Assembly: GCA_964447205.1 (NCBI GenBank)
Contig: CAYUSB010000023.1
Location: 21,614 to 85,613, forward strand
DNA: 64,000 nucleotides
Direction of reading: 5' to 3'
Source of the DNA: an uncultured Myxococcaceae bacterium
Lineage (GTDB): Bacteria; Myxococcota_A; Polyangia; Polyangiales; Ga0077539
How positions within the stretch are numbered: the stretch's first letter is position 1; every line of letters begins with the position of its first letter. Shown one piece after another: positions 1-64,000 of this stretch. Below the pieces are notes generated by a model. That model saw only the letters and a program-made list of their open reading frames with translations, was not told where the DNA came from and ran no database searches. A program made the translations under genes and the position numbers.

Positions 1-231
1 TGGCCGCAGTTTGCGCCGCACTTCGTGTCGCAGACCCTGTTCCGGTTTGAGCTCAACGTGCGGGGGGCCGTGGTGCTCGGGCTGGTGGGGGCCCAGGGGA
101 TCGGGTTTCTCTTGCAGACGTACATGCGCGGGGCGGAGTACGCGAAGGTCACGGTGGTGATCGCGGCCATCGTGACCCTGGTGATGGCCCTCGACGCGGT
201 GAGCGCGCGGCTCCGTCGCGACGTGACCTGA
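1..231 (+). CDS. phnE: Phosphonate/phosphite ABC transporter permease, C-terminal part (5' end outside window)
   Basis: Frame 1 is open from base 1: WPQFAPHFVSQTLFRFELNVRGAVVLGLVGAQGIG..., matching the PhnE C-terminal pattern (FE.NVR.A.VLG.VGAGGIG). Stop TGA at 229-231. Confidence 0.85.
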   Translation, partial: WPQFAPHFVSQTLFRFELNVRGAVVLGLVGAQGIGFLLQTYMRGAEYAKVTVVIAAIVTLVMALDAVSARLRRDVT

Positions 232-390
232 AAGCCTGTAGATCAATGTCTCCCATCGGCCATGGCGCGATGCCCGTCGCGATGCGGCGTCGATGCACTT
301 CACCGCACATTCAGTGCGCTTTCAGTGCATCTCCTTGCCTCGCTCGGGCCTCCCGCCACGGCCTCGGTCCGACATTGATCTACAGTCTTT
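231..390. mobile_element. MITE-like or structured non-coding element with 20-bp terminal inverted repeats
   Basis: AAAGCCTGTAGATCAATGTC (231-250) and GACATTGATCTACAGTCTTT (371-390) are reverse complements with 1 mismatch. Internal nested hairpins: GATGCACT 292-299 / AGTGCATC 324-331 and CGCAC 304-308 / GTGCG 314-318. No credible ORF inside. Confidence 0.55.
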
Positions 391-440
391 GAGCGGAGGG
401 CGGGGACGAGGCCCTGCGCGGTTTGGGCGCCCGCCCCGTG

Positions 441-449
441 TGCTACCGT
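441..449 (+). promoter_or_regulatory. Candidate extended -10 element (TGcTACCGT) 7 nt before ATG 457; likely leaderless transcript
   Basis: TACCGT at 444-449 is preceded by TG, and there is no Shine-Dalgarno before the ATG. Confidence 0.4.
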
Positions 450-456
450 CGTCGAC

Positions 457-1272
457 ATGACGCTCGACCCGATCCGCGACGTCGTTCTGCCTCCGCTCCC
501 GCGTGCGCCCACCCAGGAAGCCTGGGACGCGATGACCCCGGCCCAACGTGTGGCCGCCGAGGAGGCCCTGCCGCTCAGCCTCCCAGTCGAGCACATCGTC
601 CACCGGGGGATGGCCGAGGGGGACGAACACAGCGAGACCCGCTTTGTGGTGCGCGACACGCTCCGTCGCTGGTTTCGTTCGCGCGAGCGCAACGTGTACG
701 TCGGCTCGGACATCGCGGTGTACTACCCCGGCGAGGAAATGGTGACCCCCGACGCCTTCGCGGTGCGCGACGTCCCCACCCACGACCGCCTGAGCTGGAT
801 GGTCTCCAAGGAGCGGAAGGGCGTCGAGTGGGCCTTCGAGGTGCTAATGCGCGGCAGCCGCGTCAAAGACCTCAAGAAGAACGTCGCCCGCTACGCCGCC
901 CTGGGCATGCTGGAGTACTTCGTGTTCGACCTCCGCACCCGGAGGATTCAGGCGTGGCGGCAGGCGTCCCCGGGGGTTCGGCAGTTTGTGCCCGTCGTGC
1001 CCGTGCAGGGGGCCTTCGCGTCGCAGGTGCTCGGGCTGGAGCTGCTGGTGGTGGGCCGCAAGGTGCGCTTCCGTCAGGGCACCTCGGAGCTGCTCACCAC
1101 CGACGACCTCATCGTGCGCCTGGAAGAGACCGTCGCCGAGCTCGCCGTGCGCGTCGAGGAGCAGGAGATCCGCGCCGAGGAGGAGGCCGCCCGGGCCGAG
1201 GGGCTGGAGCGCGAGCTGGCCGCGGTGCGCGAGGAGCTCGCCCGGCTACGCGGCCAGGGAGGCACCCCGTAG
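457..1272 (+). CDS. Uma2/DUF820 family putative restriction-endonuclease-fold protein with C-terminal coiled coil
   Basis: Motifs MAEGDEH, YVGSDIAVYY, TPDAFAVRDV, EWAFEVL, YAALGMLEYFVFD; tail rich in E/A/R (EEEAARAEGLERELAA). Confidence 0.85.
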   Translation: MTLDPIRDVVLPPLPRAPTQEAWDAMTPAQRVAAEEALPLSLPVEHIVHRGMAEGDEHSETRFVVRDTLRRWFRSRERNVYVGSDIAVYYPGEEMVTPDAFAVRDVPTHDRLSWMVSKERKGVEWAFEVLMRGSRVKDLKKNVARYAALGMLEYFVFDLRTRRIQAWRQASPGVRQFVPVVPVQGAFASQVLGLELLVVGRKVRFRQGTSELLTTDDLIVRLEETVAELAVRVEEQEIRAEEEAARAEGLERELAAVREELARLRGQGGTP

Positions 1273-1502
1273 CGGTGGGCTCGTCGCCTGGCTTGTGCAG
1301 GCCATGGCCCGTGCACGCCCCGTCGATTGCGTGAAGGAAGGGGGAGCCTCCCCGGACCCGATCCCTTCGATCCGACCTTCTGGTCGGCGCTCCAGGCATT
1401 GACCTGCACGGGCGCGTCCCTACCTTGGGCGCGGCGAGAGCGCCTTTTCAAGTCTACTCAGCGCGGAGAGGTACGATCGCCGAGCACTCCCGGAGATCGG
1501 CA

Positions 1503-2618
1503 ATGGCCCCTGACACAGACCTCTACGCCACGCTCGGCGTAAACAAGACAGCGACCGACGAGGAGATCCGCCGGAGCTATCGGAGGCTCGCGCGCAAGCA
1601 TCATCCCGACGTCAACCCGGGCAAGCCCGCGGCCGAGGAGACCTTCAAGCGCATCGCCGCAGCCTACGACGTGCTGTCCAACAAGGAGAAGCGCGCCCTG
1701 TACGATGAGTTTGGTACGGCGGGTCTGCAGGGCGGATTCGATCCAGAGCAGGCCCGGTCGTATCGCCGCTGGGCCGAGAGCCGCAAGGCGGGCCAGCGCG
1801 CGGGCGGCGAGGGCGAGGTCCCCTTCGACTTCGACCTGAGCGACCTGATGGGTCGCACGCGCGGGCGGCAGACCGACTTCCCCATCGCCGGCAAAGACCT
1901 GCTGGCCGAGGTTCAGCTCGACCTCGCGACCGCCCTGCGGGGCACCGAGCTTGAGCTGCGCGTGCCGACGCGCCACACCTGCGAGGTCTGCGCGGGGATG
2001 GGGGCCCAGCCCGGCTCAAAGCCCGTGGAGTGCCCCACCTGCCACGGCGCGGGCCGTACCCCGGTGGTGCTCGGCCCCATGCGGATGATGAGCACCTGTC
2101 CGCGCTGCGGCGGGGCCGGCATCGCTCGAGAGCCCTGCGCCGCGTGCCACGGCCAGGGATTCGTCACCGGCGAGCAGACCGTCAAGGTCCGCATCCCCCC
2201 GGGCGCCGACGAGGGCGACGAGCTGCGCGTCCGCGGCAAGGGAGAGCCCGGTCTCTTCGGCGGCGCACCCGGCGACGTCATCATCCGTACGCACGTCTCG
2301 CCGCACCCCCACTTTCAGCGCAACGGCCTCGACCTGACGGTCAAGCTCCCCATCACCCTCGGCGAAGCACGACGCGGGGGGCCGATCAGCGTGCCCACCC
2401 CCACGGGTCCCGTGCAGATGAAGGTGCCCGCCCGCACGCAGCAGGGCGCGCAGATGCGGCTCAAGGGCAAGGGCGTCGCCCGGGGGAAAGACCGCGGTGA
2501 CCTGTATGTGGTCCTGGAGGTGCGCCTGCCCGACAGCGACGACCCGGCCCTCACCGAGCTCCTGAACGAGACCGACCGCTTCTACGCCGACAACCTCCGC
2601 GACGGAGTCGAGTTATGA
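1503..2618 (+). CDS. J-domain co-chaperone (DnaJ/CbpA-like) with four CxxCxGxG zinc-finger motifs
   Basis: DLYATLGV...YRRLARKHHPDVNPG (HPD), CEVCAGMG/CPTCHGAG/CPRCGGAG/CAACHGQG, C-terminal VRIPPGADEG...GDLYV. ATG 1503 follows GGAG. Confidence 0.92.
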   Translation: MAPDTDLYATLGVNKTATDEEIRRSYRRLARKHHPDVNPGKPAAEETFKRIAAAYDVLSNKEKRALYDEFGTAGLQGGFDPEQARSYRRWAESRKAGQRAGGEGEVPFDFDLSDLMGRTRGRQTDFPIAGKDLLAEVQLDLATALRGTELELRVPTRHTCEVCAGMGAQPGSKPVECPTCHGAGRTPVVLGPMRMMSTCPRCGGAGIAREPCAACHGQGFVTGEQTVKVRIPPGADEGDELRVRGKGEPGLFGGAPGDVIIRTHVSPHPHFQRNGLDLTVKLPITLGEARRGGPISVPTPTGPVQMKVPARTQQGAQMRLKGKGVARGKDRGDLYVVLEVRLPDSDDPALTELLNETDRFYADNLRDGVEL

Positions 2619-2890
2619 GCCGCATCGTTCGCGCCACCATCCTGGGCGTACTCGACGGAGACGACGATCTCTATCAGCAGCTCTGCGCCCATGGTCTGCT
2701 GCCCGACGAGGAAGACGCGCTCGCCGAGCAGCACGTCGAGCTGGCGCGCGTCACCCAGACGTTGGTGCGCGAGCTCGAGGTCAACTGGGCCGGGGTCGAG
2801 ATCGTGCTGCGGATGCGCACCGAGCTCATCGAGAGCAGGCGGCAGGTCGCCGAGCTGCTCCGTGTGCTGCAGGCCCAACACGAACCGTGA
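2615..2890 (+). CDS. CbpM-like chaperone modulator (MerR-like HTH)
   Basis: 91 aa, overlaps the J-protein stop (ATGA); VELARVTQTLVRELEVNWAGVEIVLRM resembles CbpM RL..DL.VN..G...L.L. Confidence 0.7.
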   Translation: MSRIVRATILGVLDGDDDLYQQLCAHGLLPDEEDALAEQHVELARVTQTLVRELEVNWAGVEIVLRMRTELIESRRQVAELLRVLQAQHEP

Positions 2891-3028
2891 GGCCTCGCCC
2901 CGCCGCCCTGCCCCTGCAACGCCGCGCCCGGTCGACCGCGTGTCAGGCCCTTGTCCCGCGGGCTCGAAGTCTGCCAGTGTCGTAGGGCCCTCTTCCCCAC
3001 CGCCCCTCATTCCCCCGAGGCAGCGCCC

Positions 3029-4000
3029 ATGCGTACCACGATCGTCGTCTGCGTCTCCGCGCTCCTGCTCTCCTGCTCGGCCAACGAGACGCCGGGCTTC
3101 GCCCCGGAGCCCGACGCCGGGGGTGCTCCGCACGACGTGGGCCACCACGCGGGACACGACGCGGGAGCAGGGAGCGACGTGCTGCGGCCCGTGCCCATTC
3201 GCGACGCCGGGAGCGCGAGCCGTTGCAGCGAGGCGGCCCAACTCGTGTACGTGCTCTCCGACGCCAACGACCTCTACAGCTTTCGCCCCAACCTCCGGCA
3301 GTTTACGCGCATCGGGCGGCTGCGTTGCCCCACGACCGCGCAGCCCAACTCCATGGCCATCGACCGCGACGCGGTGGCCTGGGTCAACTACGTCGACAAC
3401 GCCGTCTTCGACACCGGGGGATCCCTCTATCGGGTGAGCACCGCCGACGCGAGCTGCATCGCGGCCGCCCCCGTCCCTTTGCCCGCAGGGTGGTTTCGCC
3501 TGGGCATGGGCTTCTCCACCGCGAGCGCCGACGACACCCAGGAGACCCTCTTCGTGACGGCCACCGCCGACCCCCTCCGCGGACCGAGCCCGGGCCTCGG
3601 GCGCATCGACCCGCAGGCCCTCACCGGGACCCCCATCGGCCCGTTCTCGGGCGCGTTCCGTGGACAGAGCGCCGAGCTCACCGGCACCGGCGACGGCAGG
3701 CTCTACGGCTTCTTCACCACCACCCCCGTGCAGGTGGCCCAGATCGACAAGACCTCGGGCACGATCCTCGACGCGCGGCCCCTCCCCGGCGTCGAGACGC
3801 CGCAGGCGTGGGCCTTCTCGTTCTGGGGCGGCGACTTCTATCTGTATACCGCCCCGTCGGCCCTCGTCGGCCGCACCACCAACGTCACGCGGTACCGCCC
3901 CTCCGACGGCTCGATCGACCCCGCCTACATGACCAACATCGGCTTCCGCGTGGTCGGGGCGGGGGTGTCCACCTGCGCGCCCATCGAGGCCCCGCCGTAG
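3029..4000 (+). CDS. Secreted lipoprotein, probable beta-propeller (myxobacterial type)
   Basis: Lipobox LLLSC, PDAG linker, repeated beta-strand/turn units (LYSFRP, SMAIDR, AELTGTGDGRLYGFF, FSFWGGDFYLYT). Confidence 0.65.
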   Translation: MRTTIVVCVSALLLSCSANETPGFAPEPDAGGAPHDVGHHAGHDAGAGSDVLRPVPIRDAGSASRCSEAAQLVYVLSDANDLYSFRPNLRQFTRIGRLRCPTTAQPNSMAIDRDAVAWVNYVDNAVFDTGGSLYRVSTADASCIAAAPVPLPAGWFRLGMGFSTASADDTQETLFVTATADPLRGPSPGLGRIDPQALTGTPIGPFSGAFRGQSAELTGTGDGRLYGFFTTTPVQVAQIDKTSGTILDARPLPGVETPQAWAFSFWGGDFYLYTAPSALVGRTTNVTRYRPSDGSIDPAYMTNIGFRVVGAGVSTCAPIEAPP

Positions 4001-4037
4001 GCCAGGGACGGACCAGTCCGCTGCCGTCGGGCCGCCC

Positions 4038-6254
4038 CTACTCCCCGCGCAGGAGCCGCCGTCGGCGCTGCTCCTCGTAGAGCGACGGGGGGTAGAGGGT
4101 CGCGCCCATGCCGACGCCCTCCACGAAGTCCGCGGGGGCCCCCGGGTCGAGGGTGGACCAGTAGGTGTTGGTGACCACCCGGGTCACGACGCCGTTGCCC
4201 GGACCCGAGGTGCCGATGGCGTAGCCCCAACCAAACTGCGCGGTCTCGATGGCGAAGCCCGCGGAGAAGCCTTGCCCCGCGAGGCGGGTGAGGGGGTGGG
4301 TGGCGACGACCCGGGTGTTCCAGAAGACGGTCTGGGTGGCGGTGAAGCCGGCCCCGCTGCTGGTGGCCCCGCGGTTGACGGCCTGGAGCCACGCGCGGTC
4401 GAGGGTGGTCGCGTCGTACAGGTTGGCCTGCGCGAGCAGCCGGTGCGAGTCGTCGGAGTACCGCGACGTGACGCTTCGGGCGCGGAGGAGCACGTTGCCG
4501 CTGGAGGCGATGTGCGCCGTGATGAAGTTGTGCCGGCCGTCGCTGGCGGTGTCGTCGACGAGCAGGTTGTCGTCGCCCTCCACCCAGAAGAGGTACCCGT
4601 TGCCGCCGCCCCCGCGGTACTGCGGCCGCCCGAAGCTGCATCGCTCCACCGTCACGCGGTGCGTGCCCGCGGTGAGAAACATCGCGCTCGACAGCACGTG
4701 CGCCCCCGAGGTGTTGCCCTGCGGCGAGAAGGTCTCGACGCGGTACAACCACGCGTCGGCGGTGGCGTCCACGCGCACGCCCACCGACCCGTGCACCGCA
4801 TACGCCGCCGTCCCTGCGACGGTGTACCCGCTGTCGGCGCTGTCGCCGAGGCGACCGGGCGTCGCGGTCGTGCTGGTGGGGTGTTCGCGCATGCCGAAGG
4901 CGAGGTCTTCGACGCCCACGTCGGTGAGGTACCCCCTGGGGCGGATGACGCGCGCGTTGTCTCGGGCGAGCACGCGGTAACGCGTCGGCGCGTCGAGGGT
5001 GATGGTGCCCGCCCCGACGTCGACCGACGCGACGCGGCGGGGATAGAGCAGCCCCTGCGCGGTGGAGGCGGGCCACAGGGCGGTGCCCATCATCGTGCTG
5101 TTCATGCGGTGTTCGACGCGGAAGTCTTCGGTCACGTCGGTGCGCACGGCCACGAAGTCGCCCGGGGCGAAGTCGGCCGCTCCGGCGACGGAGACGGTGC
5201 GCGTCGGGGCGGTGATGTCGCGGGTGATGGGGGCCTCGTTGCCGCCCGCCCAGACATTGTACGAGCGCGACGCGATGCGCAGCAGGGCGCGGCTGCGGGC
5301 GTTGACGGCGTCGTCGAGGAGGAGCCGGGTCATCGCGGGGCCGGCGCCGCGTAGCACCACCCGCGAGCACACGATGCGCAGGGCGGGGTCGGTGGCGGGG
5401 GTGGCCGTCGGGAAGCGCAGGAGGAAGGTTCCGGCGGGCAGGAGGACCACGCGCAGACCGGTGGCGGTGGAGGCGCAGGCCGCGTCGAGGGCTGCTTGAA
5501 TCGCCGCGGTGGCGTCGCGCCGACCGTCGCCCAGGGACGCCTCGACGGTGCGCACGACGGCCCCCGTGCCGTACGGCGGACGCTCGCCGCGGCGGTAGCC
5601 CGCGAAGGAGAAATCGTGGAGGAAGCGCCCCATCGTATCGGCCCGGCCGCCCGCGTGCAGGGGTCGCCAGTCGTCGGGAAAGAGCGCGCTGCGCCACGCA
5701 CCCGGCGCCGCGTCGGGGCCCGGCACGTCGGCCCGGGCGTCGGTGGGTACATCCATGGGGACGTCCATCCGGGCGTCGGTGGGCACGTCCATGGGGACGT
5801 CCATCCGGGCGTCGGTGGGTACGTCCGTCCGGGCGTCCATCGCCGCGTCTGCACGCGCGTCGGTGGGCGCATCGCTGCGCGCGTCCATCGGCACGTCCGC
5901 GCGGGCGTCGAGGCCGACGTCTTCGCCCGCGTCGAGGCCGACGTCTTCGCCCGCGTCGAAGCCGACGTCCTCGGGCGCGACGGGCGTGTCGGGCGTGTCG
6001 TCGGGACCGCCCGCGTCGAAGCCGACGTCCTCGGGCGCGACGGGCGTGTCGTCGGGACCGCCCGCGTCTACGGGGAGGGACGGAACATCTGCGGGCGTCG
6101 GCGTGCCTGCGTCGTCGTGGCTGGCGTCGTCGGGCCCGGCCTCGGCGACGACGTCCTCGGCAGGGGATGTGCCCGCGTCGTCGGTGGCCCCAGGGCCAGG
6201 ATCGCCGCACGCGGTGAGGAGAGAGACGCCCAGGAGCCACACGCGAGGTCGCAT
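4038..6254 (-). CDS. Lipoprotein with repeat linker and pectate-lyase-3/GH55-like right-handed beta-helix domain
   Basis: Lipobox LLTAC; DAG/MDVP repeat linker; GRFLHDFSFAGYRRGE, DATAAIQAALD, VVLLPAGTF, VVLRGAGP, YRGGGGNGY, GRHN motifs typical of beta-helix glycan lyases/hydrolases. Confidence 0.7.
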   Translation of the reverse strand: MRPRVWLLGVSLLTACGDPGPGATDDAGTSPAEDVVAEAGPDDASHDDAGTPTPADVPSLPVDAGGPDDTPVAPEDVGFDAGGPDDTPDTPVAPEDVGFDAGEDVGLDAGEDVGLDARADVPMDARSDAPTDARADAAMDARTDVPTDARMDVPMDVPTDARMDVPMDVPTDARADVPGPDAAPGAWRSALFPDDWRPLHAGGRADTMGRFLHDFSFAGYRRGERPPYGTGAVVRTVEASLGDGRRDATAAIQAALDAACASTATGLRVVLLPAGTFLLRFPTATPATDPALRIVCSRVVLRGAGPAMTRLLLDDAVNARSRALLRIASRSYNVWAGGNEAPITRDITAPTRTVSVAGAADFAPGDFVAVRTDVTEDFRVEHRMNSTMMGTALWPASTAQGLLYPRRVASVDVGAGTITLDAPTRYRVLARDNARVIRPRGYLTDVGVEDLAFGMREHPTSTTATPGRLGDSADSGYTVAGTAAYAVHGSVGVRVDATADAWLYRVETFSPQGNTSGAHVLSSAMFLTAGTHRVTVERCSFGRPQYRGGGGNGYLFWVEGDDNLLVDDTASDGRHNFITAHIASSGNVLLRARSVTSRYSDDSHRLLAQANLYDATTLDRAWLQAVNRGATSSGAGFTATQTVFWNTRVVATHPLTRLAGQGFSAGFAIETAQFGWGYAIGTSGPGNGVVTRVVTNTYWSTLDPGAPADFVEGVGMGATLYPPSLYEEQRRRRLLRGE
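5725..6075 (-). repeat. Intragenic tandem repeats encoding the linker (MDVPMDVPTDAR, EDVGLDAG, DAGGPDDTPVAP units)
   Basis: Repeated blocks such as CGGGCGTCGGTGGG..ACGTCCAT and CGTCGA(G/A)GCCGACGTC are visible; boundaries approximate. Confidence 0.8.
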
Positions 6255-6354
6255 CGTGCGAGCCTATCCCAGCCGTGCGGGGCCGTCACCGCGGAGGATG
6301 GGCCGGGGCAGGGGCTGCATCGGCTTCGCGTGGGGGAGCGGAGGCGCGCGAGGT

Positions 6355-6870
6355 TCAGGGGGTGTAGGGCACGATCGACCACTGCTGGCCGGTGACGTTG
6401 CTGCAGGGGCGCAGCTCCGCCTGGTTGTTGCGAGGGCCGCCGTTGACCACGTCGAGGCACATCCGCGGGCCCCGAAAGGCCGTGGAGAGGCGGTAGAAGC
6501 CCTGGGGCATCCGCCGCAAGCGCCACTGCTGGCCGGTGAGGTTGCCGCAGGGGCGCAGCTCGACCTGGTTGTTGCGGGGACCGCCGTTGACCACGTCGAG
6601 GCACAGGTTGGGGCCGCGGAAGGCCGTGGTGAGCGATACGTAGCCGTTGGCCTGGGGCTGCATCAACCACTGCTGGCCGGTGAAGTTGCCGCTGGCCGAG
6701 AGCTGGAGCTGGTTGCCGTTGGGGCCGCCGTTGATCACGTCGAGGCTCATCGCCGGGCCGCGAAACTGGGTGAAGAGACGCTGCGGGCCGCGGGTCGGCT
6801 GCGCGTGGGCGACCGCGGCCGCCGAGAGCACGGCGAGGAGGAGAGAGGCGGGGCGGGGCGGGAGGTTCAT
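6355..6870 (-). CDS. Secreted ricin-B/beta-trefoil lectin, three near-identical subdomains
   Basis: Signal peptide, then 3x (..STAFRGP..CLDVVNGGP.NNQ.EL.PC.N.TGQQW) with QxW motifs. Confidence 0.88.
   Translation of the reverse strand: MNLPPRPASLLLAVLSAAAVAHAQPTRGPQRLFTQFRGPAMSLDVINGGPNGNQLQLSASGNFTGQQWLMQPQANGYVSLTTAFRGPNLCLDVVNGGPRNNQVELRPCGNLTGQQWRLRRMPQGFYRLSTAFRGPRMCLDVVNGGPRNNQAELRPCSNVTGQQWSIVPYTP
6379..6790 (-). repeat. Three ~144-bp intragenic direct repeats in the lectin gene
   Basis: CCACTGCTGGCCGGTGA recurs at 6379, 6523 and 6667 (period 144 nt). Confidence 0.85.
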
Positions 6871-7036
6871 GGTTGGGTCCTCGTGGGTGCGGCATCGTGG
6901 CCGCGTCGGGCGCGGATCAGAACGCCACGCGGGACCTTCGTCAAGAGGGTTGTCCGTCGATGGTCGCCCGGGAAGGTCCCAAAGTAGCCGTGGTCTGTCT
7001 CAGACGCAGCGACGCTGGCATAGACTCGCGTCCGCC

Positions 7037-7771
7037 GTGATCCACGCCACCGTCCACAAGGTCCTCCGTCGTCACCTCGGGCCGAAGGCGCCGAGCCAGG
7101 GGCCGCCGATCGTCGTGGGCGCCGACGCGTACGACACGGTCTGCGCGGAGGTGCGCGCGCGTCTCGGCGCGATGGAAGGGGTCGACTTCAATCCGGACGA
7201 GCTGCGCCCCACACGGGCCGACAAGTGGTCGATCACGATCCGTGTTCGGGACGCCAGCGAGCAGAGCAGCTGGCGAGCGTACGTGCCTCTCTCGATCTGG
7301 CGCGGCCCCGCGGGCGAACTCCGGCTCGACGCCCTGGACTGGGGCGGGCAGGATCGAGGCTACGTGCTCCACGATTTCGACCTGCTCGTGCCCATCGTAC
7401 GCGAGCTCCACGCCGAGGGCGAGGCCGCCGCCCTCCGCGCCAAGAAACGCGGCAAGCTCCAGAACCTGAAGGAGCTCGCGCTCCGCGCGGCCATCGACGC
7501 GTTCGCGCGCGAGGACGGCATGACGTACGGCGTGATCCGGACCGGACACCGCGTGCGGTTGCTCGTCCGGCTCAGCGACGACTGGATCCTCGACGTGAGC
7601 GGGACGCTCGTCCAGGCCGAGCAGACCCTGAAAGAACTCCGTCAGCTCGTCGCCGCGGCGCGTGTGTGCCATGACGTGGGCCTGTCGTTTCACACGAGCT
7701 CGGCGTCGAAGCGGAGGTACCACCGCGTGACCTGGGTGACGCCGCCCAAACCCGAGGAGGGAGAGCCCTGA
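7037..7771 (+). CDS. Hypothetical protein
   Basis: 3' part of the 6647-7771 ORF has coding-like composition from GTG 7037 (MIHATVHKVLRRHLG...); no family recognised; start uncertain. Confidence 0.55.
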   Translation: MIHATVHKVLRRHLGPKAPSQGPPIVVGADAYDTVCAEVRARLGAMEGVDFNPDELRPTRADKWSITIRVRDASEQSSWRAYVPLSIWRGPAGELRLDALDWGGQDRGYVLHDFDLLVPIVRELHAEGEAAALRAKKRGKLQNLKELALRAAIDAFAREDGMTYGVIRTGHRVRLLVRLSDDWILDVSGTLVQAEQTLKELRQLVAAARVCHDVGLSFHTSSASKRRYHRVTWVTPPKPEEGEP

Positions 7772-7800
7772 GCCTCTGCGGCGCCCGCGCGTGCTGCGCC

Positions 7801-8997
7801 TCAAGCCTCGAGGAAGGAGGTCCGCCCGAGCGCAGAGAGCGCGGCGCGTTGGGCCCTCCACGCGCGCTCGTTGGTGAACAGCCACGCGAGCCGAGCCCGC
7901 GAGCGCTTGGGGGGAGCGGGGGTCGGTGCCTCGCCGTCGGTGTAGAGGATGACGCCGTCGTACTCGGGGTGCAGGTCGAGGTAGTCGACGACGGGCTGGA
8001 AGCTCGTGCCTCCGCGCCCGAGGACTCGAATCTCGCGGCGGGCGCGCGTCATCGAGAGGGCCTCGCCCCGCACCGCGGTGTCAAACTGGATGACATCGAT
8101 CTGCTCGACGGCGTGGGCGAAGAGGCGATTGATGGCCGCGAGCCCCACGGCGAGCTCGCGCGAGCCCATGGAGCCGCTCACGTCGATGGCGACGAGGAGG
8201 CGGCTCCGGAGCGCGTAACGCGAGCCCATCGCCCCGAAGCCGTAGCGCCGTGAGGGGCGCATCCGGGTGAGGTACCGCGTGCGCGAGACGATGCTCGTGC
8301 GAAAGGCGCGCAGGATCTCCGTGAAATGCACGCGGGGTCGCTGGGCGGCGAGGATGCGCTCGCGGAGGCGGGCCCCGAGCGTTCCCCAGGTCTGGCTGGC
8401 CTCGACGTTGGCGACCTCGGCGCGGAGCTGCTCGAGCAGGAGGTCGTCCTGGTCCCAATCGCGGGCGGCGTCTCGCCCCCCGTCGCGTGGGGCGACGTAG
8501 GGGAGGAGGGCCTCGGCCGCGTCGTCGGTCGCGCCGTCTGCACCACCACCACCACCCTGGCTGGCTCCGACGGCGCGCGAGGTCTCCGCTTCGAGGAGCG
8601 CGTAGTAGCGCTCGAAGGTCTGGTCGTCGTGGGCGCGATCGCCGAACACGACCCGGGCACGGAGGAAGGGCGGCGGGGCGCGCAGGCACTCGGCGATCGC
8701 GATGCTCGAGGCGAGCCAGGCCTGCTCGGGGCGCGGCTTCTTGCGGAGATACGGGTGACCGAGCACGATCCGGAGGGCCTCGCCCTGGAGCACGAGGGAG
8801 AGCGCACGATCGTCCAGGCGATCGACGAAACCAGGGTTGATCTCGACACGCCCGCCGCCCACGCGCGCGGTCTCCACCGAGGGCGCGAGCACGAGGCGGT
8901 GCGTGGCCCACACCGCAAACAGCAGGGGCTCCACGAGGAACCACCGATCGAGCTCCCGCGAGATCCGCGCGCTGGCCGAGAGGCGCCGCGCGCTCAT
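7801..8997 (-). CDS. VWA-like domain protein (DUF2201-type: peptidase-like N-terminus plus VWA)
   Basis: C-terminal IDVSGSM (MIDAS DxSxS), GRGGTSF, LYTDG; N-terminal INP.F..L..LQGEALRIVLGH; ATG overlaps the MoxR stop. Confidence 0.82.
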   Translation of the reverse strand: MSARRLSASARISRELDRWFLVEPLLFAVWATHRLVLAPSVETARVGGGRVEINPGFVDRLDDRALSLVLQGEALRIVLGHPYLRKKPRPEQAWLASSIAIAECLRAPPPFLRARVVFGDRAHDDQTFERYYALLEAETSRAVGASQGGGGGADGATDDAAEALLPYVAPRDGGRDAARDWDQDDLLLEQLRAEVANVEASQTWGTLGARLRERILAAQRPRVHFTEILRAFRTSIVSRTRYLTRMRPSRRYGFGAMGSRYALRSRLLVAIDVSGSMGSRELAVGLAAINRLFAHAVEQIDVIQFDTAVRGEALSMTRARREIRVLGRGGTSFQPVVDYLDLHPEYDGVILYTDGEAPTPAPPKRSRARLAWLFTNERAWRAQRAALSALGRTSFLEA

Positions 8998-10091
8998 GGG
9001 GTGTGGATCCCCTCGATGAAGCGCTCGATGACGGCGAGGATGGGCTTCGAGGCCGCGACGAAGGCGAGGGCCCGGCCGAAGCGTGGTGCCTCGAAGAGCG
9101 AGGCCATGTGCCCGAGGGCCTCGCGTTTGTTGGGCGCCTTCTCCAGGCGCACGAGGTAATCGAGGAGGCCGCGGCGGGCCTCTTCGGCGCGGGCGGACGG
9201 GCAGCGCCCGGCCTCGAGGTAGTGCAGGAGCTGTTCGTTCAAGAGCGCGAGCTCGGGGATCGCCAGCTTCTCGGCCCGCTTGCGCTCCTTGGCGGTGCCG
9301 AAGAGCACGTCCTCCACCGTGAGTCCCGCCGTGCGGCCGAGGTGCTGCCGGAGCAGGAGGGCGGCCTTGGCGCCGACGATCCCCGAGATGAGCTTGAAGT
9401 GGATCGGCGACGGGTCGTGGATCTGTGCGAGCACCTCGGCGACGCGTGCCCATGCGCGCCGGTCGGGGGTACGCTCGAGGTTCCTCCGTACGGAGCCCTC
9501 GCCGGAGGTTGCGTCGTTGTCCCCGTCAAGCAGCCCAGGGTTTTCCTGGATGAACGACACGACCCGTGCGTCGAGGCCTGTCTCGTTCGCCCACACGATC
9601 CAGTCGTCGACCGTCGGGCGGAACGTGTAGACGTTGAAGCGCGAGACCAGGGCGGGATCGAGGTCGGTGATCTGGTATTCCTCCCCGTCGTTGACGGCCG
9701 CGACGACGGCGCTCCCTTCGGGCAGACGTCGGCCTGCGAGGGTGCGGTTCAGGGTGAGGTCTTGCACGGCCTGGAGGAGCTCGGGGCGGGCGCGGTTGAG
9801 CTCGTCGAGGAAGAGCGCGACGGGGCGCGCGTCCGTGGGCCACCAGAACGGGGGGAGGAAGTCGGTGCGACCGGTCGCCGCGTTGGGGTGCGGCAGGCCG
9901 ATGAGGTCGCCCGGGTCGCTCATCTGGCCGAGGAAGAACGACGTGACGGGGAGCTTCGCCTCGTGCTCGAAGTAGTATTTCAGGATCTCGGACTTGCCCA
10001 GGCCGTGGCGCCCGACCAGGAGGATGTTCTGACGGCGGGGCGTCGCAGCGAGGATGGCGAAGAGCTCGGGGACGTCGACGATCACGCTCAC
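8994..10091 (-). CDS. MoxR-family AAA+ ATPase
   Basis: Walker A GRHGLGKS, DPGDLIGLP, Walker B LFLDELNRA, AAVN, LDPALVSRF, PDRRAW. Confidence 0.9.
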   Translation of the reverse strand: MSVIVDVPELFAILAATPRRQNILLVGRHGLGKSEILKYYFEHEAKLPVTSFFLGQMSDPGDLIGLPHPNAATGRTDFLPPFWWPTDARPVALFLDELNRARPELLQAVQDLTLNRTLAGRRLPEGSAVVAAVNDGEEYQITDLDPALVSRFNVYTFRPTVDDWIVWANETGLDARVVSFIQENPGLLDGDNDATSGEGSVRRNLERTPDRRAWARVAEVLAQIHDPSPIHFKLISGIVGAKAALLLRQHLGRTAGLTVEDVLFGTAKERKRAEKLAIPELALLNEQLLHYLEAGRCPSARAEEARRGLLDYLVRLEKAPNKREALGHMASLFEAPRFGRALAFVAASKPILAVIERFIEGIHTP

Positions 10092-10157
10092 AGCGCAGGA
10101 GTATAGGCTGACCCGCCCGGAGCGCAGGTGTCCTGACGGCGCCCGTGTGTGACAGCC

Positions 10158-10712
10158 TCAGGGCATGTTCAGGGTCACGATGTCGCCGGCGGGGGCGACA
10201 AACCGCGCCACCTCCCGGCCCGCCCCGCGCGGGGACTGCTCGTCGACCTCGATGCGGGTCGCCACCAGCTCGGGCCCGCTGCGCCGCACGACAAACTCCG
10301 TCCCCGCCCCGGCCCACCAGCAGCGGTACGCCCCGAGGGCTCCGTCGGGCGTCGCCGCCGCGGAGCACACCCCGGGGATCACGCCGAGGTCGCGGGTCTC
10401 GAGGGTCCCCGTGGGGAGCCGCAGGGTGAGGCTCAGCTGCTGCCGGGGCATGTCGTGCTCCCCGGGGGGCAAGGGGCGAGACCCCAGGGACAGGCCGAAA
10501 CGAGACGGCGGAGGCGGAGGCGCCGCGTCGGGCACATCGTCCGGGGCCGTGGCCGTGGCCGGGGCTGCAGGGGGCGCCGCGGGCGTCGTGGCGGGGACGT
10601 CGGGCGTCGTGGCGGGGACGTCCGTGCGACGCGGGGCCGGGGCCTCGGTGCGGCGCTGGCACGCGGCCGAGAGACACAACACAAGGGCGAGGGGCAGAGT
10701 GGAGGGCTTCAT
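10158..10712 (-). CDS. Hypothetical lipoprotein with Pro/Ala-rich linker
   Basis: MKPSTLPLALVLCLSAAC lipobox, DVPATTP repeats, globular C-terminus (CWWAGAG). Confidence 0.6.
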   Translation of the reverse strand: MKPSTLPLALVLCLSAACQRRTEAPAPRRTDVPATTPDVPATTPAAPPAAPATATAPDDVPDAAPPPPPSRFGLSLGSRPLPPGEHDMPRQQLSLTLRLPTGTLETRDLGVIPGVCSAAATPDGALGAYRCWWAGAGTEFVVRRSGPELVATRIEVDEQSPRGAGREVARFVAPAGDIVTLNMP

Positions 10713-10746
10713 CGTCGAGGGCCTGTCGTGAGGAGCCACAGAGGCG

Positions 10747-12189
10747 TTACAGGTAGCTGCTGTTGAACCACCACTCCGTGCTCACCCCGAGGAAGTGCTC
10801 GACGCTGTAATACCCGAAGGGGTCGTCGGGGGCGTAGAGCCGCCGGGCTCCGGCGTCGCGGGCGGTGGCGATGTAGAGGAGCTGCAGGTGGGGGCGGGTG
10901 TAGCTCCCGCGCCCGCCGGGGGACACAAAGGGAATGACCCCCAGGCGGCCTACGGTGCCCGTCACGGCCCCCTGGCCCGTGGCAGGGTCGAGGGCGAGGT
11001 ACGAGACGTGTTGCACGCTGGCGTCGAGGGCGAGGCCCACATGGTGACCGAACCACACCATGGGCCGCACGTTGACGGCGCCCTCTTGCAGGGCCGCGCG
11101 CCCGAAGACCCCGGGGTCGGCGTCGCGGAAGTAGCGGAAGTACGCCCCGAGCATCACGGCGAAGGGCCCGTGCTCGTAGTTGCCCGCGAGGGCCACGTTG
11201 AACTCCTCGGCCCGGGCCGCCGTGCGTCCGCTGGTGAGGGTGGTGGGGACCCGCAGGTCGCCGTAGGCCCCGAGCCCCTGGCCGTAGCGGGCGAAGAGGT
11301 TGAGGAAGTTGGCCCCGCGGTAGAGGCCCACCTGGGCTCCTGCGACGTAGCCCGAGTCGGCGGGGAGCTCGACCCGGGTCCCGGCCTCGTTGATCTCGCG
11401 CACCCCGGCGCTCATGGCGTGCTGCTCGGCGTAGAGGGCCACCTTGAGGCCCGACCGGGCCGTGCGCCCGGCGGAGTACCAGGTGGCCTTGAAGGAGGAC
11501 AGGATCCGCGGGCGGTCGAGGAGGTAGGCCGTGGCGGGGCCGAAGCCGTCGCGGGGGGTGATCCGCAGGGTCTGGAGCTGGTAGGGGTCTTCGAGGCGGT
11601 TGATGCCCACGGCGAGGGCCAGGAGGAAGTTGTCGCCGAGCTCGTAGCGGGCCCCCCCGCCGACCATGTTGAGGTTGTCGAGGGGCCACCAGTTGAGGAG
11701 GTAGACGTCGTCGCCGCGGTACATCCGCGACCCGGCCCAGAGCGACAGGCGCGGGGACATCATGCCCTGGGCCTCGAGGTACAGGTTGCGCACGGCGAAG
11801 GTCTGGTCGAAGCGGCCCGTGAAGTGGAAGAGGCTCTCGTTGGCGGCGAGGGTCACCACGGTGCGCCAGTGGACGTGCCGGTGCTGGCCGTCGTAATTGA
11901 ACTGCAGCTCGGCGTACGACGGGGCGTCCATCCGCGGGCCGAAGGCCACCACGTTGGCGGGCCGACCCGTGCGTCCCCGGAGGTCGCTCGCCACGGTGAC
12001 CCGCCCGTACGAGCCGAAGGAGAAGCCCGTGGCGGGCCGCGCCTCGGGCGCAGGGCCAGGGCCGGGGAGAGAAGGGGCCGACGGGGGCAGGGCGGGTCGG
12101 GCGGGCCCCGCAGGCTGCGCGAAACACACCGAAGAACCCAGCGACGCAGCGAGCGACGCGACACACACCCAGGCAACAGACGCTCGCAT
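10747..12189 (-). CDS. Carbohydrate porin (LamB/maltoporin-like)
   Basis: Signal peptide, FSFGSYGR, YAELQF, VRNLYLEA, WAGSRMYRGDDVYLLNWWPLDNLN..GGG, C-terminal EWWFN aromatic strand. Confidence 0.8.
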   Translation of the reverse strand: MRASVAWVCVASLAASLGSSVCFAQPAGPARPALPPSAPSLPGPGPAPEARPATGFSFGSYGRVTVASDLRGRTGRPANVVAFGPRMDAPSYAELQFNYDGQHRHVHWRTVVTLAANESLFHFTGRFDQTFAVRNLYLEAQGMMSPRLSLWAGSRMYRGDDVYLLNWWPLDNLNMVGGGARYELGDNFLLALAVGINRLEDPYQLQTLRITPRDGFGPATAYLLDRPRILSSFKATWYSAGRTARSGLKVALYAEQHAMSAGVREINEAGTRVELPADSGYVAGAQVGLYRGANFLNLFARYGQGLGAYGDLRVPTTLTSGRTAARAEEFNVALAGNYEHGPFAVMLGAYFRYFRDADPGVFGRAALQEGAVNVRPMVWFGHHVGLALDASVQHVSYLALDPATGQGAVTGTVGRLGVIPFVSPGGRGSYTRPHLQLLYIATARDAGARRLYAPDDPFGYYSVEHFLGVSTEWWFNSSYL

Positions 12190-12246
12190 CGGCCGGGAGC
12201 CTAATCCAACTCCCCGCGCGTGCGTACCCCCGAGTGCGGGAAGTGC

Positions 12247-13143
12247 CTACTGCCGGGCTTGGAGGTAGAGGTTGTTGACCATGGCCCCGCTCAGGCGGTA
12301 GCTCCGCCCGCCTTCGGCCGGGGTGTCCTCGTCGCGGAAGCTCCACACCCTCACCCGCGCATTTTGCATGCGGAACCCTGCCTGGGCCAGGAGGTCCTGC
12401 CCCACGACCACCCGGCCCTGTTGGGTGGGGTTGCACACGATGAGGGGCGAGGCCGAGGGGTCGCCGGCGGGGACCCGTTCGATGCGGACGAGGGCGCTGG
12501 TGGCCTCGGCGCTCTCCCAGGCTACGACCAGGTCGCCCGAGGCGGGCCAGGTGGTGACGGCCAGGCGGGTGGGCTCGGTGATGATCACCGCGGTGGGAAA
12601 CCGCATCGTGCCCATGAGGTCGGTCACCGCGTCGCCCTCGACCCCCTCGTCGGCGCTGAGGACGCTGAGGGACCGGTCGCGGGCGATCGACCCGCACGAG
12701 GACAATGGCTGCTCGATGGGGACCCGTCCGCCCGGTTGGGGGCAGAAGGACAGGGTGTCGTCGAGGCCTCCGCTGCGCAGGGACAGGGCCCCGGCGCACA
12801 CCTGCCGCTGGCGGGCGTAGTACACCTCGGGGGCCTCGGTGTAGAGCCTGCATCCGTTGGCCTCGTCGAGGGCCGCGGGGTTGTTGGCGCTGGCCGCGGT
12901 CACGTTGAAGAGGAGGGTGGTCAGGCCGCAGACGATCCCGCGGCCGTCGGGATTGGCCCGCTCCTCGTGGCGTACGACCAGGGCCCGGACGGGGGGGGTG
13001 TCGAGCCGGAGGGTCTCGGGCAGGGGGCTGCGTCGGGGAAGGGCGTAGCCCGATCCGGGGCCCGTGGGCGGGGCCTCGTCGCCGCATCCGAGGCCGAGGG
13101 TGCCGAGGGCGGCGAGGGCGAGGAGGGGGAGGGGGCGGGTCAT
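12247..13143 (-). CDS. Hypothetical Cys-containing lipoprotein
   Basis: MTRPLPLLALAALGTLGLGC lipobox; ATG overlaps the regulator stop (13140-13143). Confidence 0.65.
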   Translation of the reverse strand: MTRPLPLLALAALGTLGLGCGDEAPPTGPGSGYALPRRSPLPETLRLDTPPVRALVVRHEERANPDGRGIVCGLTTLLFNVTAASANNPAALDEANGCRLYTEAPEVYYARQRQVCAGALSLRSGGLDDTLSFCPQPGGRVPIEQPLSSCGSIARDRSLSVLSADEGVEGDAVTDLMGTMRFPTAVIITEPTRLAVTTWPASGDLVVAWESAEATSALVRIERVPAGDPSASPLIVCNPTQQGRVVVGQDLLAQAGFRMQNARVRVWSFRDEDTPAEGGRSYRLSGAMVNNLYLQARQ

Positions 13144-14570
13144 GCGTCGTCGTCCTCGTCGTGGGGGAGGGCCCCGGGGCGCTGGATGCCGAGGGAGCGC
13201 ATCTTCTTGTAGAAATGCGAGCGCTCCAGGGCCAGGTCGCGGGCGGCGTGGGTGGCGTTGCCCTTGTGGTGCTCGAGGGCTCGCAGGATCAGGTCGCGCT
13301 CGACCGACTCCATCAGATCCTTCCACGGAACCCCCGGGATGTAGTGCCCGTCGCGTCCCGAGGCGGCGAGGCCTGAGGCCCCGGTTCCGCCGGAGACGGT
13401 GCCTGCGGGGAGGGCGGCCCGGACGTCGTCCTCGTCGACCACGTCGTTGGGGGTGAGGATCACGAGGCGTTCGACGAGGTTGCGCAGCTCGCGGACGTTG
13501 CCAGGGAAGGGGTACCGCATGAGGAGGTTGGTGGCCCCGACGGTGAGGCGTTTGGGTGCCCGATCGTTGGCGAGGCAGGAGGCCGGGAGGAAGTTTTCGA
13601 TGAGGCTGGGGATGTCCTCGCGGCGGGCCCGCAAGGCCGGGATGTGCACCGGAACCACATGGAGCCGGTCGTACAGATCGGCTCGAAACCGCCCTGAGTT
13701 TACGTCCCCCACGAGGTCGCGGTTGGTGGCGGCCACCACCCGGACGTCGACCTTGAGGGTGCCGTTGCCCCCGACCCGCTCGATCTCGCCCTCTTGCATC
13801 ACCCGCAGGAGCTTGGCCTGCATGGGCTGGGGCATGTCTCCCACCTCGTCGAGGAAGAGGGTCGAGCCGTGGGCCCGCTCAAACTTCCCCTTGCGCTGCC
13901 GTACGGCCCCGGTGAAGGCCCCCGCCTCGTGGCCGAAGAGCTCGCTCTCGATCAACTCGTGCGGAACCGCCGCGCAGTTGAGCTTCTCCATGGGCTGTTG
14001 GGCCCGCCGCGATCCGCTGTGGATGGCCCGGGCCACGAGCTCCTTGCCGGTCCCGCGCTCGCCCGTCACGAGGACGGTGGCCGCGCTGCCTGCGGCGAGG
14101 CGGACCCGCTCGCGGAGCTGGCGCATCACGGGGCTGTCCCCGAGCAGGGCGTTGGTCGACCCGAGGCGGCCCTCGAGCTCCTGGAGCCTGTCCTCCATCC
14201 GGGCCACGGCCAGGACCTTCTGCACTGCAAACAGGAGCTTCTCCGTGCTGGCGAAGGGTTTTTCGAGGAAGTCCTGGGCCCCGAGGCGGGTGGCCTCGAC
14301 GGCCGTCTCGATGGTCCCGTGCCCGGACATCATCACCACGGGGGTGTCGATCTGTTGGGCCCGGAGCCTGCGCAAGACCTCCAGCCCCGTGGCCTTCGGG
14401 AGCTGGACATCGAGCAGGACGAGGTCGTAGGCCCGGGTGGTGCACTTGTCGAAGGCCGCGGCCCCGTCGGCGGCGGTGTCCACCTCGTAGCCCTCGTCCT
14501 TCAGGGCGAGGCTGACGCTGCGGAGCACGTTGGGTTCGTCATCGACCACCAGGATTGTCGCGCGGGCCAT
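13140..14570 (-). CDS. Sigma-54-dependent response regulator (REC-AAA+-Fis HTH; NtrC/NtrX-like)
   Basis: ILVVDDE...LLDVQLP, Walker A GERGTGKE, ESELFGHEAGAFTGA, LFLDEVGDM, FRADLYDRL, PGNVRELRN, C-terminal HTH. It is the 3' part of the 13140-17990 ORF. Confidence 0.95.
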   Translation of the reverse strand: MARATILVVDDEPNVLRSVSLALKDEGYEVDTAADGAAAFDKCTTRAYDLVLLDVQLPKATGLEVLRRLRAQQIDTPVVMMSGHGTIETAVEATRLGAQDFLEKPFASTEKLLFAVQKVLAVARMEDRLQELEGRLGSTNALLGDSPVMRQLRERVRLAAGSAATVLVTGERGTGKELVARAIHSGSRRAQQPMEKLNCAAVPHELIESELFGHEAGAFTGAVRQRKGKFERAHGSTLFLDEVGDMPQPMQAKLLRVMQEGEIERVGGNGTLKVDVRVVAATNRDLVGDVNSGRFRADLYDRLHVVPVHIPALRARREDIPSLIENFLPASCLANDRAPKRLTVGATNLLMRYPFPGNVRELRNLVERLVILTPNDVVDEDDVRAALPAGTVSGGTGASGLAASGRDGHYIPGVPWKDLMESVERDLILRALEHHKGNATHAARDLALERSHFYKKMRSLGIQRPGALPHDEDDDA

Positions 14571-14654
14571 CGGGCTGGAGCCTAATACACCCGCCCCCCT
14601 CTGGGGCGATGGCGACCGCCGCAATCGCGCCCCCGGGTGTGATACAACGCCCCC

Positions 14655-15317
14655 GTGGCCGAAGCTCGTACGATCCCCGCGCCCCTGGAGGGCACCGCCC
14701 CGGCCGTGGCCCCGGCTCCGCTGGAGCCTGCCACGGTCACCCTCGACGGCCTGCCCGTCCTGCCCGACACCCCGCGCACCCTCTTGCACACCCACAGCTC
14801 CGAGGTGGTGCTCGACGACGACGGGGCCATCGTGCCCGAGCAGCGGCCCGAGCGCCCGGCCGGGACGGTGCTCGACACCCTCGGCCAGGAGGCCGTGGCC
14901 CAACTGCGCCGCGAGGGGAGCTGGCAGGTCGGGTTTCGGCTCATCGTGGCCCTGGTGGCCATCGTGCTCACGTTTCGTCTGGCCTCCGACGACGCCCTCC
15001 CGCGGCTCCTGGTCTTCCTCGGGAGCGCCCTGGCCGTGGTGGTGATCATCGCCGTGATCGCCCAGAGCGTGGCCGAGTCGCGGCGCCAGCGGGCCATCCT
15101 CGTGGCCCTCGAGCACGTCGTCACCGTGGCCCGCGACCGCCCCGACGCCCTCATCCGCATGACCCCCCAGATCGAGTCGCTCCTGGCCTCCCTGCGGGCC
15201 CCCGCCTCGGTGTGGCCCTGGCACAACGACCGCGACCTCCTCCACGGGGTCCTCGAGCGCACCCTCCCGAGCGGTCCGCGCCTGCCGCGGGAAGACGGCG
15301 CCCCCGGCGACCGTTAG
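14655..15317 (+). CDS. Hypothetical membrane protein (two TM helices)
   Basis: 220 aa ORF with two hydrophobic stretches (VGFRLIVALVAIVLTF; LLVFLGSALAVVVIIAVIA) and coding-like codon use. Confidence 0.6.
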   Translation: MAEARTIPAPLEGTAPAVAPAPLEPATVTLDGLPVLPDTPRTLLHTHSSEVVLDDDGAIVPEQRPERPAGTVLDTLGQEAVAQLRREGSWQVGFRLIVALVAIVLTFRLASDDALPRLLVFLGSALAVVVIIAVIAQSVAESRRQRAILVALEHVVTVARDRPDALIRMTPQIESLLASLRAPASVWPWHNDRDLLHGVLERTLPSGPRLPREDGAPGDR

Positions 15318-15332
15318 GCCCCTCCGCACCCG

Positions 15333-18269
15333 ATGCCCAAGGTCTCGCCCCGTTCGGCCCGCGCGGTCACCGCCCTCGTGGCCCTCTCGGGGGGGGCCAC
15401 CCTCGCCGCCGAGGTGCTTGGATCGCGCCTCCTGCGCCCCCTCCTGGGCAGCACCGCGGTGGCCCAGGCCGGGGCCGTGGCGGGCCTCCTCGGGGCCCTG
15501 GGCCTCGGGGCCTGGTGGACAGGCAGGGCCCTGGCCGTAGGGGCCCTCACCCCCGCCCGAACCCTCTCCCGCACCCACGGGCTCCTCGCCCTGTGGTGCC
15601 TCCTGGCCGCCCCCGCGAGCGTCGCCCTGGCCACCCCCGCGGCTCGGGTCCTGGTGGCCCTCGACCTGCGGGTCCCGACCCTGGCCGTGGGAGCTCGGGT
15701 TCTCCTGGCCCTGGGGCTTACGGCCCTGCCGGGGGCCCTGGCGGGGTCGCTCTACCCCTGCGCCGTAGCCCTCCTCCATCGCGGGGCCGGCGCAGGGACG
15801 GCCTGGACCGGCGCGGTCAGCTCCGTGGCCGCCGCGGTTGGGGTCCTGGGCGCGACCTTCTTCCTGGCCCCCCTCCTGGGCGTCGGGGTCACGATGACCC
15901 TCGTGGCCGGGGTGTACGCCCTGGTGGCCCTCGGGGCCCATCGCCTGGCCCGCGCCCTCGACGAGCCCGCGGTCCCTTCGACCACCCTCGGGGCGGGGCG
16001 GTGGCGCACGATGGCCTGGGACCCTGACACCCTTCGGCAGTGTGTCCCCTGGGTGGTTCTGGGGGTCGGGTCGACGGGCTGGCAGGTGGCCCTGGCCCGG
16101 GTGGGGGTTCTGGCCCTCGGGCCGAGCGCGTACGGGCTGGCGGCCGTGACGGCGGGGCATGTCCTGGCCCTCGGGGTCGGAGAGGCCCTGGTGTACCGCC
16201 GGGTGGGCGACGCCCTGGCCCCCGCAGACGCGCGGAGCCGCGGCGGTCGGATCGCCCTGTGGGGAGCCTTCGCGGCGGCCCTGGCAGTGCCCGCGGTGAT
16301 GTCCCTGCCCCGGGGGGTCGAGCGGGTGTTGGAGGGCGGGGTTCCGTCGCTCCTGGGGCTGTGGAGCATGGGGGTGGGGGCGGTGGTTCTGGCCGCGGCC
16401 CCGGTGGCGGTCACGGTGGGGGCGGTGATGGCCCACGCGGCCCGCTCCCTGGCCACGGGCGAGCCTCGGGCGGACGGAGCGGCCAACGGGGCGGTCCTGG
16501 TGTCGACCGCGGCGGGCAACGTCCTCGGGGCCCTGGGGATGGCCCTCGGGGCGATGCCCTGGCTGGGCGTCGAAGGGGCCCTGGGGCTCGCGGCGGGTTT
16601 TGTCGCCCTGGCGGGGGCCCTGGCCCTCGGAGGGCCCGGGAAGGGCCGCGGGTGGGGCCGTACGGCCGCGGTGGCCCTGGCCTTTGTGGCCGTGACGGCC
16701 TGGGGGCAGGGGCGGTCGCGGCGCGACCCGGGGGCGGTGCTCTCGGGGCCATTTTTGTATGCCGGTTCCCAGGAGCTTGAGCTCGGGCGGGTGGCCTGGC
16801 GCCGCGACGGTCGGGAGGCCACGGTGGCCGTACGCCGCGACGACGTGGGGGGGGTCCTCCTGCAGATCGACGGCAAGGTCGACGCCACCAGCGTGGGCGA
16901 CGCGGCCACCCAGACCGTGGTGGGGATCGTCCCGGGGCTCCTGGCCCGGAGCACCCGGTCGGTGTTTGTGATCGGCCTCGGCAGCGGGATGACCGCCGAC
17001 GCGGCCCGGAGCCTGCCCGGGGTGCAGCGGGTCACCGTGGCCGAGCTCGTGCCCGAGGTGGTCCGGGCGGCCCGCGAGGACTTCGCCGAGGCCAACCGGG
17101 GCTGCCTCAACGACCCCCGGGTGCGCGTCCTGGCCGTCGACGCGGCGCACTTTCTCCGCGGATCGACCGACCGCTTCGACGTGATCGTGTCCGAGCCGTC
17201 CAACCCCTGGGTGGCGGGGATGAGCGACCTCTTCACCCGCGAGGCCTTCGCCGCGGCCCGGGAGCGGCTCAACCCGGGGGGAGCCTTCGGGGCCTGGTTT
17301 CACGCGTACAGCACCGACGCCCACACGGTGGCCTCCATCACGGCGACCTTCCACGCGGTCTTTCCGCAGAGCGTCCTGGTGGAGGTCACCCCGGGATCGG
17401 ACTACCTCCTGGTGGGCCTCCGTCCGCCGTACACCCTCGACATGAACACCTTCCTCGGCCGGGCCGCCGACCCCGCCGTGGCCCTGCGCCTCCTCGGGGC
17501 CGGGATCGACGGAGAAGGCGCCCTCCTCGCGCGGTTCCTCTCCGGAACCCGCGGCCCCGCTCGGGTGGGCGCGGGCGGAGACATCCTCACGGCCTCGTCG
17601 CTCACCTTGGAGTTTCGGGCCCCGGCCCTGCTCTACCACGACGCCACCGCGGAGGTGTTTGCCCGCCTCGCCCGCATCGACGACCTGCCCCTGGCGGGCC
17701 TCGGGGCCGACCCCCGGCCCGGGGGGGCGTGGCTGCGGGCCCTCGACGCGAGCGAGGGGCTTCGCGAGGCGGGGGTTCATGCGCGGGCGATGGTTCTGGC
17801 CGAGCGTCGGGGGGATTACGAGAGGGCCCTGGCCGAGGGCGACCAGGCGGTGTCGCTCCGGTCGGGCGACATGCGCCTCCGAACCCAGGTGGCCCGGCTC
17901 TACCTCCGCCGGGCCGAGACCCGGTTTATGCGCCGCGATCCGGGCGGGTCCGAGGCCGACCTCACCTCCGTGCTCGAGCTCAACCCCCACCCGAGCGAGC
18001 GGTTTCGGGCCCTGGTGCTCCTCGGGGAGCTGGCCTTGCGGCGCCGCGACGGCCAGCGGGCCTTGTCGCGGTACACCGAGGCCCTCGGGATCGCCCGTGC
18101 CAGCGGAACCCCCTCTCCCGTCCTACGGGCCCGCCGTGCCGAGGCCCTGCATCTTCTGGGGCATCACGAGGCCGCCCGGGCCGAGCTCCGGGCCGCCGGG
18201 GTGCGCGAGGTCTTCCCCAACGCCCCGCTCCGAGCCCCCACCGACGCAGGGCCCCGGACAGAGCCCTGA
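15333..18269 (+). CDS. Fused membrane transporter-like / spermidine synthase-like methyltransferase with C-terminal TPR
   Basis: About 13 TM segments, then LQIDGKVDA, VFVIGLGSGMT, AELVPEV, DAAHFL, FDVIVSEPSNPWVAG, LFTREAF; TPR-like helices at the C-terminus. Confidence 0.85.
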   Translation: MPKVSPRSARAVTALVALSGGATLAAEVLGSRLLRPLLGSTAVAQAGAVAGLLGALGLGAWWTGRALAVGALTPARTLSRTHGLLALWCLLAAPASVALATPAARVLVALDLRVPTLAVGARVLLALGLTALPGALAGSLYPCAVALLHRGAGAGTAWTGAVSSVAAAVGVLGATFFLAPLLGVGVTMTLVAGVYALVALGAHRLARALDEPAVPSTTLGAGRWRTMAWDPDTLRQCVPWVVLGVGSTGWQVALARVGVLALGPSAYGLAAVTAGHVLALGVGEALVYRRVGDALAPADARSRGGRIALWGAFAAALAVPAVMSLPRGVERVLEGGVPSLLGLWSMGVGAVVLAAAPVAVTVGAVMAHAARSLATGEPRADGAANGAVLVSTAAGNVLGALGMALGAMPWLGVEGALGLAAGFVALAGALALGGPGKGRGWGRTAAVALAFVAVTAWGQGRSRRDPGAVLSGPFLYAGSQELELGRVAWRRDGREATVAVRRDDVGGVLLQIDGKVDATSVGDAATQTVVGIVPGLLARSTRSVFVIGLGSGMTADAARSLPGVQRVTVAELVPEVVRAAREDFAEANRGCLNDPRVRVLAVDAAHFLRGSTDRFDVIVSEPSNPWVAGMSDLFTREAFAAARERLNPGGAFGAWFHAYSTDAHTVASITATFHAVFPQSVLVEVTPGSDYLLVGLRPPYTLDMNTFLGRAADPAVALRLLGAGIDGEGALLARFLSGTRGPARVGAGGDILTASSLTLEFRAPALLYHDATAEVFARLARIDDLPLAGLGADPRPGGAWLRALDASEGLREAGVHARAMVLAERRGDYERALAEGDQAVSLRSGDMRLRTQVARLYLRRAETRFMRRDPGGSEADLTSVLELNPHPSERFRALVLLGELALRRRDGQRALSRYTEALGIARASGTPSPVLRARRAEALHLLGHHEAARAELRAAGVREVFPNAPLRAPTDAGPRTEP

Positions 18270-18288
18270 CACGGCGGGCGGTGCGTCC

Positions 18289-19431
<1,143 letters not shown>

Positions 19432-19535
19432 TGCTTGCATCCTCCAACAAAATGGGGACGGAGTCTCGCACGCCCTCCCCGGAGGCGGTACCGGGAATGT
19501 CGCCCGACCCGCCGGGCGTTGCCCGCTCTACCCTG

Positions 19536-20624
19536 ATGTACGCCCGACCTCGCTCCCCCCTCGTCTTCCTCGCCCTCGGCCTCGTCGCGTCGTGCCAGAC
19601 CGGGGGCCGCGGTCGGGCCCTGGCCCCTTCGGTCGGCCCCATGCCCCGGGTGGCCCCTCTCGGAGAGCCCCTGGAGGCTCGGCCCCTTCCCGACGGAGCC
19701 CGGGCCGCCGTGCCCCTCGCGGGCGGAGGGTGGGCCCGGTGGGAGGCCGACGGCCGGGTGCGGATCCACGACCCCGAAGACGGTCCGGGCGAGTCGCGCC
19801 CGATGCCCGAGGGGGCGGGGTGTTCGCTCCTGGCCTGGGGGACCCGCTGCATCCTGCGGTGCGACCGCGACCCCGGGGCTGGGGGCGGAGACATCTTCCC
19901 CGAGGCCACCCCCCGCCTCGGGGCCCTGCGGGCGACCCCCGAGGGCTTCTTCCCCGGCCGCGAAGGGCGCACCCTCACCCGCGTGGGCCCCTGCCGCCCG
20001 CGCCCCGTCGACCTCGGCCCCAGCATGGACGTGGTGGCCTGCACCCTCAGCCCCGACCGCCCCTGGCGCGAGTGGACCGCCCCCGGAGAGGGCCGGGTGG
20101 TGGACGTGTACGACGGCTTCGCTGCGGTGGCTCTGCGCACCCGGATGACCGTCCCGGGCAGAGCCCGGGCGGTGTCGTGGGACGTCCGGGTGTACGACAT
20201 CGACCACGGGCGCTTCTTGCCCACCGTGCTCGGCGAGCCCACGGCCCGCTGGATCCGGGTGGGGTTCGCCCTCGACGGGCGCCTCGTGGGGGTGGTCCAC
20301 ACCGGGACCCCCCAACGGCCCCAGGGGTGGTTCGTGGCGGGGACCCCGGGGGGGACCCTGCGCATGATCCCGCTGCCCGTGGCGGCCGACGACGTGGGGG
20401 TCCTCGACGACGAGCGGGCCGTCTTCACCGCGGGGGCCGCGGCCGTGGTCACCGCCGACGGGGCCCTGTTTCGCCCCGTGTCGGGCCTCGGGGAGGCCGC
20501 CCCTCCCCATCGAGGCACCGAGGACGGCCCGGGGCGGGCCGGGGAGCGGGTGCGCTGCGCGGGCGACGTGTGCGTCCTTGATGGGCGATTCACCCTGCGG
20601 ATCCCGCGTCCCGGAGAGGGCTGA
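19536..20624 (+). CDS. Hypothetical lipoprotein
   Basis: Lipobox LVASC after a hydrophobic stretch; Cys-containing beta-rich body; no family recognised. Confidence 0.55.
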   Translation: MYARPRSPLVFLALGLVASCQTGGRGRALAPSVGPMPRVAPLGEPLEARPLPDGARAAVPLAGGGWARWEADGRVRIHDPEDGPGESRPMPEGAGCSLLAWGTRCILRCDRDPGAGGGDIFPEATPRLGALRATPEGFFPGREGRTLTRVGPCRPRPVDLGPSMDVVACTLSPDRPWREWTAPGEGRVVDVYDGFAAVALRTRMTVPGRARAVSWDVRVYDIDHGRFLPTVLGEPTARWIRVGFALDGRLVGVVHTGTPQRPQGWFVAGTPGGTLRMIPLPVAADDVGVLDDERAVFTAGAAAVVTADGALFRPVSGLGEAAPPHRGTEDGPGRAGERVRCAGDVCVLDGRFTLRIPRPGEG

Positions 20625-20713
20625 GGCCGGGTGGACGCGGGGCAGACGGGAGAATCGTGCCAGGACGCACGGCAATCTAGGCGGGGCCCTGCGTTTCCGG
20701 TAACGTCGCCGCC

Positions 20714-22408
20714 GTGAAGTCGGTGCCCTGTCCATTCTGTGGAGCCGCGCACACCGCTGGGAGCTTCGTGTGTCCGGTGACCAATCGCCGGCTCCAGGGC
20801 CTCCTGCCGGTGGGCACGGTCATCGATGGAAAGTACCGCATCGAGGGCATCATCGGTGTGGGCGGCATGGGCGTGGTGTACCGCGCCGAGCACTTCATGA
20901 TCTCCCGGCTGGTGGCGCTCAAGATGCTCCTGCCGGAGTACATCGTGTACCCCGACCTGGTCGCCCGCGTGCAACGCGAGGCCCGCACCGCCGGCCAGAT
21001 CGACCACCCCAACGTGGTCTCGATCGTCGACCTCGGGAGCACGACCGAGTACGGCCCCTACATCGCCATGGAGCTCCTGCGCGGGCAGGAGCTGGCCACC
21101 GTGGTCGAGCGGGCTGGGGGGCGCCTCGACCCGGCCGAGGCCGTCCAGAATATGCGCGAGGTCCTCGCGGGCCTGGAGGCCGCCCACAAGCGCGGGGTCA
21201 TCCACCGCGACCTCAAGCCCGAAAACATCTTCCTCGCCGAGGACGACAACGGCGGCAAACGCGTCAAGGTCCTCGACTTCGGCATCTCCAAGCTGCGCGA
21301 CGACAGCGAGCTCAACTCGCTCACCCGCACCGGGACCGTGATGGGGACGCCCCAGTTTATGGCCCCCGAGCAGGCCGCCGGGGCCCGCGACCAGGATGCC
21401 CGGATCGACCTCTACGCCGCCGGGGCCGTGCTCTACGCCGTGCTCTGCAACGGCCTGCCGTACGAGGCCGAAAACTACAACCTCCTCATCTCCGAGATCC
21501 TCAACAAGGCCCCGGTGCCCATCACCCGGCGCAACCCCGACCTCGACCCGCGGCTGTCGCAGATCGTGATGAAGTCCATCGCGAAGAAGCCCGACCAGCG
21601 CTTCCAGAGCGCCCGCGAGATGGCCGACGCCCTCAACGACTGGCTCGAGATCCGGTCGGTCCCGTACACCCCGACCCCGCAGCTCCTCACCCACATCCCC
21701 GACGGGCTGCACCCCGACGACCCGGAGTACCTCGACCGCTCCGAGGCCACCCAACTCGTCCCCATCCCGTACCGCGGCGACGAGCAGCCCGAGGAGATCT
21801 TCGACACCGTCGAGGCCCCCGACGACCCCCACACCCCGCGCAGCTCGCTCAACCCCGTGGTGCTCTCCAGCCGCGGGGCGGGCCTGCCCGAGGCCCCCCG
21901 GGTCCGGTCGTCGAGCCCCTCGGTCGAGTCGCTCCTGCGGGAGTCCCCCCTCGACGCCCCGCCCCTGGTGGTCGAGGTCGAGCCCAAGACCCGCCCCACG
22001 GAGTCGGCCTGGGAGCGCCTCCGCACCGACCGCCCCTCCCACGACTTGATGGAGGGCGACGACGAGCCCGTCCGCCCCCGGGGCCGGGCCTGGCTCCTGG
22101 CCACCCTCCTCGTGCTCCTGTCGGCCGGGGCCGGGGCGGCCCTGATTTATGTCAAGCGGCCTGACATCGTGCACAGGCTCCGCACCCTCGGGCGCCCCGA
22201 GCCCCTGCCTCCGCCCATCCCTCCCATCGTCACCGTCGGGGGCTCTCCTCCGTCCATCGCCCGGGCCACCGAGCGGGCCCACGGGGTCCCGGCTCCCATC
22301 AGCGACGGGGGGGCCGACGGGGGGGCTCCTGCGGTCGACGCGGTGGCCCCCGCGGCCCCGGCCGGTCTTGTGACCCGTCACCGGCACGTGTCCCGCGGGC
22401 ATCGCTGA
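20714..22408 (+). CDS. Serine/threonine protein kinase (Hanks type) with N-terminal Cys cluster and C-terminal TM helix
   Basis: CPFC..C zinc ribbon, IGVGGMGVVY, VALKML, HRDLKPEN, DFG, GTPQFMAPE, D.YAAG; TM WLLATLLVLLSAGAGAALIYV. Confidence 0.95.
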   Translation: MKSVPCPFCGAAHTAGSFVCPVTNRRLQGLLPVGTVIDGKYRIEGIIGVGGMGVVYRAEHFMISRLVALKMLLPEYIVYPDLVARVQREARTAGQIDHPNVVSIVDLGSTTEYGPYIAMELLRGQELATVVERAGGRLDPAEAVQNMREVLAGLEAAHKRGVIHRDLKPENIFLAEDDNGGKRVKVLDFGISKLRDDSELNSLTRTGTVMGTPQFMAPEQAAGARDQDARIDLYAAGAVLYAVLCNGLPYEAENYNLLISEILNKAPVPITRRNPDLDPRLSQIVMKSIAKKPDQRFQSAREMADALNDWLEIRSVPYTPTPQLLTHIPDGLHPDDPEYLDRSEATQLVPIPYRGDEQPEEIFDTVEAPDDPHTPRSSLNPVVLSSRGAGLPEAPRVRSSSPSVESLLRESPLDAPPLVVEVEPKTRPTESAWERLRTDRPSHDLMEGDDEPVRPRGRAWLLATLLVLLSAGAGAALIYVKRPDIVHRLRTLGRPEPLPPPIPPIVTVGGSPPSIARATERAHGVPAPISDGGADGGAPAVDAVAPAAPAGLVTRHRHVSRGHR

Positions 22409-22439
22409 GCCCCTCCTTCGCCCCGCTCCTGAGGCGCCA

Positions 22440-25400
22440 ATGCCCGAGTACGGCCCGACGCGGTTCTCCCCGCACGAGATTGACCGGGAGGGGGCGACGC
22501 GGGCCCTCGATCAGGCCCACGACCTCGGGGTCGACCTCGACCTGCCCGGGGTGGCCGACCTCGTGGCCCTCCTCGGGGCCGCGGCCCAGGGGGTGTTGCC
22601 TGCCCTGTGGCGGGTCCCGCACCTGGTGGGCCTCATGGCCCGGGAGCGTGTTCAGCACGGGGTGGTGGCCCCCGCGTGGTTGCCTCCCCCCGCCGACCCC
22701 CCGGAGCCCGGGAGCCCCCCGCCCGACCCCGGGGCGGTCAAGCGGGCCCTGCGCCAGATGCGCGACGAGGCCCTCGTGCGTACGGCCCTGCGCGAGCTCG
22801 ACGCCGCCGTCGATGTCGACGGGACGGCCCGGGAGTGGTCGCTGGTCGCCGCGGGCACCACGGGGCACGCCCTGGCCGCGGCCTCGGCCCTCGTCGAGGC
22901 CCGCAACGGACCGCCCCTCGACGTCCGGGGAGACCGCTGCGGCCTGACCGTGCTCGGGATGGGCAAGCTCGGAGGCGAGGAGCTCAACCTCGGCTCGGAC
23001 ATCGACATCTGCCTCTTCTATGCGACCGACGACGGGGCCGCCGGGACCCGCAGCCTCAACCAGCATTTCGGCCGGGTGGGCACGACCCTCGCCGACCTCC
23101 TCGGGGACGTGACGGCGGATGGGTTCGCCTTTCGGGTCGACCTGCGCCTGCGCCCGGAGGGGTCGCGGGGCCCGGTGGCCAACGCCCTGGCCAGCGCCGA
23201 GCGGTACTACGAGACCTGGGGCCGGACCTGGGAGCGGGCTGCCCTCCTCCGGGCACGTCCCGTGGCGGGCGACCTCGGGCTCGGGCGCACCCTGCTCGAG
23301 GCCCTGCGGCCGTTTGTGTTTCGTCGGGCGGTCGACCCGGCCGTGGCGGGCGAGCTCGTGGCCATGCTCGAACGGGCCCGGCGCGAGCAGCTCCGCGACC
23401 CCGAGCGCGACCTGAAGCTCGGCCGCGGGGGGATTCGGGAGGTGGAGTTCTTCGTGCAGGGGCTACAACTGGTCTGGGGCGGGCGTCACCCGGCCCTCCA
23501 GGTCGCCGGAACCCTCTCGGCCCTGGCCCGCCTGCACTCCCTGGGGCTCCTGTCGTACCGCGAGCTGCGCGACCTCGACGAGGCCTGGGGCCTTCTGCGC
23601 CGGGTCGAGCACCGCATCCAGGCGATGCAGCCCTTCGCGACCCACACCCTGCCGACCGACGCCCTGCGCCTCGGGGTGTTGGCCCGCTCGCTGGGATACG
23701 TCGACCCCGGGGCCCTCCTCGCGGCCCTCGACGAGGCCCGAACCCGGGTGCGAACCCTGTGGGAGACCCTCGCGCCCGGAGGCGGACCCGCGGGCGAAGG
23801 GCGGGCTCCCGCGGGGGAGGGGGTCACCCCGGAGAGTACGTCGGTCTTCGTGCACCTGGCCGAGGCCGTGTCGAGCGGGGCCGACCCGGCCACGGTGGCC
23901 CAGGCCGCGGTGGAGGCCCTCGGGGTGCGCGACGGCGACGTAGCTGCGGGCGACCTCGGGCGCCTGGCCCGGCGGGCCGATCAACCCCTGTCGCCGACGG
24001 CCTTCGCGGCGGCCCCGACGGTGGCCGAGCGCCTCCTGGCCGAGGTGCGCGACGCCCCCGATCCCGACATGGCCCTCGGGCACCTCGCCGACCTGTTCGA
24101 GCGCCTGCGTCCGGCCCAGGTGTACGCCGCCCGGATGGTGGCCCAACCCTCCCTGGCCCGCGGCCTCGTCGGGCTCATCGGGGCGAGCGAACACCTGGCC
24201 CGCACGATCCTCGCCCGCCCCGAGCTCCTCGACACGGTGGTGGCCGGCGGGGGGGCCCCCGACCTCGATGAGCTCGAGCCCTGGGTCGATGCCGCGGTGG
24301 CCCTCGCGGTCCGCAAGGCTCCGGGCGACATCGAGGAGGCCGTGGGGGCCCTGCGTCGGGTGATGCGCGAGGCGAGCTTCGCCATCGGCGTGGCCGACCT
24401 GGCCGGGATCCTCGACCCCGAGGAGGTCACGGCCCGGCTGTCTCTGCTGGCGGCCTGCGTGGTTCGGCAGTGTTTCTCCCTGGCGGCGGCGGAGTGCGCG
24501 GGGCGCTACGGCGACCCGGGGGAGGGGGGAGCCACGGCGGGCATGGCCGTGGTGGCCCTCGGATCGCTCGCGGCCGACGAGCTCGGGCACGGGGGCGACC
24601 TCGACCTGTTGTTTGTCTACGCCCGGGAGGGCACGACCCGCGGGGGCCGCCGCGGCGAGGTCACCGTCGGCGAGTACGCCGTACGGGTGGCCCAACGCAC
24701 CCTGTCGCTCTTGTCGGCTCCCCACGCCGAGGGGCCCGGGTACGCCACCGACACGCGACTACGGCCTTCGGGCTCCCAGGGGACCCTGGTGAGCTCGTGC
24801 GAGGCCTTCGAGCGGTACCACGCCGTCGAGGGGGCCTCGTGGGAGCGTCAGGCCCTGTTGCGGGCCCGGGTCATCGCGGGCGACGCGGCCTTTGGAGAGA
24901 AATTTCAGTCCATCCTCGACGGCCTGGCCTACGGGCGGGGGGGCCCCGACCTCGACGAGCTCCGTCGGCTGCGGGCCCGGATGGAGCTCGAGCTCGGGCG
25001 CGAGGACCGGGGCCAGGTGGCCCTGAAGTACGGGCGGGGGGCCCTGGTGGACGTGGAGTTCGCCGTGCAGGCGCTGCAGATGACCTACGGGGCCGACCCG
25101 CGGGTGCGGGGGGCCAACACCCACGCGGCCCTGGTGTCCCTGCGCGACGCGGGGTACCTCCCCGACGAGCTCGCGGCGACCCTCCTCCTCGGCGAACGAA
25201 CCCTCCGGGCGACCCTCCTGGCGGCGCGTCTGACCACCCTGCGGGGGACCCTGGTCCCGTCGGCCCCGACGGCGGTGACGGTGGCCCGGCGGATGGGGTA
25301 CCGCGACCGGGGCGAACGTACGGCCCTGGAGGGCCTCCTGGCCGATCTGGCCCGCACCCGCGATGCGGTACGGCGGGCCTGGCGCGACACCCTCACCCTC

Positions 25401-25445
25401 CTGGCGGCCCGGCGAGCTCCGGAGACAGGGCCAGGGTCTCCCTGA
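22440..25445 (+). CDS. glnE: Bifunctional glutamine synthetase adenylyltransferase/adenylyl-removing enzyme
   Basis: Two nucleotidyltransferase halves: GMGKLGGEELNLGSDID..RVDLRLRPEG..WERAAL..KLGRGGIREVEF, and ALGSLAADELGHGGDLDL..DTRLRPSG..WERQAL..KYGRGALVDVEF. Confidence 0.93.
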   Translation: MPEYGPTRFSPHEIDREGATRALDQAHDLGVDLDLPGVADLVALLGAAAQGVLPALWRVPHLVGLMARERVQHGVVAPAWLPPPADPPEPGSPPPDPGAVKRALRQMRDEALVRTALRELDAAVDVDGTAREWSLVAAGTTGHALAAASALVEARNGPPLDVRGDRCGLTVLGMGKLGGEELNLGSDIDICLFYATDDGAAGTRSLNQHFGRVGTTLADLLGDVTADGFAFRVDLRLRPEGSRGPVANALASAERYYETWGRTWERAALLRARPVAGDLGLGRTLLEALRPFVFRRAVDPAVAGELVAMLERARREQLRDPERDLKLGRGGIREVEFFVQGLQLVWGGRHPALQVAGTLSALARLHSLGLLSYRELRDLDEAWGLLRRVEHRIQAMQPFATHTLPTDALRLGVLARSLGYVDPGALLAALDEARTRVRTLWETLAPGGGPAGEGRAPAGEGVTPESTSVFVHLAEAVSSGADPATVAQAAVEALGVRDGDVAAGDLGRLARRADQPLSPTAFAAAPTVAERLLAEVRDAPDPDMALGHLADLFERLRPAQVYAARMVAQPSLARGLVGLIGASEHLARTILARPELLDTVVAGGGAPDLDELEPWVDAAVALAVRKAPGDIEEAVGALRRVMREASFAIGVADLAGILDPEEVTARLSLLAACVVRQCFSLAAAECAGRYGDPGEGGATAGMAVVALGSLAADELGHGGDLDLLFVYAREGTTRGGRRGEVTVGEYAVRVAQRTLSLLSAPHAEGPGYATDTRLRPSGSQGTLVSSCEAFERYHAVEGASWERQALLRARVIAGDAAFGEKFQSILDGLAYGRGGPDLDELRRLRARMELELGREDRGQVALKYGRGALVDVEFAVQALQMTYGADPRVRGANTHAALVSLRDAGYLPDELAATLLLGERTLRATLLAARLTTLRGTLVPSAPTAVTVARRMGYRDRGERTALEGLLADLARTRDAVRRAWRDTLTLLAARRAPETGPGSP

Positions 25446-25899
25446 GGTCGCGGGCGATCCCGGGGGTGTCGGCCTCGTCGTGGAGGGAGAGACGCCGCGA
25501 GGTCCCGTCGTCGAGGGTGAGGACGAGGTCTTCGCTCGGGTCGCGGCTCCAGCCGCCCTGGACCGGGGCGCTGGCCACCGCACGAACCCGCTCTCGGGGG
25601 AAGCGCTCGGCGACCCCCGGGTCGCGCCACAGGACGACCTCGGCGGCGGAGACCTCGACCCGGTAGACGGTGCGGGACCGCAGGGCGGCGGCGATCATGG
25701 CCGCGCTCACGAGGGCTCCGAGGAGCCACAGCCCCCAAGGGCCCGCGCCGACGGAGGGGGCCCCGCCGAGGCCCCAGCGGACGAATTGGCTCAGGGCTAC
25801 GAGGCTGAGGCCCGTCCCGAGGGCCACGCCCACGCGCTGCCCGAGCCCCACATGAGAGCCCTCGAACAACACCACGGGCGCACAGTCAGGGAGATCCAT
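25393..25899 (-). CDS. Hypothetical membrane protein (two TM plus PH-like soluble part)
   Basis: From ATG 25899 (MDLPDCAPVV...), two hydrophobic helices; TACACT -10-like element 16 nt upstream; 3' end overlaps the glnE end by 53 nt. Confidence 0.55.
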   Translation of the reverse strand: MDLPDCAPVVLFEGSHVGLGQRVGVALGTGLSLVALSQFVRWGLGGAPSVGAGPWGLWLLGALVSAAMIAAALRSRTVYRVEVSAAEVVLWRDPGVAERFPRERVRAVASAPVQGGWSRDPSEDLVLTLDDGTSRRLSLHDEADTPGIARDLRETLALSPELAGPPGG

Positions 25900-25969
25900 C
25901 GGGCGAGTGGGACAGAGTGTACCGCACGACGGCTGACGAGAGGGCCCCGGCTGTGGTAGTGCCCGCATC

Positions 25970-26890
25970 ATGGTCGACAAACTCGAACGCATCTGGCTCG
26001 ACGGCGAACTCGTTCGTTGGGACGACGCCCAGGTCTCCGTGCTCACCCACACCCTGCACTACGGTACGGGCGCGTTTGAGGGCATCCGTTGTTACCACCG
26101 CGCCTCCGGGGAGAGCGCGATCTTCCGATTGAAAGAGCACATCGTCCGGCTCTTTGACTCCTGCAAGATCCTCCAGGTGAAGCCTGCGTTGTCGCTCGAG
26201 GCGGTGATGCAGGGGTGCATCGAGCTGGTGCGGGCCAACAAGCTGGAGAGCTGCTACCTCCGCCCCTTGGTGTACCTGGGCGACGAGACCCTGGGGTTGT
26301 ACGCGCCGAACAACTCCGTCCATCTGAGCATCATCGCGTGGCGTTGGGGGGCCTATCTGGGCGATGAGGCCTTGCGTTCGGGCATTCGGGCGAAGGTGAG
26401 CTCGTACACCCGGGGGCACATCAACGCCACGATGGCCAAGGGCAAGATTTCGGGCCACTACGTCAACAGCATCCTGGCCAAACGTGAGGCCAAGGCCGCG
26501 GGGTACGACGAGGCCCTGATGCTCGACGCCCAGGGGTACGTGGCCGAGGCCTCGGGGGAGAATCTGTTTATGGTGAAGGGGGGGGTGATCCGTACCCCCG
26601 AGCTGGCGGGGCCGGTCCTGGCGGGGATCACCCGCGACACCATCATCACCCTGGCCCGCGAGCAGGGGCTGACCGTGGTGGAGGGGCGCATCGCCCGCGA
26701 CGAGTTGTGGCTGGCCGACGAGGTCTTCCTCACGGGCACCGCGGCCGAGCTCACCCCCGTCCGCGAGGTCGACGACCGGGTCGTCGGGCCGGGGACCGTG
26801 GGGCCCATCACGGCGGGCCTTCAGCGGCGCTTCTTCGACGTGGTCAAGGGCGACACCCCCGACCATGCCGCGTGGCGGGCCGTGGTCTGA
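25970..26890 (+). CDS. ilvE: Branched-chain amino acid aminotransferase (class IV PLP)
   Basis: IWLDGELV.W, LHYGTGAFEGIR, YLRP, AKGKISGHYVNS, GYDEALMLD, EASGEN, LAGITR, GTAAE. Confidence 0.96.
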   Translation: MVDKLERIWLDGELVRWDDAQVSVLTHTLHYGTGAFEGIRCYHRASGESAIFRLKEHIVRLFDSCKILQVKPALSLEAVMQGCIELVRANKLESCYLRPLVYLGDETLGLYAPNNSVHLSIIAWRWGAYLGDEALRSGIRAKVSSYTRGHINATMAKGKISGHYVNSILAKREAKAAGYDEALMLDAQGYVAEASGENLFMVKGGVIRTPELAGPVLAGITRDTIITLAREQGLTVVEGRIARDELWLADEVFLTGTAAELTPVREVDDRVVGPGTVGPITAGLQRRFFDVVKGDTPDHAAWRAVV

Positions 26891-26913
26891 CAGGGGCTCT
26901 GCGTGCTGTTCAT

Positions 26914-26935
26914 ACCCCCGTGTGCCAACGGGGGT
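26914..26935. terminator. 8-bp hairpin after ilvE (terminator or upstream activator site)
   Basis: ACCCCCGT (26914-21) and ACGGGGGT (26928-35), 6-nt loop, followed by TTCA; only a weak U tract. Confidence 0.35.
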
Positions 26936-27015
26936 TCACGCGGGCCGGGGCGGGACCCAAGGGGGAGGGGCCTTCCGGGCACGTAGTTTCGTGCGAGTGG
27001 CGCGCGGACGTGTCT

Positions 27016-27032
27016 CTGGCCTCGCAGTTGCT
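27016..27032 (+). promoter_or_regulatory. Sigma-54 (-24/-12) promoter of the downstream OMP gene
   Basis: CTGGCCTCGCAGTTGCT: GG at 27018-19 and GC at 27030-31 with exact 10-nt spacing; close to consensus YTGGCACG-N4-TTGCW; about 40 nt upstream of ATG 27072. Confidence 0.6.
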
Positions 27033-27071
27033 ACACTGGTCCGCGACGCTCTCCGACAGGAGTCGAGACCC

Positions 27072-27943
27072 ATGAAGAATGTTGCCCTGGCCTCCCTCAT
27101 CGCCTCCGCTGTCGCCCTCGCCGCTGTCCCCGCGCAGGCGCAAAACTGTCCGCCCGGCTCGTGGCTCTGCGCCAACCTCCAGATCGGGGGCGGGGTCTCG
27201 GTCAATCCCCCGCCGCCTCCTCCTCCGATGCAGACCGGGGTGGTGGTGGTCCAGGCCGAGGTGACCCCGCCGGTGTATGTGCCGCCTCCGCAGCCGGTGT
27301 ACATCCCGCCCCCGCCGCCGCCTCAGCAGTTCGTGGTGGTGACCCAGCCCGAGGTCACCTACACCACCACCACGACCACCTACCAGTACGCGGGGTACAA
27401 CGGTCGGCAGATGGTGGGCCTCGGGGCCTGGGCCGGGGGTCTCGGCTTCGGCGGCCGTCACGCCGACCGCGCCAGCGGGATGGGCGGGGTGGGGGCCAAC
27501 CTGCGGTTCCGGTACGCCCCGCATTTCGCCACTGAGTTGTCGCTCGGGGTGATGGGCGGGACGGACTACAACGGCGACAGCCGGGCGGAGTTTCCGGTGA
27601 CCGTCAACCAGCTCTTCTACCTCAACCCCCAGAATCGTCTGCAGGTGTACGGCTTGCTGGGGCTGGGCGGGTCGTGGGCCGGGGTCGGGTACAACGACAG
27701 CAACATCGGCAGCCGCGGCGGCCGTGACAGCGCCGGGTACGCCTACTTCGGGGCCCAGGCCGGCATCGGGTTGGAGTGGCAGCTCACCCGGCACCTGTCC
27801 CTCTTCGGCGACGCCCGCACCTTCATCCGCACCCGGGTCGACGCCGAGGCCTCGAGCAACCCGGAGTTCATGCGGGTTCAGGGCGGGGTTCGGGAGACCA
27901 CCAACACCTCGGTGGGCGTGTTGGGCACGGCCGGGGTGATGTT

Positions 27944-27953
<10 letters not shown>
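27072..27953 (+). CDS. Outer-membrane beta-barrel protein (OmpA-TM-like) with Pro-rich N-terminal linker
   Basis: Signal peptide MKNVALASLIAS..AQA, poly-Pro and poly-Thr linker, alternating amphipathic strands, C-terminal MFYF; AGGAG SD. Confidence 0.8.
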
Positions 27954-28969
<1,016 letters not shown>

Positions 28970-28993
28970 GGCTCCTTCAGAGTGTACCGAAAT

Positions 28994-31705
28994 TCACCCG
29001 CCGATCACGGAGAACACCTGCTGCAACGCCGCGTCGAGTCGGCTCGCGTCCGGGCCTCCCGCCGCGGCCATGTCGGGCCGGCCGCCGCCGCGACCGCCCA
29101 CGCGCTCGGCGAGCTTGCCCACGAGCTTGCCCGCGTGGAAGCGGGCCGTGAGCTCCTTCGAGACCGCCACCAGGAGCACGGCCTTGCCCTCCGGGGTGGC
29201 CGCCCCGAGCACCACCAGGGCGGGGCTGTGCTTGTCCCGGAGGTGATCGGCGTACTCTCGCAGGGCCTTGTCCTCGTGCACCGGAGCCCGGGCCACCACC
29301 ACCGACCCGCCCCCCTCCAGGGGCTGCACCTGCACGGCCCCGCCCGACCCCCCGCCCGTCAGGAGCTGGCGCTTGAGGGCCTCGACCTCGCGCTGGAGCT
29401 CGCGCTGATGGTCCAGGGTCTTGTCGATGCGCCCCACCAGCTCGGCCACGGGGGCCTTGAGGGCGTTGGCGGCCCGCTGGAGGGTGGCGGCCTGGGCCCG
29501 GAAGAGGCTGAGGGCCCCGAGGCCCGTGACGGCCTCGATGCGGCGCACCCCGGCCCCGAGGTTGGCGTCGCTCACGAGCCGGAAGAGGCCGATGTCGCCC
29601 GTGGCCGCGGCGTGGGTCCCGCCGCAGAGCTCGACGCTCTCGTGGCCGATGTGGAGCATGCGCACGGAGTCGCCGTACTTCTCCTCGAAGATCATCATGG
29701 CCCCGCGGGCCCGGGCCTCGGCCTGGGAGGTCACCTCGGTACGCACCGGGAGGTTGGCCAGGACCTCGCGGTTGACGAGGTCTTCGATGCGGGCGATCTG
29801 GTCGTCGGTGAGGGGCTCCGACCCGGCGTAGTCGAAGCGCAGCCCCGCGGGGCCGACCTTCGAGCCCTTCTGTTGGGCGTGCGGGCCGAGCACCTTGCGC
29901 AGGGCCCAATGGAGGAGGTGCGTGGCCGTGTGGTTGCGCCGGGTGGCGTCGCGGGCCTCGACGTCCACTCCGAGGGAGACCGTGTCGCCGACCTGGAGGC
30001 CTCCCGCGGTCACGGCCCCGAGGTGCACGACGAGGCCCGTGACGGGCCGCTGGGTGTCGCGTACGACGAAGCGGCCGCCCCCGGGGGTGGTCATCTCGCC
30101 CACGTCGCCCACCTGGCCCCCGGCCTCGCCGTAGAAGGGCGTCTCCGCGACGATCACCTGAGCCTCCTCGCCCGGGCCGAGGGCCTCGACGCGGCGCAGG
30201 CCCCCGGAGGGGTCTTCCGTGAGGAGGGCCACGACCGTGGACGTGGCGGCGGTGCGGTCGTAGCCGACGAAGCGTACGGGCCCCCCGAGGTCGGCCAGGA
30301 TCTCGCGGTGCTCGGGGCGGATCCGCTCCTCCTTGGAGACCCCCCCGTCGGAGGCCTCGCCCTTGGACAGCTCGCTGTGATGGGCCCGGGCCGCGGTGTA
30401 GCCCGCGAGGTCGACGGCAAACCCGCGCTCGCGCCCGAGGACCTCGGTGAGGTCGAGGGGGAAGCCGTAGGTGGCGTGCAGGTCGAAGGCCACGGCCCCC
30501 GGGAGCACCCGGGCCCCGGTGGGGTCGGTGGTCCAGCCGTCGAACTTCTCCAGGAGCCCGAGGCCCGTGGGGATGGTCTCGCGGAAGCGCTGGTCCTCGG
30601 CCCGGCACTGCTCGAGGATAAAATCGCGGTGCTGGACGAGCTCGGGGTAGGCCTTGCCGAGGCCCTCGATGGCGGCCTCGGCCATCGTGTGCAGGGTGGG
30701 GGTGCGCAGGCCCTGGAGGTAGGCGTGGCGGATGGCCCGGCGCATCACCGAGCGCAGGGCGGCCCCGCGGTCTTTGTTGGAGGGGGTGATGCCCTCGGCG
30801 AGGGACACCGCGGCCATGCGGGCGTGGTCGGCCAGGACCCTGCAGCCCACGTCGTGGGGGTCGTCGGTGCCGCCGTAGGGGCGCCCGGCGATGGTGGCCG
30901 CCCGCGCGACCAGGGGGCGTAGAAGGTCGGTGTCGTAGTTGGTGGTGACCCCCTGGAGGACGGCCGTGATGCGCTCCAGGCCCATCCCCGTGTCCACGCA
31001 GGGGGCGGGCAGGGGCACCAGGGGTCCGTCCTTCACAGCCCGGTTGAACTGCATAAACACCAGGTTCCAGATCTCCATCCAGCCGCGGCCGTCGGCGGTG
31101 GGCTCCTGGCCGAAGGTGGCCGGGTCGGGCTCCCCCTCGCCCATAAAACAGTGGATCTCCGTGCACGGTCCGCAGGGCCCGGTGTCGCCCATGGTCCAGA
31201 AGTTGTCGGCCCGTCCGAGGCCGAGGATGCGCCGGTCGTCGAAGCCCGTGACCTCCTTCCACAGGGCCCGGGCCTCGTCGTCGGCCGCGAGGCCGTCTTC
31301 GCCGCCGAAGACCGTGATGACCAGGCGCTCGGTGGGGATCTTCCACACGACGGTGAGCAGCTCCCAGGCGTAGGCGATGGCCTCGCGCTTGAAGTAGTCG
31401 CCGAAGGAGAAGTTGCCGAGCATCTCGAAGAAGGTGTGGTGCCGGGCGGTGCGCCCCACGTTCTCGAGGTCGTTGTGCTTGCCGCTCATGCGGATGCACT
31501 TCTGGCTGGAGGCGGCCCGGGTGTAGGGCCTCTTGTCGTGACCGAGGAAGACGTCCTTGAAGGGGACCATCCCGGCGTTGGTGAAGAGCAGGGTGGGGTC
31601 GTTGCGCGGGATCACCCCGGCGCTCGGGACCACCGCGTGGCCTCGCTGCCGGAAGAAGTCGAGGAAGGTCGCGCGGATCGAATCAGAGGTGGGTCGTGAC
31701 GACAT
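28994..31705 (-). CDS. alaS: Alanine--tRNA ligase
   Basis: FTNAGMVPFK, VGRTARHHTFFEMLGNFSFGDYFK, GPCGPCTEI, EIWNLVFMQF, DTGMGLER, FYGEAGGQVGD, RRNHTATHLLH, ELCGGTH, GGRGGGRPDMAAAGG. Start could be 31726. Confidence 0.98.
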   Translation of the reverse strand: MSSRPTSDSIRATFLDFFRQRGHAVVPSAGVIPRNDPTLLFTNAGMVPFKDVFLGHDKRPYTRAASSQKCIRMSGKHNDLENVGRTARHHTFFEMLGNFSFGDYFKREAIAYAWELLTVVWKIPTERLVITVFGGEDGLAADDEARALWKEVTGFDDRRILGLGRADNFWTMGDTGPCGPCTEIHCFMGEGEPDPATFGQEPTADGRGWMEIWNLVFMQFNRAVKDGPLVPLPAPCVDTGMGLERITAVLQGVTTNYDTDLLRPLVARAATIAGRPYGGTDDPHDVGCRVLADHARMAAVSLAEGITPSNKDRGAALRSVMRRAIRHAYLQGLRTPTLHTMAEAAIEGLGKAYPELVQHRDFILEQCRAEDQRFRETIPTGLGLLEKFDGWTTDPTGARVLPGAVAFDLHATYGFPLDLTEVLGRERGFAVDLAGYTAARAHHSELSKGEASDGGVSKEERIRPEHREILADLGGPVRFVGYDRTAATSTVVALLTEDPSGGLRRVEALGPGEEAQVIVAETPFYGEAGGQVGDVGEMTTPGGGRFVVRDTQRPVTGLVVHLGAVTAGGLQVGDTVSLGVDVEARDATRRNHTATHLLHWALRKVLGPHAQQKGSKVGPAGLRFDYAGSEPLTDDQIARIEDLVNREVLANLPVRTEVTSQAEARARGAMMIFEEKYGDSVRMLHIGHESVELCGGTHAAATGDIGLFRLVSDANLGAGVRRIEAVTGLGALSLFRAQAATLQRAANALKAPVAELVGRIDKTLDHQRELQREVEALKRQLLTGGGSGGAVQVQPLEGGGSVVVARAPVHEDKALREYADHLRDKHSPALVVLGAATPEGKAVLLVAVSKELTARFHAGKLVGKLAERVGGRGGGRPDMAAAGGPDASRLDAALQQVFSVIGG

Positions 31706-31767
31706 GATGGCTTCGGCCCGAACCATACACCACCCGCGGCCCAGCGCCCGCTGCCGCAGTGCCCCCG

Positions 31768-33300
31768 TCAGCGTCCCGCGAAGGGGTCGGCCGGACGTCC
31801 CGAGCCTTCGGGCCGTTGGGGCCTGCGCCTGTCGGTCCCGCGGGCGGGGGGATCCCCCTCGGGGGCTGGGCTCGCCGCGGGGGCCTCGGACCCGAAGGTG
31901 TACGTGGCGCTGAGGGTGTAGCGGGTGAAGTCATCGACGGCGTCGCTGCCCGTGCCCAGGGCCGAGGGGCCGGCGTAGGCCGTGCGGTAGCGCACCCACT
32001 CGGCGGTGGCCCGCAGCCCGAAGCCCGGGGTGAGCCGGTCGAGGCGCAGCCCGAGGCCAAACCAGGCCCCGAGGGCCACGGTGGTGGCGGGGTTTTGCCC
32101 GAAGGCGGCCTTCATCTCCGAGCCGATCCCGACCACCCGGAGCTCACCGCCGAAGAGGGCGTCGAAGCCCAGGCCAGGGGTCACCACCAGGGGGAGCTGC
32201 CCCTCCCCGGCCACCCGCAGGCCGATGTACGTCGTCGAGGCGAGCTGAAGCTCGGGGGCGAGCTGCGACGTGTCGAGGCTGAACGACTGGTACACCAGCC
32301 CCACCCCCAGGCTCATGGCCCCGCCCCCCGGGGTGCGCCGCGTATACTGCGGCCCGGCCAGGACCTGCACCGCCGTGGTCGACAGGCTCACCACCCGGCC
32401 GTCCTGGGCTCTGCCCTGCGACGACAGGGCCACGGGGATGGCCACCTGGAGGTCGAAGCCCAGGGCGTGTTGCCCCCGGCCGAAGGGGTACCGCAGGGTG
32501 GCCCCGGCCTGGAGCTCGCCGTACAGGTTGTTCTCGTAGCCCCGGGGGGTGCGCTCGCCGAGGATGGGCACCCGCCACGAGCGGCCCGCCACCCCGCCTC
32601 CGGCCCGCAAGGTCAGAAAGCCCAATCCCCCGTCGGATCCGGCCTCCGCGGGCCCAGGCCCGGGCCCTGTGCTGGGAGAGGCTCCGGCGGGGCCTCCTCC
32701 CGCGGGGCCGTTGCCGGAGGCGGTCGCGGGCGGGATGGGCCTCGGGTCGGTCGGGGCCCCGGGGCCGGTCGAGGGGCCTCGGGGGGAGGCGGGCCCGTCG
32801 ACGTGGAAGTAGCCGTGGAGCTGGTCCCACATCTCGGTGCTGAAGGCGCTGAGCTCCTCGATGCGGTCAAACTCCCAGGCCGCCGACCCGACGGTCTGGC
32901 CGTCGCGACCGCGGAGCACCCGGAGCTGGAGGCGGAGCCCGCGGCCGCGGCGCTCGAGGGCCCCCACGATGAGGTAGTCGAGGCGCAGGGTGCGGGCCAC
33001 GGTGGTGATGGCGTCGGGGTCGGTGCGACTGGCGAGCCCGAGGCGCTCGGCGGCGGCGTTGAGCTCCGTGGCCGACACCAGCTCGATCTCGCCCACGTGG
33101 TCGGCGAAGGCCGAGGCCACGGTGCCGCGGGTGATGGCCGAGCGCTCCCCCTCAAAGGCCCCCACCGCGATGCGCGGAACCCGGGTCTGCCCCCACGCCG
33201 AGGCCCCCGTGGCGGCGGTGGTGGCCCCCCCCAGGACCATCCCCCCCACGAGCCCCCAAAGCGCCTTGAGGGCGAAGCCCCTGACCCACGCGACCGTCAT
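31768..33300 (-). CDS. Hypothetical exported protein: N-terminal alpha/beta domain, Pro/Gly linker, C-terminal beta-barrel-like domain
   Basis: Signal-like N-terminus ending AWG, VGAFEG domain, amphipathic strands ending LSATYTF plus a Pro-rich tail; TGaTAGGGT 8 nt before ATG 33300. Confidence 0.6.
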   Translation of the reverse strand: MTVAWVRGFALKALWGLVGGMVLGGATTAATGASAWGQTRVPRIAVGAFEGERSAITRGTVASAFADHVGEIELVSATELNAAAERLGLASRTDPDAITTVARTLRLDYLIVGALERRGRGLRLQLRVLRGRDGQTVGSAAWEFDRIEELSAFSTEMWDQLHGYFHVDGPASPRGPSTGPGAPTDPRPIPPATASGNGPAGGGPAGASPSTGPGPGPAEAGSDGGLGFLTLRAGGGVAGRSWRVPILGERTPRGYENNLYGELQAGATLRYPFGRGQHALGFDLQVAIPVALSSQGRAQDGRVVSLSTTAVQVLAGPQYTRRTPGGGAMSLGVGLVYQSFSLDTSQLAPELQLASTTYIGLRVAGEGQLPLVVTPGLGFDALFGGELRVVGIGSEMKAAFGQNPATTVALGAWFGLGLRLDRLTPGFGLRATAEWVRYRTAYAGPSALGTGSDAVDDFTRYTLSATYTFGSEAPAASPAPEGDPPARGTDRRRPQRPEGSGRPADPFAGR

Positions 33301-33346
33301 CGGCGGGCACCCTATCACGAGTGCAGGGCCCGTCCCCCCGCGGTTT

Positions 33347-33528
33347 AGGAGCCTCCGGACATCAACGCCTTCATTCGCGTCCCGCCCGCCGGTCGCCCTG
33401 CGGCTTTCCTCCTCGCTCGACTCCCGCGGCGTGGCCGGGCTACGCCTTGGTCGCTCGCTCCGGGGGCGCTCGCAGGATCGACGCGACGGATCGGGCGCGA
33501 ATGAAGACGTTGATGTCCGGAGGCTCCT
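33347..33528. mobile_element. MITE-like or structured element with 33-bp terminal inverted repeats
   Basis: AGGAGCCTCCGGACATCAACGCCTTCATTCGCG (33347-33379) and CGCGAATGAAGACGTTGATGTCCGGAGGCTCCT (33496-33528) differ by 1 mismatch; pairing continues inward (CCTGCG/CGCAGG, GGCGTGGC/GCTACGCC). Confidence 0.65.
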
Positions 33529-33905
33529 CAGCCCGCGAAGCGCATGGGATCTTGCACGAGGCGCCACACCATCCGCGCCCCGGGGCTGTCGGGGGCGAGG
33601 CCCAGCTTGCGGAGCTGCCGGGCGTGAAAGGCCGCCCGCCCCGAGGGGTCGAGGGCCACCAGCTCGTCGAAGGCCACGGACGTCGCCCCGTCGCTGGCCG
33701 TGAGGGCCGCCTCGTCGTCAAACTCCGAGGTGTCTCCGTCGTCGTCGTCGTCGTGGGACCGGGCGTTGGAGGGGGGCGGGGCGGGGATGTGGTCGATCAT
33801 CCACAGGTCGTCGTAGCGCTGAAACACCAGGAGGGCCCCGTCGAGGGGGTGCATCACCGTCGTCGCGTGAGACCCGTGTGCCTGCATCGTGCCGCCGTCT
33901 GCCAT
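33528..33905 (-). CDS. Small acidic hypothetical protein
   Basis: GGAGG SD 6 nt before ATG 33905 (MADGGTMQAHG...); poly-Asp tract; 3' end of the 33528-35297 ORF; stop codon abuts the IR element. Confidence 0.5.
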   Translation of the reverse strand: MADGGTMQAHGSHATTVMHPLDGALLVFQRYDDLWMIDHIPAPPPSNARSHDDDDDGDTSEFDDEAALTASDGATSVAFDELVALDPSGRAAFHARQLRKLGLAPDSPGARMVWRLVQDPMRFAG

Positions 33906-34049
33906 CGTCGCCTCCGTAGTGCCCATCGCCCCGAACACCCGCCCGCAGGCGGTGACTGAACACTTGCACAGCATCTCTTCCGTGGCAACGGCTTTTCGTG
34001 CGGTCGGAGGAGAGTTGCTCCGGGGCCCCTGGGCGGGATACTCCGGGCG

Positions 34050-35351
34050 GTGCCCTTGATGGACCCCCCGCCCGTGATCCCTCCGCGCCCGATGCGTCCG
34101 CTGCGTCTGGTGACCCCTACGGCCCCGCGACGGGCCTTTCTGCCGTGGATCGTGCTCGGGGTGATGGGGGCCACGGCCTACTATTTCCGCGACCTCCTCT
34201 TGCTGGTGGGGGTGGCCTTCGGCATCGCCTACGTGCTGGAGCCCCTGGTCGAGCGGCTGCAACGGCGGCGGGTCCCGCGTCCCCTGGCCATCGGGCTCGT
34301 GCTCCTGGGGGTGTGCGTGGCCATGACCCTCACCGTGGTGCTGGTCCTGCCCGACATCGTGCGGCAGCTCACCGAGCTGGCGGTGGTCCTGCCGAACAAG
34401 GTGCGCACCGAGTGGATCCCCTGGGCCAACCACGGGCTCGAGCACCTGCGGCAGCGGTATCACCTGCGCATCCCCACCACGGCCGACGCCTGGATCAACC
34501 AGCTCGGCACCCGCAGCGAGATCGCCTCGCGCAGCATGTCGATGGTGCAGTCGGCGGCCAGCGCGAGCATCTCCGTGCTCGGCCTCGTGCTGGAGGGCGT
34601 CATCGTGCTGGCGATGGCGTTCTACTTCATCTCCGACTGGCACCGGATCGTGGCCGGGGCCATGGGCCTCGTGCCGCGGCGGGCCGAGGGGGAGGTGCGC
34701 CGCATCGTGCACAACGTCGACCTCGCCCTCGGGAGCTATTTCCGCGGCCAGGGCCTCGCCATGCTCGTGCTCGGGTGCCTCTTCTCCCTCGGCCTCGGGG
34801 CCCTCGGGGTTCCGGGGGGCGTGGCCCTGGGGATCTTCGCCGGGCTCATCACCTTCATCCCCTACCTCGGCTTCCTCATCGCCATGGCTCTGGCCATCCT
34901 CTTTGCCTCCCTCGACGGGGGCGGGCTCGGCCACGTCCTGGCCGTGGTGGCCTACATGATGTTTGTCCACGTCCTCGACATCACCCTCGTGACCCCGCGC
35001 ATCCTGGGGCGCAGCATCGGTCTGTCGCCCGTGGCGGTGATCGTCTCGCTCCTCGCCGGGGCGCGCCTTTTGGGCTTCACCGGCCTCGTCCTGGCCATCC
35101 CCGTGGCCTCGGTGTGCACCGTCCTCATGGGCGAGCTCGTGCGCTTCTACAAGTCGACCGGCTTCTACGCGGCCCTGCCCGCCTCGGTGGAGCCCAACGA
35201 GGTCGACGTGGCCTTCGTCCACATGACCTCCGCCGACGCAGGGCCCGAAGGGGCGGTCCCCGTCGTGCGCGACATCACGGCCCGCATCACCCACCACGAC
35301 GGATCGCCCCGCGAACCGGTCGCGCCACCCCCCCCCGAGAGCCTGCCATGA
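34050..35351 (+). CDS. AI-2E family transporter (PurR-regulated permease/TqsA-like)
   Basis: AYVLEPLV..L, FYFISD, GSYFRGQ, FIPYLG, TPRILGRSIGLSPVAVIVSLLAGARLLGFTGLVLAIP. Confidence 0.93.
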   Translation: MPLMDPPPVIPPRPMRPLRLVTPTAPRRAFLPWIVLGVMGATAYYFRDLLLLVGVAFGIAYVLEPLVERLQRRRVPRPLAIGLVLLGVCVAMTLTVVLVLPDIVRQLTELAVVLPNKVRTEWIPWANHGLEHLRQRYHLRIPTTADAWINQLGTRSEIASRSMSMVQSAASASISVLGLVLEGVIVLAMAFYFISDWHRIVAGAMGLVPRRAEGEVRRIVHNVDLALGSYFRGQGLAMLVLGCLFSLGLGALGVPGGVALGIFAGLITFIPYLGFLIAMALAILFASLDGGGLGHVLAVVAYMMFVHVLDITLVTPRILGRSIGLSPVAVIVSLLAGARLLGFTGLVLAIPVASVCTVLMGELVRFYKSTGFYAALPASVEPNEVDVAFVHMTSADAGPEGAVPVVRDITARITHHDGSPREPVAPPPPESLP

Positions 35352-36127
35352 CCGGATTCCGCGTCGAAGACCGCGACCATACGCGGTGGATCATCCTCGA
35401 CCGCCCCAACCGCCGCAACGCCCTCATCCCGCCGATGCTCGCGGGCATGACGGCCGCGGTGAGCTCGGCCCACACCGACGGCCAGCGGGCCATCGCCCTC
35501 AGCGGCGAGGAGGGGGCCTTCTGCGCCGGGGCCGACCTGCGATGGGCCGCCGAGCAGGGGCCCGAGTTCTTCAACAACCTTGACGACCACCTCGCGCGTT
35601 ACCAGAAGCTCGTGCGGGCCCTGGTCGACTCGCCCCTGCCCACCCTGGCCGTCCTCGACGGGGCCGCCTTCGGCTTCGGGGCCGACCTGGCCCTCGCCTG
35701 CGACCTCCGGGTGGCCTCCGACCGGGCTTATTTCCAAGAGGGTTTCGTGCGCATCGGCCTCCTCCCCGACGGGGGCGGGACGTGGATGCTCCCCCGCCTC
35801 GTGGGGCTCTCCAAGGCCCTCGAGCTGGCCCTCCTCGGCGAGCGCCTGCCCGCCGAAGAGGCCCGCCGCATCGGGCTCGTCACCCGGGTCGTGCGCACCG
35901 AGGCCCTGCAAGGCACCGCGGCCGACATCCTGCGCTCCCTCGCCCTCGGGCCGCCCCTCGCCCTCGGGCACATCAAGCGCCTCATGCGGGCCGGGCTCAG
36001 CCGCCCCTTCGACGAGGCCCTCGCCGCGGAGGGCATGGCCCAGCTCGAGTGCCTGCGCAGCGCCGACTGCGCCGAAGGGATCGTGGCCTTCTTCGGCAAA
36101 CGCCCCGCACGGTTCGAGGGCCGGTGA
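35348..36127 (+). CDS. Enoyl-CoA hydratase/isomerase (crotonase family)
   Basis: IILDRPNRRNAL, AFCAGADL, VLDGAAFGFGADLALACD, RIGLLPDGG, EGIVAFFGKR; coupled by ATGA overlap. Confidence 0.93.
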   Translation: MTGFRVEDRDHTRWIILDRPNRRNALIPPMLAGMTAAVSSAHTDGQRAIALSGEEGAFCAGADLRWAAEQGPEFFNNLDDHLARYQKLVRALVDSPLPTLAVLDGAAFGFGADLALACDLRVASDRAYFQEGFVRIGLLPDGGGTWMLPRLVGLSKALELALLGERLPAEEARRIGLVTRVVRTEALQGTAADILRSLALGPPLALGHIKRLMRAGLSRPFDEALAAEGMAQLECLRSADCAEGIVAFFGKRPARFEGR

Positions 36128-38391
36128 TCGCTGCGTCGCGCCGGGCCGCGGCGGCCCTGGGGGGGGCCGTCTGGGCCTCCCTCCTGGTGGGCCTCGCGAT
36201 GGCCTTCCCGGCCGCCGCGGGGCAGGGCCTGGCCACGGCGTGGCGGGCCGCGGGCCTCCTGAGCCTCCTCGGGCTCGCGGTGGGGACGGCCCTGGCCCTC
36301 GGGGCCGCCCTGGGGCTCTCCGCGGGGCTACGGGGGCGGGTGCGGGACAGGGTCGAGGCCCACCCCCAGACGGTGGGGGCCGTGGCCCTGGTGCTCCCCG
36401 CGGCCGCCATCCTGTGGCTCGGGGTGGTGACCTCCCTGGGGCGGTTCTTCTTCACGGCGTTTCATCACGTGGGCCTGGCCGTCATGGCCCAGGGGGTGAC
36501 CCTCCTCGGGGTGACCCTCCTGGCCGTCGCGGCCACGGGCGCGATGGTGGCGTGGGTGCGGCCCTTCCTGCGGGCCGGGGGCTCCGTCGGGCGGGTCCTG
36601 GTCACCCCCCTCGCCGCGGGCGTCCTCCTGGCCCTGGCCCTCTTCGCCCACGGGGTGTTCTGGGGCAACGAGCACGGGACCTTCGTCCTGCGGGCCCTCG
36701 TCCTGAGCCCCTTCGGGGTGCTCAAAAAACCCGAGCTCGACCTCACCCCCGCCCTCCAGCTCGGGGCCGTGGTGCTCCTCGGGGCCCTCCTGGCCTGGCT
36801 CACCCGCCGACGGCCTTGGGTCTCCCTGGCCGTGGCCCTCGGGCTCTCAGGGCTCCTCCTGGGTCTCAACGCCGCCCGCTTCGGCGACCACCCCGTGGCC
36901 GCCACCCTCGACGCCCGCCCCTCCCTGGCCCGCGCCTCCCTGCGCCTCCTGCGGGCCTGGACCGACCGCGACCGCGACGGGTTCGCCCGCCACTTCGGCG
37001 GCGGCGACTGCAACGACCGCGACCCGGCCATCAACCCCGACGCCGTCGACCGCCCCGGCAACGGCGTGGACGAAGACTGCTCCGGGGCCGACGCCCGACC
37101 GCGCCCTGCCGCGTCCTCTCCGCTCCCTGCGCGGCCCTCCCCCGACGCCGGGGTCGCCCGGGGGCCCGACCCGACGGCCCGCGTCGAGACCGACGCCGGG
37201 GTCGCACCGGGCACCGGCCCCGACGGAGGCACGGGGGCCGAGGGGTTCAACCTCGTGTTCATCACGGTCGACACCCTGCGGTGGGACCTGCACTACGCGG
37301 GAAACCCCAACCCCATCTCGCCCAACCTCGACCGGCTCGCCGCGCAGTCCGTGGTGTTCGACCGGGGCTACGCCCTGTCCTCGTACACGGGGCGGGCCAT
37401 CGGCCCCTTGATGGCCGGGCGCTACCCCACCGAGTGCCCCCGCGACGGGGCCCACTTCACGCGGTACCTGCCCGACAACGTCTTCCTCGCCGAGCGGGCC
37501 AAGGACGCGGGGTTTCACACCTTCGGGGCCGCCTCCCACTTCTACTTCGAGCGGCGCTACGGGCTCTCCCAGGGGGTCGACGCGTGGGACGTCTCGGCCA
37601 TCCCCGGGGGCGACCGCCAGGAGACCACCTTCAACGACCACCGGGTGGCCGACCGGGTCATCGCCATGCTCCGCGACCCGGAGATGACCCGCGGGCGCTT
37701 CATGCTCTGGGCCCACTTCTTCGACCCCCACAAGCTGTACGTCGACCACCCCGACCTGCCCTTGTTCGGCCGCGGGGAGAGGGCCCGGTACGAGCGCGAG
37801 GTGATGTTCACCGACGCCCAGATCGGGCGGCTCCTCGACGCCCTCGACGCCCTCCCGGGGGGAGTGGGGCGACGCACCGTGGTGGTGGTCACGGCCGACC
37901 ACGGGGAGGCCTTCAACGAACACGGGATGTCCTGGCACGGGGTCGAGCTGTGGGAAGAGCTCGTGCGGGTCCCGTGGCTGATGCGGGTCCCCGGCGTCGC
38001 CCCCCGGCGCGTGACCGAACCGCGCGGCCACATCGACCTCGCCCCCACCCTGGTCGAGCTCCTGGGCCTGCGTCCGCCCGCCTCCGAGGCCCCCGACGCC
38101 TTCTCGGGGGTGAGCCTCGTGCCCGACCTGCACGGCCGCCCGGCCCCGCCCCGGCCCCTCTACATCGAGCTCCCCGAGGGGCCCTACAACAGCATGCGAC
38201 GCAGCGTGATCGTCGGGACCTGGAAGCTCATCGAGCGGGGGGTGCGGCGCTTCGAGCTGTACGACCTCGCGGCCGACCCGGGCGAGCGCACCAACCTCGC
38301 GGCGACCCGGCCTGACGCGCTGGCCCGGATGCAGACCGAGCTGGAGACCGTACGCTCGGGGCTGCGGGTGGTGGCGCCTACCGTGCGGTAG
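36124..38391 (+). CDS. Membrane-anchored sulfatase/LTA-synthase-like hydrolase with MopE-type Cys/Asp metal-binding repeat
   Basis: Multiple N-terminal TM helices; DRDRDGF..DCNDRDPAINP..NGVDEDC; ITVDTLRWD, SSYTGRAIGP, HFFDPH, TADHGE; GTGA overlap with the crotonase. Confidence 0.85.
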   Translation: MIAASRRAAAALGGAVWASLLVGLAMAFPAAAGQGLATAWRAAGLLSLLGLAVGTALALGAALGLSAGLRGRVRDRVEAHPQTVGAVALVLPAAAILWLGVVTSLGRFFFTAFHHVGLAVMAQGVTLLGVTLLAVAATGAMVAWVRPFLRAGGSVGRVLVTPLAAGVLLALALFAHGVFWGNEHGTFVLRALVLSPFGVLKKPELDLTPALQLGAVVLLGALLAWLTRRRPWVSLAVALGLSGLLLGLNAARFGDHPVAATLDARPSLARASLRLLRAWTDRDRDGFARHFGGGDCNDRDPAINPDAVDRPGNGVDEDCSGADARPRPAASSPLPARPSPDAGVARGPDPTARVETDAGVAPGTGPDGGTGAEGFNLVFITVDTLRWDLHYAGNPNPISPNLDRLAAQSVVFDRGYALSSYTGRAIGPLMAGRYPTECPRDGAHFTRYLPDNVFLAERAKDAGFHTFGAASHFYFERRYGLSQGVDAWDVSAIPGGDRQETTFNDHRVADRVIAMLRDPEMTRGRFMLWAHFFDPHKLYVDHPDLPLFGRGERARYEREVMFTDAQIGRLLDALDALPGGVGRRTVVVVTADHGEAFNEHGMSWHGVELWEELVRVPWLMRVPGVAPRRVTEPRGHIDLAPTLVELLGLRPPASEAPDAFSGVSLVPDLHGRPAPPRPLYIELPEGPYNSMRRSVIVGTWKLIERGVRRFELYDLAADPGERTNLAATRPDALARMQTELETVRSGLRVVAPTVR

Positions 38392-38397
38392 GGGGCG

Positions 38398-39180
38398 CTA
38401 CTTCCCGCGGGGGGCGATGTTGTGGCGGGAGGTGATCGTGGCGGCGAGGTGATCGCGGTTCATCCGGGCGATGAAGTCGATGCTGATCCCTTTGGGGCAT
38501 GCGGCCTCGCACTCGCCGTGTTGGGTGCACGACCCGAAGAGTTCGGCGTCGTGTTGGGCCACCATCTTGCGCACCCGATCCTCGCGCTCGGGCTGCCCCT
38601 GCGGCAGGAGGCCCAGGTGGGCGATCTTGGCCGCCGTAAACAGGCTCCCCGAGGCGTTGGGGCAGGCCGCCACGCATGCCCCGCACCCGATGCAGGCCGC
38701 GGCGTCCATGGCCAGATCGGCGTTCTCCTTGGGGACGGCGATCTCGTTGGCGTCGGGGGCCGACCCGGTGCGCACGGAGATGTATCCCCCTGCCTGCACG
38801 ATGCGGTCGAGGGCCCCGCGGTTGACCACGAGGTCTTTCACCAGGGTGAAGGCCGCGGCCCGCCAGGGCTCGACCCAGATCTCGTCGCCGTCATTGAACA
38901 CCCGCATGTGGAGCTGGCAGGTGGTGGTGGCCTTGCGGGGGCCGTGGGCCATCCCGTTGATCATCACCCCGCAGGCCCCGCAGATGCCCTCGCGGCAGTC
39001 GTGGTCGAAGGCCACGGGGTCTTCGTCCTTGGCCAGGAGCTGCTCGTTGAGCACGTCGAGCATCTCCAGGAAGGACATGTGGTCGTCGATGTCCTTGAGG
39101 GGATAGGTGACGAAATCCCCAGAGGCCGTGGGGCCCTTCTGGCGCCAGACGTGGAGCGTAAGGTTCAGCTTCTTGCTCAT
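38398..39180 (-). CDS. sdhB: Succinate dehydrogenase/fumarate reductase iron-sulfur subunit
   Basis: [38 protein letters not shown]. Confidence 0.96.
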
Positions 39181-39181
39181 G

Positions 39182-41113
<1,932 letters not shown>

Positions 41114-41144
41114 CAGGGGTGTACCTTGAGCAGGGGCGGAGGGG

Positions 41145-41870
41145 TCAGCGGCTTGCGTCGGCGCAGGGGCCGAGCTCTTGGGCGCAGAAGGTCTGCGAAC
41201 TGAGTTGTACGGCCCCCGCCAGGACGCTGAGGGGCAGGGCTACGTTGCCCAGGGTGATGACCCCCGCGAGGCCGACCGCGAAGACCCGCCGCCAGGGGTT
41301 GTACCGCGGGCTGTTGAGCCCGAGCGAGTTGAACCACGCCCACGCCCCATGGAACAGATGCAGCCCCAGGAGCAGGTTGGCCACGATGTACACCCCGGCC
41401 ACGACGGGGGAGCTGAAGCTCGACACCACGTTGTTGTAGGGGTGTTGTGGGTCGTACCCTACGATCCCGAGGCCTCCGGTCAGGTGCAGCAGGTGGTACA
41501 CGATGTACGCCATCACCAGGAAGCCCGTGATGGGCATGGTGCGGGCGGCGTAGTTGGTCGCCTGATCGCGCCGGACCTTCTTGTACCCCACGGGCCGGGC
41601 GGCGGCGTTGCGCCGCACGAGGGCCACGGCCGAGGCGATGTGGGCGAGGACCGCCCCGAGGAGCACCGCCCGGGGCAACCACAGCCCGCCCGGCAGCTTG
41701 CGCAGGGACACGGCGTACTTGTGCATCGCCTCGGGGCCATCGGGCAGCCAGATCTGGAGGTTGCCCAGCATGTGTATCAGCACGAAGCCGAAGAGCACGA
41801 CCCCCGTGACGGCCATGACCGCCTTCACGCTGACCGTGGGAATGCGTCGAACCATGACCGCGCTGTCCAT
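41145..41870 (-). CDS. sdhC: Succinate dehydrogenase cytochrome b subunit (five TM)
   Basis: [50 protein letters not shown]; four heme His residues; directly upstream of sdhA. Confidence 0.92.
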
Positions 41871-41953
41871 GCCGTGTCTCTCTCCTGGCGGGGGTCGATA
41901 GGGCGCCGACCCAGAACGTGTCCAGTTGGGTGCCGCCTCCTTACACCCTCCGA

Positions 41954-41969
41954 CCTGTCCTGGGACAGG
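41954..41969. promoter_or_regulatory. Palindrome upstream of sdhC, candidate operator
   Basis: CCTGTCC-TG-GGACAGG, a perfect 7-bp inverted repeat 84 nt upstream of the sdhC ATG. Confidence 0.3.
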
Positions 41970-42015
41970 GGCAATCGCCCCCGAACGCCCCCAGACGGCC
42001 TCGAACGGCCTCGGA

Positions 42016-43026
42016 TCATGCGCTCGGGTCGTCGGGGTCGGGGGCCTCTCCGCGGTAGACCGTGGCCAGCCGGCGCCGGGCGGCCAGCAGGGCCCGGTCG
42101 AAGCGCCCGAGGGGTCGCCCCCGCAAGACCGTCGGGGCCTCGGAGAGGCTGCCGAGGAGCCGGGCGTCGAGGCCGGCCTCCAGGCGCACGAGGGCGGCCA
42201 GGATGGGGAGGCGTACGGCCTCCAGGAGGGGACGGGCCCACAGCCCCGCGCTCGTGTACACGAACACAAACAGGTCGGTCTCCCGCGGGCCCACCGGCGT
42301 AAAGAACACCGCGATGCGCAGGGCGTACCCGTGGGGGGTGTCCTTCCCGGGCTCGACAAAATACTGCGCGTATACGGTGTGGACGGGGGAGAAGCGGGTC
42401 GTCCAGTCGTCGACGAAGTCGGCCCCGGGGGGTACGGCGAAGAGCCTCTGCACGAGGCCCGGGAGCGGCCGTTGGGGGCCGCGGTTGTAGACCCGGACGG
42501 ACGTGTCGGTGAGGGTGGTGGTGCACACCACGTCGGCGAGGCGCTCCTTGGGGTACCCGAGGAAGGCGTGCACGGAGGGGGTGTGCTCGACCTCGATGAA
42601 GTTGTCGAGGACCACCTCCAGGGGCGCGTGGGCCCGGACCCGAAACGTGGTCACGGGCTGATGGCCCGACGCGTCGACGGTGGGGAAGGCCGCAGGACCC
42701 TCGCTGCGGCGGATCCAGAGGGCCCCCAAACGTTCGACGGCCTCCCAGGGGGTGGTGCGGGGGCGGGCCCGGGGGGTCCCGGGGCTGTGGCCTTGTCCTT
42801 CGGTCGACCACGACCAGCCGTGGTAGGGGCACACGAGGCACCCGTCTTCGACCGTTCCCTTGTGGAGGGGGAAGCCGCGGTGGGGGCAGGCGTCGTCGAG
42901 GGCCCCGACCCGCGGGCCGTCGCGGAAGAGGGACACGGGGCGGCCGTGGAGGCGCACGAGGTGGGGGCGGCGGGGGCCGAGCTCGTGCGACAGGGCGACC
43001 GGGTGCCAGTGCGAGAACACCGTCAT
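42016..43026 (-). CDS. Rieske non-heme iron oxygenase, alpha subunit
   Basis: WHPVA, CPHRG...CPYHGW Rieske motif, mononuclear Fe motif DNFIEVEHTPSVH, C-terminal helix with D (EAGLD). Confidence 0.9.
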   Translation of the reverse strand: MTVFSHWHPVALSHELGPRRPHLVRLHGRPVSLFRDGPRVGALDDACPHRGFPLHKGTVEDGCLVCPYHGWSWSTEGQGHSPGTPRARPRTTPWEAVERLGALWIRRSEGPAAFPTVDASGHQPVTTFRVRAHAPLEVVLDNFIEVEHTPSVHAFLGYPKERLADVVCTTTLTDTSVRVYNRGPQRPLPGLVQRLFAVPPGADFVDDWTTRFSPVHTVYAQYFVEPGKDTPHGYALRIAVFFTPVGPRETDLFVFVYTSAGLWARPLLEAVRLPILAALVRLEAGLDARLLGSLSEAPTVLRGRPLGRFDRALLAARRRLATVYRGEAPDPDDPSA

Positions 43027-44153
43027 CGTTGTGCCTCTGCGATGGTGTCGGCCACCCGTTGGGCCTCGCGGGCGATGTCGTGCAGGGCCCCGGTGAGGGG
43101 GTTGCGGTAGCCGACGAAGAAGATCCCCGCGGCCCGGGCGGCGGGCTCGACTGCGGGGCGAGGGTACCCCCGGGGGTCGAGGTACTGCGGGGCGTCTTCG
43201 AGGAACCCTTCGATCCCGGTGCGGTACCCCGTGGCCAGGATCACCGCGTCGAGGACGAGCTCCCGGCCGTCGACGAAACGTGCCCCGGTCTCGGTGAAGG
43301 CCTCGATGCCCGGAACCACGGCGATCTTGCCCTGGCGGATGAGGGCCACGGTGCCCACGTCGATGAGGGGGATCTTCTTGTCGCGGACCACCTGGGAGAT
43401 GGGCCCGACCTCGGGGCGTACGATGCCCCAGGGGGACAGGTCGCCCACGGTGAGTCGCAGCATGGCCAGGGACAGCCGGTCGGCGAGGCGGGGGGGCAGG
43501 TGCTGCATCAGCCCGAGGGAGGTGACCTGGGCGGGGATGCCCAGCACATCGCGGGGGACCACGTGGAGGGGCCCGCGGATGCACAGGGCCACGGTGGCCC
43601 CCGACTCCCACAGGTCGAGGGCGATCTCGGCTCCGGAGTTGCCGGCCCCCACCACCAGGACCCGTTTGCCGCGGAAGGGAGCCCCGTCGCGGTATTGCCC
43701 GCTGTGCAGGATCTCTCCCGGGAAGGTGTCCTGGCCGGGCCAGGTGGGTCGAAGGGGGACGCGGTTGTACCCCGTGCAGACCACCACGGCCCGGGCCTCG
43801 GTGAGCCCGTGGGTGTGCTTGACCTCCCAGCCAGCGGGGACCCGGCGCACCTGGGTGACCTCGGTGCCGAAGCGGGGAGTGATGCCGAAGTGGCGGGCGT
43901 AGTCCTCGAGGTAGTCGACCACCTCCTGGCGGGCGGGGTAGGTGGGGACCGCGTCGGGCCACGGGAGGCCCGGGAGGGACGAGTGCTGTTTGACCGTGTG
44001 GAGGTGGAGCCGGCGGTAGTGGTTGCGCCAGGAGGGGGCCACGCGGTCGGCCCGTTCGAGCACGACGGGGGAGAGGCCGCGGCCCTGGAGGCAGGCGGCG
44101 GTAGCCAGGCCCGAGGGACCGGCTCCGAGCACGGCGATGGTCGCCTCACGCAT
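43023..44153 (-). CDS. Class B flavin-containing monooxygenase (YUCCA/FMO-like)
   Basis: GAGPSG (FAD), SWRNHYRRLHLH, VVCTG, LHSGQYRDG..FRGKRVLVVGAGNSGAEIALDL (NADPH), LATGY; stop overlaps the Rieske ATG. Confidence 0.92.
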   Translation of the reverse strand: MREATIAVLGAGPSGLATAACLQGRGLSPVVLERADRVAPSWRNHYRRLHLHTVKQHSSLPGLPWPDAVPTYPARQEVVDYLEDYARHFGITPRFGTEVTQVRRVPAGWEVKHTHGLTEARAVVVCTGYNRVPLRPTWPGQDTFPGEILHSGQYRDGAPFRGKRVLVVGAGNSGAEIALDLWESGATVALCIRGPLHVVPRDVLGIPAQVTSLGLMQHLPPRLADRLSLAMLRLTVGDLSPWGIVRPEVGPISQVVRDKKIPLIDVGTVALIRQGKIAVVPGIEAFTETGARFVDGRELVLDAVILATGYRTGIEGFLEDAPQYLDPRGYPRPAVEPAARAAGIFFVGYRNPLTGALHDIAREAQRVADTIAEAQR

Positions 44154-44181
44154 GACAGCGACCGTACCAGAACCGCTTCGG

Positions 44182-47100
44182 TCAGGGGACGTTGGCGGCG
44201 CCCGGGGTGGGCATGGAGACGAAGCGCCAGTCGTTGGCGGCGTCGTCGGTGTCGCTGCCGTTGGGGACCCGGGCGAGCGACCCGGGGGCGGTGTTGGAGT
44301 CGGCCACGGTGACGGGCAGGACGGTGCCCTCGACCAGGTTGACCGTGCCCGCGATGCCCGTGATGACGGCGGCCCGGATGGGGCCCTCGTAGGACAGGGC
44401 GTCGAGCAGGGTGCCCGAGACCGTGTCAATGAGGGCGATGCCGTCGGGGGCCCCGTTTTGCAGCGCCTCATTGCCGATGGGGAAGCGCGCCACGCCCGCG
44501 GGAACCATCACCCCGGCGCTGGCCACGACGGCGTAGGCGCCGGGTGCGAGCATGCCCGTGAGGTTGATGCGCGAGTACTGCTGGTTGTTCGCTCCATTGA
44601 CGAGCACCAGCGCCACGTTGCTCAGGTCGATGGCGGACCGACTGGCGTTGTAGAGCTCGACAAACTCGGCGTTGTCGGTGCCGGGCTGGTCGTAGTCAAC
44701 CTCGTTGATCACCAGCCCCCCCGCGGCGCCTTCCACCACGCTGAGGGTGGCCATGCGGGTGCTGCTGCCGAGGGTCGCCGTCACCGTGGCCATGCCCGCC
44801 ATGGGGCCTGCGGTCACGTCAAACATGGCCGACAGGGTGTTGGCCGGGATGGTGACCCTGGCCGGGGCCGTGGCGCCGCCGGTCGCGGCGATGGTGACCA
44901 TCGTGCCGCCGGTGGGGGCCGGGATGTCGAGGGTGACCGTGAAGGTCGTGGGAGTCCCGGGGCCCGCCGTGGCCGTGGCCGGGGTGAGACCCGCGAGGGC
45001 AGGGGCCTCGTTGGCGCCGAGCACACGCACCTGGGCGGTGCGGGAGACCATCCCGAGGGTGGCCGTGAGGGTGTAGGGCATCGCCCGGGCGGTGACACCC
45101 GTGACGGGCACCACGGCGCTCGCGACGCCGCCAGGGATCACCACGTCGGCGACGGTGAGGCCCGGGTCGTTGGAGCGCACGGTGATGGTGGTGGGGGCCA
45201 TCACGGCGCGGGCGAGGCGCACGGTGAGGGCCGCGGGGAAGGTGGGCCCGGCGCCGCCGCCGACCCGTGCGAAGACGGTCTCGGTGGGGAAGGGCGCGAG
45301 CTGCGCGGCCCCGGCCACGAGGTCGTCGGCGGAGCGCGGGTTGATCTTGGAGTTTTCCCGCGCAAAGATGAGCACGCCGGTGATGGAGGTAAACCGCTCG
45401 CCCATCACGGGGAAGGGGGCGGTGAGGTAGATCCCGTCGTCGACGCGGAGGTTGCCCGTCACGAGGTACTCGTTGGTGGGCGCGGCCTCGCCGCCTGCGG
45501 GGGGGGGATTGGGGTTGGTGACCTCGACATCGGCCACGCGCACCACGACGCCTTCGAGGGCCGCGGCGCGCATCCCGCCGGTGGCGATCTCGGCGGGGGT
45601 GACCATCACGGGCGGGGGCAGGGCGACGCCCATGGCGAGGGAGGTGACGGTGCCGCCGGTGAGCTGGATCTGGCCGAAGAAGTCGGCCACCGTGGCGTTG
45701 GCGACGGTGACGCGCTCGCCGGGGCGCACCATCGGGACGGCGCCGGTGTAGACGAAGAGGCCCGAGGCGTCGGCGCCCATGTAGCCCATGTCGCCGGGGG
45801 CGACCTGCATGTAGAAGCCGTTGCGGGAGAGGGCCGTCACGACGGGGCCGGTGACGGTGACCCGGGCCCCCACGGCGGCCATGCCGCGCTTGACGGCGTA
45901 CACCGTGGAGGGGCAGGCCGAGCCGGCGGGGTTGGGCGCCATGGGGCAGGGGTCGCAGACGTCGCCGAGGCCGTCCCTGTCGCTGTCGGCCTGGTCGGGG
46001 TTGGCCACGTCGGGGCAGTTGTCGGCGGCGTTGAGGATGCCGTCGGCGTCGCGGTCGTTGGGGTTGGGGGCCACGCAGGTGGTGGTGTTGGGGTTGATGG
46101 GGCAGGGGTCGCAGGCGTCGCCGACGCCGTCGCGGTCGCCGTCGGCCTGCATCCCCATGTCCAGGGGGCGCACGGGGTTGAACACGCCGGGGCAGTTGTC
46201 CATGGCGTTGACGATGCCGTCGCCGTCCATGTCATCGGCGGACGACATGCCCGTGTACCGCGTCGACCCGCGCACGACGGGGTTGGGCAACGAGCCCATG
46301 GCGTTGCGCTCGGGCAGGCAGGTGGGCTCGTTGGCGGGTTCGCCGCAGAAGAAGAGGGGGTAGCGGTTGTTGTTGGCGGCGGTGAGGGCCGACAGGCGTC
46401 GGCCTCCGAGGTCGCGGGCGACGCAGACCCGCTTGGCGTTGCCGCACACGTCGAGGGGGTCGCAGGCGTCGCCTCCGGGCAGGGCGGCCACCACGGGGGC
46501 CTCGCCGTAGAGGGCCGTGCCGCCGCGGAGCACGAGGGCCACATCGGCGGGGGTGGCGCCGATGACGGCGCGGTGATCGCGGCGCATGCGGGCGTTGAAG
46601 ATGGCGAGGTCGGCCACGCGGCCCGGGGCGATCAACCCGATGGCGTCGTCGACCGCGAGAGAGGCCGCGGCGTCGCGGGTGGCCATGAGCCACAGGGCCT
46701 CGTCGGTGAAGTAGCGCCCGAAGAAGCTCGCGTTGAGGGTGTCGGCGCACTGCAGCTCGCGGAGCATGTTCATCGAGCCCGAGACGATCCAGTCGGAGCC
46801 GAGGGAGATGAGCACCCCGAGGCGGGCGTACTCGGTGACGCGGGCCGTGTCGCCGTAGAGGGTGATGTTGGAGCGCGGCGACCAGATGAGCGACGTACGA
46901 TCCCGGGCCATCTCGGCGATGTCCGTGGGCAGGAGGGCCACCCCGTGCACGAAGGCGCTCTGGGGCTGCACGAGGTCGGTGGGGCCCTCGCGCATGCAGA
47001 GAAACTCGTTGCGGGCCTCGGGGCCGATGCCCTCGGCCACGTGCGGGGCGTAGGCGTCGAGCCTCGCGATGGACGCCGCCGTGTCGATGGAGGGATACCG

Positions 47101-47994
47101 GCACCCCATGGTGAGGGTCTCGCCGCCGGAGTCGCCGAGGGGGAAGGTCTCGTAGCGCACCTGGGGCTGCCCGAGTCCGTCCATGGTGCCGCGGTCGAGG
47201 TTGCGCAGGAAGCCCGGGACGCCGCCCGAGCCGTTGACCGACGTGGCGCCGCCGAGCACGAAGCGCAGCTCGCCCCAGGCGACCTGGTCGTTGGAGGCCG
47301 CGCCGGCGGAGCGGAGCCGGGTGTGCCCGCGGGCTCCGCGGCGCCAGTCGTGGCGGTGCTCGTAGCGCTCGGCGGTGCGGGTGTACGGGTTGTTCTGCGC
47401 GAAGGTGAGGTGGTCGTGGGCGTTGATGAGGCCCGGGGAGACCACCCCGTCGGGGCACACCACGGCCGTGGCCCCCACGGCCCCCGTGGCGGCCCGGCAG
47501 TCGCAGGCGGCGCACTGAATCCGCCCCATGGGGTCGACCAGCACCTGCCCGCCCCGCAACACTTCCCCCGGCGTCAGGATGTCGCCCGTGATGAGCAGGG
47601 CGGCCGAGCCCGCCGTCACCTGACAGGTCCCCGTCGGGAGCGAAGGCAGGGAGTCGCCCGGACACATCGTGACCCGCGGCTCGACGGGCCGGACCCCTCC
47701 GTCGGGGATCGGGCCTCCGTCGGGGATCGGGCCTCCGTCGGGGGGCGTGCCTCCGTCGGGGATCGGGCCTCCGTCGGGGGGCGTGCTTCCGTCGGGGATC
47801 GGGCTTCCGTCGGGGATCGGGCTTCCGTCGGGGATCGGGCTTCCGTCGGGGAGGGGCCCCGCGTCGGTGCTGCTGTCTCCGGGGGGCGTGTCATTGACCA
47901 TGGGGCCGGCGTCGGTGCCTGCCCCGTTTTCTGAGCTGCACGCCCCAGCGGCGAGGCCCAGGGTCAACAAGATCCACGGATGAATGGGTCGCAT
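44182..47994 (-). CDS. Large surface lipoprotein: amidohydrolase domain, TSP3 repeats, OB-fold, Ig-like domains and lamin-tail domain
   Basis: LGLAAGAC lipobox; [24 protein letters not shown] metal ligands; [30 protein letters not shown] (TSP3); [19 protein letters not shown] (OB); [22 protein letters not shown] (LTD). Confidence 0.85.
47697..47858 (-). repeat. 18-bp tandem repeat, 9 copies, encoding (P-I/T-P-D-G-G/S)n linker
   Basis: Units (C/T)TCCGTCGGGGATCGGGC and CTCCGTCGGGGGGCGTGC counted from 47697 to 47858. Confidence 0.92.
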
Positions 47995-48074
47995 CAAGAG
48001 AAGCCTCCACAAAGGGGAACGGGACCCTATCACGCCTGCGGGCCCTCGCGGGGCTGGCGCGGAGGCCGCGGGCA

Positions 48075-48578
48075 ATGGCACGGTGGAGCCTCATAGGACT
48101 CCCGATGCCCCTCGACCCAGCCTTCGTCGCCGACTGCCCGTATGGGCCTGATGGACAACTGCTTGACGAGATCCTGCTCGTCGACACCGAGCGCAGCCTC
48201 GTGCGGGCCCGGATGCCCACCCACGAGGACCTCCCCATCACCCGCGAGCAGCGGGCCCACCCCAAGCTCCACCCGCGGCACATCTCGGGGGGGTTGATGG
48301 TGCACATGACTGGGATCATGGGCTTTGCGCACGCGTATTACGTCCTCGGGCTGCGGCACCGGGAGGGCTGGGTGGGGTACGGGGCGAGGATCCACGCGGC
48401 CCGGTTTCACGCCCTGGCCGTCCCGGACGCGCCGATGGTGTTGGAGATCCAGGCCAAACAATTGCGGATCGGCGAGCGGCGCGGCCTCGGGCGGTACGAC
48501 CTGCGGTTTTTTCAGGGGGAGACGCTGGTGTACGAGGGCGACCAGACGGCCTGGTGGGAGAAGATCGCCCTGGAGTGA
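48075..48578 (+). CDS. HotDog-fold protein (FabZ/FabA-like)
   Basis: [13 protein letters not shown] (cf. FabZ PH.YPFLLVD), [23 protein letters not shown]; the catalytic Glu of FabZ is not evident. Confidence 0.65.
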
Positions 48579-48597
48579 GGGGGGCGAAGGATGAGGT

Positions 48598-48735
48598 GCT
48601 GCGGACGAGGGCGATGGCGCTGGCGAGGGGATCACGCCGCACTCCCCCCTACAAAAACATGCTGCCCCTTGCGGCCCTTGCGCCCTTGCGGCTTCGCTGC
48701 CCGTCCCTCGCTGTTTGCCCCTCGTCGCCCGCAGC
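48598..48735. repeat. Long imperfect palindrome between convergent genes
   Basis: GCTGCGG/CCGCAGC, GACGAGGGC/GCCCCTCGTC and GCGAGGG/CCCTCGC arms; the loop contains CCCTTGCG three times. Confidence 0.45.
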
Positions 48736-48757
48736 CCGTCGCGGGGGAGGAGGGGGT

Positions 48758-50182
48758 CTATCCCGACGCGTAGAGCTGGCCGAAGAAGAGCACGAGGAGC
48801 CCCTCGCGGGCGGTGGGGGAGGCGGCGTTGATGAGCCGGTGGATCATCGCGGACTCGGCCGGGAGCTGGCCGTCGGCGATCCCGAGCTGGCCCATGAGGA
48901 GCCCGGCATCGAGCTCGCCCTGGCCTACGGCGTCGAGCAGGGCCACGACCTCGGGAGGAGGCTCTGAGGCCGCGGGCAGGTCGACCATGGCGGCCTGGAG
49001 GTCGACGGCGAACGCGTCGGCCCAGGCGGCGTTGCTGGGGTCGACCGTGAGGTGGATGTGGGCGGGGGAGGGGCCAAACCCGTAGGTGAGCTGCACGAGC
49101 CAGCCCTGGGCGGTCATCCGGTCGGCCAGGACAAACACGTCCCCGTCGGTGGGGACGAAGGCGAAGAGGTTCATGTCGGGGCGGCCGAGGAGGCGCAGGC
49201 CGGGGGTGTCGGCGACGACCCGGATGAGCCTCTGGGCGGCGTCCCACATCGTGCGGGCCCGCGTGCGGTACCCTTCGAGCCCGAGGTGCTGGATGAGGGC
49301 GTAGGCGGCCCCGAGGGCGGCCACCGACTTCGACCCCAGGCTGGTCGAGTTGACCACGGGGTACCCCGTCCACCGGGCGCAGGCGTAGTACTGGGCGGCC
49401 CGCAGGTCGGCCCGGCGCTGCAGGAGGAGCGAGATCCCTTTGGGGGCAAACCCGTACTTGTGCAGGTCGACCGACATGCTGGTCACCCCGGGTACGGTGA
49501 AATCAAAGGGCGGGACCTCCTCCCCGAGGTCGCGCAGGAAGGGCAGGACGAAGCCCCCCACGCAGGCGTCGACGTGCATGAGGGCGTTGTGCTCTTGGGC
49601 CAGGGCCGCGAGGGCGGGGATGTCGTCGACGACCCCGTGGGCGTAGCTCGGGGCCGAGCCCACCACGAGGACGACCTGGTCGGTCATCTTGGCCCGGGCG
49701 TCGTCGGTGTTGGCCCGGAAGGTCCCCGGGTCGACCTCGACGGGGATGACCTCCACCCCGAGGTAGTGGCCTGCCTTGTGGAAACAGGCGTGGGCCGTGA
49801 GGGGCAGGAGCATGGCCGGGCGGGTCACCTCGGGGCGGGTCTTGCGGGCGAAATCCCGGGCGGTCTTGACGGCCAGGATCACGCTCTCGGTGCCCCCGGC
49901 GGTGGCCGTCCCGACGGCCCCGGGGGGGGCCCGCAGGAGGTCGAGGCAGCCGGAGACCAGGGCGTTTTCGAGGGTGCGGGCGGAGGGGTACACCGTGGGG
50001 TCGAGGGCGTTGACCCCCATGCACTCGAGGTAGGCGTCACGCAGGAGGGCCCGAACCTCGTCGCCGGCGTTGTACACGAAGGCGAAGGCCCGGCCGTCGC
50101 TCTGGAGGTCGCGCGTCCGCTGGCGCTTTACATCGGCCAGGACCTCGTCGCACGGACGGCCCGTCTCAGGGAATGCACTCAT
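48758..50182 (-). CDS. Group II PLP-dependent enzyme, sphingosine-1-phosphate lyase-like
   Basis: NALDP..YPS, TAGGTESVILA, TAHACFHKAGHYLG, GSAPSYAHGVVD, HVDACVGGF, SMSVDLHKYGFAPKG (PLP Lys); ATG 50182. Confidence 0.85.
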   Translation of the reverse strand: MSAFPETGRPCDEVLADVKRQRTRDLQSDGRAFAFVYNAGDEVRALLRDAYLECMGVNALDPTVYPSARTLENALVSGCLDLLRAPPGAVGTATAGGTESVILAVKTARDFARKTRPEVTRPAMLLPLTAHACFHKAGHYLGVEVIPVEVDPGTFRANTDDARAKMTDQVVLVVGSAPSYAHGVVDDIPALAALAQEHNALMHVDACVGGFVLPFLRDLGEEVPPFDFTVPGVTSMSVDLHKYGFAPKGISLLLQRRADLRAAQYYACARWTGYPVVNSTSLGSKSVAALGAAYALIQHLGLEGYRTRARTMWDAAQRLIRVVADTPGLRLLGRPDMNLFAFVPTDGDVFVLADRMTAQGWLVQLTYGFGPSPAHIHLTVDPSNAAWADAFAVDLQAAMVDLPAASEPPPEVVALLDAVGQGELDAGLLMGQLGIADGQLPAESAMIHRLINAASPTAREGLLVLFFGQLYASG

Positions 50183-50490
50183 GCCGGCAGGGAACCGCAG
50201 CCCCCATGGGCGCGTCAAGGCCCCTGTCCACCCCTGGGATTTGGAGTAGGGGGGACAGAAACTCCAACGGGTTCGCCGCGTCGAGCAGCCACCCCCTGGA
50301 GCTCCAGGCCCTCTTTCTCGTTGACAGATTCTATTTTGTGCGAGCCGACACGACGCCCCTGGATGCCGCGCGAGGCCTCGGCGGTCGACGCGGAGCTCGC
50401 TGGTACCTGCCGCAGTTCTCGTTGTGGGTCCGCAGGTCGAGGCAGCGATCGGCGCAGAGCGACTGGCCCGGCAGACCAACGCCCGCCGTT

Positions 50491-50544
50491 CATTCCAAAC
50501 CCACGTCGGAACACGGGCCGCCGTACATTCCAAACCCACGTCGG
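50491..50544 (+). repeat. 19-bp perfect direct repeat, two copies, period 35
   Basis: CATTCCAAACCCACGTCGG at 50491-50509 and 50526-50544. Confidence 0.85.
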
Positions 50545-50642
50545 TCCAAAAAGGGCCGCGGCGGTGGCCGAGAAATACCCGACGGTCGTGCCTACCCCTG
50601 CCAAATGCCTGATGGTGACGACCCAGGTGCCGCCCTTCTGCA

Positions 50643-50882
50643 ATGGCGATCTTCGAGGTGATGGCCGAACAATTTCGGGGGTGCGTGAACAATCCGGACG
50701 AGGCGACGCGGTGTTCAGCGCCGCTTTCCTCGGACTCTGTGTGCGACTACAACCACCCCGAGCGCGTGGGCGCGCCGATGAACTGCGTCCGATGGGCACA
50801 GGCGGTGGACTTCTGCATGTGGCACGGCGGCTGTGTCCCCATGGAGGCCGTCACCGAAGAGATCCGGCGCCTCCGCCCGTAG
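50643..50882 (+). pseudogene. Fragment of a formylglycine-generating-enzyme (SUMF1/EgtB/PvdO) domain gene
   Basis: FEVMAEQFRGCV and GAPMNCVRWAQAVDFCMWHGGCVPMEA resemble FGE-domain TEVT..QY..CV and HPVNCV.W.QA..FC.W.G.RLPTEAEWE; truncated after 79 aa. Confidence 0.65.
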
Positions 50883-51244
50883 GGCCCAGTCGACGAGTTC
50901 AGGGGTCTCGCATCGGCGGGGTTGCCGCGCCCGAGCACCGCGTCAAGGTGCGCCGCCACGTCGCGACCGCCCTCGAGCGCGCAGGTCTGGAGCGGCGACC
51001 CAGGCGAGGCTTGCCATCGGCTTCGGAGTCGACTCGCAGACACTGCTGGAACCAGCTCCCTACCTGAGCCACGAGCACCCGGCCGTCCGCGCAAGACGCC
51101 CGCGATTCCGCACACACGACGTTCACGCGCAGCGCGAGCACCAGAGTCTGGAGGAAGTTCGCGCGCGCAGGGCGCAGGGCAGCATAATGCCCGGCGGCCG
51201 GAACCGATGTCCCCACCAGGCGACGTCGGTCCGCGCGAGACTCC

Positions 51245-51973
51245 GTGTCAACACTCCCTCCCCCGCCGTGCACGCGCCCCTCCCGCCCACCGGAGCCCCG
51301 TGCGCCCGGCTGGCTGCGCGGCGAGAGCTTCTTTGTCGCGTGGTACGGCGACCCGGCCGCGGCGCCCCGCGAAGCGGCGCGTGTGCGCGACGCGCGTCCC
51401 GCGTTCGTGGTCGTCGGCGCGGGGCTGCACGCGCGCCCCGAGGTGCCGGCGTTCTTCCGCGCGGGGGCGGTGCGCACAGTCGCGTACGTGGCGACGGCGT
51501 GGGGACGGCGCGACGCGTCCGACGTGGCGCGCGAGGCGGCGTGCGCGGGCGCGTCGGGCTACGACGGCGTGTTCTTCGACGAGATCGACCCCGCGGCCGA
51601 TGGGTTCAACCGCGCCGCCGCGGCCGCCGCGCGCGCCGGGTCCGACCGAATCGTGGTGATGAACACCGGGCGGGCGGCGGTTCCCGACGCGCTCTTCGAC
51701 GTGGCCGACGTGGTCTCGGTCGAGAACCAGTGGGACCGTGCCCTCTCGCCCGCGGGACTCCCCCCGTGGCGCTGGATGGCCGTGCAGGGCGACCCCGCGG
51801 CGCTTGCCGCCCCGTCGCTCGACGTGGCGCTTGCGCGGCTGGCGGCGTTCCGGGCGGCGGGGGGCGGGTGGTACTACTCGGGGCCCTGGGCGCCCGAGGG
51901 CTCGACGCACTGGCGTCTCGCCGACTGGCTCGAAGACTTCGCCGCCGCCGCGCGCGCCCTGCCCCCGCCGTGA
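51245..51973 (+). CDS. Spherulation-specific family 4 protein (Sph3-like, GH135 alpha-1,4-N-acetylgalactosaminidase-like)
   Basis: AYVATAWGRR, GYDGVFFDE, IVVMNTG (cf. V.NPG), DVADVVSVEN (cf. T.E), GGWYY; start uncertain and no clear signal peptide. Confidence 0.78.
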   Translation: MSTLPPPPCTRPSRPPEPRAPGWLRGESFFVAWYGDPAAAPREAARVRDARPAFVVVGAGLHARPEVPAFFRAGAVRTVAYVATAWGRRDASDVAREAACAGASGYDGVFFDEIDPAADGFNRAAAAAARAGSDRIVVMNTGRAAVPDALFDVADVVSVENQWDRALSPAGLPPWRWMAVQGDPAALAAPSLDVALARLAAFRAAGGGWYYSGPWAPEGSTHWRLADWLEDFAAAARALPPP

Positions 51974-51986
51974 GCGCGAAGGGCGT

Positions 51987-52886
51987 TCAACGCGGGCGCG
52001 ACGCCGTCGGCCAGATCGAGAGGGTAGGGCATCGGGACTGGGGCGGCGGGTGCCACGACCGTGGGGGGCACGCCGGGGCGACGGAGGGGCAGCGGGAGGG
52101 CGCGCGGGAGGCCGCCGCAGGCCGCCACGTCAGGACGCGTGCGCGGGGGACGGCCGGCTCGGCGGCGCGGCGGGGCACGCCCGGGAACACCGCGGCGAGG
52201 CCGGCGGTGAGGGCGTCGTGGCGGGCGGTGGTCCAGGCGGCGATGGGGCGGTCGAGGGCTGCCGCGAGGTCGCGCGCGCGCGTGAGGAGCCGCGCGACGT
52301 CGCCCGACCCGCCGGGCGTGAGCGGCGCGGCGAACCACACCCGCCGCGCGTGGACCTCGCGCACCACGGCCAGCGCGGGGCGCCCTCGCTCAGGCTGCAC
52401 GGCGTCGAGCGAGAGGGCGAGCGTGGGCACGTCGCGGTAGGCCTCTCGCAGCGGTTCGGGGTCGGTGCGGGGCTGCTCGACCAGCTCGGCGTAGCGGGCG
52501 ACGTAATACGCCAGGGCGTCGTCGGAGAGCCCGATGGAGTGCTCGGCGGCGAGGTCAGCCCGGAGCTGCGCGACGCTCTGCTTGCGCTCGGCGCGGCGCT
52601 GCCCGAGCCACGCGAACACCTCCCAGTCGATCAGCCAGCGCGGGGGCGCGAGGCCCAGCTCCGCGCCCGGAGAGTACGTCCGGCGCGCGCCGGGGCACGA
52701 CGGGTCGCCACAGTGCATCAGCTTGCACGTCACCTGGAGCGGCCCGCCGAACAGGTAGAGCCGGCGGTGTCGGTGGTCGCAGATGCGCATCGGCCGCGCA
52801 CACACGCCGCACGGGCGCTCCTCGTCGGAGGGTTCGAGGATCAGCTTGCGAAAGACGGATCCGGCAGGCCAGCGGTGAGCAACCAT
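51987..52886 (-). CDS. Transposase-derived protein (Zn-ribbon plus HTH plus truncated DDE-like region), probably non-catalytic
   Basis: CGVC..CDH..CGDPSC, FAWLGQRR...IGLSDDAL..Y, LSLDAVQPERG..LAVVRE...RVWFAAPL; AGGAG SD; ends in a low-complexity tail; no flanking IRs seen. Confidence 0.65.
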   Translation of the reverse strand: MVAHRWPAGSVFRKLILEPSDEERPCGVCARPMRICDHRHRRLYLFGGPLQVTCKLMHCGDPSCPGARRTYSPGAELGLAPPRWLIDWEVFAWLGQRRAERKQSVAQLRADLAAEHSIGLSDDALAYYVARYAELVEQPRTDPEPLREAYRDVPTLALSLDAVQPERGRPALAVVREVHARRVWFAAPLTPGGSGDVARLLTRARDLAAALDRPIAAWTTARHDALTAGLAAVFPGVPRRAAEPAVPRARVLTWRPAAASRAPSRCPSVAPACPPRSWHPPPQSRCPTLSIWPTASRPR

Positions 52887-52920
52887 CGGTCTCCTCGGCA
52901 GCGCTTCGCGTCGTTGCCCG

Positions 52921-53206
52921 TTAGCCTACGACCGTTGACGCATTGAGACCATTACCATTTCGCGCGTGGCGGTTCAAGTACTACGACGCCCTATTTCAAC
53001 GCGGAATGCGCGGTGCGGAGGTGCACCGTAAACCTACAAGTAAGGGTGGGTGATCGGCTGTCGCCCCATCGGCCTACACGACAGGTGGACCGCGCAGGGC
53101 GGCGCCACGAGCTGACGGACGAGCGCTTAGCCTTCAAGCGGCAACCGCGACGGAGGCGACAAGTGGGTTATCACGGGCATTCGTTGAGGGTTTAGCCTTC
53201 GAGCGG
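52921..53206 (+). promoter_or_regulatory. Three copies of a 14-bp motif TTAGCCTWCRASCG, candidate regulator binding sites
   Basis: TTAGCCTACGACCG 52921-34, TTAGCCTTCAAGCG 53127-40, TTAGCCTTCGAGCG 53192-205, in a divergent, relatively AT-rich intergenic region. Confidence 0.5.
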
Positions 53207-53354
53207 AGGACCCTGTTTCTACGAGAGATCCAATGCGGTGAGCGCGCTCACGGTCTTTGTCGATTTTCAACGAACACGCTTGACCCTCGGTTTGAGAAGG
53301 GGGATGAATGACATCGTCACCGGCGCCCAACAGATAGGGACGGGAGGCGCACCG

Positions 53355-53369
53355 CGGCACCACCCCTGC
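53355..53369 (+). promoter_or_regulatory. Possible sigma-54 promoter of the Agd3-like gene
   Basis: CGGCACCACCCCTGC: GG at 53356-57 and GC at 53368-69, 10-nt spacing, several mismatches to consensus. Confidence 0.3.
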
Positions 53370-53497
53370 GGGACGTCGGCGGAAAGAAACAGCGGGGTCA
53401 CCGACGGTCGGCGGCCCCTCACGTCCATTCATCCCTTCGCGGCGCCGCACGGTCCGCGAGCCAACGGGGACGTCCGCGCGTGCGACGGAGAAGCGTC

Positions 53498-55486
53498 ATG
53501 AACAAGCGTTGGTCCAGCGTCCTCGGTCGTTTGAGCCTCGCGGCCTCGGTCTGCTTCGCAGCGCAGGGCTGCTACCAGGGCCCCGACGTTGAATCGACCT
53601 CTCAAGCGGTTCGGTCCTCGGAGGTCCATCGCGGCCCGGGCTCGGTCCATCGCGGCCCGGGCTCGGTCCATCGCGGCCCGGTCTCGGTCGAGCACGGCCG
53701 CTCGCGGCCCCAGACCCTGGTGTCGACCACGTCGTCCAGGTCGTCGGCGCGCGTCGCCCCCTCCCTGACGCTCCCCCCGCGCAGCGCGCGGATCCTGGTG
53801 ATCTCGGCCGACGGCTCGGAGGCCGCCCTCCCCGCGATCCGCCAGGCGCTCGATTACCTCGGCACGCCCTACACCGTCCGCATCGCGACCACCGCGGGGC
53901 CGCTCACCGCCAACCAGCTCTCGGTTGACGGGCGCGGGAACTACCAGGGCGTGATCCTGACGACCGCGAGCCTCGCCTTCTACGACGGATCCGGCTGGCG
54001 CAGCGCCCTCAGCCCCGACGAGTGGCAGGTACTCTGGAACTACGAGGCCACGTACGCGGTGCGCCAGGTCTCCTGGTACACGTACCCCACGCCGGAGCTC
54101 GGCTTCGCCTGGGGCACCTCGGTCGACACCAGCGCCGTCGCCCTCGAGGTCAAGGTCACCGACGCCGGGCGGCAGGTGTTCCCGTACGTGACGCCCAACG
54201 CCCGGGTCGCGGTGCGCGACGCATACACCTACCTCTCGGTCGCCGCCGACCCGACGGCCACACCGCTGCTCACGGACGACGAAGGGCACGCCCTCGCCCT
54301 GGTCAACCGCTACCCCGACGGCCGCGAGAACCTCGCGCTCACCTTCGACTCGAGCCCCCACCAGGTCCACGCCCTTGTGTTCTCGTACGGCGTGATCGAC
54401 TGGGTGACCCGCGGGCTGTTCCTCGGCGCGCGCCACACGTACCTCTCCGCCCAGGTCGACGACATCTTCCTCGGCAACGACCTCTACACCGGCGGCGAGT
54501 ACCGGATGACCGGCGACGACCTGCGCGCCGCGGTCGCCTGGCAGCGCGCCCTGCAGGCCCGCCCGGCCAGCGCCGGACTGCGGCTCGACATGGTCTACAA
54601 CGGCGAGGGCACTGTCGCCGGCGAGTACCCCTCCGACACGCTCACCCCCGCGGCGAGCTCGCTCCAGGGCGAGTTCAAGTGGATCAACCACACCTACTCG
54701 CACCTGAACCTCGACGCCGTCGACTACGCCACCGCGTTCGACCAATACCGCGACAACATCCAGGTCGCCCAGCGCATGCGCTTCTCGGCCTTCACCCGCA
54801 CGAACCTCGTCACCGGCGAGGTCTCCGGGCTCTTCAACCCCGCCGCCATGCAGGCCGCGGCGGACGTGGGCGTGCGCTACGTCGTCTCCGACACCTCGCG
54901 CCCCGGCCAGGACAACCCCTCCCCCAACGCCGGGATCTACAACGCCCTGGCGCCCTCGATCCTGATGATCCCGCGGCGGCCGACCAACCTCTTCTACAAC
55001 GTCTCGACGCCCGAGCAGTGGGTCGCCGAGTACAACGACTTCTACCGCGTCTTCTGGGGCCGCGACCTGTCCTACAGCGAGATCCTCGACCGCGAGACCG
55101 ACGTGCTCCTGCGCTACATGCTCCGCGGCGAGATCGACCCGTGGATGTTCCACCAGTCCAACCTCCGCGCGTACGACGGCAGCCACACCCTGCTCGGCGA
55201 CCTCATCGCCCGGCTGCTCGAGCGCTACAACGCCCTCGTCACCCTGCCCGTCGTCAGCCCCACCATGGACGAGACCGGCCGCCAGGTGGCGTCCCGCATG
55301 CGCTTCAACGCCTCGGGCGTGACCGCGACCATCGTCCCCGGCCAGAGCATCACCCTCACCGCCCCGCGCGCCGCCGTCGTGCCCGTCACCGGCCTCGCCT
55401 CCCGCGGCGCCGAGTCGTACGCCGGCGAGACGATCTCGTACGTCAACCTCTCGGCCGGCGCCTCAGTCACCCTCCGCCTCGAGTAA
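53498..55486 (+). CDS. Agd3-like (CE18) secreted/lipoprotein polysaccharide deacetylase
   Basis: Signal ending AAQGC; ILVISADG..ALDYLGTPY N-domain; QVDDIFLG, RLDMVYNGEG, WINHTYSH, LVTGEVSGL, IPRRPTNLFYN, WMFHQSNL (DD/HxxxH/H metal set as in Agd3). Confidence 0.8.
   Translation: MNKRWSSVLGRLSLAASVCFAAQGCYQGPDVESTSQAVRSSEVHRGPGSVHRGPGSVHRGPVSVEHGRSRPQTLVSTTSSRSSARVAPSLTLPPRSARILVISADGSEAALPAIRQALDYLGTPYTVRIATTAGPLTANQLSVDGRGNYQGVILTTASLAFYDGSGWRSALSPDEWQVLWNYEATYAVRQVSWYTYPTPELGFAWGTSVDTSAVALEVKVTDAGRQVFPYVTPNARVAVRDAYTYLSVAADPTATPLLTDDEGHALALVNRYPDGRENLALTFDSSPHQVHALVFSYGVIDWVTRGLFLGARHTYLSAQVDDIFLGNDLYTGGEYRMTGDDLRAAVAWQRALQARPASAGLRLDMVYNGEGTVAGEYPSDTLTPAASSLQGEFKWINHTYSHLNLDAVDYATAFDQYRDNIQVAQRMRFSAFTRTNLVTGEVSGLFNPAAMQAAADVGVRYVVSDTSRPGQDNPSPNAGIYNALAPSILMIPRRPTNLFYNVSTPEQWVAEYNDFYRVFWGRDLSYSEILDRETDVLLRYMLRGEIDPWMFHQSNLRAYDGSHTLLGDLIARLLERYNALVTLPVVSPTMDETGRQVASRMRFNASGVTATIVPGQSITLTAPRAAVVPVTGLASRGAESYAGETISYVNLSAGASVTLRLE
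53623..53685 (+). repeat. 21-bp tandem repeat, 3 copies (VHRGPGS) in the deacetylase linker
   Basis: GGTCCATCGCGGCCCGGGCTC twice, then GGTCCATCGCGGCCCGGTCTC. Confidence 0.9.
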
Positions 55487-55493
55487 CCCCTCC

Positions 55494-56798
55494 TCAACCT
55501 GCAGGCGGCCGCAGCGAACGGCGCGACGCCCGCCCGCCGAGCCCCGCCCCCGGCGCACGCCGCAGGGGGAACAGCCCCATCAACGTCAAGGCCGCGACCC
55601 CGAGCAACGACCACACCGGCAGCGCCAGCGCCGGAAGCACCGTCGCCCACCCGCGCGGCGCGAGCGCACCCCACGTCGCCGCCGTGAGGATCAGCGCCCC
55701 GAGCGCCCGGCGAGCCCGACGCGCGGCGTGATGCCTCCGGGGCCCCCGCACCAGCATCAGCAACACCGCCACCGACGCGCAGCCCGCGACCAGCGCCGGC
55801 GACGTCGGCCCGGACGCGGCGCCCGCCCCGACAAGCCCCCGCCCCCCGATCGCCAGAAACGCCCCCAGCGTCTCGCCCAGCGCCAGCGGGAGCAGCGCCG
55901 GGAACCATCGCGCGCGAGGCAGCCGTCGCCGGGCCCCCACGCTCGCCACCGCGCTCGCAACCCAGGCGAGAACGCCGCCCGCGGGGTGCGTCAACGACGA
56001 GAGCAGCACCACCCGGGGCAGACGCCCCGCATGCCCCGTCGCACCGAGCGGCGAGGCGCATCCCCACGCCGCCACCAGCGGGGCCGCCCACGCGAGCGTC
56101 GGGCGCTGCCCCAGGACCACCGCTGCCAGAGGTGCCGCGCCCACCACCGCCGCCGGCCAGCGCCCCACGCCGGGCGCCAGCCGCACCAGGAGCGCCCCCG
56201 CGAGCGACGCGCACAGCCACGCGATCGCCGCGCCGAGCGCCGGCCCGCACGCCCGCGGCGGGAGCCCGACGAGCGCGCCCGCCCACACCGAGAGCATGTC
56301 CGTAGAGCCGTCGGGGGCCCGGCCGATGAACGCCGCCGACGCGACGCACGCCGCCAGCAGCGCCGCCCTGCCCGCCCACGCCACGCGCGCCTGCAGCGAG
56401 TGCCGGCCGTCGTCGGCCCGCGCCGCCGCGTCGAGGGTCTCACGCACCCTCGCTCGCCAGTCCGCCCGCATTGATGACACGAGCCGGTCGGCGCGCGAGG
56501 CGCGGCCCGCACGGGCGCTCACGTCCCGCAGCGACGGCTCGCGCCGCCGAAGCCGCGACGCCCAGATGACCACCGCCAGCATCCCCAGCAGCGCGCCGCG
56601 GGAGACCGCGCCGACGCACCACAGCAGCGTCATCGCGGAGCACAGAAGCAGCGCCGCTCGAAGGTGGCGCGCGACGCCGTCCCGCGGCAGGGAGCGGTCG
56701 GGCGCGAGGTGGGCGAGGTTGTAGAGCAGCGCGCCCCAGAGCAGGAGCCTCGCCGCGAGCAGGACCTGCACGGTGCGATGGAAGCCTTCAGGGTGCAT
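55494..56798 (-). CDS. Hypothetical polytopic membrane protein, last gene of the pelF/pelG-like operon
   Basis: ATG 56798 lies 5 nt after the PelG-like stop; about 10 hydrophobic segments; no family recognised. Confidence 0.6.
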   Translation of the reverse strand: MHPEGFHRTVQVLLAARLLLWGALLYNLAHLAPDRSLPRDGVARHLRAALLLCSAMTLLWCVGAVSRGALLGMLAVVIWASRLRRREPSLRDVSARAGRASRADRLVSSMRADWRARVRETLDAAARADDGRHSLQARVAWAGRAALLAACVASAAFIGRAPDGSTDMLSVWAGALVGLPPRACGPALGAAIAWLCASLAGALLVRLAPGVGRWPAAVVGAAPLAAVVLGQRPTLAWAAPLVAAWGCASPLGATGHAGRLPRVVLLSSLTHPAGGVLAWVASAVASVGARRRLPRARWFPALLPLALGETLGAFLAIGGRGLVGAGAASGPTSPALVAGCASVAVLLMLVRGPRRHHAARRARRALGALILTAATWGALAPRGWATVLPALALPVWSLLGVAALTLMGLFPLRRAPGAGLGGRASRRSLRPPAG

Positions 56799-56803
56799 GC
56801 GGC

Positions 56804-58360
56804 TCAGTACGCGGCGTAGTAGCGGTGGTCGATGCGCGCGAAGAAGCGCCGCGCGCGCATCATCATGCCCGCGGTGAACACCACGGCGCCGGCGGTCATC
56901 CCCGCGGCGGCGGCCTCGGGGGCCCACAGGCGCGAGGCCACATACCCGACCACCGCCGCGGTGCCCACCGCGGGCCAGAGCGCGCGCAGCACCGCTTCGC
57001 CGCGGGCCAGGGTGAAGAACCAGAGCGAGAGCAGCAGGCCCCAGGAGAGCACCTGGAAACCCGCGCCAAGCCACAAGAACGTGCGCGCGACGGCCGGGTC
57101 GAGTACCGAGGCGGCGAGTCGGTGGGCAAGTCCGCGCGCGGCGAGGTGGCGCGGCACCGCCCACGCGAGCGAGAGGTTGGCCGCCGAGACGGTCGTCAGC
57201 AGCGCGAACGAGCGCGCGCCGAAGCGCTTCATCGCCGCGCGGAAGTCCCCGCGCTGCCCGACCTTGAGCCCGTGCTGCAGGCTCTCAAGCCGCTCGTTGA
57301 AGGCGTGCACGAAGTGCTCGAGGAGGCTCATGGGCAGCACGAAGCTCGCGAGCGCCCACTCGGCGCCGAGCTCGTAACCGGCGTGGAAGCGCAGCAGCGC
57401 GGGCGCGGCGTGGGCGGGCGCGGTCCAGACCATCGCGCGGTCGAGGAAGATCAGCAGGAAGTACCCGAGGCCGTACACGATGAACGTGAGGTTGCTGCCG
57501 AGGATCACGTCGAGCCGACGCGCCCGCGAGCGGGCAGCGCTGCCGGGCGGCGGCGGGCCGAGCCGACGGGCGACCAGGAGCAGCGCCGCCAGCGCGACCG
57601 TGAGGATCATCCCGAGCTGCGCGCCGTGCACCGACGCGCCCTCGAACCGCACGAGGGCGCCGACCGCGATGGCGCCGAGCGTGGTGAGCGCCAGCGCCTG
57701 CACGCGCATCGCCAGCGCCTGCATCGCCGCGACCGAGACCCAGAGCCATCCGAGCGAGATGAAGTACGCGAGCGCGAGCGCGAAGAGCCGCCACGGGAGC
57801 GGCTCGAAGAGGAGCTGCAGCGCGACGGCGGTGGCGACGCAGGCCGCGCCCAGGGCGAACCCGACGCGCAGCAGGTCGCCGAGCACCTCGCGCAGGCGGG
57901 CCCCATCACGGGCGGGGTCGAGCACGTGCGCCTGCCGCCCGATGGTCATCACCATCGCCCCGGTGGCGACGAGGCTGGCGATCATGGCGAGCCCGACCGC
58001 GGTCGCCTGCGACTCGTCGTAGTCGAACGAGCCCACCAGCCAGTGCCGCGTGGCGAACCCGACCGCGAGTTGCGCGAGCATGGGCCAGGCGAAGAACGAC
58101 CCGCGCAAGAGCCGCCCGACGAACGCGAGCCACGGGCGCACGACGCCGTCGCGCGGCGGCATCGAGGATGGCCGCCACCGGGGCAGGGCGTGGAACACCT
58201 GCTCGGCGAACGCGAAGAGGTCGGGGCAGCCGAAGCGCTCGCGGGCGTCCTGGTCGCGCAGGCCTTCGGCCTCGAGCAGGGCGGCGACGGTCCACACGTC
58301 GAGCGGGCGGCGCGCGGTGGTCGCGAGGACCTCGGCCCAGTGGCGCGCCGGGTCGCTCAC
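56804..58360 (-). CDS. pelG: PelG-like exopolysaccharide exporter with extra N-terminal soluble domain
   Basis: GTG overlaps the pelF stop; N-terminal DVWTVAALLEAEGLRDQDARERFGCPDLFAFAE; about 12 TM; FLDRAMVW..YELGAEWA and C-terminal FFARIDHRYYAAY like PelG. Confidence 0.7.
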   Translation of the reverse strand: MSDPARHWAEVLATTARRPLDVWTVAALLEAEGLRDQDARERFGCPDLFAFAEQVFHALPRWRPSSMPPRDGVVRPWLAFVGRLLRGSFFAWPMLAQLAVGFATRHWLVGSFDYDESQATAVGLAMIASLVATGAMVMTIGRQAHVLDPARDGARLREVLGDLLRVGFALGAACVATAVALQLLFEPLPWRLFALALAYFISLGWLWVSVAAMQALAMRVQALALTTLGAIAVGALVRFEGASVHGAQLGMILTVALAALLLVARRLGPPPPGSAARSRARRLDVILGSNLTFIVYGLGYFLLIFLDRAMVWTAPAHAAPALLRFHAGYELGAEWALASFVLPMSLLEHFVHAFNERLESLQHGLKVGQRGDFRAAMKRFGARSFALLTTVSAANLSLAWAVPRHLAARGLAHRLAASVLDPAVARTFLWLGAGFQVLSWGLLLSLWFFTLARGEAVLRALWPAVGTAAVVGYVASRLWAPEAAAAGMTAGAVVFTAGMMMRARRFFARIDHRYYAAY

Positions 58361-59865
58361 GCGACGCGCCCCCGCGAGCCTGCGTCGAGCAGACGGTAGA
58401 TCTCCTCGTAGCGCTTGAGCTGGCGCTGGACGGTGAAGAGCGAGACCACCCGGTCGCGGGCGAGGCGGGCGAGGCGCCGGCAGCGCTCGTGGTCGGTGAG
58501 AAGCGCCGCCATGGCCCCTCCGAGCGCCTCGGGGTCGCGCGGGGGGACCACGATGCCCGTGTCGCCCACGGCCTCGCGCACGCCGCCCACGTCGGTCACC
58601 ACGCAGGGCACCCCGCAGGCCATGGACTCCAGCACCGTGTACGGAAAGCCCTCGGAGATGGACGACAGCACGCTGATGTCCCCCTCGCAGTAGAGCGTGT
58701 GGGGCTGGGCGTGGTGGCCCCGGAGGAACACCACCTCGCCGAGGTCGAGCGACGCGATCAGCGCGCGGCAGCGCTCGGTGTACGGCACGTCCGCGGTGAG
58801 CGAGCCGTAGATGTTGAGCAGCAGGTCGGGCACCGTGCGGCGCGCGACGGCCGCCGCCCGGATCATCGTCTCGATGTCCTTGAGGGCGAAGATGCGCGCC
58901 GCGGCGACGGCGACGGGCCGCCCGCGCAGCGCCTCGGGCTTGGGCGACGGGCGGAACTTGGAGGTGTCGACGCCGTTGTGAACGACGCGGATGCGCTCCT
59001 CGGGCGCGCCCCACGGGAGCTGCCAGCGGGTGTTGCAAGTGGCCACCGGGGCGATGACGTCGGCCACGGCGTAGCAGGCCCGCGCGATCACCCGGGCGAC
59101 CCCCATGAGGAACCGCCGCACGAACGCGCCGTGCCCGCTCGCGCTGACCGAGAGGTAGCGCTCGCGGAGGTAGACCCCGTGCTCGGTGAGCAGAAAGCAC
59201 GTCCCGCGCTCGAGGCGGGCGACGATTCCCGGCAGCGCGCACGACGACGCGACCGTCGCGTGGAACACCGTCACCCCCTCCACCCGGAACTCGAGGGGCA
59301 TGAGCAGGTGGTAGAGCCACCGGGCGCAGAGGCTGACCTCCGCGAGCCGCGGCTCGGGGTCGCGCCCGGCTTCCTCGGACGCCGCGACGAAGGCGTCCCA
59401 TACCGCGGCGGTGCGCATCACGCAGCGGTAGTCGTGGCGCCGCAGAAAGCGCCCCATCGCCACCAGGGCGTCGACCAGGGCGTCGTCGTCGGCGGCGGCG
59501 GCGGCGGGCGTGAACACCTCGCGCAGCACCGCCGAGAGCGCGGGCACGAAGCCCTCTCGGACGCGGCGCTCGGTGGAGCGCGACTGCCGCTCCAGCACGC
59601 CCGAGAACGGCCCCCGCAGGGAGCGCGTGGAGGGGTCTCCGGTGGGCCAGAGCGCGACCTGGTGCACGTCGCGGATGTTGGGCGCGATGGGCAGCGCCGG
59701 CCCGACGTGGTCGGAGCCGGTGACCGCCAGCACGGAGAAGTCCACGCCGTCGATGCCGGCGCAGAGCTGCTCGCACCACGTGCTGACGCCGCCGCCGTGG
59801 AAGGGGTACGTCCCCTCGGTCGCGAGCATCACGTGGGGGCGGGAGGGATCTGGGGAGGCGCCCAC
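58357..59865 (-). CDS. pelF: PelF-type GT4 glycosyltransferase (DUF3492 plus GT4)
   Basis: LATEGTYPFHGGGVSTW, HATVASSC, LLTEHGVYLRER, RVVHNGVD, RIFALKDIETMIRA, SSISEGFPYTVLESMACG (E-x7-E), TDVGG. Confidence 0.9.
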   Translation of the reverse strand: MGASPDPSRPHVMLATEGTYPFHGGGVSTWCEQLCAGIDGVDFSVLAVTGSDHVGPALPIAPNIRDVHQVALWPTGDPSTRSLRGPFSGVLERQSRSTERRVREGFVPALSAVLREVFTPAAAAADDDALVDALVAMGRFLRRHDYRCVMRTAAVWDAFVAASEEAGRDPEPRLAEVSLCARWLYHLLMPLEFRVEGVTVFHATVASSCALPGIVARLERGTCFLLTEHGVYLRERYLSVSASGHGAFVRRFLMGVARVIARACYAVADVIAPVATCNTRWQLPWGAPEERIRVVHNGVDTSKFRPSPKPEALRGRPVAVAAARIFALKDIETMIRAAAVARRTVPDLLLNIYGSLTADVPYTERCRALIASLDLGEVVFLRGHHAQPHTLYCEGDISVLSSISEGFPYTVLESMACGVPCVVTDVGGVREAVGDTGIVVPPRDPEALGGAMAALLTDHERCRRLARLARDRVVSLFTVQRQLKRYEEIYRLLDAGSRGRVA

Positions 59866-59872
59866 GGCGCGT

Positions 59873-60883
59873 TCAGGCGGCGACGAGCGCGCGCCAGGAG
59901 GTGGTGAAATCGCGCCACCGCGCGACGGCGAGGCGCGCGCCGAGGGCGGGGTCGGTGCCGCGGCGAAGGAGCGCGTCGGCCCGCGCCGCCCAGGCCTCGC
60001 GCGACCAGGCGAGGCGGGTGATCAGCGGGCTCCCCCGGAGCGCGGCCGCGTCGCTGAGGAGAACCGGGATCCCGCGGGACTCGGCCTCCAGGGCGGCGAA
60101 GGGGCTGGCCTCGAGCCGCGACGGGAGCGCCAGCACGCCGATGGGGCTGCGGCCCCAGGGGTCTCCCTCTCCGAGCTCCCAGTCGGTCGCGTCGGAGCCC
60201 CAGCGCTCGCCGACGGGGATGCCGATCGCGACCGAGGCGCCGCCGAACGCGCGCGCGAGGTCTTCGAAGCGGTCGATGCCCTTCACCCTGGAGAAGCGCC
60301 CCACGAAGCCCAGGCGGGCGGGCGAGGCGTCGACGAGGGTGGACACGGCGGCCGGCGGCGGGACGGCGTTGGGGATCATCCGCACCGTGCGGGCGCCCTC
60401 GCTGAAGGCGCGGCGGGTGGTGCGGTCGGTCACGCCCACGACGCCGCGGCAGGCGAGCGCCACGCGGCGGCGGCGGCGACGCGCGCGCTCGGCCTCCAGC
60501 GGGCGCGAGGCGGCGGTGAGGGGCCGACCCGACTCGCACACGGCGGCGCCGTGGAGGATCTCCCGCACCAGGTCGCCGTGCTCGACGTACCAGGTGCGCC
60601 GGGCGAGGTCGGGGCGCACACGCAGCAGCGCCTCGGCGGCCTCGAGGCCGCTGGCGAGGTAGGTGGCGGCGTCGGGCACCGCCCGCAGGTCGTCGACGCG
60701 CTCGACCGATCGCGCGCTTGGGGGCGGGGCGAAGCGGTCGGCGCGGCAGGGCCCCGGGCCGAGGCTGACGACGCCGACGCGACAGGCGTCGAGCGCGAGG
60801 AGCAGGTGCTGCGTCCAGGTGGAGAGGCCGCCCGTGCGCTGCGGATAGGCGCCCTCGGTGACGAGGCAGACGTCGAGAGTCAT
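59873..60883 (-). CDS. Second, shorter PelF-like GT4 glycosyltransferase
   Basis: CLVTEGAYP..TGGLSTW, YVEHG, RMIPNAV, FVGRFSRVKG, LPSRLEASPFAALEA (E-x7-E); GGAG SD. Confidence 0.75.
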   Translation of the reverse strand: MTLDVCLVTEGAYPQRTGGLSTWTQHLLLALDACRVGVVSLGPGPCRADRFAPPPSARSVERVDDLRAVPDAATYLASGLEAAEALLRVRPDLARRTWYVEHGDLVREILHGAAVCESGRPLTAASRPLEAERARRRRRRVALACRGVVGVTDRTTRRAFSEGARTVRMIPNAVPPPAAVSTLVDASPARLGFVGRFSRVKGIDRFEDLARAFGGASVAIGIPVGERWGSDATDWELGEGDPWGRSPIGVLALPSRLEASPFAALEAESRGIPVLLSDAAALRGSPLITRLAWSREAWAARADALLRRGTDPALGARLAVARWRDFTTSWRALVAA

Positions 60884-61024
60884 GCGCGCTCCCGGGCGGC
60901 GCCTGGAGCGGCCTCCGCCAGATCGACCTGTGGGGGCAGCGCCGCCGCGGAGGATTGGAACCGTTGCACTTTGGACATCAACACCTTCCCAGGAACGCGT
61001 TACAGGCCAAGGTCGAACTTTGCG

Positions 61025-61039
61025 GCAAGATCGCCTCCA
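61025..61039 (-). promoter_or_regulatory. Possible sigma-54 promoter of the GT4-GT4-PelG operon
   Basis: Minus strand TGGAGGCGATCTTGC has GG-N10-GC with perfect TTGC, about 140 nt upstream of ATG 60883; it overlaps inverted repeats pairing with 61090-61104. Confidence 0.35.
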
Positions 61040-61133
61040 TGGCTAACACGCCGCGCGGCGGCGCAACAAAAACATTCCACGGCGCGGGTGCGATCTTGGA
61101 GGCGCCGGGCGGTGGTGGCATGGTTGCCTTCAC

Positions 61134-62561
61134 ATGTCGTTCCTTCGGGATCTTTTCAGCGACAGCAGGGAGCGCGCGCGGCCGCTCCACGACGCGCTGA
61201 TCGAGGCGCTCGGGAAGGTCGACGGGGGCGACGAGCCGGGCGCGCTCGACGTCCTCGCCGAGGCGGTGCGCGGGCGCTTTCAGCTCGCCTTGCTGGAGCT
61301 TTACATGCGCGACCGCGGCGTGCTGCGCCGCGTGGGCACGGCCACCGACGTGGGGGTCGACCGCAGGAGCATCCGCCCCGGGCCGCTCGACGGGGCCGTC
61401 CCCGCGGCGGCGTTGCAGAACGTGGGGGCGACCGGGTCGCTCAGCGGGTCGGGCTGGGTGGCGCTGCCGGGCGGGCGGGTGTGGTGGCTGGCGGCCGACG
61501 CGCAGGCGTTGTCGCGGAGCGTGGCCGAAGACGCCCCGGCGGCGCGGGCGATGGCGGGGGCTGTGATGCTCGCCGCGCGCGGGGCGATGACCCCGCAGAA
61601 CGACCGCTCGCAGTGGATCCACGACGACGTGCAGCGGCGCGTCGCGCGGGCGGCAGCGGACACCCGCGCCGCGGTGGAGCTGTTCCTGCGAATGGCGCTG
61701 ACGGGCTTTTCGGGCGAGGGCGGCGCGGTGGTCAGCATCGAGGAGGGCACGGGCGAGCGCGTGACGTGGGCCTCGGCCGGCGCGGTGGCGGCCGACGCGG
61801 CGGGCGTCGACGCGGTGCGGTCCTCCGGGCGCTGGGTCGCGGAGGTGGTCGATGCGGCGCGGTTCGCCCCAAGCGCGCGTTCTGTGTATGCCGTGGCGCA
61901 GCCGCATCGGGGGGGCGTGCTGTTGGTCGCGATCGCGGCGGGCGCGGCGGGAGCGACGGCGCCGGGCGAGGTCGCGTACAGTCGGCTCGAACAGGCGGTG
62001 GCGGTGATCCGGTCGTTGGTCGAGGGGCAGGAGGCGGCGCGGCGCGCGAGCGCGCACATTCAACAACTCGTCGACGGGCTCGTGACGATGGTGGAGACGA
62101 TCGCGGAGCCGTCGCGGGGGCACCACGCGCGGGTGTCGTCCGAGGCTGAGCGCATCGGGCGTCGGCTGGGCGTCGAGCCGGAGCGCTTCGCGGCGCTGAT
62201 GCGGGCGGTGCAGGTGCACGACATCGGGCGCATCGGGGTGGCGGCCGACCCGACAGGGAACGTGGTGGAGTTCCTGCACCCGACGGTGGGCGGCTCGCTG
62301 CTCGAGGCGCTGGGCGAGCCGCAGAACGTCTCGGACCTTGTGCGGGTGCACCACGAGCGCTGGGACGGACAGGGCTTTCCGCTCGGGGTGGCGCCCGCGG
62401 AGACCGACCTGGCCGCCTGGGCGCTGGTCGCCGCGCAGGACTACGCGGACCACGGGGAGGAGCCCGCGGACGAGGCTTCGAGGCGGCGGTGGGCGCGCGA
62501 TCACGGCCCGGGGCTGTTGCCGCCGGCGGTGCTCGAAAAGCTCTCGCAGGGTTGGGCGTAG
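61134..62561 (+). CDS. GAF-like plus degenerate HD-GYP domain protein
   Basis: C-terminal GHHARVS, VHDIGRIG, LHPTVG, HHERWDGQGFPLG; shortened HD-to-HP loop and no RPY motif. Confidence 0.78.
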   Translation: MSFLRDLFSDSRERARPLHDALIEALGKVDGGDEPGALDVLAEAVRGRFQLALLELYMRDRGVLRRVGTATDVGVDRRSIRPGPLDGAVPAAALQNVGATGSLSGSGWVALPGGRVWWLAADAQALSRSVAEDAPAARAMAGAVMLAARGAMTPQNDRSQWIHDDVQRRVARAAADTRAAVELFLRMALTGFSGEGGAVVSIEEGTGERVTWASAGAVAADAAGVDAVRSSGRWVAEVVDAARFAPSARSVYAVAQPHRGGVLLVAIAAGAAGATAPGEVAYSRLEQAVAVIRSLVEGQEAARRASAHIQQLVDGLVTMVETIAEPSRGHHARVSSEAERIGRRLGVEPERFAALMRAVQVHDIGRIGVAADPTGNVVEFLHPTVGGSLLEALGEPQNVSDLVRVHHERWDGQGFPLGVAPAETDLAAWALVAAQDYADHGEEPADEASRRRWARDHGPGLLPPAVLEKLSQGWA

Positions 62562-62568
62562 GGCCCCG

Positions 62569-64000
62569 GTGCGCCTCGCCCCCGCGCTGGCGGCGCTGGC
62601 GTGCGCCGGCCCCGCGTACGCCGACGAGTTGCAAGACCGCATCGCCGCGCTCGTCGCCGCCGACCGCGCGCGCGAGGCGCTCCCGTTGGCGCTCGCGCGG
62701 GCGCGAGCCACGGGCGCTGACATCGAGGCCTGGGAGCAGGTCGCGACGCTCGCGGGCTGGACCTCCTCGAGCGCCGAGGCGTTGGAGGCGTCGGCGGCGC
62801 TGGTCGCGCTGCGCCCGGAGGACCGCGCCCGGCGGCTCGAGCTCGCGCGGCTGCTGCTCTGGGCGCGGCGCGCGGCCGAGGCGTTGCCGCATGCGCGGTG
62901 GCTGGTCGCGTCGCCTGCTGAGCGCGACCCGCAGGTGCTGGAGGTCGCGGTGCGGGTCTTCGCCGACGGCGGGGCGCCCGCGGAGGCGGTGCGCGCGGCG
63001 GAGCGCTGGGTGGAGGTGAGCGGCGGCGCGACCGACGCGCGCTGGGCGCTGGCGGACCTCACCCACTGGTCGTGGCGCTGGCGCACGGCGCGCGCCCAAT
63101 ACGCGGCGTTGCGCGCGAGCCCGACCGAGCGGGCGCGGACCGAGGCGCGCGCGGAGCTGCTGCGGCACGACCACCCCACCCTGGCGGCGCTCGATGGCGT
63201 CGGGTGGCAGGACAACCAGGGGGTGGTGTACGTCTCGGCCGCGGGCGACGCGACCGTACAGCTCCCGGCGCCGGCGGTGCTGGTCGCGCGCGCCGAGGCG
63301 GGGCGCTGGGCGCAGCGCGAACGTTCGGTGGAGTTCGCGAACGTGCAGGCGGGCGTACGGCTCGAGCGCTGGGACGCGGTGCGCCCGGAGGCGACGGCGG
63401 GCGTGGAGCACGACACCGAAGGGCACGTCGCGCTCTTCGGCAACGTGGGGGTGCGCTTCTCGCTGGCGGGGCGGGTGTTCGGGCGGCTGTGGCTCCAGAG
63501 CGACCGGTACCGGGCGGCGACCGAGGCGATCCGGCAGGACGTGCGCGCGACGGGGCCCGCGTGGACCGTCTACGCGGAGCCGAGGCCGTGGATGACGGTC
63601 TCCTCGGAGGCCTCGCTTTGGTGGCTGAGCGACGGCAACCTCCGCGGGCGCGCGCTGCTGGCGGCGGGGGTTCACAACCTCGGGCGTTGGCAGGCCGAGC
63701 CGCGCGCGTGGGCGACGTACGAAGGCTTCCGCGCACTACGGGCCGGGGCGCTTCCGTACTTCACGCCGACGGATCCGTGGACCTGGGGCTGCGACCTCAC
63801 GCTACGGTACACGTCGGGCGCGCCCGTGCGCGTCGAGGTGAGCGCGGGCTTCGCGGTGCAGGGCGGCACGGTGCTCTTCCGCCCCTCGGCGACGGTGCGG
63901 CTGGAACTGGCTCGTCACCTGCGGATCCAGCTCACGGCGGCCCACGTGGGCTCGCCACAGTACCAGCAGACGCGGGTCGATGGCGGCCTGGCCTGGCTTT
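62569..64000 (+). CDS. TPR plus outer-membrane beta-barrel polysaccharide export protein (PelB/PgaA/BcsC-like), 3' end just outside window
   Basis: Not in the ORF track. My own translation of frame 1 from GTG 62569 is stop-free to 64000: signal peptide ..AYA, TPR helices (RLELARLLLWARR, RWALADLTHW), then amphipathic strands with LSDGN.R and YFTP, ending TRVDGGLAWL. Confidence 0.75.
   Translation, partial: MRLAPALAALACAGPAYADELQDRIAALVAADRAREALPLALARARATGADIEAWEQVATLAGWTSSSAEALEASAALVALRPEDRARRLELARLLLWARRAAEALPHARWLVASPAERDPQVLEVAVRVFADGGAPAEAVRAAERWVEVSGGATDARWALADLTHWSWRWRTARAQYAALRASPTERARTEARAELLRHDHPTLAALDGVGWQDNQGVVYVSAAGDATVQLPAPAVLVARAEAGRWAQRERSVEFANVQAGVRLERWDAVRPEATAGVEHDTEGHVALFGNVGVRFSLAGRVFGRLWLQSDRYRAATEAIRQDVRATGPAWTVYAEPRPWMTVSSEASLWWLSDGNLRGRALLAAGVHNLGRWQAEPRAWATYEGFRALRAGALPYFTPTDPWTWGCDLTLRYTSGAPVRVEVSAGFAVQGGTVLFRPSATVRLELARHLRIQLTAAHVGSPQYQQTRVDGGLAWL

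What the first reader, a model, noticed from the sequence alone, without database searches (positions are those of the whole stretch)
51245..64000. Hybrid Pel / galactosaminogalactan-type exopolysaccharide system in a myxobacterium-like diderm
Seen: one locus with PelF-type GT4 twice, a PelG-like exporter, an unknown membrane protein, a Sph3-like GH135, an Agd3-like CE18 deacetylase, a degenerate HD-GYP protein and a TPR/beta-barrel exporter. Established: Pseudomonas Pel uses PelA (GH166 plus CE) and the c-di-GMP receptor PelD; Aspergillus GAG uses Sph3 and Agd3; both polymers are partly deacetylated alpha-1,4-GalNAc-rich. No pelA, pelC, pelD or pelE is recognisable within the window. Inference: a mosaic pathway for a cationic GalN/GalNAc polymer using fungal-type modifying enzymes, a monoderm-style inner-membrane module and its own outer-membrane channel. 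I do not know of a description of this architecture, but cannot exclude one.
Basis: partly seen in the sequence, partly recalled or inferred. Interest (0 to 1): 0.88.

Follow-up and report, generated by a model that had tools for sequence, protein, structure and literature searches.

The report
Diderm variant of bacterial Agd3–PelF polysaccharide cluster
This is a real gene cluster that most likely makes and exports a sticky, partly deacetylated GalNAc-type (Pel/GAG-like) polysaccharide. The general kind was described bioinformatically in 2020, so only its particular Gram-negative layout is new.

Summary
They are:
- a GH135/Sph3-like protein (A);
- an Agd3-type CBM87+CE18 deacetylase with every catalytic residue (C);
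- a PelF equivalog (F);
- a short, very divergent PelF paralogue (G);
- a multi-pass protein of a family distantly related to PelG (E);
- a second multi-pass protein of no known family (D);
- an HD-GYP protein (H);
- a TPR plus 16-strand β-barrel exporter (I).

A ninth conserved gene (B) was overlooked.

Corrections:
- E fails the PelG HMMs directly and is linked only through relatives.
- H keeps its metal-binding motifs, so it is not clearly degenerate.
- I is PelB/PgaA/BcsC-like by fold only.

No PelA, C, D or E was detected in the window, nor in the fullest related cluster, L082.

The architecture is not undescribed. Bamford et al. 2020 (PMC7229062) catalogued 'Agd3, GT-B, TM, GH135/GH114' operons in Terrabacteria, and Agd3 next to canonical pel genes in Gram-negatives. 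This locus combines that Terrabacterial-type core with a small outer-membrane porin and the D family. That pairing recurs only in Myxococcota-like relatives. It is a new variant of a known, experimentally uncharacterised kind. The polymer chemistry is inferred, not shown. Interest is moderate.

The parts
51245..51973 (+). A: GH135 (Sph3/spherulin-4-like) protein, 242 aa, no signal peptide
   Evidence: Pfam Spherulin4 37 bits against a cutoff of 30.2. A profile of its family hits Sph3 structures 5c5g/5d6t at E 3e-13. A's D112-E113 aligns with Sph3 D166-E167, and A's E160 with Sph3 E222. D166A is a published inactive variant. A 66% identical orthologue lies next to an I-like gene in L087.
51987..52886 (-). 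B: conserved 299-aa Cys-rich protein of unknown family, divergent from C; candidate regulator
   Evidence: No Pfam or PDB hit. Faint ISKra4 transposase N-terminal similarity, E 0.004. A 58% identical orthologue sits in the same divergent position next to the Agd3 gene in L084-L086.
53128..53206 (+). Two copies of TAGCCTTC[A/G]AGCGG, 65 bp apart, in the B-C intergenic region; candidate operator
   Evidence: These are the only 2 matches in the window, against 0.02 expected. The motif is also present twice in the orthologous intergenic region of L084, followed by a conserved TTGAC-containing block.
53498..55486 (+). C: Agd3-type deacetylase (CBM87 + CE18), 662 aa, with signal peptide
   Evidence: Pfam Agd3_CE 125 bits and CBM87_Agd3 63 bits. 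It matches Agd3 structure 6nwz at E 1e-36. D321/D322, H398/H402, R493 and M550/H552 align with Agd3 D377/D378, H510/H514, R613 and M666/H668. These residues are invariant in 20 bacterial homologues.
55494..56798 (-). D: roughly 10-TM inner-membrane protein of an undescribed family
   Evidence: No Pfam, NCBIfam or PDB match. It is homologous to the proteins encoded next to E or I in L082, L084 and L087; shared motifs are AAR[ML]xLWxALL and HPxGGxL. The single-sequence AF2 model is unusable, pLDDT 48.
56804..58360 (-). E: multi-pass membrane protein of a family distantly related to PelG, with a roughly 90-aa N-terminal cytoplasmic extension
   Evidence: No direct HMM hit. An exhaustive search found 328 relatives. 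19 of 61 relatives match PF16933 PelG, and a 79% identical homologue carries PF16933. All 17 genome loci with an E-family gene also have a PelF-like GT4 within 10 kb.
58357..59829 (-). F: PelF-type GT4 glycosyltransferase, 490 aa; its stop overlaps the start of E by 4 nt
   Evidence: NCBIfam PelF equivalog 171.8 bits against a cutoff of 100. DUF3492 141 bits and GT1 102 bits. EX7E motif at residues 393-401.
59873..60883 (-). G: short, divergent PelF paralogue, 336 aa
   Evidence: Only the DUF3492 N-terminus matches, at 33 bits. It keeps the TEGxYPxxxGGxSTW, EHG and EX7E (258-266) motifs but lacks about 150 residues of the DUF3492 insert. A 50% identical orthologue lies upstream of PelF in L082.
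61134..62561 (+). H: HD-GYP domain protein with a roughly 300-aa N-terminal domain of unknown type; 8 nt upstream of I
   Evidence: Pfam HD_5 and HD. It aligns to HD-GYP phosphodiesterases 5z7c and 4mcw. It retains GHH (329), HD (362-363), H382 and HHERWDGQGFP (406-416). It is not found in the related clusters L077, L082, L084 or L087.
62569..64000 (+). I: outer-membrane exporter, 478 aa (stop at 64005), with signal peptide, TPR-like helices and a 16-strand beta-barrel ending in ...AWLF
   Evidence: AF2 pLDDT 80.9; helices span 20-199 and 16 strands span 205-477. Foldseek finds BcsC 9b8h (2.6e-13), PelBC 9h80_M (5.7e-11) and PgaA 4y25 (TM 0.78 normalised to the target). There is no sequence match to Pfam PelB_C or to a Burkholderia PelB barrel. 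Orthologues of 46-54% identity occur in L077, L082, L084 and L087.

Best explanation
The locus encodes a synthase-dependent exopolysaccharide machine of the Pel/GAG kind, adapted to a two-membrane cell.

Shown by family membership:
- F is a PelF equivalog.
- C is a CE18/CBM87 deacetylase with an intact active site.
- A is a GH135 with the Sph3 acid residues.
- I has the TPR-plus-16-strand-barrel fold of PelB, PgaA and BcsC.

Inferred mechanism:
1. F, possibly together with its short paralogue G, polymerises a UDP-HexNAc at the cytoplasmic face. By analogy this would be UDP-GalNAc, giving alpha-1,4-GalNAc.
2. The PelG-related protein E carries the chain across the inner membrane.
3. The secreted Agd3-type enzyme C removes part of the N-acetyl groups, which makes the polymer cationic and adhesive.
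4. The GH135 protein A trims or sizes it.
5. The small porin I exports it.

The undescribed membrane protein D travels with I in relatives. It most likely couples the inner-membrane step to the periplasmic or outer-membrane step, in place of PelD/PelE.

Control differs from Pel. There is no PelD-type c-di-GMP receptor. Instead an HD-GYP protein is co-transcribed with the porin. B and a repeated operator-like motif sit upstream of the deacetylase gene.

Evolutionarily, this is the Terrabacterial 'Agd3-GTB-TM-GH135' core combined with diderm-specific parts.
For: - Family assignments.
- Operon structure: G-F-E-D lie on one strand with gaps of 43, -4 and 5 nt. H and I are 8 nt apart.
- Conserved synteny in independent assemblies:
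  - L082: GH114, I, G, F, E, D-like, GH114, Agd3.
  - L084: I, D-like, E, F, B, Agd3.
  - L077: GH114, E, I, F, Agd3.
  - L087: GH114, GH135, I, D-like.
- Survey of 79 genome loci holding an Agd3-like gene: 38 have a PelF-like GT4, 17 an E-family protein (every one with a PelF-like GT4 within 10 kb), 25 a GH114 and 9 a GH135.
- F is 35-40% identical to the GT4 of E-family loci but about 28% identical to the PelF of canonical Burkholderia-type operons.
- Published biochemistry ties each enzyme family to alpha-1,4-GalNAc/GalN polymers: Pel (PMC9135694), Agd3 (PMC7229062) and Sph3 (10.1101/113696).
Against: - No enzyme, polymer or phenotype has been tested for any bacterial member.
- E does not pass the PelG HMM itself. 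A direct profile comparison with a putative Burkholderia PelG is weak, at 5% probability.
- A and its orthologues lack any signal peptide, which does not fit a periplasmic trimming role.
- No UDP-GlcNAc 4-epimerase or GH114 is present in the window.
- D's role is guesswork.
- H is absent from every related cluster, so it may be a neighbour rather than a component.
- G may be catalytically active or inert.
- The rest of the genome is unavailable, so PelD/E-like partners elsewhere cannot be excluded.
Confidence: 0.65

Rival explanations
1. It is an ordinary Pel system whose remaining genes (pelA, pelC, pelD, pelE) lie elsewhere: just past the contig break or at a second locus. Agd3 and GH135 would be accessory additions, as in Stigmatella or Burkholderia.
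For: Gram-negative Agd3 genes next to canonical pel genes are documented and were confirmed here in Burkholderia L067. The accessible contig stops 679 bp beyond the window at an IS91-like fragment. In L087 the I/D/GH135/GH114 module sits without PelF or E within 10 kb, so split systems exist.
Against: L082 shows a complete-looking cluster flanked by unrelated ABC-transporter and two-component genes, with no PelA/C/D/E. The E family and the F lineage are those of the Terrabacterial clusters, which lack PelD/E. The E-family HMM found no hit in the canonical Burkholderia-type loci L067, L071, L075 and L078. I has no sequence similarity to PelB.
Confidence: 0.15
2. The machine makes a different polymer (for example a GlcNAc-, Gal- or mixed-sugar chain). 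The bacterial CE18 and GH135 enzymes would then have specificities unlike their fungal namesakes.
For: No bacterial CE18, GH135 or E-family-associated GT4 has been characterised. Identity to the fungal enzymes is low; only a profile of A's family, not A itself, reaches Sph3. There are two GT4 paralogues, F and G. No epimerase is in the locus. Actinobacterial versions carry extra GT-A and epimerase genes.
Against: Three independent families tied to alpha-1,4-GalNAc/GalN chemistry (PelF, CE18, GH135) co-occur here, and GH114 joins them in relatives. The catalytic and CBM87 architecture of Agd3 is retained.
Confidence: 0.15
3. The hydrolase and deacetylase genes serve degradation of foreign (fungal GAG or bacterial Pel) polymers by a predatory myxobacterium. 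They would merely neighbour an unrelated GT4 operon.
For: Myxococcota are predators. A is separated from the main operon by B. GH114, GH135 and I occur without PelF nearby in L087.
Against: A has no signal peptide, so it is not secreted by the standard route. Agd3-like genes sit directly beside PelF and E-family genes across several phyla, including non-predators. The locus has an exporter-type barrel, not an uptake system.
Confidence: 0.05

Closest known systems
Terrabacterial 'Agd3, GT-B, TM, GH135/GH114' operons catalogued by Bamford et al. 2020 (Nat Commun 11:2450, Supplementary Data 2; e.g. Streptomyces lavendulae, Kytococcus, Thermus)
   Same: The same four-part core: a CE18/CBM87 deacetylase, a DUF3492 GT4, a multi-pass membrane protein and a GH135. 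PelD and PelE are absent. In my survey the Actinobacteria/Chloroflexi loci carry the same E family, and their GT4 is 35-40% identical to F.
   Different: Those hosts have no outer-membrane exporter gene, D family, PelF paralogue G, HD-GYP or B in the cluster (B has one jackhmmer hit, in Chloroflexia locus L032). This locus adds them and sits in a diderm. None of these operons has been tested experimentally.
Gram-negative Agd3-containing canonical pel operons (Stigmatella aurantiaca, Burkholderia, Polaromonas, Nitrosomonas; Bamford 2020; Burkholderia L067 here)
   Same: Diderm hosts, one of them a myxobacterium. Agd3 is combined with PelF and an outer-membrane TPR/barrel exporter.
   Different: Those keep full-length PelB (1296 aa, PF24604), PelD (GAF plus PF16963) and a PelE-like TPR protein; the paper also lists PelC and PelG for them. 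Their PelF is only about 28% identical to F. The window has none of these by sequence. It uses the E family, the D family and a 478-aa porin instead.
Pseudomonas aeruginosa Pel (pelABCDEFG)
   Same: Synthase-dependent logic: a cytoplasmic PelF GT4, a PelG-type membrane protein, periplasmic de-N-acetylation and a TPR/beta-barrel exporter. F passes the PelF equivalog model.
   Different: No PelA (GH166+CE21), PelC, PelD or PelE. The deacetylase is CE18 and the hydrolase is GH135. The exporter is about 40% of PelB's length and unrelated in sequence. There is no PelD-type c-di-GMP receptor.
Aspergillus fumigatus galactosaminogalactan cluster (uge3, gtb3, agd3, ega3, sph3)
   Same: Agd3-type CE18+CBM87 with CM1-4 intact, and Sph3-type GH135 with the conserved acid residues.
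   Different: No Gtb3-type synthase, no Uge3 epimerase and no Ega3/GH114 in the window. Synthesis uses bacterial PelF/PelG-type proteins. The GH135 here has no membrane anchor or signal.
Gram-positive pel operon (Bacillus cereus pelDEA_DAFG; Whitfield 2020; PMC13254593)
   Same: PelF and PelG with a three-domain deacetylase of Agd3-like arrangement.
   Different: B. cereus has PelD and PelE, and its deacetylase is CE26/CBM114, not CE18. It has no outer-membrane component.

Membership tests
Pel system (pelABCDEFG) | PelF: cytoplasmic GT4 with DUF3492 N-terminal domain | tested here: met
   F scores 171.8 bits on NCBIfam NF038011 PelF (cutoff 100), full length, and 141 bits on DUF3492.
Pel system (pelABCDEFG) | PelG: 12-TM PF16933 protein | tested here: inconclusive
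   E has no PF16933 or NCBIfam hit. 19 of 61 family members do hit PF16933. hhalign against a putative Burkholderia PelG gives 5% probability.
Pel system (pelABCDEFG) | PelD: c-di-GMP receptor (TM + GAF + PF16963) | tested here: not met
   No Pfam hit in any gene. tblastn of Burkholderia PelD against the whole window gives E 0.52. The positive control was detected in L067.
Pel system (pelABCDEFG) | PelE, PelA and PelC present | tested here: not met
   No matching gene among the nine. tblastn with a PelE-like protein, a putative PelC and GH114 queries gave no significant hit. No unassigned ORF space remains in 51.2-64.0 kb. Sequence beyond 64.7 kb was not available.
Pel system (pelABCDEFG) | PelB: long TPR protein with PF24604 C-terminal barrel | tested here: not met
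   I has no PF24604 hit at E<=10. hhalign against the Burkholderia PelB barrel gives 0.2%. Only the fold class is shared.
Synthase-dependent EPS outer-membrane exporters (PelB/PgaA/BcsC class) | Periplasmic TPR repeats fused to a 16-strand beta-barrel | tested here: met
   The AF2 model (pLDDT 80.9) has 12 helices plus 16 strands. The five best Foldseek hits are BcsC (three entries), PelBC and PgaA. I also has a signal peptide and a C-terminal Phe.
CE18 / Agd3 | CBM87 + CE domain with CM1 DD, CM2 HxxxH, CM3 R and CM4 MxH | tested here: met
   Both Pfam domains score above cutoff. All seven residues align to Agd3 6nwz. Deacetylase activity was not tested.
GH135 / Sph3 | (beta/alpha)8 spherulin-4 domain with the D166/E167/E222 equivalents | tested here: met
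   Pfam 37 bits against 30.2. The family profile hits 5c5g at 3e-13, with D112/E113/E160 aligned. The identity of E167 and E222 as catalytic rests on my recollection of Bamford 2015; D166A is confirmed in 10.1101/113696.
Fungal GAG cluster | Gtb3-type synthase, Uge3 epimerase and Ega3 GH114 present | tested here: not met
   No GH114, epimerase or large membrane GT was found in the locus or in the 24 kb upstream.
Bacterial Agd3 operons (Bamford 2020) | Agd3 homologue adjacent to a cytoplasmic GT-B, a multi-span membrane protein and GH135 and/or GH114 | tested here: met
   C, F, E and A lie within 9 kb.
HD-GYP phosphodiesterases | HD metal ligands and the HHExxDGxGYP motif | tested here: inconclusive
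   H329/H330, H362-D363, H382 and HHERWDGQGFP are present, with Tyr replaced by Phe. The segment after the motif is atypical. Activity and ligand were not tested.

The most novel reading that the evidence does not exclude
Myxococcota-like diderms run a self-contained Pel/GAG-type secretion system that dispenses with the PelD/PelE receptor-scaffold pair. It would use two undescribed parts instead. One is the fast-evolving roughly 10-TM D family, which travels with the porin. The other is a minimal 478-aa TPR-barrel exporter unrelated in sequence to PelB. A cytoplasmic GH135 and HD-GYP-linked control would complete it. That would amount to an independently assembled trans-envelope route for a cationic GalNAc polymer.
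Probability: 0.3. Interest if true: 0.6.

Novelty: new variant of a known kind. Interest (0 to 1): 0.42.

Why it matters
Pel and GAG are the model cationic adhesins of bacterial and fungal biofilms. How their machineries are related is an open evolutionary question; Bamford 2020 proposed bacterial-to-fungal transfer of the GAG cluster.

This locus shows that the Agd3/GH135 'fungal-type' enzymes form a widespread bacterial module (more than 770 close homologues of C). It also shows that the PelF plus PelG-like core can be combined with different envelope-spanning parts.

If the D protein and the mini-porin prove sufficient for export without PelD/E, the minimal requirements for synthase-dependent secretion across two membranes would be narrower. 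It would also be an example of c-di-GMP control not routed through PelD.

Practically, it flags uncharacterised CE18, GH135 and GH114 enzymes as candidate biofilm-active hydrolases and deacetylases.

Tried and rejected
- Direct PelG assignment of E by Pfam or NCBIfam: no hit.
- PDB sequence searches for E, its family profile, D's family and B: nothing meaningful.
- AF2 of D without an alignment: pLDDT 48, so it was not used for fold search.
- hhalign of the I family against the Burkholderia PelB barrel: no similarity.
- Rfam scan of 50-64 kb for riboswitches, for example c-di-GMP: only a sub-threshold chance hit.
- Metagenome scans for more I- or E-family loci: none, then three short fragments.
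- Looking past the window end: the accessible contig stops after 679 bp. The 125.6 kb contig that also carries these proteins was not retrievable.
- B as a junk transposase remnant: rejected because of the 58% identical syntenic orthologue.
- The locus as a chance juxtaposition: rejected on synteny.
- Literature search for experimental work on bacterial Agd3 clusters: none found in the held library.

Full report
**1. What is in the sequence**

The window is 69-76% GC, so long spurious ORFs abound. GC3 frame plots resolve nine genes between 51245 and the window end. These agree with independent gene calls on two public contigs carrying identical proteins: ENA k139_503459 (86.4 kb) and a 10.5 kb Logan contig.

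- A: 51245-51973, plus strand.
- B: 51987-52886, minus strand.
- C: 53498-55486, plus strand.
- D: 55494-56798, minus strand.
- E: 56804-58360, minus strand.
- F: 58357-59829, minus strand.
- G: 59873-60883, minus strand.
- H: 61134-62561, plus strand.
- I: 62569-64005, plus strand.

G-F-E-D form one tightly packed minus-strand operon with gaps of 43, -4 and 5 nt. H and I are 8 nt apart. B and C are divergent across a 610-bp spacer. The genes from about 28 to 50 kb are unrelated: AlaRS, an AI-2E transporter, a sulfatase, SdhAB, a flavin monooxygenase, an amidohydrolase-LTD protein and a PLP decarboxylase. The cluster therefore starts at A. The accessible contig ends 679 bp beyond the window, at what looks like an IS91-type transposase fragment.

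**2. Family assignments**

- **F** is a PelF equivalog: NCBIfam 171.8 bits against a cutoff of 100, plus DUF3492 and GT1.
- **C** is an Agd3-type enzyme: Agd3_CE 125 bits and CBM87 63 bits. It matches structure 6nwz at E 1e-36. Residues D321/D322, H398/H402, R493 and M550/H552 align to the experimentally essential D377/D378, H510/H514, R613 and M666/H668. These positions are invariant in 20 bacterial homologues.
- **A** passes Pfam Spherulin4, 37 bits against 30.2. A alone does not reach Sph3 in the PDB. A nine-member family profile does, at E 3e-13, aligning A's D112-E113 and E160 with Sph3 D166-E167 and E222. D166A is a published inactive variant.
- **G** shares only the N-terminal DUF3492 signature and the C-terminal EX7E region with F. 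It is 23% identical and about 150 residues shorter. It has a 50% identical orthologue in the same position in L082.
- **E** has no Pfam or NCBIfam hit, even at permissive thresholds. An exhaustive search found a modest family of 328 representatives. 19 of 61 members match PF16933 PelG, the best at 1.4e-11, and a 79% identical homologue carries that domain. E is therefore a member of a sister family of PelG, not a PelG by the curated model. The family has a conserved roughly 90-residue cytoplasmic N-terminus (LE-EG-LRD-DA) and an invariant D307-R308.
- **H** aligns with HD-GYP phosphodiesterases and keeps H329/H330, H362-D363, H382 and HHERWDGQGFP. 'Degenerate' is not justified beyond the Tyr-to-Phe change and an atypical tail.
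- **I** has a signal peptide and ends in ...AWLF. AF2 with six homologues (pLDDT 80.9) gives 12 TPR-like helices followed by a 16-strand barrel. The five best Foldseek hits are BcsC (three entries), PelBC (9h80) and PgaA (4y25, TM 0.78 normalised to the target). It has no sequence similarity to Pfam PelB_C or to a Burkholderia PelB barrel.
- **D** is a roughly 10-helix membrane protein with no match anywhere. Its single-sequence model is unusable.

**3. Absence of canonical Pel parts**

Pfam on every gene found no PelA, PelB, PelC, PelD or PelE. tblastn against all six frames of the 64 kb used Burkholderia PelB, PelD, a PelE-like protein, putative PelC and PelG ORFs, and five GH114 proteins as queries. 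None gave a significant hit; only the Burkholderia PelF query did, matching F and G. As a positive control, the same Pfam scan recognises PelB_C (264 bits), PelD_GGDEF (105 bits), DUF3492 (342 bits) and GH114 in Burkholderia locus L067.

**4. Relatives**

The Agd3-like protein belongs to a very large cross-phylum bacterial family, with more than 772 hits mostly around 50% identity. Hosts include Chloroflexota, Actinomycetota, Cyanobacteria, Acidobacteriota, Verrucomicrobiota and Myxococcota.

I surveyed 79 species-representative genome loci, many of them short:

| Feature within 10 kb of the Agd3-like gene | Loci |
|---|---|
| PelF-like GT4 | 38 |
| E-family protein (every one with a PelF-like GT4 within 10 kb) | 17 |
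| GH114 | 25 |
| GH135 | 9 |

F is 35-40% identical to the GT4 of E-family loci, which are mostly Chloroflexi, Actinobacteria and Acidobacteria. It is about 28% identical to the PelF of canonical Burkholderia-type operons, where the E-family HMM finds nothing.

The closest clusters are metagenomic:

- L084: I(54%) > < D-like < E(39%) < F(57%) < B(58%) | C(64%) >.
- L082: GH114 > < I(48%) | G(50%) > F(52%) > E(39%) > D-like > GH114 > C(53%) >. It is flanked by unrelated genes.
- L077 (Myxococcales MAG): < GH114 < E | I(46%) > < F | C >.
- L087 (Polyangiales MAG): GH114 > GH135(A, 66%) > I(52%) > < D-like. No PelF lies within 10 kb.

Three points follow. The porin I and the D family co-occur in four of five distinct I-containing loci, and are seen only in Myxococcota-like contexts. 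B is a conserved component. H is not found in any relative. The host is probably a member of Myxococcota; this is an inference from nearest homologues and domain content, with no marker phylogeny run.

**5. Prior knowledge**

Bamford et al. [quoted passage not shown] GH114 is common, spherulin-4 genes occur in some Actinobacteria, and Gram-negative operons include Pel outer-membrane homologues.

Their Supplementary Data 2 lists, for example:

- Streptomyces lavendulae: 'Agd3, GTB, TM, GH135, GH114'.
- Kytococcus: 'Agd3, GTB, TM, GH135'.
- Stigmatella aurantiaca: 'GH114, Agd3, A,B,D,E,F,G,GH'.
- Burkholderia: 'GH114, PelC, PelB, GH114 - Agd3, D,E,F,G'.

Bundalovic-Torma et al. [quoted passage not shown] No experimental study of any bacterial Agd3 cluster was found. 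The general architecture is therefore known at the bioinformatic level. What is not in those lists is the Terrabacterial-type core (no PelD/E, E family) inside a diderm, combined with a minimal PelB-class porin, the D family, a PelF paralogue and B.

**6. Mechanism**

The best-supported model runs as follows:

1. F, with or without G, polymerises a UDP-HexNAc.
2. E translocates the chain.
3. C de-N-acetylates part of it in the periplasm.
4. A trims it.
5. I exports it.
6. D links the inner-membrane step to the envelope-spanning step.

H, which is co-transcribed with I, and B, with the repeated TAGCCTTC[A/G]AGCGG motif, provide regulation. Family memberships and synteny are shown. Substrate, polymer, topology of A, the role of D and any c-di-GMP link are inferred.

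The main loose end is that A and its orthologues have no signal peptide.

**7. Verdict**

The biosynthetic interpretation is plausible. The claim of an undescribed architecture is overstated. This is a new variant of a known, uncharacterised kind, and its interest is moderate.

Noticed in passing
window 53128-53141 and 53193-53206; conserved block 53278-53318: A direct repeat TAGCCTTC[A/G]AGCGG occurs twice, 65 bp apart, in the B-C divergent spacer. These are the only matches in 64 kb (0.02 expected). The same motif occurs twice in the orthologous spacer of L084, followed by a conserved TTGAC-containing promoter-like block. It is a likely operator, possibly for B.
   Followed up: partly
window 51245-51973; L087 9143-9850; L003, L032, L038, L048: The GH135-like protein and its orthologues in Polyangiales and Chloroflexi loci have no signal peptide or membrane anchor. 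Other bacterial GH135 domains do: L056 has a signal peptide, and L058 carries the domain inside large ORFs (775 and 838 aa) with Thr/Pro-rich regions. A cytoplasmic Sph3-like enzyme would be unexpected.
   Followed up: partly
L001 12873-13546 (window 64006 onward, outside the window): Just after gene I, the minus strand encodes a fragment resembling IS91-family transposases (..FHVHAGVRLEEDDRVGLERLCRY..), and the contig ends there. This is probably an assembly break at a repeat.
   Followed up: no
L087 8160-13030 (Polyangiales MAG GCA_046351575.1): GH114, GH135, the I-like porin and a D-like membrane protein form a module with no PelF or E-family gene within 10 kb. The envelope part can therefore be separated from the synthase part.
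   Followed up: partly
window 53624-53686 (C residues 43-63): A tandem heptapeptide, VHRGPGS VHRGPGS VHRGPVS, lies in the linker after the signal peptide of the Agd3-like protein.
   Followed up: no
window 56804-58360 (E residues 1-90) and alignment A2: The E family has a conserved soluble N-terminal segment (VAAxLE-EG-LRD-DA...FG..DLF.LA; E30 and G33 invariant in 61 sequences). Its function is unknown. It could be a docking or regulatory element.
   Followed up: no
window 50150-51245: About 1.1 kb upstream of A shows no clear GC3 coding signal in any frame, despite several long ORFs. It may be non-coding or a decayed gene.
   Followed up: no
window 55486-55494: C and D converge with only 7 nt between their stop codons. 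That leaves no room for separate terminators.
   Followed up: no
L062 6297-10654; L073 880-5199; L057, L072: Several genomes carry two tandem Agd3-like genes next to the PelF/E pair. Bamford 2020 also listed this for some Actinobacteria.
   Followed up: no
window 35584-38391 and 44182-48081: Two large proteins lie upstream: a sulfatase with a MopE-type Cu-binding motif, and a 1299-aa protein with amidohydrolase, thrombospondin type 3 and lamin-tail domains. Neither is related to the cluster.
   Followed up: no

Follow-up and report, generated by a model that had tools for sequence, protein, structure and literature searches.

Does the transposase-derived gene beside an exopolysaccharide deacetylase gene in this stretch represent a fresh insertion, a decaying fragment or a protein taken over by the host as a DNA-binding regulator? 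The last reading had been proposed in a first-pass annotation. The gene (here called tnpL) was analysed within the window, i.e. the whole 64,000-nucleotide stretch of DNA, and compared with its orthologs, with full-length transposases of its family and with the ends of the corresponding insertion sequences (IS). The results indicate that tnpL is very probably a transposase without catalytic activity that selection has kept at the Agd3 locus. For the full chain, in which a domesticated Mutator-superfamily IS remnant and sites derived from its terminal inverted repeat (TIR) would regulate Agd3 and/or tnpL itself, a probability of roughly 0.55 was estimated.

Features of the locus (window positions) are as follows.

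51245..51973, plus strand: Sph3-like gene of the Spherulin4 family, in convergent orientation to tnpL, with 13 nt between its end and the tnpL stop
51987..52886, minus strand: tnpL, 299 codons plus stop, ATG start
51990..52154, minus strand: Pro/Arg/Ser-rich disordered tail, codons 245-299, pLDDT 29-51
52161-52175, minus strand: PRRAA, lost CxxH (PHRYCxNHF in full-length relatives)
52164..52421, minus strand: remnant RNase H-like core, codons 156-241, beta1-beta2-beta3-alpha1-beta4-alpha2-beta5
52212-52235, minus strand: WTTARHDA, lost second catalytic Asp (D2; W.SDKQDAF in full-length relatives)
52404-52406, minus strand: first catalytic Asp (D1 = D161), kept and invariant in the family alignment
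52695..52811, minus strand: zinc-ribbon region CxxC ... CDHRH ... HC-x4-C, codons 26-64, most constrained part of the protein
52891..52896, minus strand: Shine-Dalgarno-like GAGGAG, 4 nt 5' of the tnpL ATG, read from the sequence
52919..52936, minus strand: weak candidate site A, AACGGTCGTAGGCTAACG (gene sense), repeat family D1, ending 32 nt 5' of the ATG
53125..53142, minus strand: putative TIR-derived site B, GCCGCTTGAAGGCTAAGC (gene sense), 11.4 bits, rank 2 in the window
53190..53207, minus strand: putative TIR-derived site C, TCCGCTCGAAGGCTAAAC (gene sense), 19.5 bits, rank 1 of 127,966 window positions
53278..53285, plus strand: conserved GCTTGAC(C/A) block with -35-like TTGACC, candidate Agd3 promoter element between the site array and Agd3
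53498..55486, plus strand: Agd3-like exopolysaccharide deacetylase (CBM87 + CE18), divergent partner gene

The locus and its orthologs

As the first-pass annotation had described, tnpL is transcribed divergently from the Agd3-like gene across repeat-bearing intergenic DNA (611 bp, lower GC). The Agd3-like protein matched Agd3_CE (5e-36) and CBM87_Agd3 (3e-17) in Pfam, and its ATG at 53498 agrees with the starts of its orthologs. The convergent gene on the other side of tnpL was assigned to the Spherulin4 family by Pfam PF12138 (37 bits vs a cutoff of 30.2).

Orthologs of tnpL occupy the same divergent position beside an Agd3-like gene in two other lineages, L001 and L091, and absence from homologous clusters was not seen. 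The L001 ortholog has the same truncation point (family HMM position ~237-239); the L091 ortholog is cut by the contig end at residue 239. In L001, pelFG lies on a different side, directly downstream of the tnpL ortholog, and the tnpL-Agd3 pair is kept. L093, a more distant Agd3 cluster, contains GH114 genes and PelD/E-like genes, with no transposase-derived gene and no site array. The third ortholog was found by following the neighbouring Agd3 protein. An exhaustive phmmer search yielded one close cluster only, and in metagenome contigs, patterns specific to the orthologs matched nothing but members of the ordinary IS family (no more than 46% identity). The three known carriers are related groundwater lineages, all of them uncultured metagenome populations. 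A search for RNA-seq runs with the gene yielded none.

The tnpL protein and its parent insertion sequence

The 299-aa product of tnpL is homologous to residues ~2-239 of an IS transposase of the Mutator superfamily (~540 residues in full). The ribosome-binding site noted earlier is the GAGGAG listed above, and both orthologs have a Shine-Dalgarno-like sequence at this position (AGGAGA in L001, GGGAG in L091). Codon usage is fully host-like, with a GC3 of 0.90-1.00 across codons 21-240.

The parent transposase family is unnamed and was defined by 10 full-length proteins, to which tnpL is 30-49% identical in pairwise comparison. The family HMM matched tnpL with 248.6 bits (E 8e-77) at positions 2-237 of 539. 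In Pfam, the window protein had no match. NCBIfam ISKra4 (NF033572) gave 16.4 bits (E 0.004) in the N-terminal region only, far below the curated cutoff of 205, so tnpL cannot be placed in a named IS family. The same model scored 19.4 bits for P0002 and did not match the full-length relatives. These gave 17-25 bits for MULE (PF10551, threshold 27.6) and 17-20 bits for IS256 (NF033543, threshold 150), and one relative has a precomputed PF10551 match. The parent IS is an unclassified prokaryotic Mutator-like element; its nearest curated families are IS256, ISKra4 and IS66, and it is abundant in Planctomycetota MAGs. Real members are ~1.8 kb long; they end in a pair of 24-bp TIRs, are flanked by an 8-bp target duplication and encode a transposase of 517-585 aa, in which D, D and CxxH are kept together with an LERWF..KGHERR block in the C-terminal part. 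They are active elsewhere, with at least 13 near-identical copies in one Planctomycetota genome, and tandem copies occur in the family.

Zinc ribbon, helical region and D1 are common to tnpL and this family. The zinc ribbon is intact, as had been claimed: no variation was seen at C26, C29, C59 and C64 among 12 family members, a CDHRH motif accompanies them, and the three lineages retain every zinc-ligand Cys. In a close relative, the codons of C29 and C59 carry synonymous TGT>TGC changes. The helical region, earlier described as HTH-like, is present as well. An AF2 model of the protein reached a pTM of 0.70, with pLDDT 80-94 for residues 1-244; the zinc ribbon was modelled as beta hairpins (pLDDT 82-92). 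The top Foldseek matches were the ISCth4 (IS256-family) transposase structures 6xg8 and 6xgx (E 1.4e-6, prob 1.00, 231 columns), with low TM-scores (0.19-0.25), so that the similarity to ISCth4 holds at domain level only. At fold level, the predicted structure, an RNase H-like core following an N-terminal DNA-binding region, places the protein in the Mutator superfamily. A profile search of the PDB for solved structures returned coiled-coil noise only.

The catalytic core is eroded. The first acidic motif, LSLDAVQPERG, is kept, and its D161 is invariant in the family. The motifs SDKQDA and HRYCxxH, which the first-pass annotation had given for a related transposase family, are indeed those of full-length relatives and are replaced in the window by WTTARHDA and PRRAA. 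At the D2 position, the residue is A in the window, P in L001 and S in L091. Beyond these losses, the C-terminal half is missing: the family HMM detected no relic of positions 240-539 in six frames or downstream at the window and L001 loci. This half includes the DNLxLERWF..PKGHERRIHG block, the expected carrier of the catalytic E. On alignment, the triad suggested for checking is broken, with only D1 left of D, D and E, and the protein lacks the D, D, E plus CxxH set of an active DDE transposase. Given the truncation and the decay of D2 and CxxH, it cannot transpose.

The low-complexity tail (aa 245-299) was also read correctly. It is predicted to be disordered, is weakly constrained (GC2 equal to or above GC3) and is without homology to the family. 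Indels are tolerated here: in a relative of ~97% identity, 8 bp are inserted at 52007 and 3 bp are deleted at 52111. A simple frameshifted continuation of the transposase was rejected as the origin of the tail, as the family HMM found no match in any frame of the six-frame translations.

Selection and TIR-like sites

Pairwise comparison of the orthologs gave omega values of 0.38-0.47 for tnpL vs 0.42-0.48 for Agd3, below 1 as a functional gene had been expected to show; since a GC3 of ~0.95 compresses dS, the absolute values cannot be trusted, and conclusions were drawn from the comparison with the neighbouring gene and from neutral simulations alone. Amino-acid identity was 0.58-0.71 for tnpL vs 0.67-0.71 for Agd3, at a synonymous divergence between loci of pS 0.35-0.45. 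In both comparisons, the observed identity of tnpL exceeded all 2,000 neutral simulations, which contradicts neutral evolution. Alignment of the three lineages required no gap column in 239 codons of tnpL vs 7-34 in Agd3, and the intergenic flanks need many gaps between lineages and are barely alignable outside the sites. By part, omega was 0.21-0.38 for aa 1-100 and 0.5-1.0 for residues 101-150, which are weakly constrained. Judged from these alignments, the retained domain is evidently under purifying selection about equal to that on Agd3. Against the ~97% relative (runs X2-X5), changes were few (9 N and 6 S in tnpL; 17 N and 7 S in Agd3).

For detection of TIR-like sequences, a 24-bp TIR consensus was derived from 58 ends of 31 IS copies, and an inner-TIR profile was built from real IS ends only, with the window left out. 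This profile ranked sites C and B first and second in the window; these are the TTAGCCT repeats of the first-pass annotation, which are real. The next-best match elsewhere in the window scored 9.9 bits (vs 11.4 for site B). Site C is identical in 15 of 16 positions to the inner TIR of a real IS in L083, and its core is identical to one L001 site. Site B has the orientation of site C, from which it is 65 nt away, and matches the inner TIR of an IS in L074 at 13 of 14 positions. In the orthologous loci, intergenic sites fill the first 3 ranks of the profile scan in L001 and the first 4 in L091, with every match in gene sense. Markov simulations gave p ~0-0.001 for two or more matches at the observed strength. 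All three intergenic regions contain two to five same-orientation copies with the core CCGCTYGWAGGCTAA. In active ISs, sites of this profile occur at the two ends only.

Site A scored below 3 bits in the TIR profile and aligns with a 9.4-bit L091 site located 34 nt 5' of the L091 ATG. A reading of site A in which an outer-TIR relic (CAACGG...) had lost 4 nt was discarded; L091 favours an ungapped, weak inner-type site. Site number and spacing vary by lineage, which could reflect decayed tandem IS insertions rather than selection.

The outermost TIR bases CAACGG, the expected cleavage end, are decayed in the intergenic copies, and the full 24-nt TIR profile fails in the window because these six bases are not conserved. 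Antisense TIR matches reached an intergenic maximum of 0.8-4.1 bits across the lineages (0.8 in the window), and none was found downstream of tnpL. The earlier statement that terminal IRs are lacking therefore stands in that no inverted pair flanks the gene; the intergenic repeats are themselves TIR-like, and to this extent it needs amending. Whereas the parent IS has a TIR pair, a target duplication and many identical copies per genome, tnpL has no flanking inverted pair, no duplication and no second copy in the 64-kb window.

The GCTTGAC(C/A) block is kept in all three intergenic regions, 148-212 nt 5' of the Agd3 ATG. A sigma-70 consensus scan found no canonical -10 or sigma-70 promoter in the intergenic region, so that the block is a putative Agd3 promoter element and site positions relative to promoters are uncertain. 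Rfam gave nothing in this region. The site array lies 60-110 nt upstream of the -35-like element on the Agd3 side and 120-300 nt from the tnpL start, i.e. nearer to the former. With this placement, activation from upstream or repression by looping would be more plausible than mere occlusion of the promoter.

Interpretation and comparison with known systems

The shared position in three lineages, the common truncation point in L001, the purifying selection and the lost catalysis argue for exaptation and against a fresh insertion, as first proposed. They are the marks of a domesticated transposase: a non-mobile gene at the same place in several lineages, with its retained domain under purifying selection. 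An IS of the parent family would have inserted upstream of an Agd3-like gene before at least three lineages diverged from their common ancestor. Everything after strand beta5 would then have been removed in one event, and D2 and CxxH decayed. In the kept part (zinc ribbon, helical region, partial RNase H-like core), the inner TIR may be recognised by the N-terminal portion, as in other transposases. The gene has gained host codon usage under purifying selection, and inner-TIR-like copies persist between tnpL and Agd3 with their outermost bases lost. From the sequence we infer that the protein may bind these candidate sites and alter transcription, acting as a local regulator of the divergent promoter region (Agd3 and/or tnpL); in L001, pelFG directly downstream might be regulated too. 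Since the TTAGCCT motifs earlier named as EMSA targets are TIR-derived, the idea of a DNA-binding regulator gains a concrete mechanism.

Transposases often autoregulate by binding a promoter-proximal TIR. The protein and its sites might accordingly be functional and leave Agd3 unregulated, either through pure autoregulation or as an architectural DNA-binding protein with another target. The position of the sites upstream of the start of tnpL itself is compatible with this. The array is, however, closer to the -35-like block on the Agd3 side than to the tnpL ATG, and pure autoregulation offers no host benefit and thus leaves purifying selection equal to that on Agd3 unexplained. This alternative is considered unlikely.

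Quite unlikely is a role as transposition inhibitor, in which the truncated protein would occupy the TIRs of active IS copies elsewhere in the genome in a trans-dominant negative manner and adjacency to Agd3 would be accidental. The Tn5 inhibitor protein and the P-element KP repressors are models for such action; exactly the part expected to bind TIRs is retained without catalysis, and the parent family is highly active in some genomes. Left unexplained are the inner-TIR-like arrays in all three otherwise barely alignable intergenic regions and the survival of the tnpL-Agd3 pair through the pelFG rearrangement; moreover, the 64-kb window contains no other IS copy or TIR.

That tnpL is a non-functional relic, a decaying IS fragment whose frame stayed open by chance in GC-rich DNA with rare stops, is very improbable and largely refuted. 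At this GC content, 5-11% of the neutrally mutated copies were still stop-free, the tail clearly lacks constraint, databases contain few copies of the gene, and the few short-range changes (9 N, 6 S) are not significantly under the neutral expectation. Against this stand the identity beyond every neutral simulation, the lack of indels in 239 codons of three lineages, the conserved zinc-ligand Cys residues and Shine-Dalgarno sequence and the host-like GC3; very recent horizontal copies are contradicted by the pS of 0.35-0.45. A still-mobile, non-autonomous element of tnpL plus left end, mobilised in trans by a full-length transposase, is hardly credible: left-end-like sequences do lie upstream in the correct orientation, but no inverted right-end TIR lies anywhere downstream, where the next gene is only 13 nt from the stop, the copies in the window have lost the outer TIR bases and the locus is the same in three lineages.

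Domestication of tnpL would thus be the preferred reading. Conversion of transposases into transcription factors is a major theme of eukaryotic genome evolution, and clear bacterial cases from DDE-type insertion sequences are scarce; a literature search found no bacterial DDE-type case of a dead transposase beside an array of sites derived from its own TIR. Both halves of such a transition appear to be kept at this locus, the dead transposase and sites from the inner part of its TIR. The active parent IS in other genomes allows direct comparison, which makes the model (binding kept, cleavage lost, ends turned into operators) testable. If true, a regulator would be added to bacterial Agd3/Pel-like exopolysaccharide clusters, although its biological reach may be narrow with tnpL known from three uncultured lineages only.

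Tn5 Inh, IS1 InsA and P-element KP are shortened or alternative transposase products in which end-binding is kept and catalysis lost. They reside inside mobile elements and regulate transposition, whereas tnpL, in three lineages, has a fixed place among host genes and no surrounding element. RAYTs (REP-associated tyrosine transposases) with their REP/BIME sequences are the best-known prokaryotic domesticated single-copy transposases kept with short repeats from transposon ends (PMC3333891). RAYTs are catalytically active HUH/Y1 enzymes with hundreds of genome-wide REPs; the tnpL protein is DDE-type and dead, with sites in one intergenic region. The gene neighbourhood resembles Bamford-type Agd3 operons in its Agd3-like CE18 deacetylase, PelF-like GT4, PelG-like membrane protein and glycoside hydrolase. 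The operon content described for bacterial Agd3-containing Pel/GAG-like operons makes no mention of a transposase-derived gene (Bamford et al. 2020, PMC7229062).

Catalytically dead Mutator transposases that act as transcription factors are documented in eukaryotes, and the plant factors FHY3, FAR1 and MUSTANG originate from Mutator-like (MULE) transposases (bioRxiv 10.64898/2026.08.24.746577). Like tnpL, they belong to the same superfamily and combine an N-terminal zinc-coordinating DNA-binding domain (predicted in tnpL) with a following degenerate DDE core; in both, transposition is lost, purifying selection acts and the genomic position is fixed. The plant proteins have a full-length core plus a SWIM domain and dispersed promoter targets, whereas tnpL is bacterial and truncated after beta5. 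Unlike them, tnpL adjoins an array from its own TIR, and gene and sites together make up a compact cassette at a single locus. For FHY3, FAR1 and MUSTANG, regulation has been demonstrated by experiment, whereas for tnpL we infer it. Tentatively, tnpL could be a prokaryotic counterpart of the Mutator-to-FHY3/FAR1 transition: truncation might have made an IS transposase a dedicated regulator in one step, its own multiplied TIR might have been co-opted as operators, and the cassette might control deacetylation, and hence adhesiveness, of a Pel/GAG-type biofilm polysaccharide.

The tnpL gene and its surroundings

The first-pass annotation had marked a transposase-derived ORF with a strong ribosome-binding site, here called tnpL. 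This ORF is real: its 299 codons begin with ATG, and GAGGAG is located 4 bases 5' of the start. In this very GC-rich window, GC3 over codons 21-240 was 0.90-1.00, as is typical of coding sequence in the host genome. Within the last ~55 codons the periodicity shifts and GC2 rises up to 0.8-0.9. A convergent Spherulin4-family (Sph3-like) gene ends 13 nt from the tnpL stop. Divergent from tnpL, across a 611-bp intergenic region (~61-65% GC), lies the gene of an Agd3-like deacetylase, followed by PelG-like and PelF-like genes, a DUF3492 fragment and a gene for an HD-domain protein. The locus is an exopolysaccharide (EPS) setting of the Pel/GAG type, for which bacterial Agd3 homologs have been described (PMC7229062).

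44182-48081, minus strand: 1,299-aa protein just upstream of the EPS locus that unites an amidohydrolase, thrombospondin type 3 repeats and a lamin-tail domain, an unusual multidomain layout of secreted type
51987-52886, minus strand: tnpL
53498-55486, plus strand: Agd3-like deacetylase (CBM87 and Agd3 CE domain)
53624-53689, within its N-terminal region just past a signal/lipoprotein-like segment: 3 tandem 7-residue units (VHRGPGS / VHRGPVS), with substitutions at 53652, 53669 and 53670 in a close relative (run X2)
55494-57164, minus strand: long ORF without Pfam match; the true start is probably downstream of the listed one
56828-58357, minus strand: long ORF without Pfam match, overlapping the preceding one by ~340 nt and sharing 40% identity with the PelG-like protein encoded on contig L001
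59873-60883, minus strand: 336-aa ORF adjoining the PelF-like gene, whose only recognisable domains are an N-terminal DUF3492 fragment and a faint GT1 signal; possibly a degenerate paralog of PelF
61134-62561, plus strand: HD / HD_5-domain protein at the EPS cluster boundary; possibly a signalling phosphodiesterase and a second locus regulator of the conventional kind

Parent insertion sequence and loss of the catalytic core

The tnpL protein had no Pfam match, and in NCBIfam it matched the ISKra4 model alone, in the N-terminal region (16 bits, cutoff 205). Homology searches placed it in a family of insertion sequence (IS) transposases, with homologs 30-49% identical over residues ~2-240 and full-length forms of 517-585 aa. 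These full-length relatives reach no curated threshold (MULE 17-25 bits vs 27.6, IS256 ~20 vs 150, IS66 ~20 vs 180), so the earlier label of an unclassified transposase family was fair. A PDB sequence-profile search with tnpL found nothing. The AlphaFold model (pTM 0.70; pLDDT 80-94 over residues 1-244) predicts Cys ligands on beta hairpins, three helices and a beta1-beta2-beta3-alpha1-beta4-alpha2-beta5 RNase H-like core. Its best structural matches in the PDB were the ISCth4 (IS256-family, Mutator-like) transposase and then retroviral integrase cores; at the level of the predicted fold, a Mutator-like/IS256 assignment is thus clearer than at sequence level.

The parent IS is genuine and active. 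At least 13 copies with >99.7% identity are present in one Gemmataceae MAG (CAVVFU01; L008:9895-11709, L009-L027), with a length of 1,815 bp, 24-bp terminal inverted repeats (TIRs) and 8-bp AT-rich target duplications. The same architecture was found in ~30 other genomes, and all 58 terminal repeats from 31 independent copies were in register with the consensus CAAYGRYCCG-N6-R-GCTARRA; the IS represents a well-defined Mutator-like family that is apparently unclassified. In L008 the transposase is encoded in two frames, divided close to a lysine-rich segment (..DEKKGG..); this could reflect programmed frameshifting or decay. Other members have a single ORF of 517-585 aa.

Parent transposases carry the motifs LSIDGLQPEKGHE (first catalytic Asp, D1), W.SDKQDAF (second Asp, D2) and PHRYCxNHF, followed by a variable insert, VLDYCAxVRGILND and a C-terminal DNLxLERWF..PKGHERRIHG block, which by analogy with IS256/MULE enzymes presumably holds the catalytic E. 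The motifs given for the family in the first-pass annotation (SDKQDA, HRYCxxH) were correct, and its eroded core was confirmed: D1 (D161) is kept, WTTARHDA and PRRAA occupy the later motifs, and a Pro/Arg/Ser-rich tail follows. A family HMM searched against six frames around tnpL matched at positions 2-237 of 539, with no further match in any frame. The protein is therefore truncated and mutated and, judged from its sequence, cannot be an active transposase. tnpL failed every test for a mobile element and for an active enzyme.

Conservation of the locus and intergenic TIR-like sites

tnpL is known from three uncultured lineages, and in the related clusters its orthologs occupy the same position, divergent from Agd3. 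In the L001 lineage (four Logan contigs, L001-L004), the ortholog P0002 (294 aa) is 56-58% identical to the tnpL protein, its family match ends at the same HMM position, and its tail is similar. The third lineage (L091/L092) was found via the Agd3 protein (69% identical); its tnpL ortholog, which ends with the contig at residue 239, is 71% identical and reads WTTSRQDA and ...PDVPR. In L001, pelF-pelG (4859-7932) are directly downstream of the tnpL ortholog, starting 77 nt past its stop; in the window (56828-59865) they lie beyond Agd3 and convergent to it. Gene order in the cluster has therefore changed between lineages by rearrangement, with tnpL and Agd3 staying together as a unit. A more distant cluster (L093; GCA_037024455.1, JBAIGR010000332.1; Agd3 55% identity) has no tnpL-like gene. 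There, two GH114 genes flank Agd3, and GAF (PelD-like), TPR/HEAT (PelE-like), PelF and PelG genes are also present; it is a hybrid Pel-type operon with Agd3 in PelA's place.

The TTAGCCT motifs noticed earlier are part of direct repeats in the intergenic region; one 15-nt core, TAGCCTTCGAGCGGA, is identical in the window and L001. A weight matrix of the inner TIR (positions 7-24) was built from IS ends, using none of the three loci. In the window, matches at 53190-53207 (19.5 bits) and 53125-53142 (11.4) were the top two of 127,966 positions (next 9.9). The top three matches in L001 (17.0, 15.1, 13.5) and the top four in L091 (17.2, 16.2, 16.1, 9.4; next 4.1) also fell within the orthologous intergenic regions. 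All sites are oriented as the left end relative to tnpL (antisense maxima 0.8-4.1 bits). First-order Markov simulations per region gave p ~0.0006-0.002 for the top match and 0-0.001 for two at observed strength, and are conservative because they were trained on regions including the motifs. Sites are near-identical to individual inner TIRs (TCCGCTCGAAGGCTAA vs TCCGCTCAAAGGCTAA in L083; CCGCTTGAAGGCTA vs CCGCTTGAGGGCTA in L074). A matrix of all 24 TIR positions fails in the window because the sites have not kept the outermost six bases (CAACGG).

Site number and spacing vary (window 65 nt; L001 51 and 90; L091 19 and 28). The order is constant: Agd3 ATG, 150-210 nt, a conserved GCTTGAC(A/C) block containing a -35-like hexamer, 60-110 nt, the array, 120-300 nt, tnpL ATG. 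Neither a canonical promoter nor an Rfam family was found in the intergenic region, and no array precedes Agd3 in L093. Active ISs matched the inner-TIR profile at their two ends only; arrays of sites in one orientation are thus not normally part of an IS. Since two parent copies lie head to tail, 8 bp apart, in L023:9887-13537, arrays of left ends could have originated from tandem insertions. Persistence in three lineages suggests function.

IS transposases generally recognise the inner TIR part via N-terminal domains, and the outermost bases serve cleavage. Decay of cleavage-proximal bases with retention of binding-proximal ones is the pattern predicted if tnpL encodes a binding regulator. 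The tnpL protein would bind the array and regulate the divergent promoter region, and thereby Agd3, tnpL itself and, in L001, possibly pelFG. A role in inhibiting active IS copies would also account for the protein, but leaves the conserved local array and the Agd3 linkage unexplained. Pure autoregulation would offer the host nothing to select.

Selection on tnpL and comparison with known systems

Pairwise Nei-Gojobori dN/dS (omega) was 0.47, 0.38 and 0.42 for tnpL (codons 1-239) vs 0.45, 0.48 and 0.42 for Agd3 in the same comparisons. Since dS is compressed at a GC3 of ~0.95, absolute omega is inflated in every gene, and reliance was placed on the Agd3 comparison and a neutral simulation. Amino-acid identity between lineages was 0.58-0.71 for tnpL and 0.67-0.71 for Agd3. 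Gap columns numbered 0 in every tnpL comparison and 7-34 for Agd3, and intergenic DNA was barely alignable. For the simulation, tnpL was mutated to the observed nucleotide divergence ignoring codon position (2,000 copies). Mean identities were 0.44 (max 0.50) vs 0.58 observed and 0.59 (max 0.67) vs 0.71 observed, and only 5-11% of copies were stop-free. Constraint was strongest at residues 1-100 (zinc ribbon; omega 0.21-0.38) and weakest at 101-150 (0.5-1.0).

A ~97%-identical relative (runs X2-X5) showed 9 non-synonymous and 6 synonymous changes over codons 1-171 (small n, not significant); two of the latter are in Cys ligand codons. The tail of this relative carries two indels (8-bp insertion, 3-bp deletion) and is thus not constrained. 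The ~83% GC stretch 52176-52374 within tnpL is missing or of very low depth in these assemblies, probably an artefact of extreme GC, so this comparison lacks codons ~172-237.

The simulations, the zero indels and the conserved ligands contradict the idea of a neutral relic. The lack of a right end and the fixed genomic position do the same for a defective element mobilisable in trans. The tnpL product is a truncated transposase without catalytic activity; purifying selection acts on it, its gene is fixed next to Agd3, and sequences resembling the inner TIR have been kept alongside. Mutator-family transposases have repeatedly turned into transcription factors in eukaryotes once catalysis was lost (bioRxiv 10.64898/2026.08.24.746577). 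Literature searches, with incomplete coverage, returned no bacterial DDE-IS derivative described as a locus-bound cassette of protein and TIR sites. The tnpL protein would work like FHY3/FAR1/MUSTANG without belonging to those families. The closest prokaryotic analogy to tnpL and its sites is RAYT and REP; RAYTs, however, belong to a different enzyme class and remain catalytically active, whereas the tnpL protein is dead.
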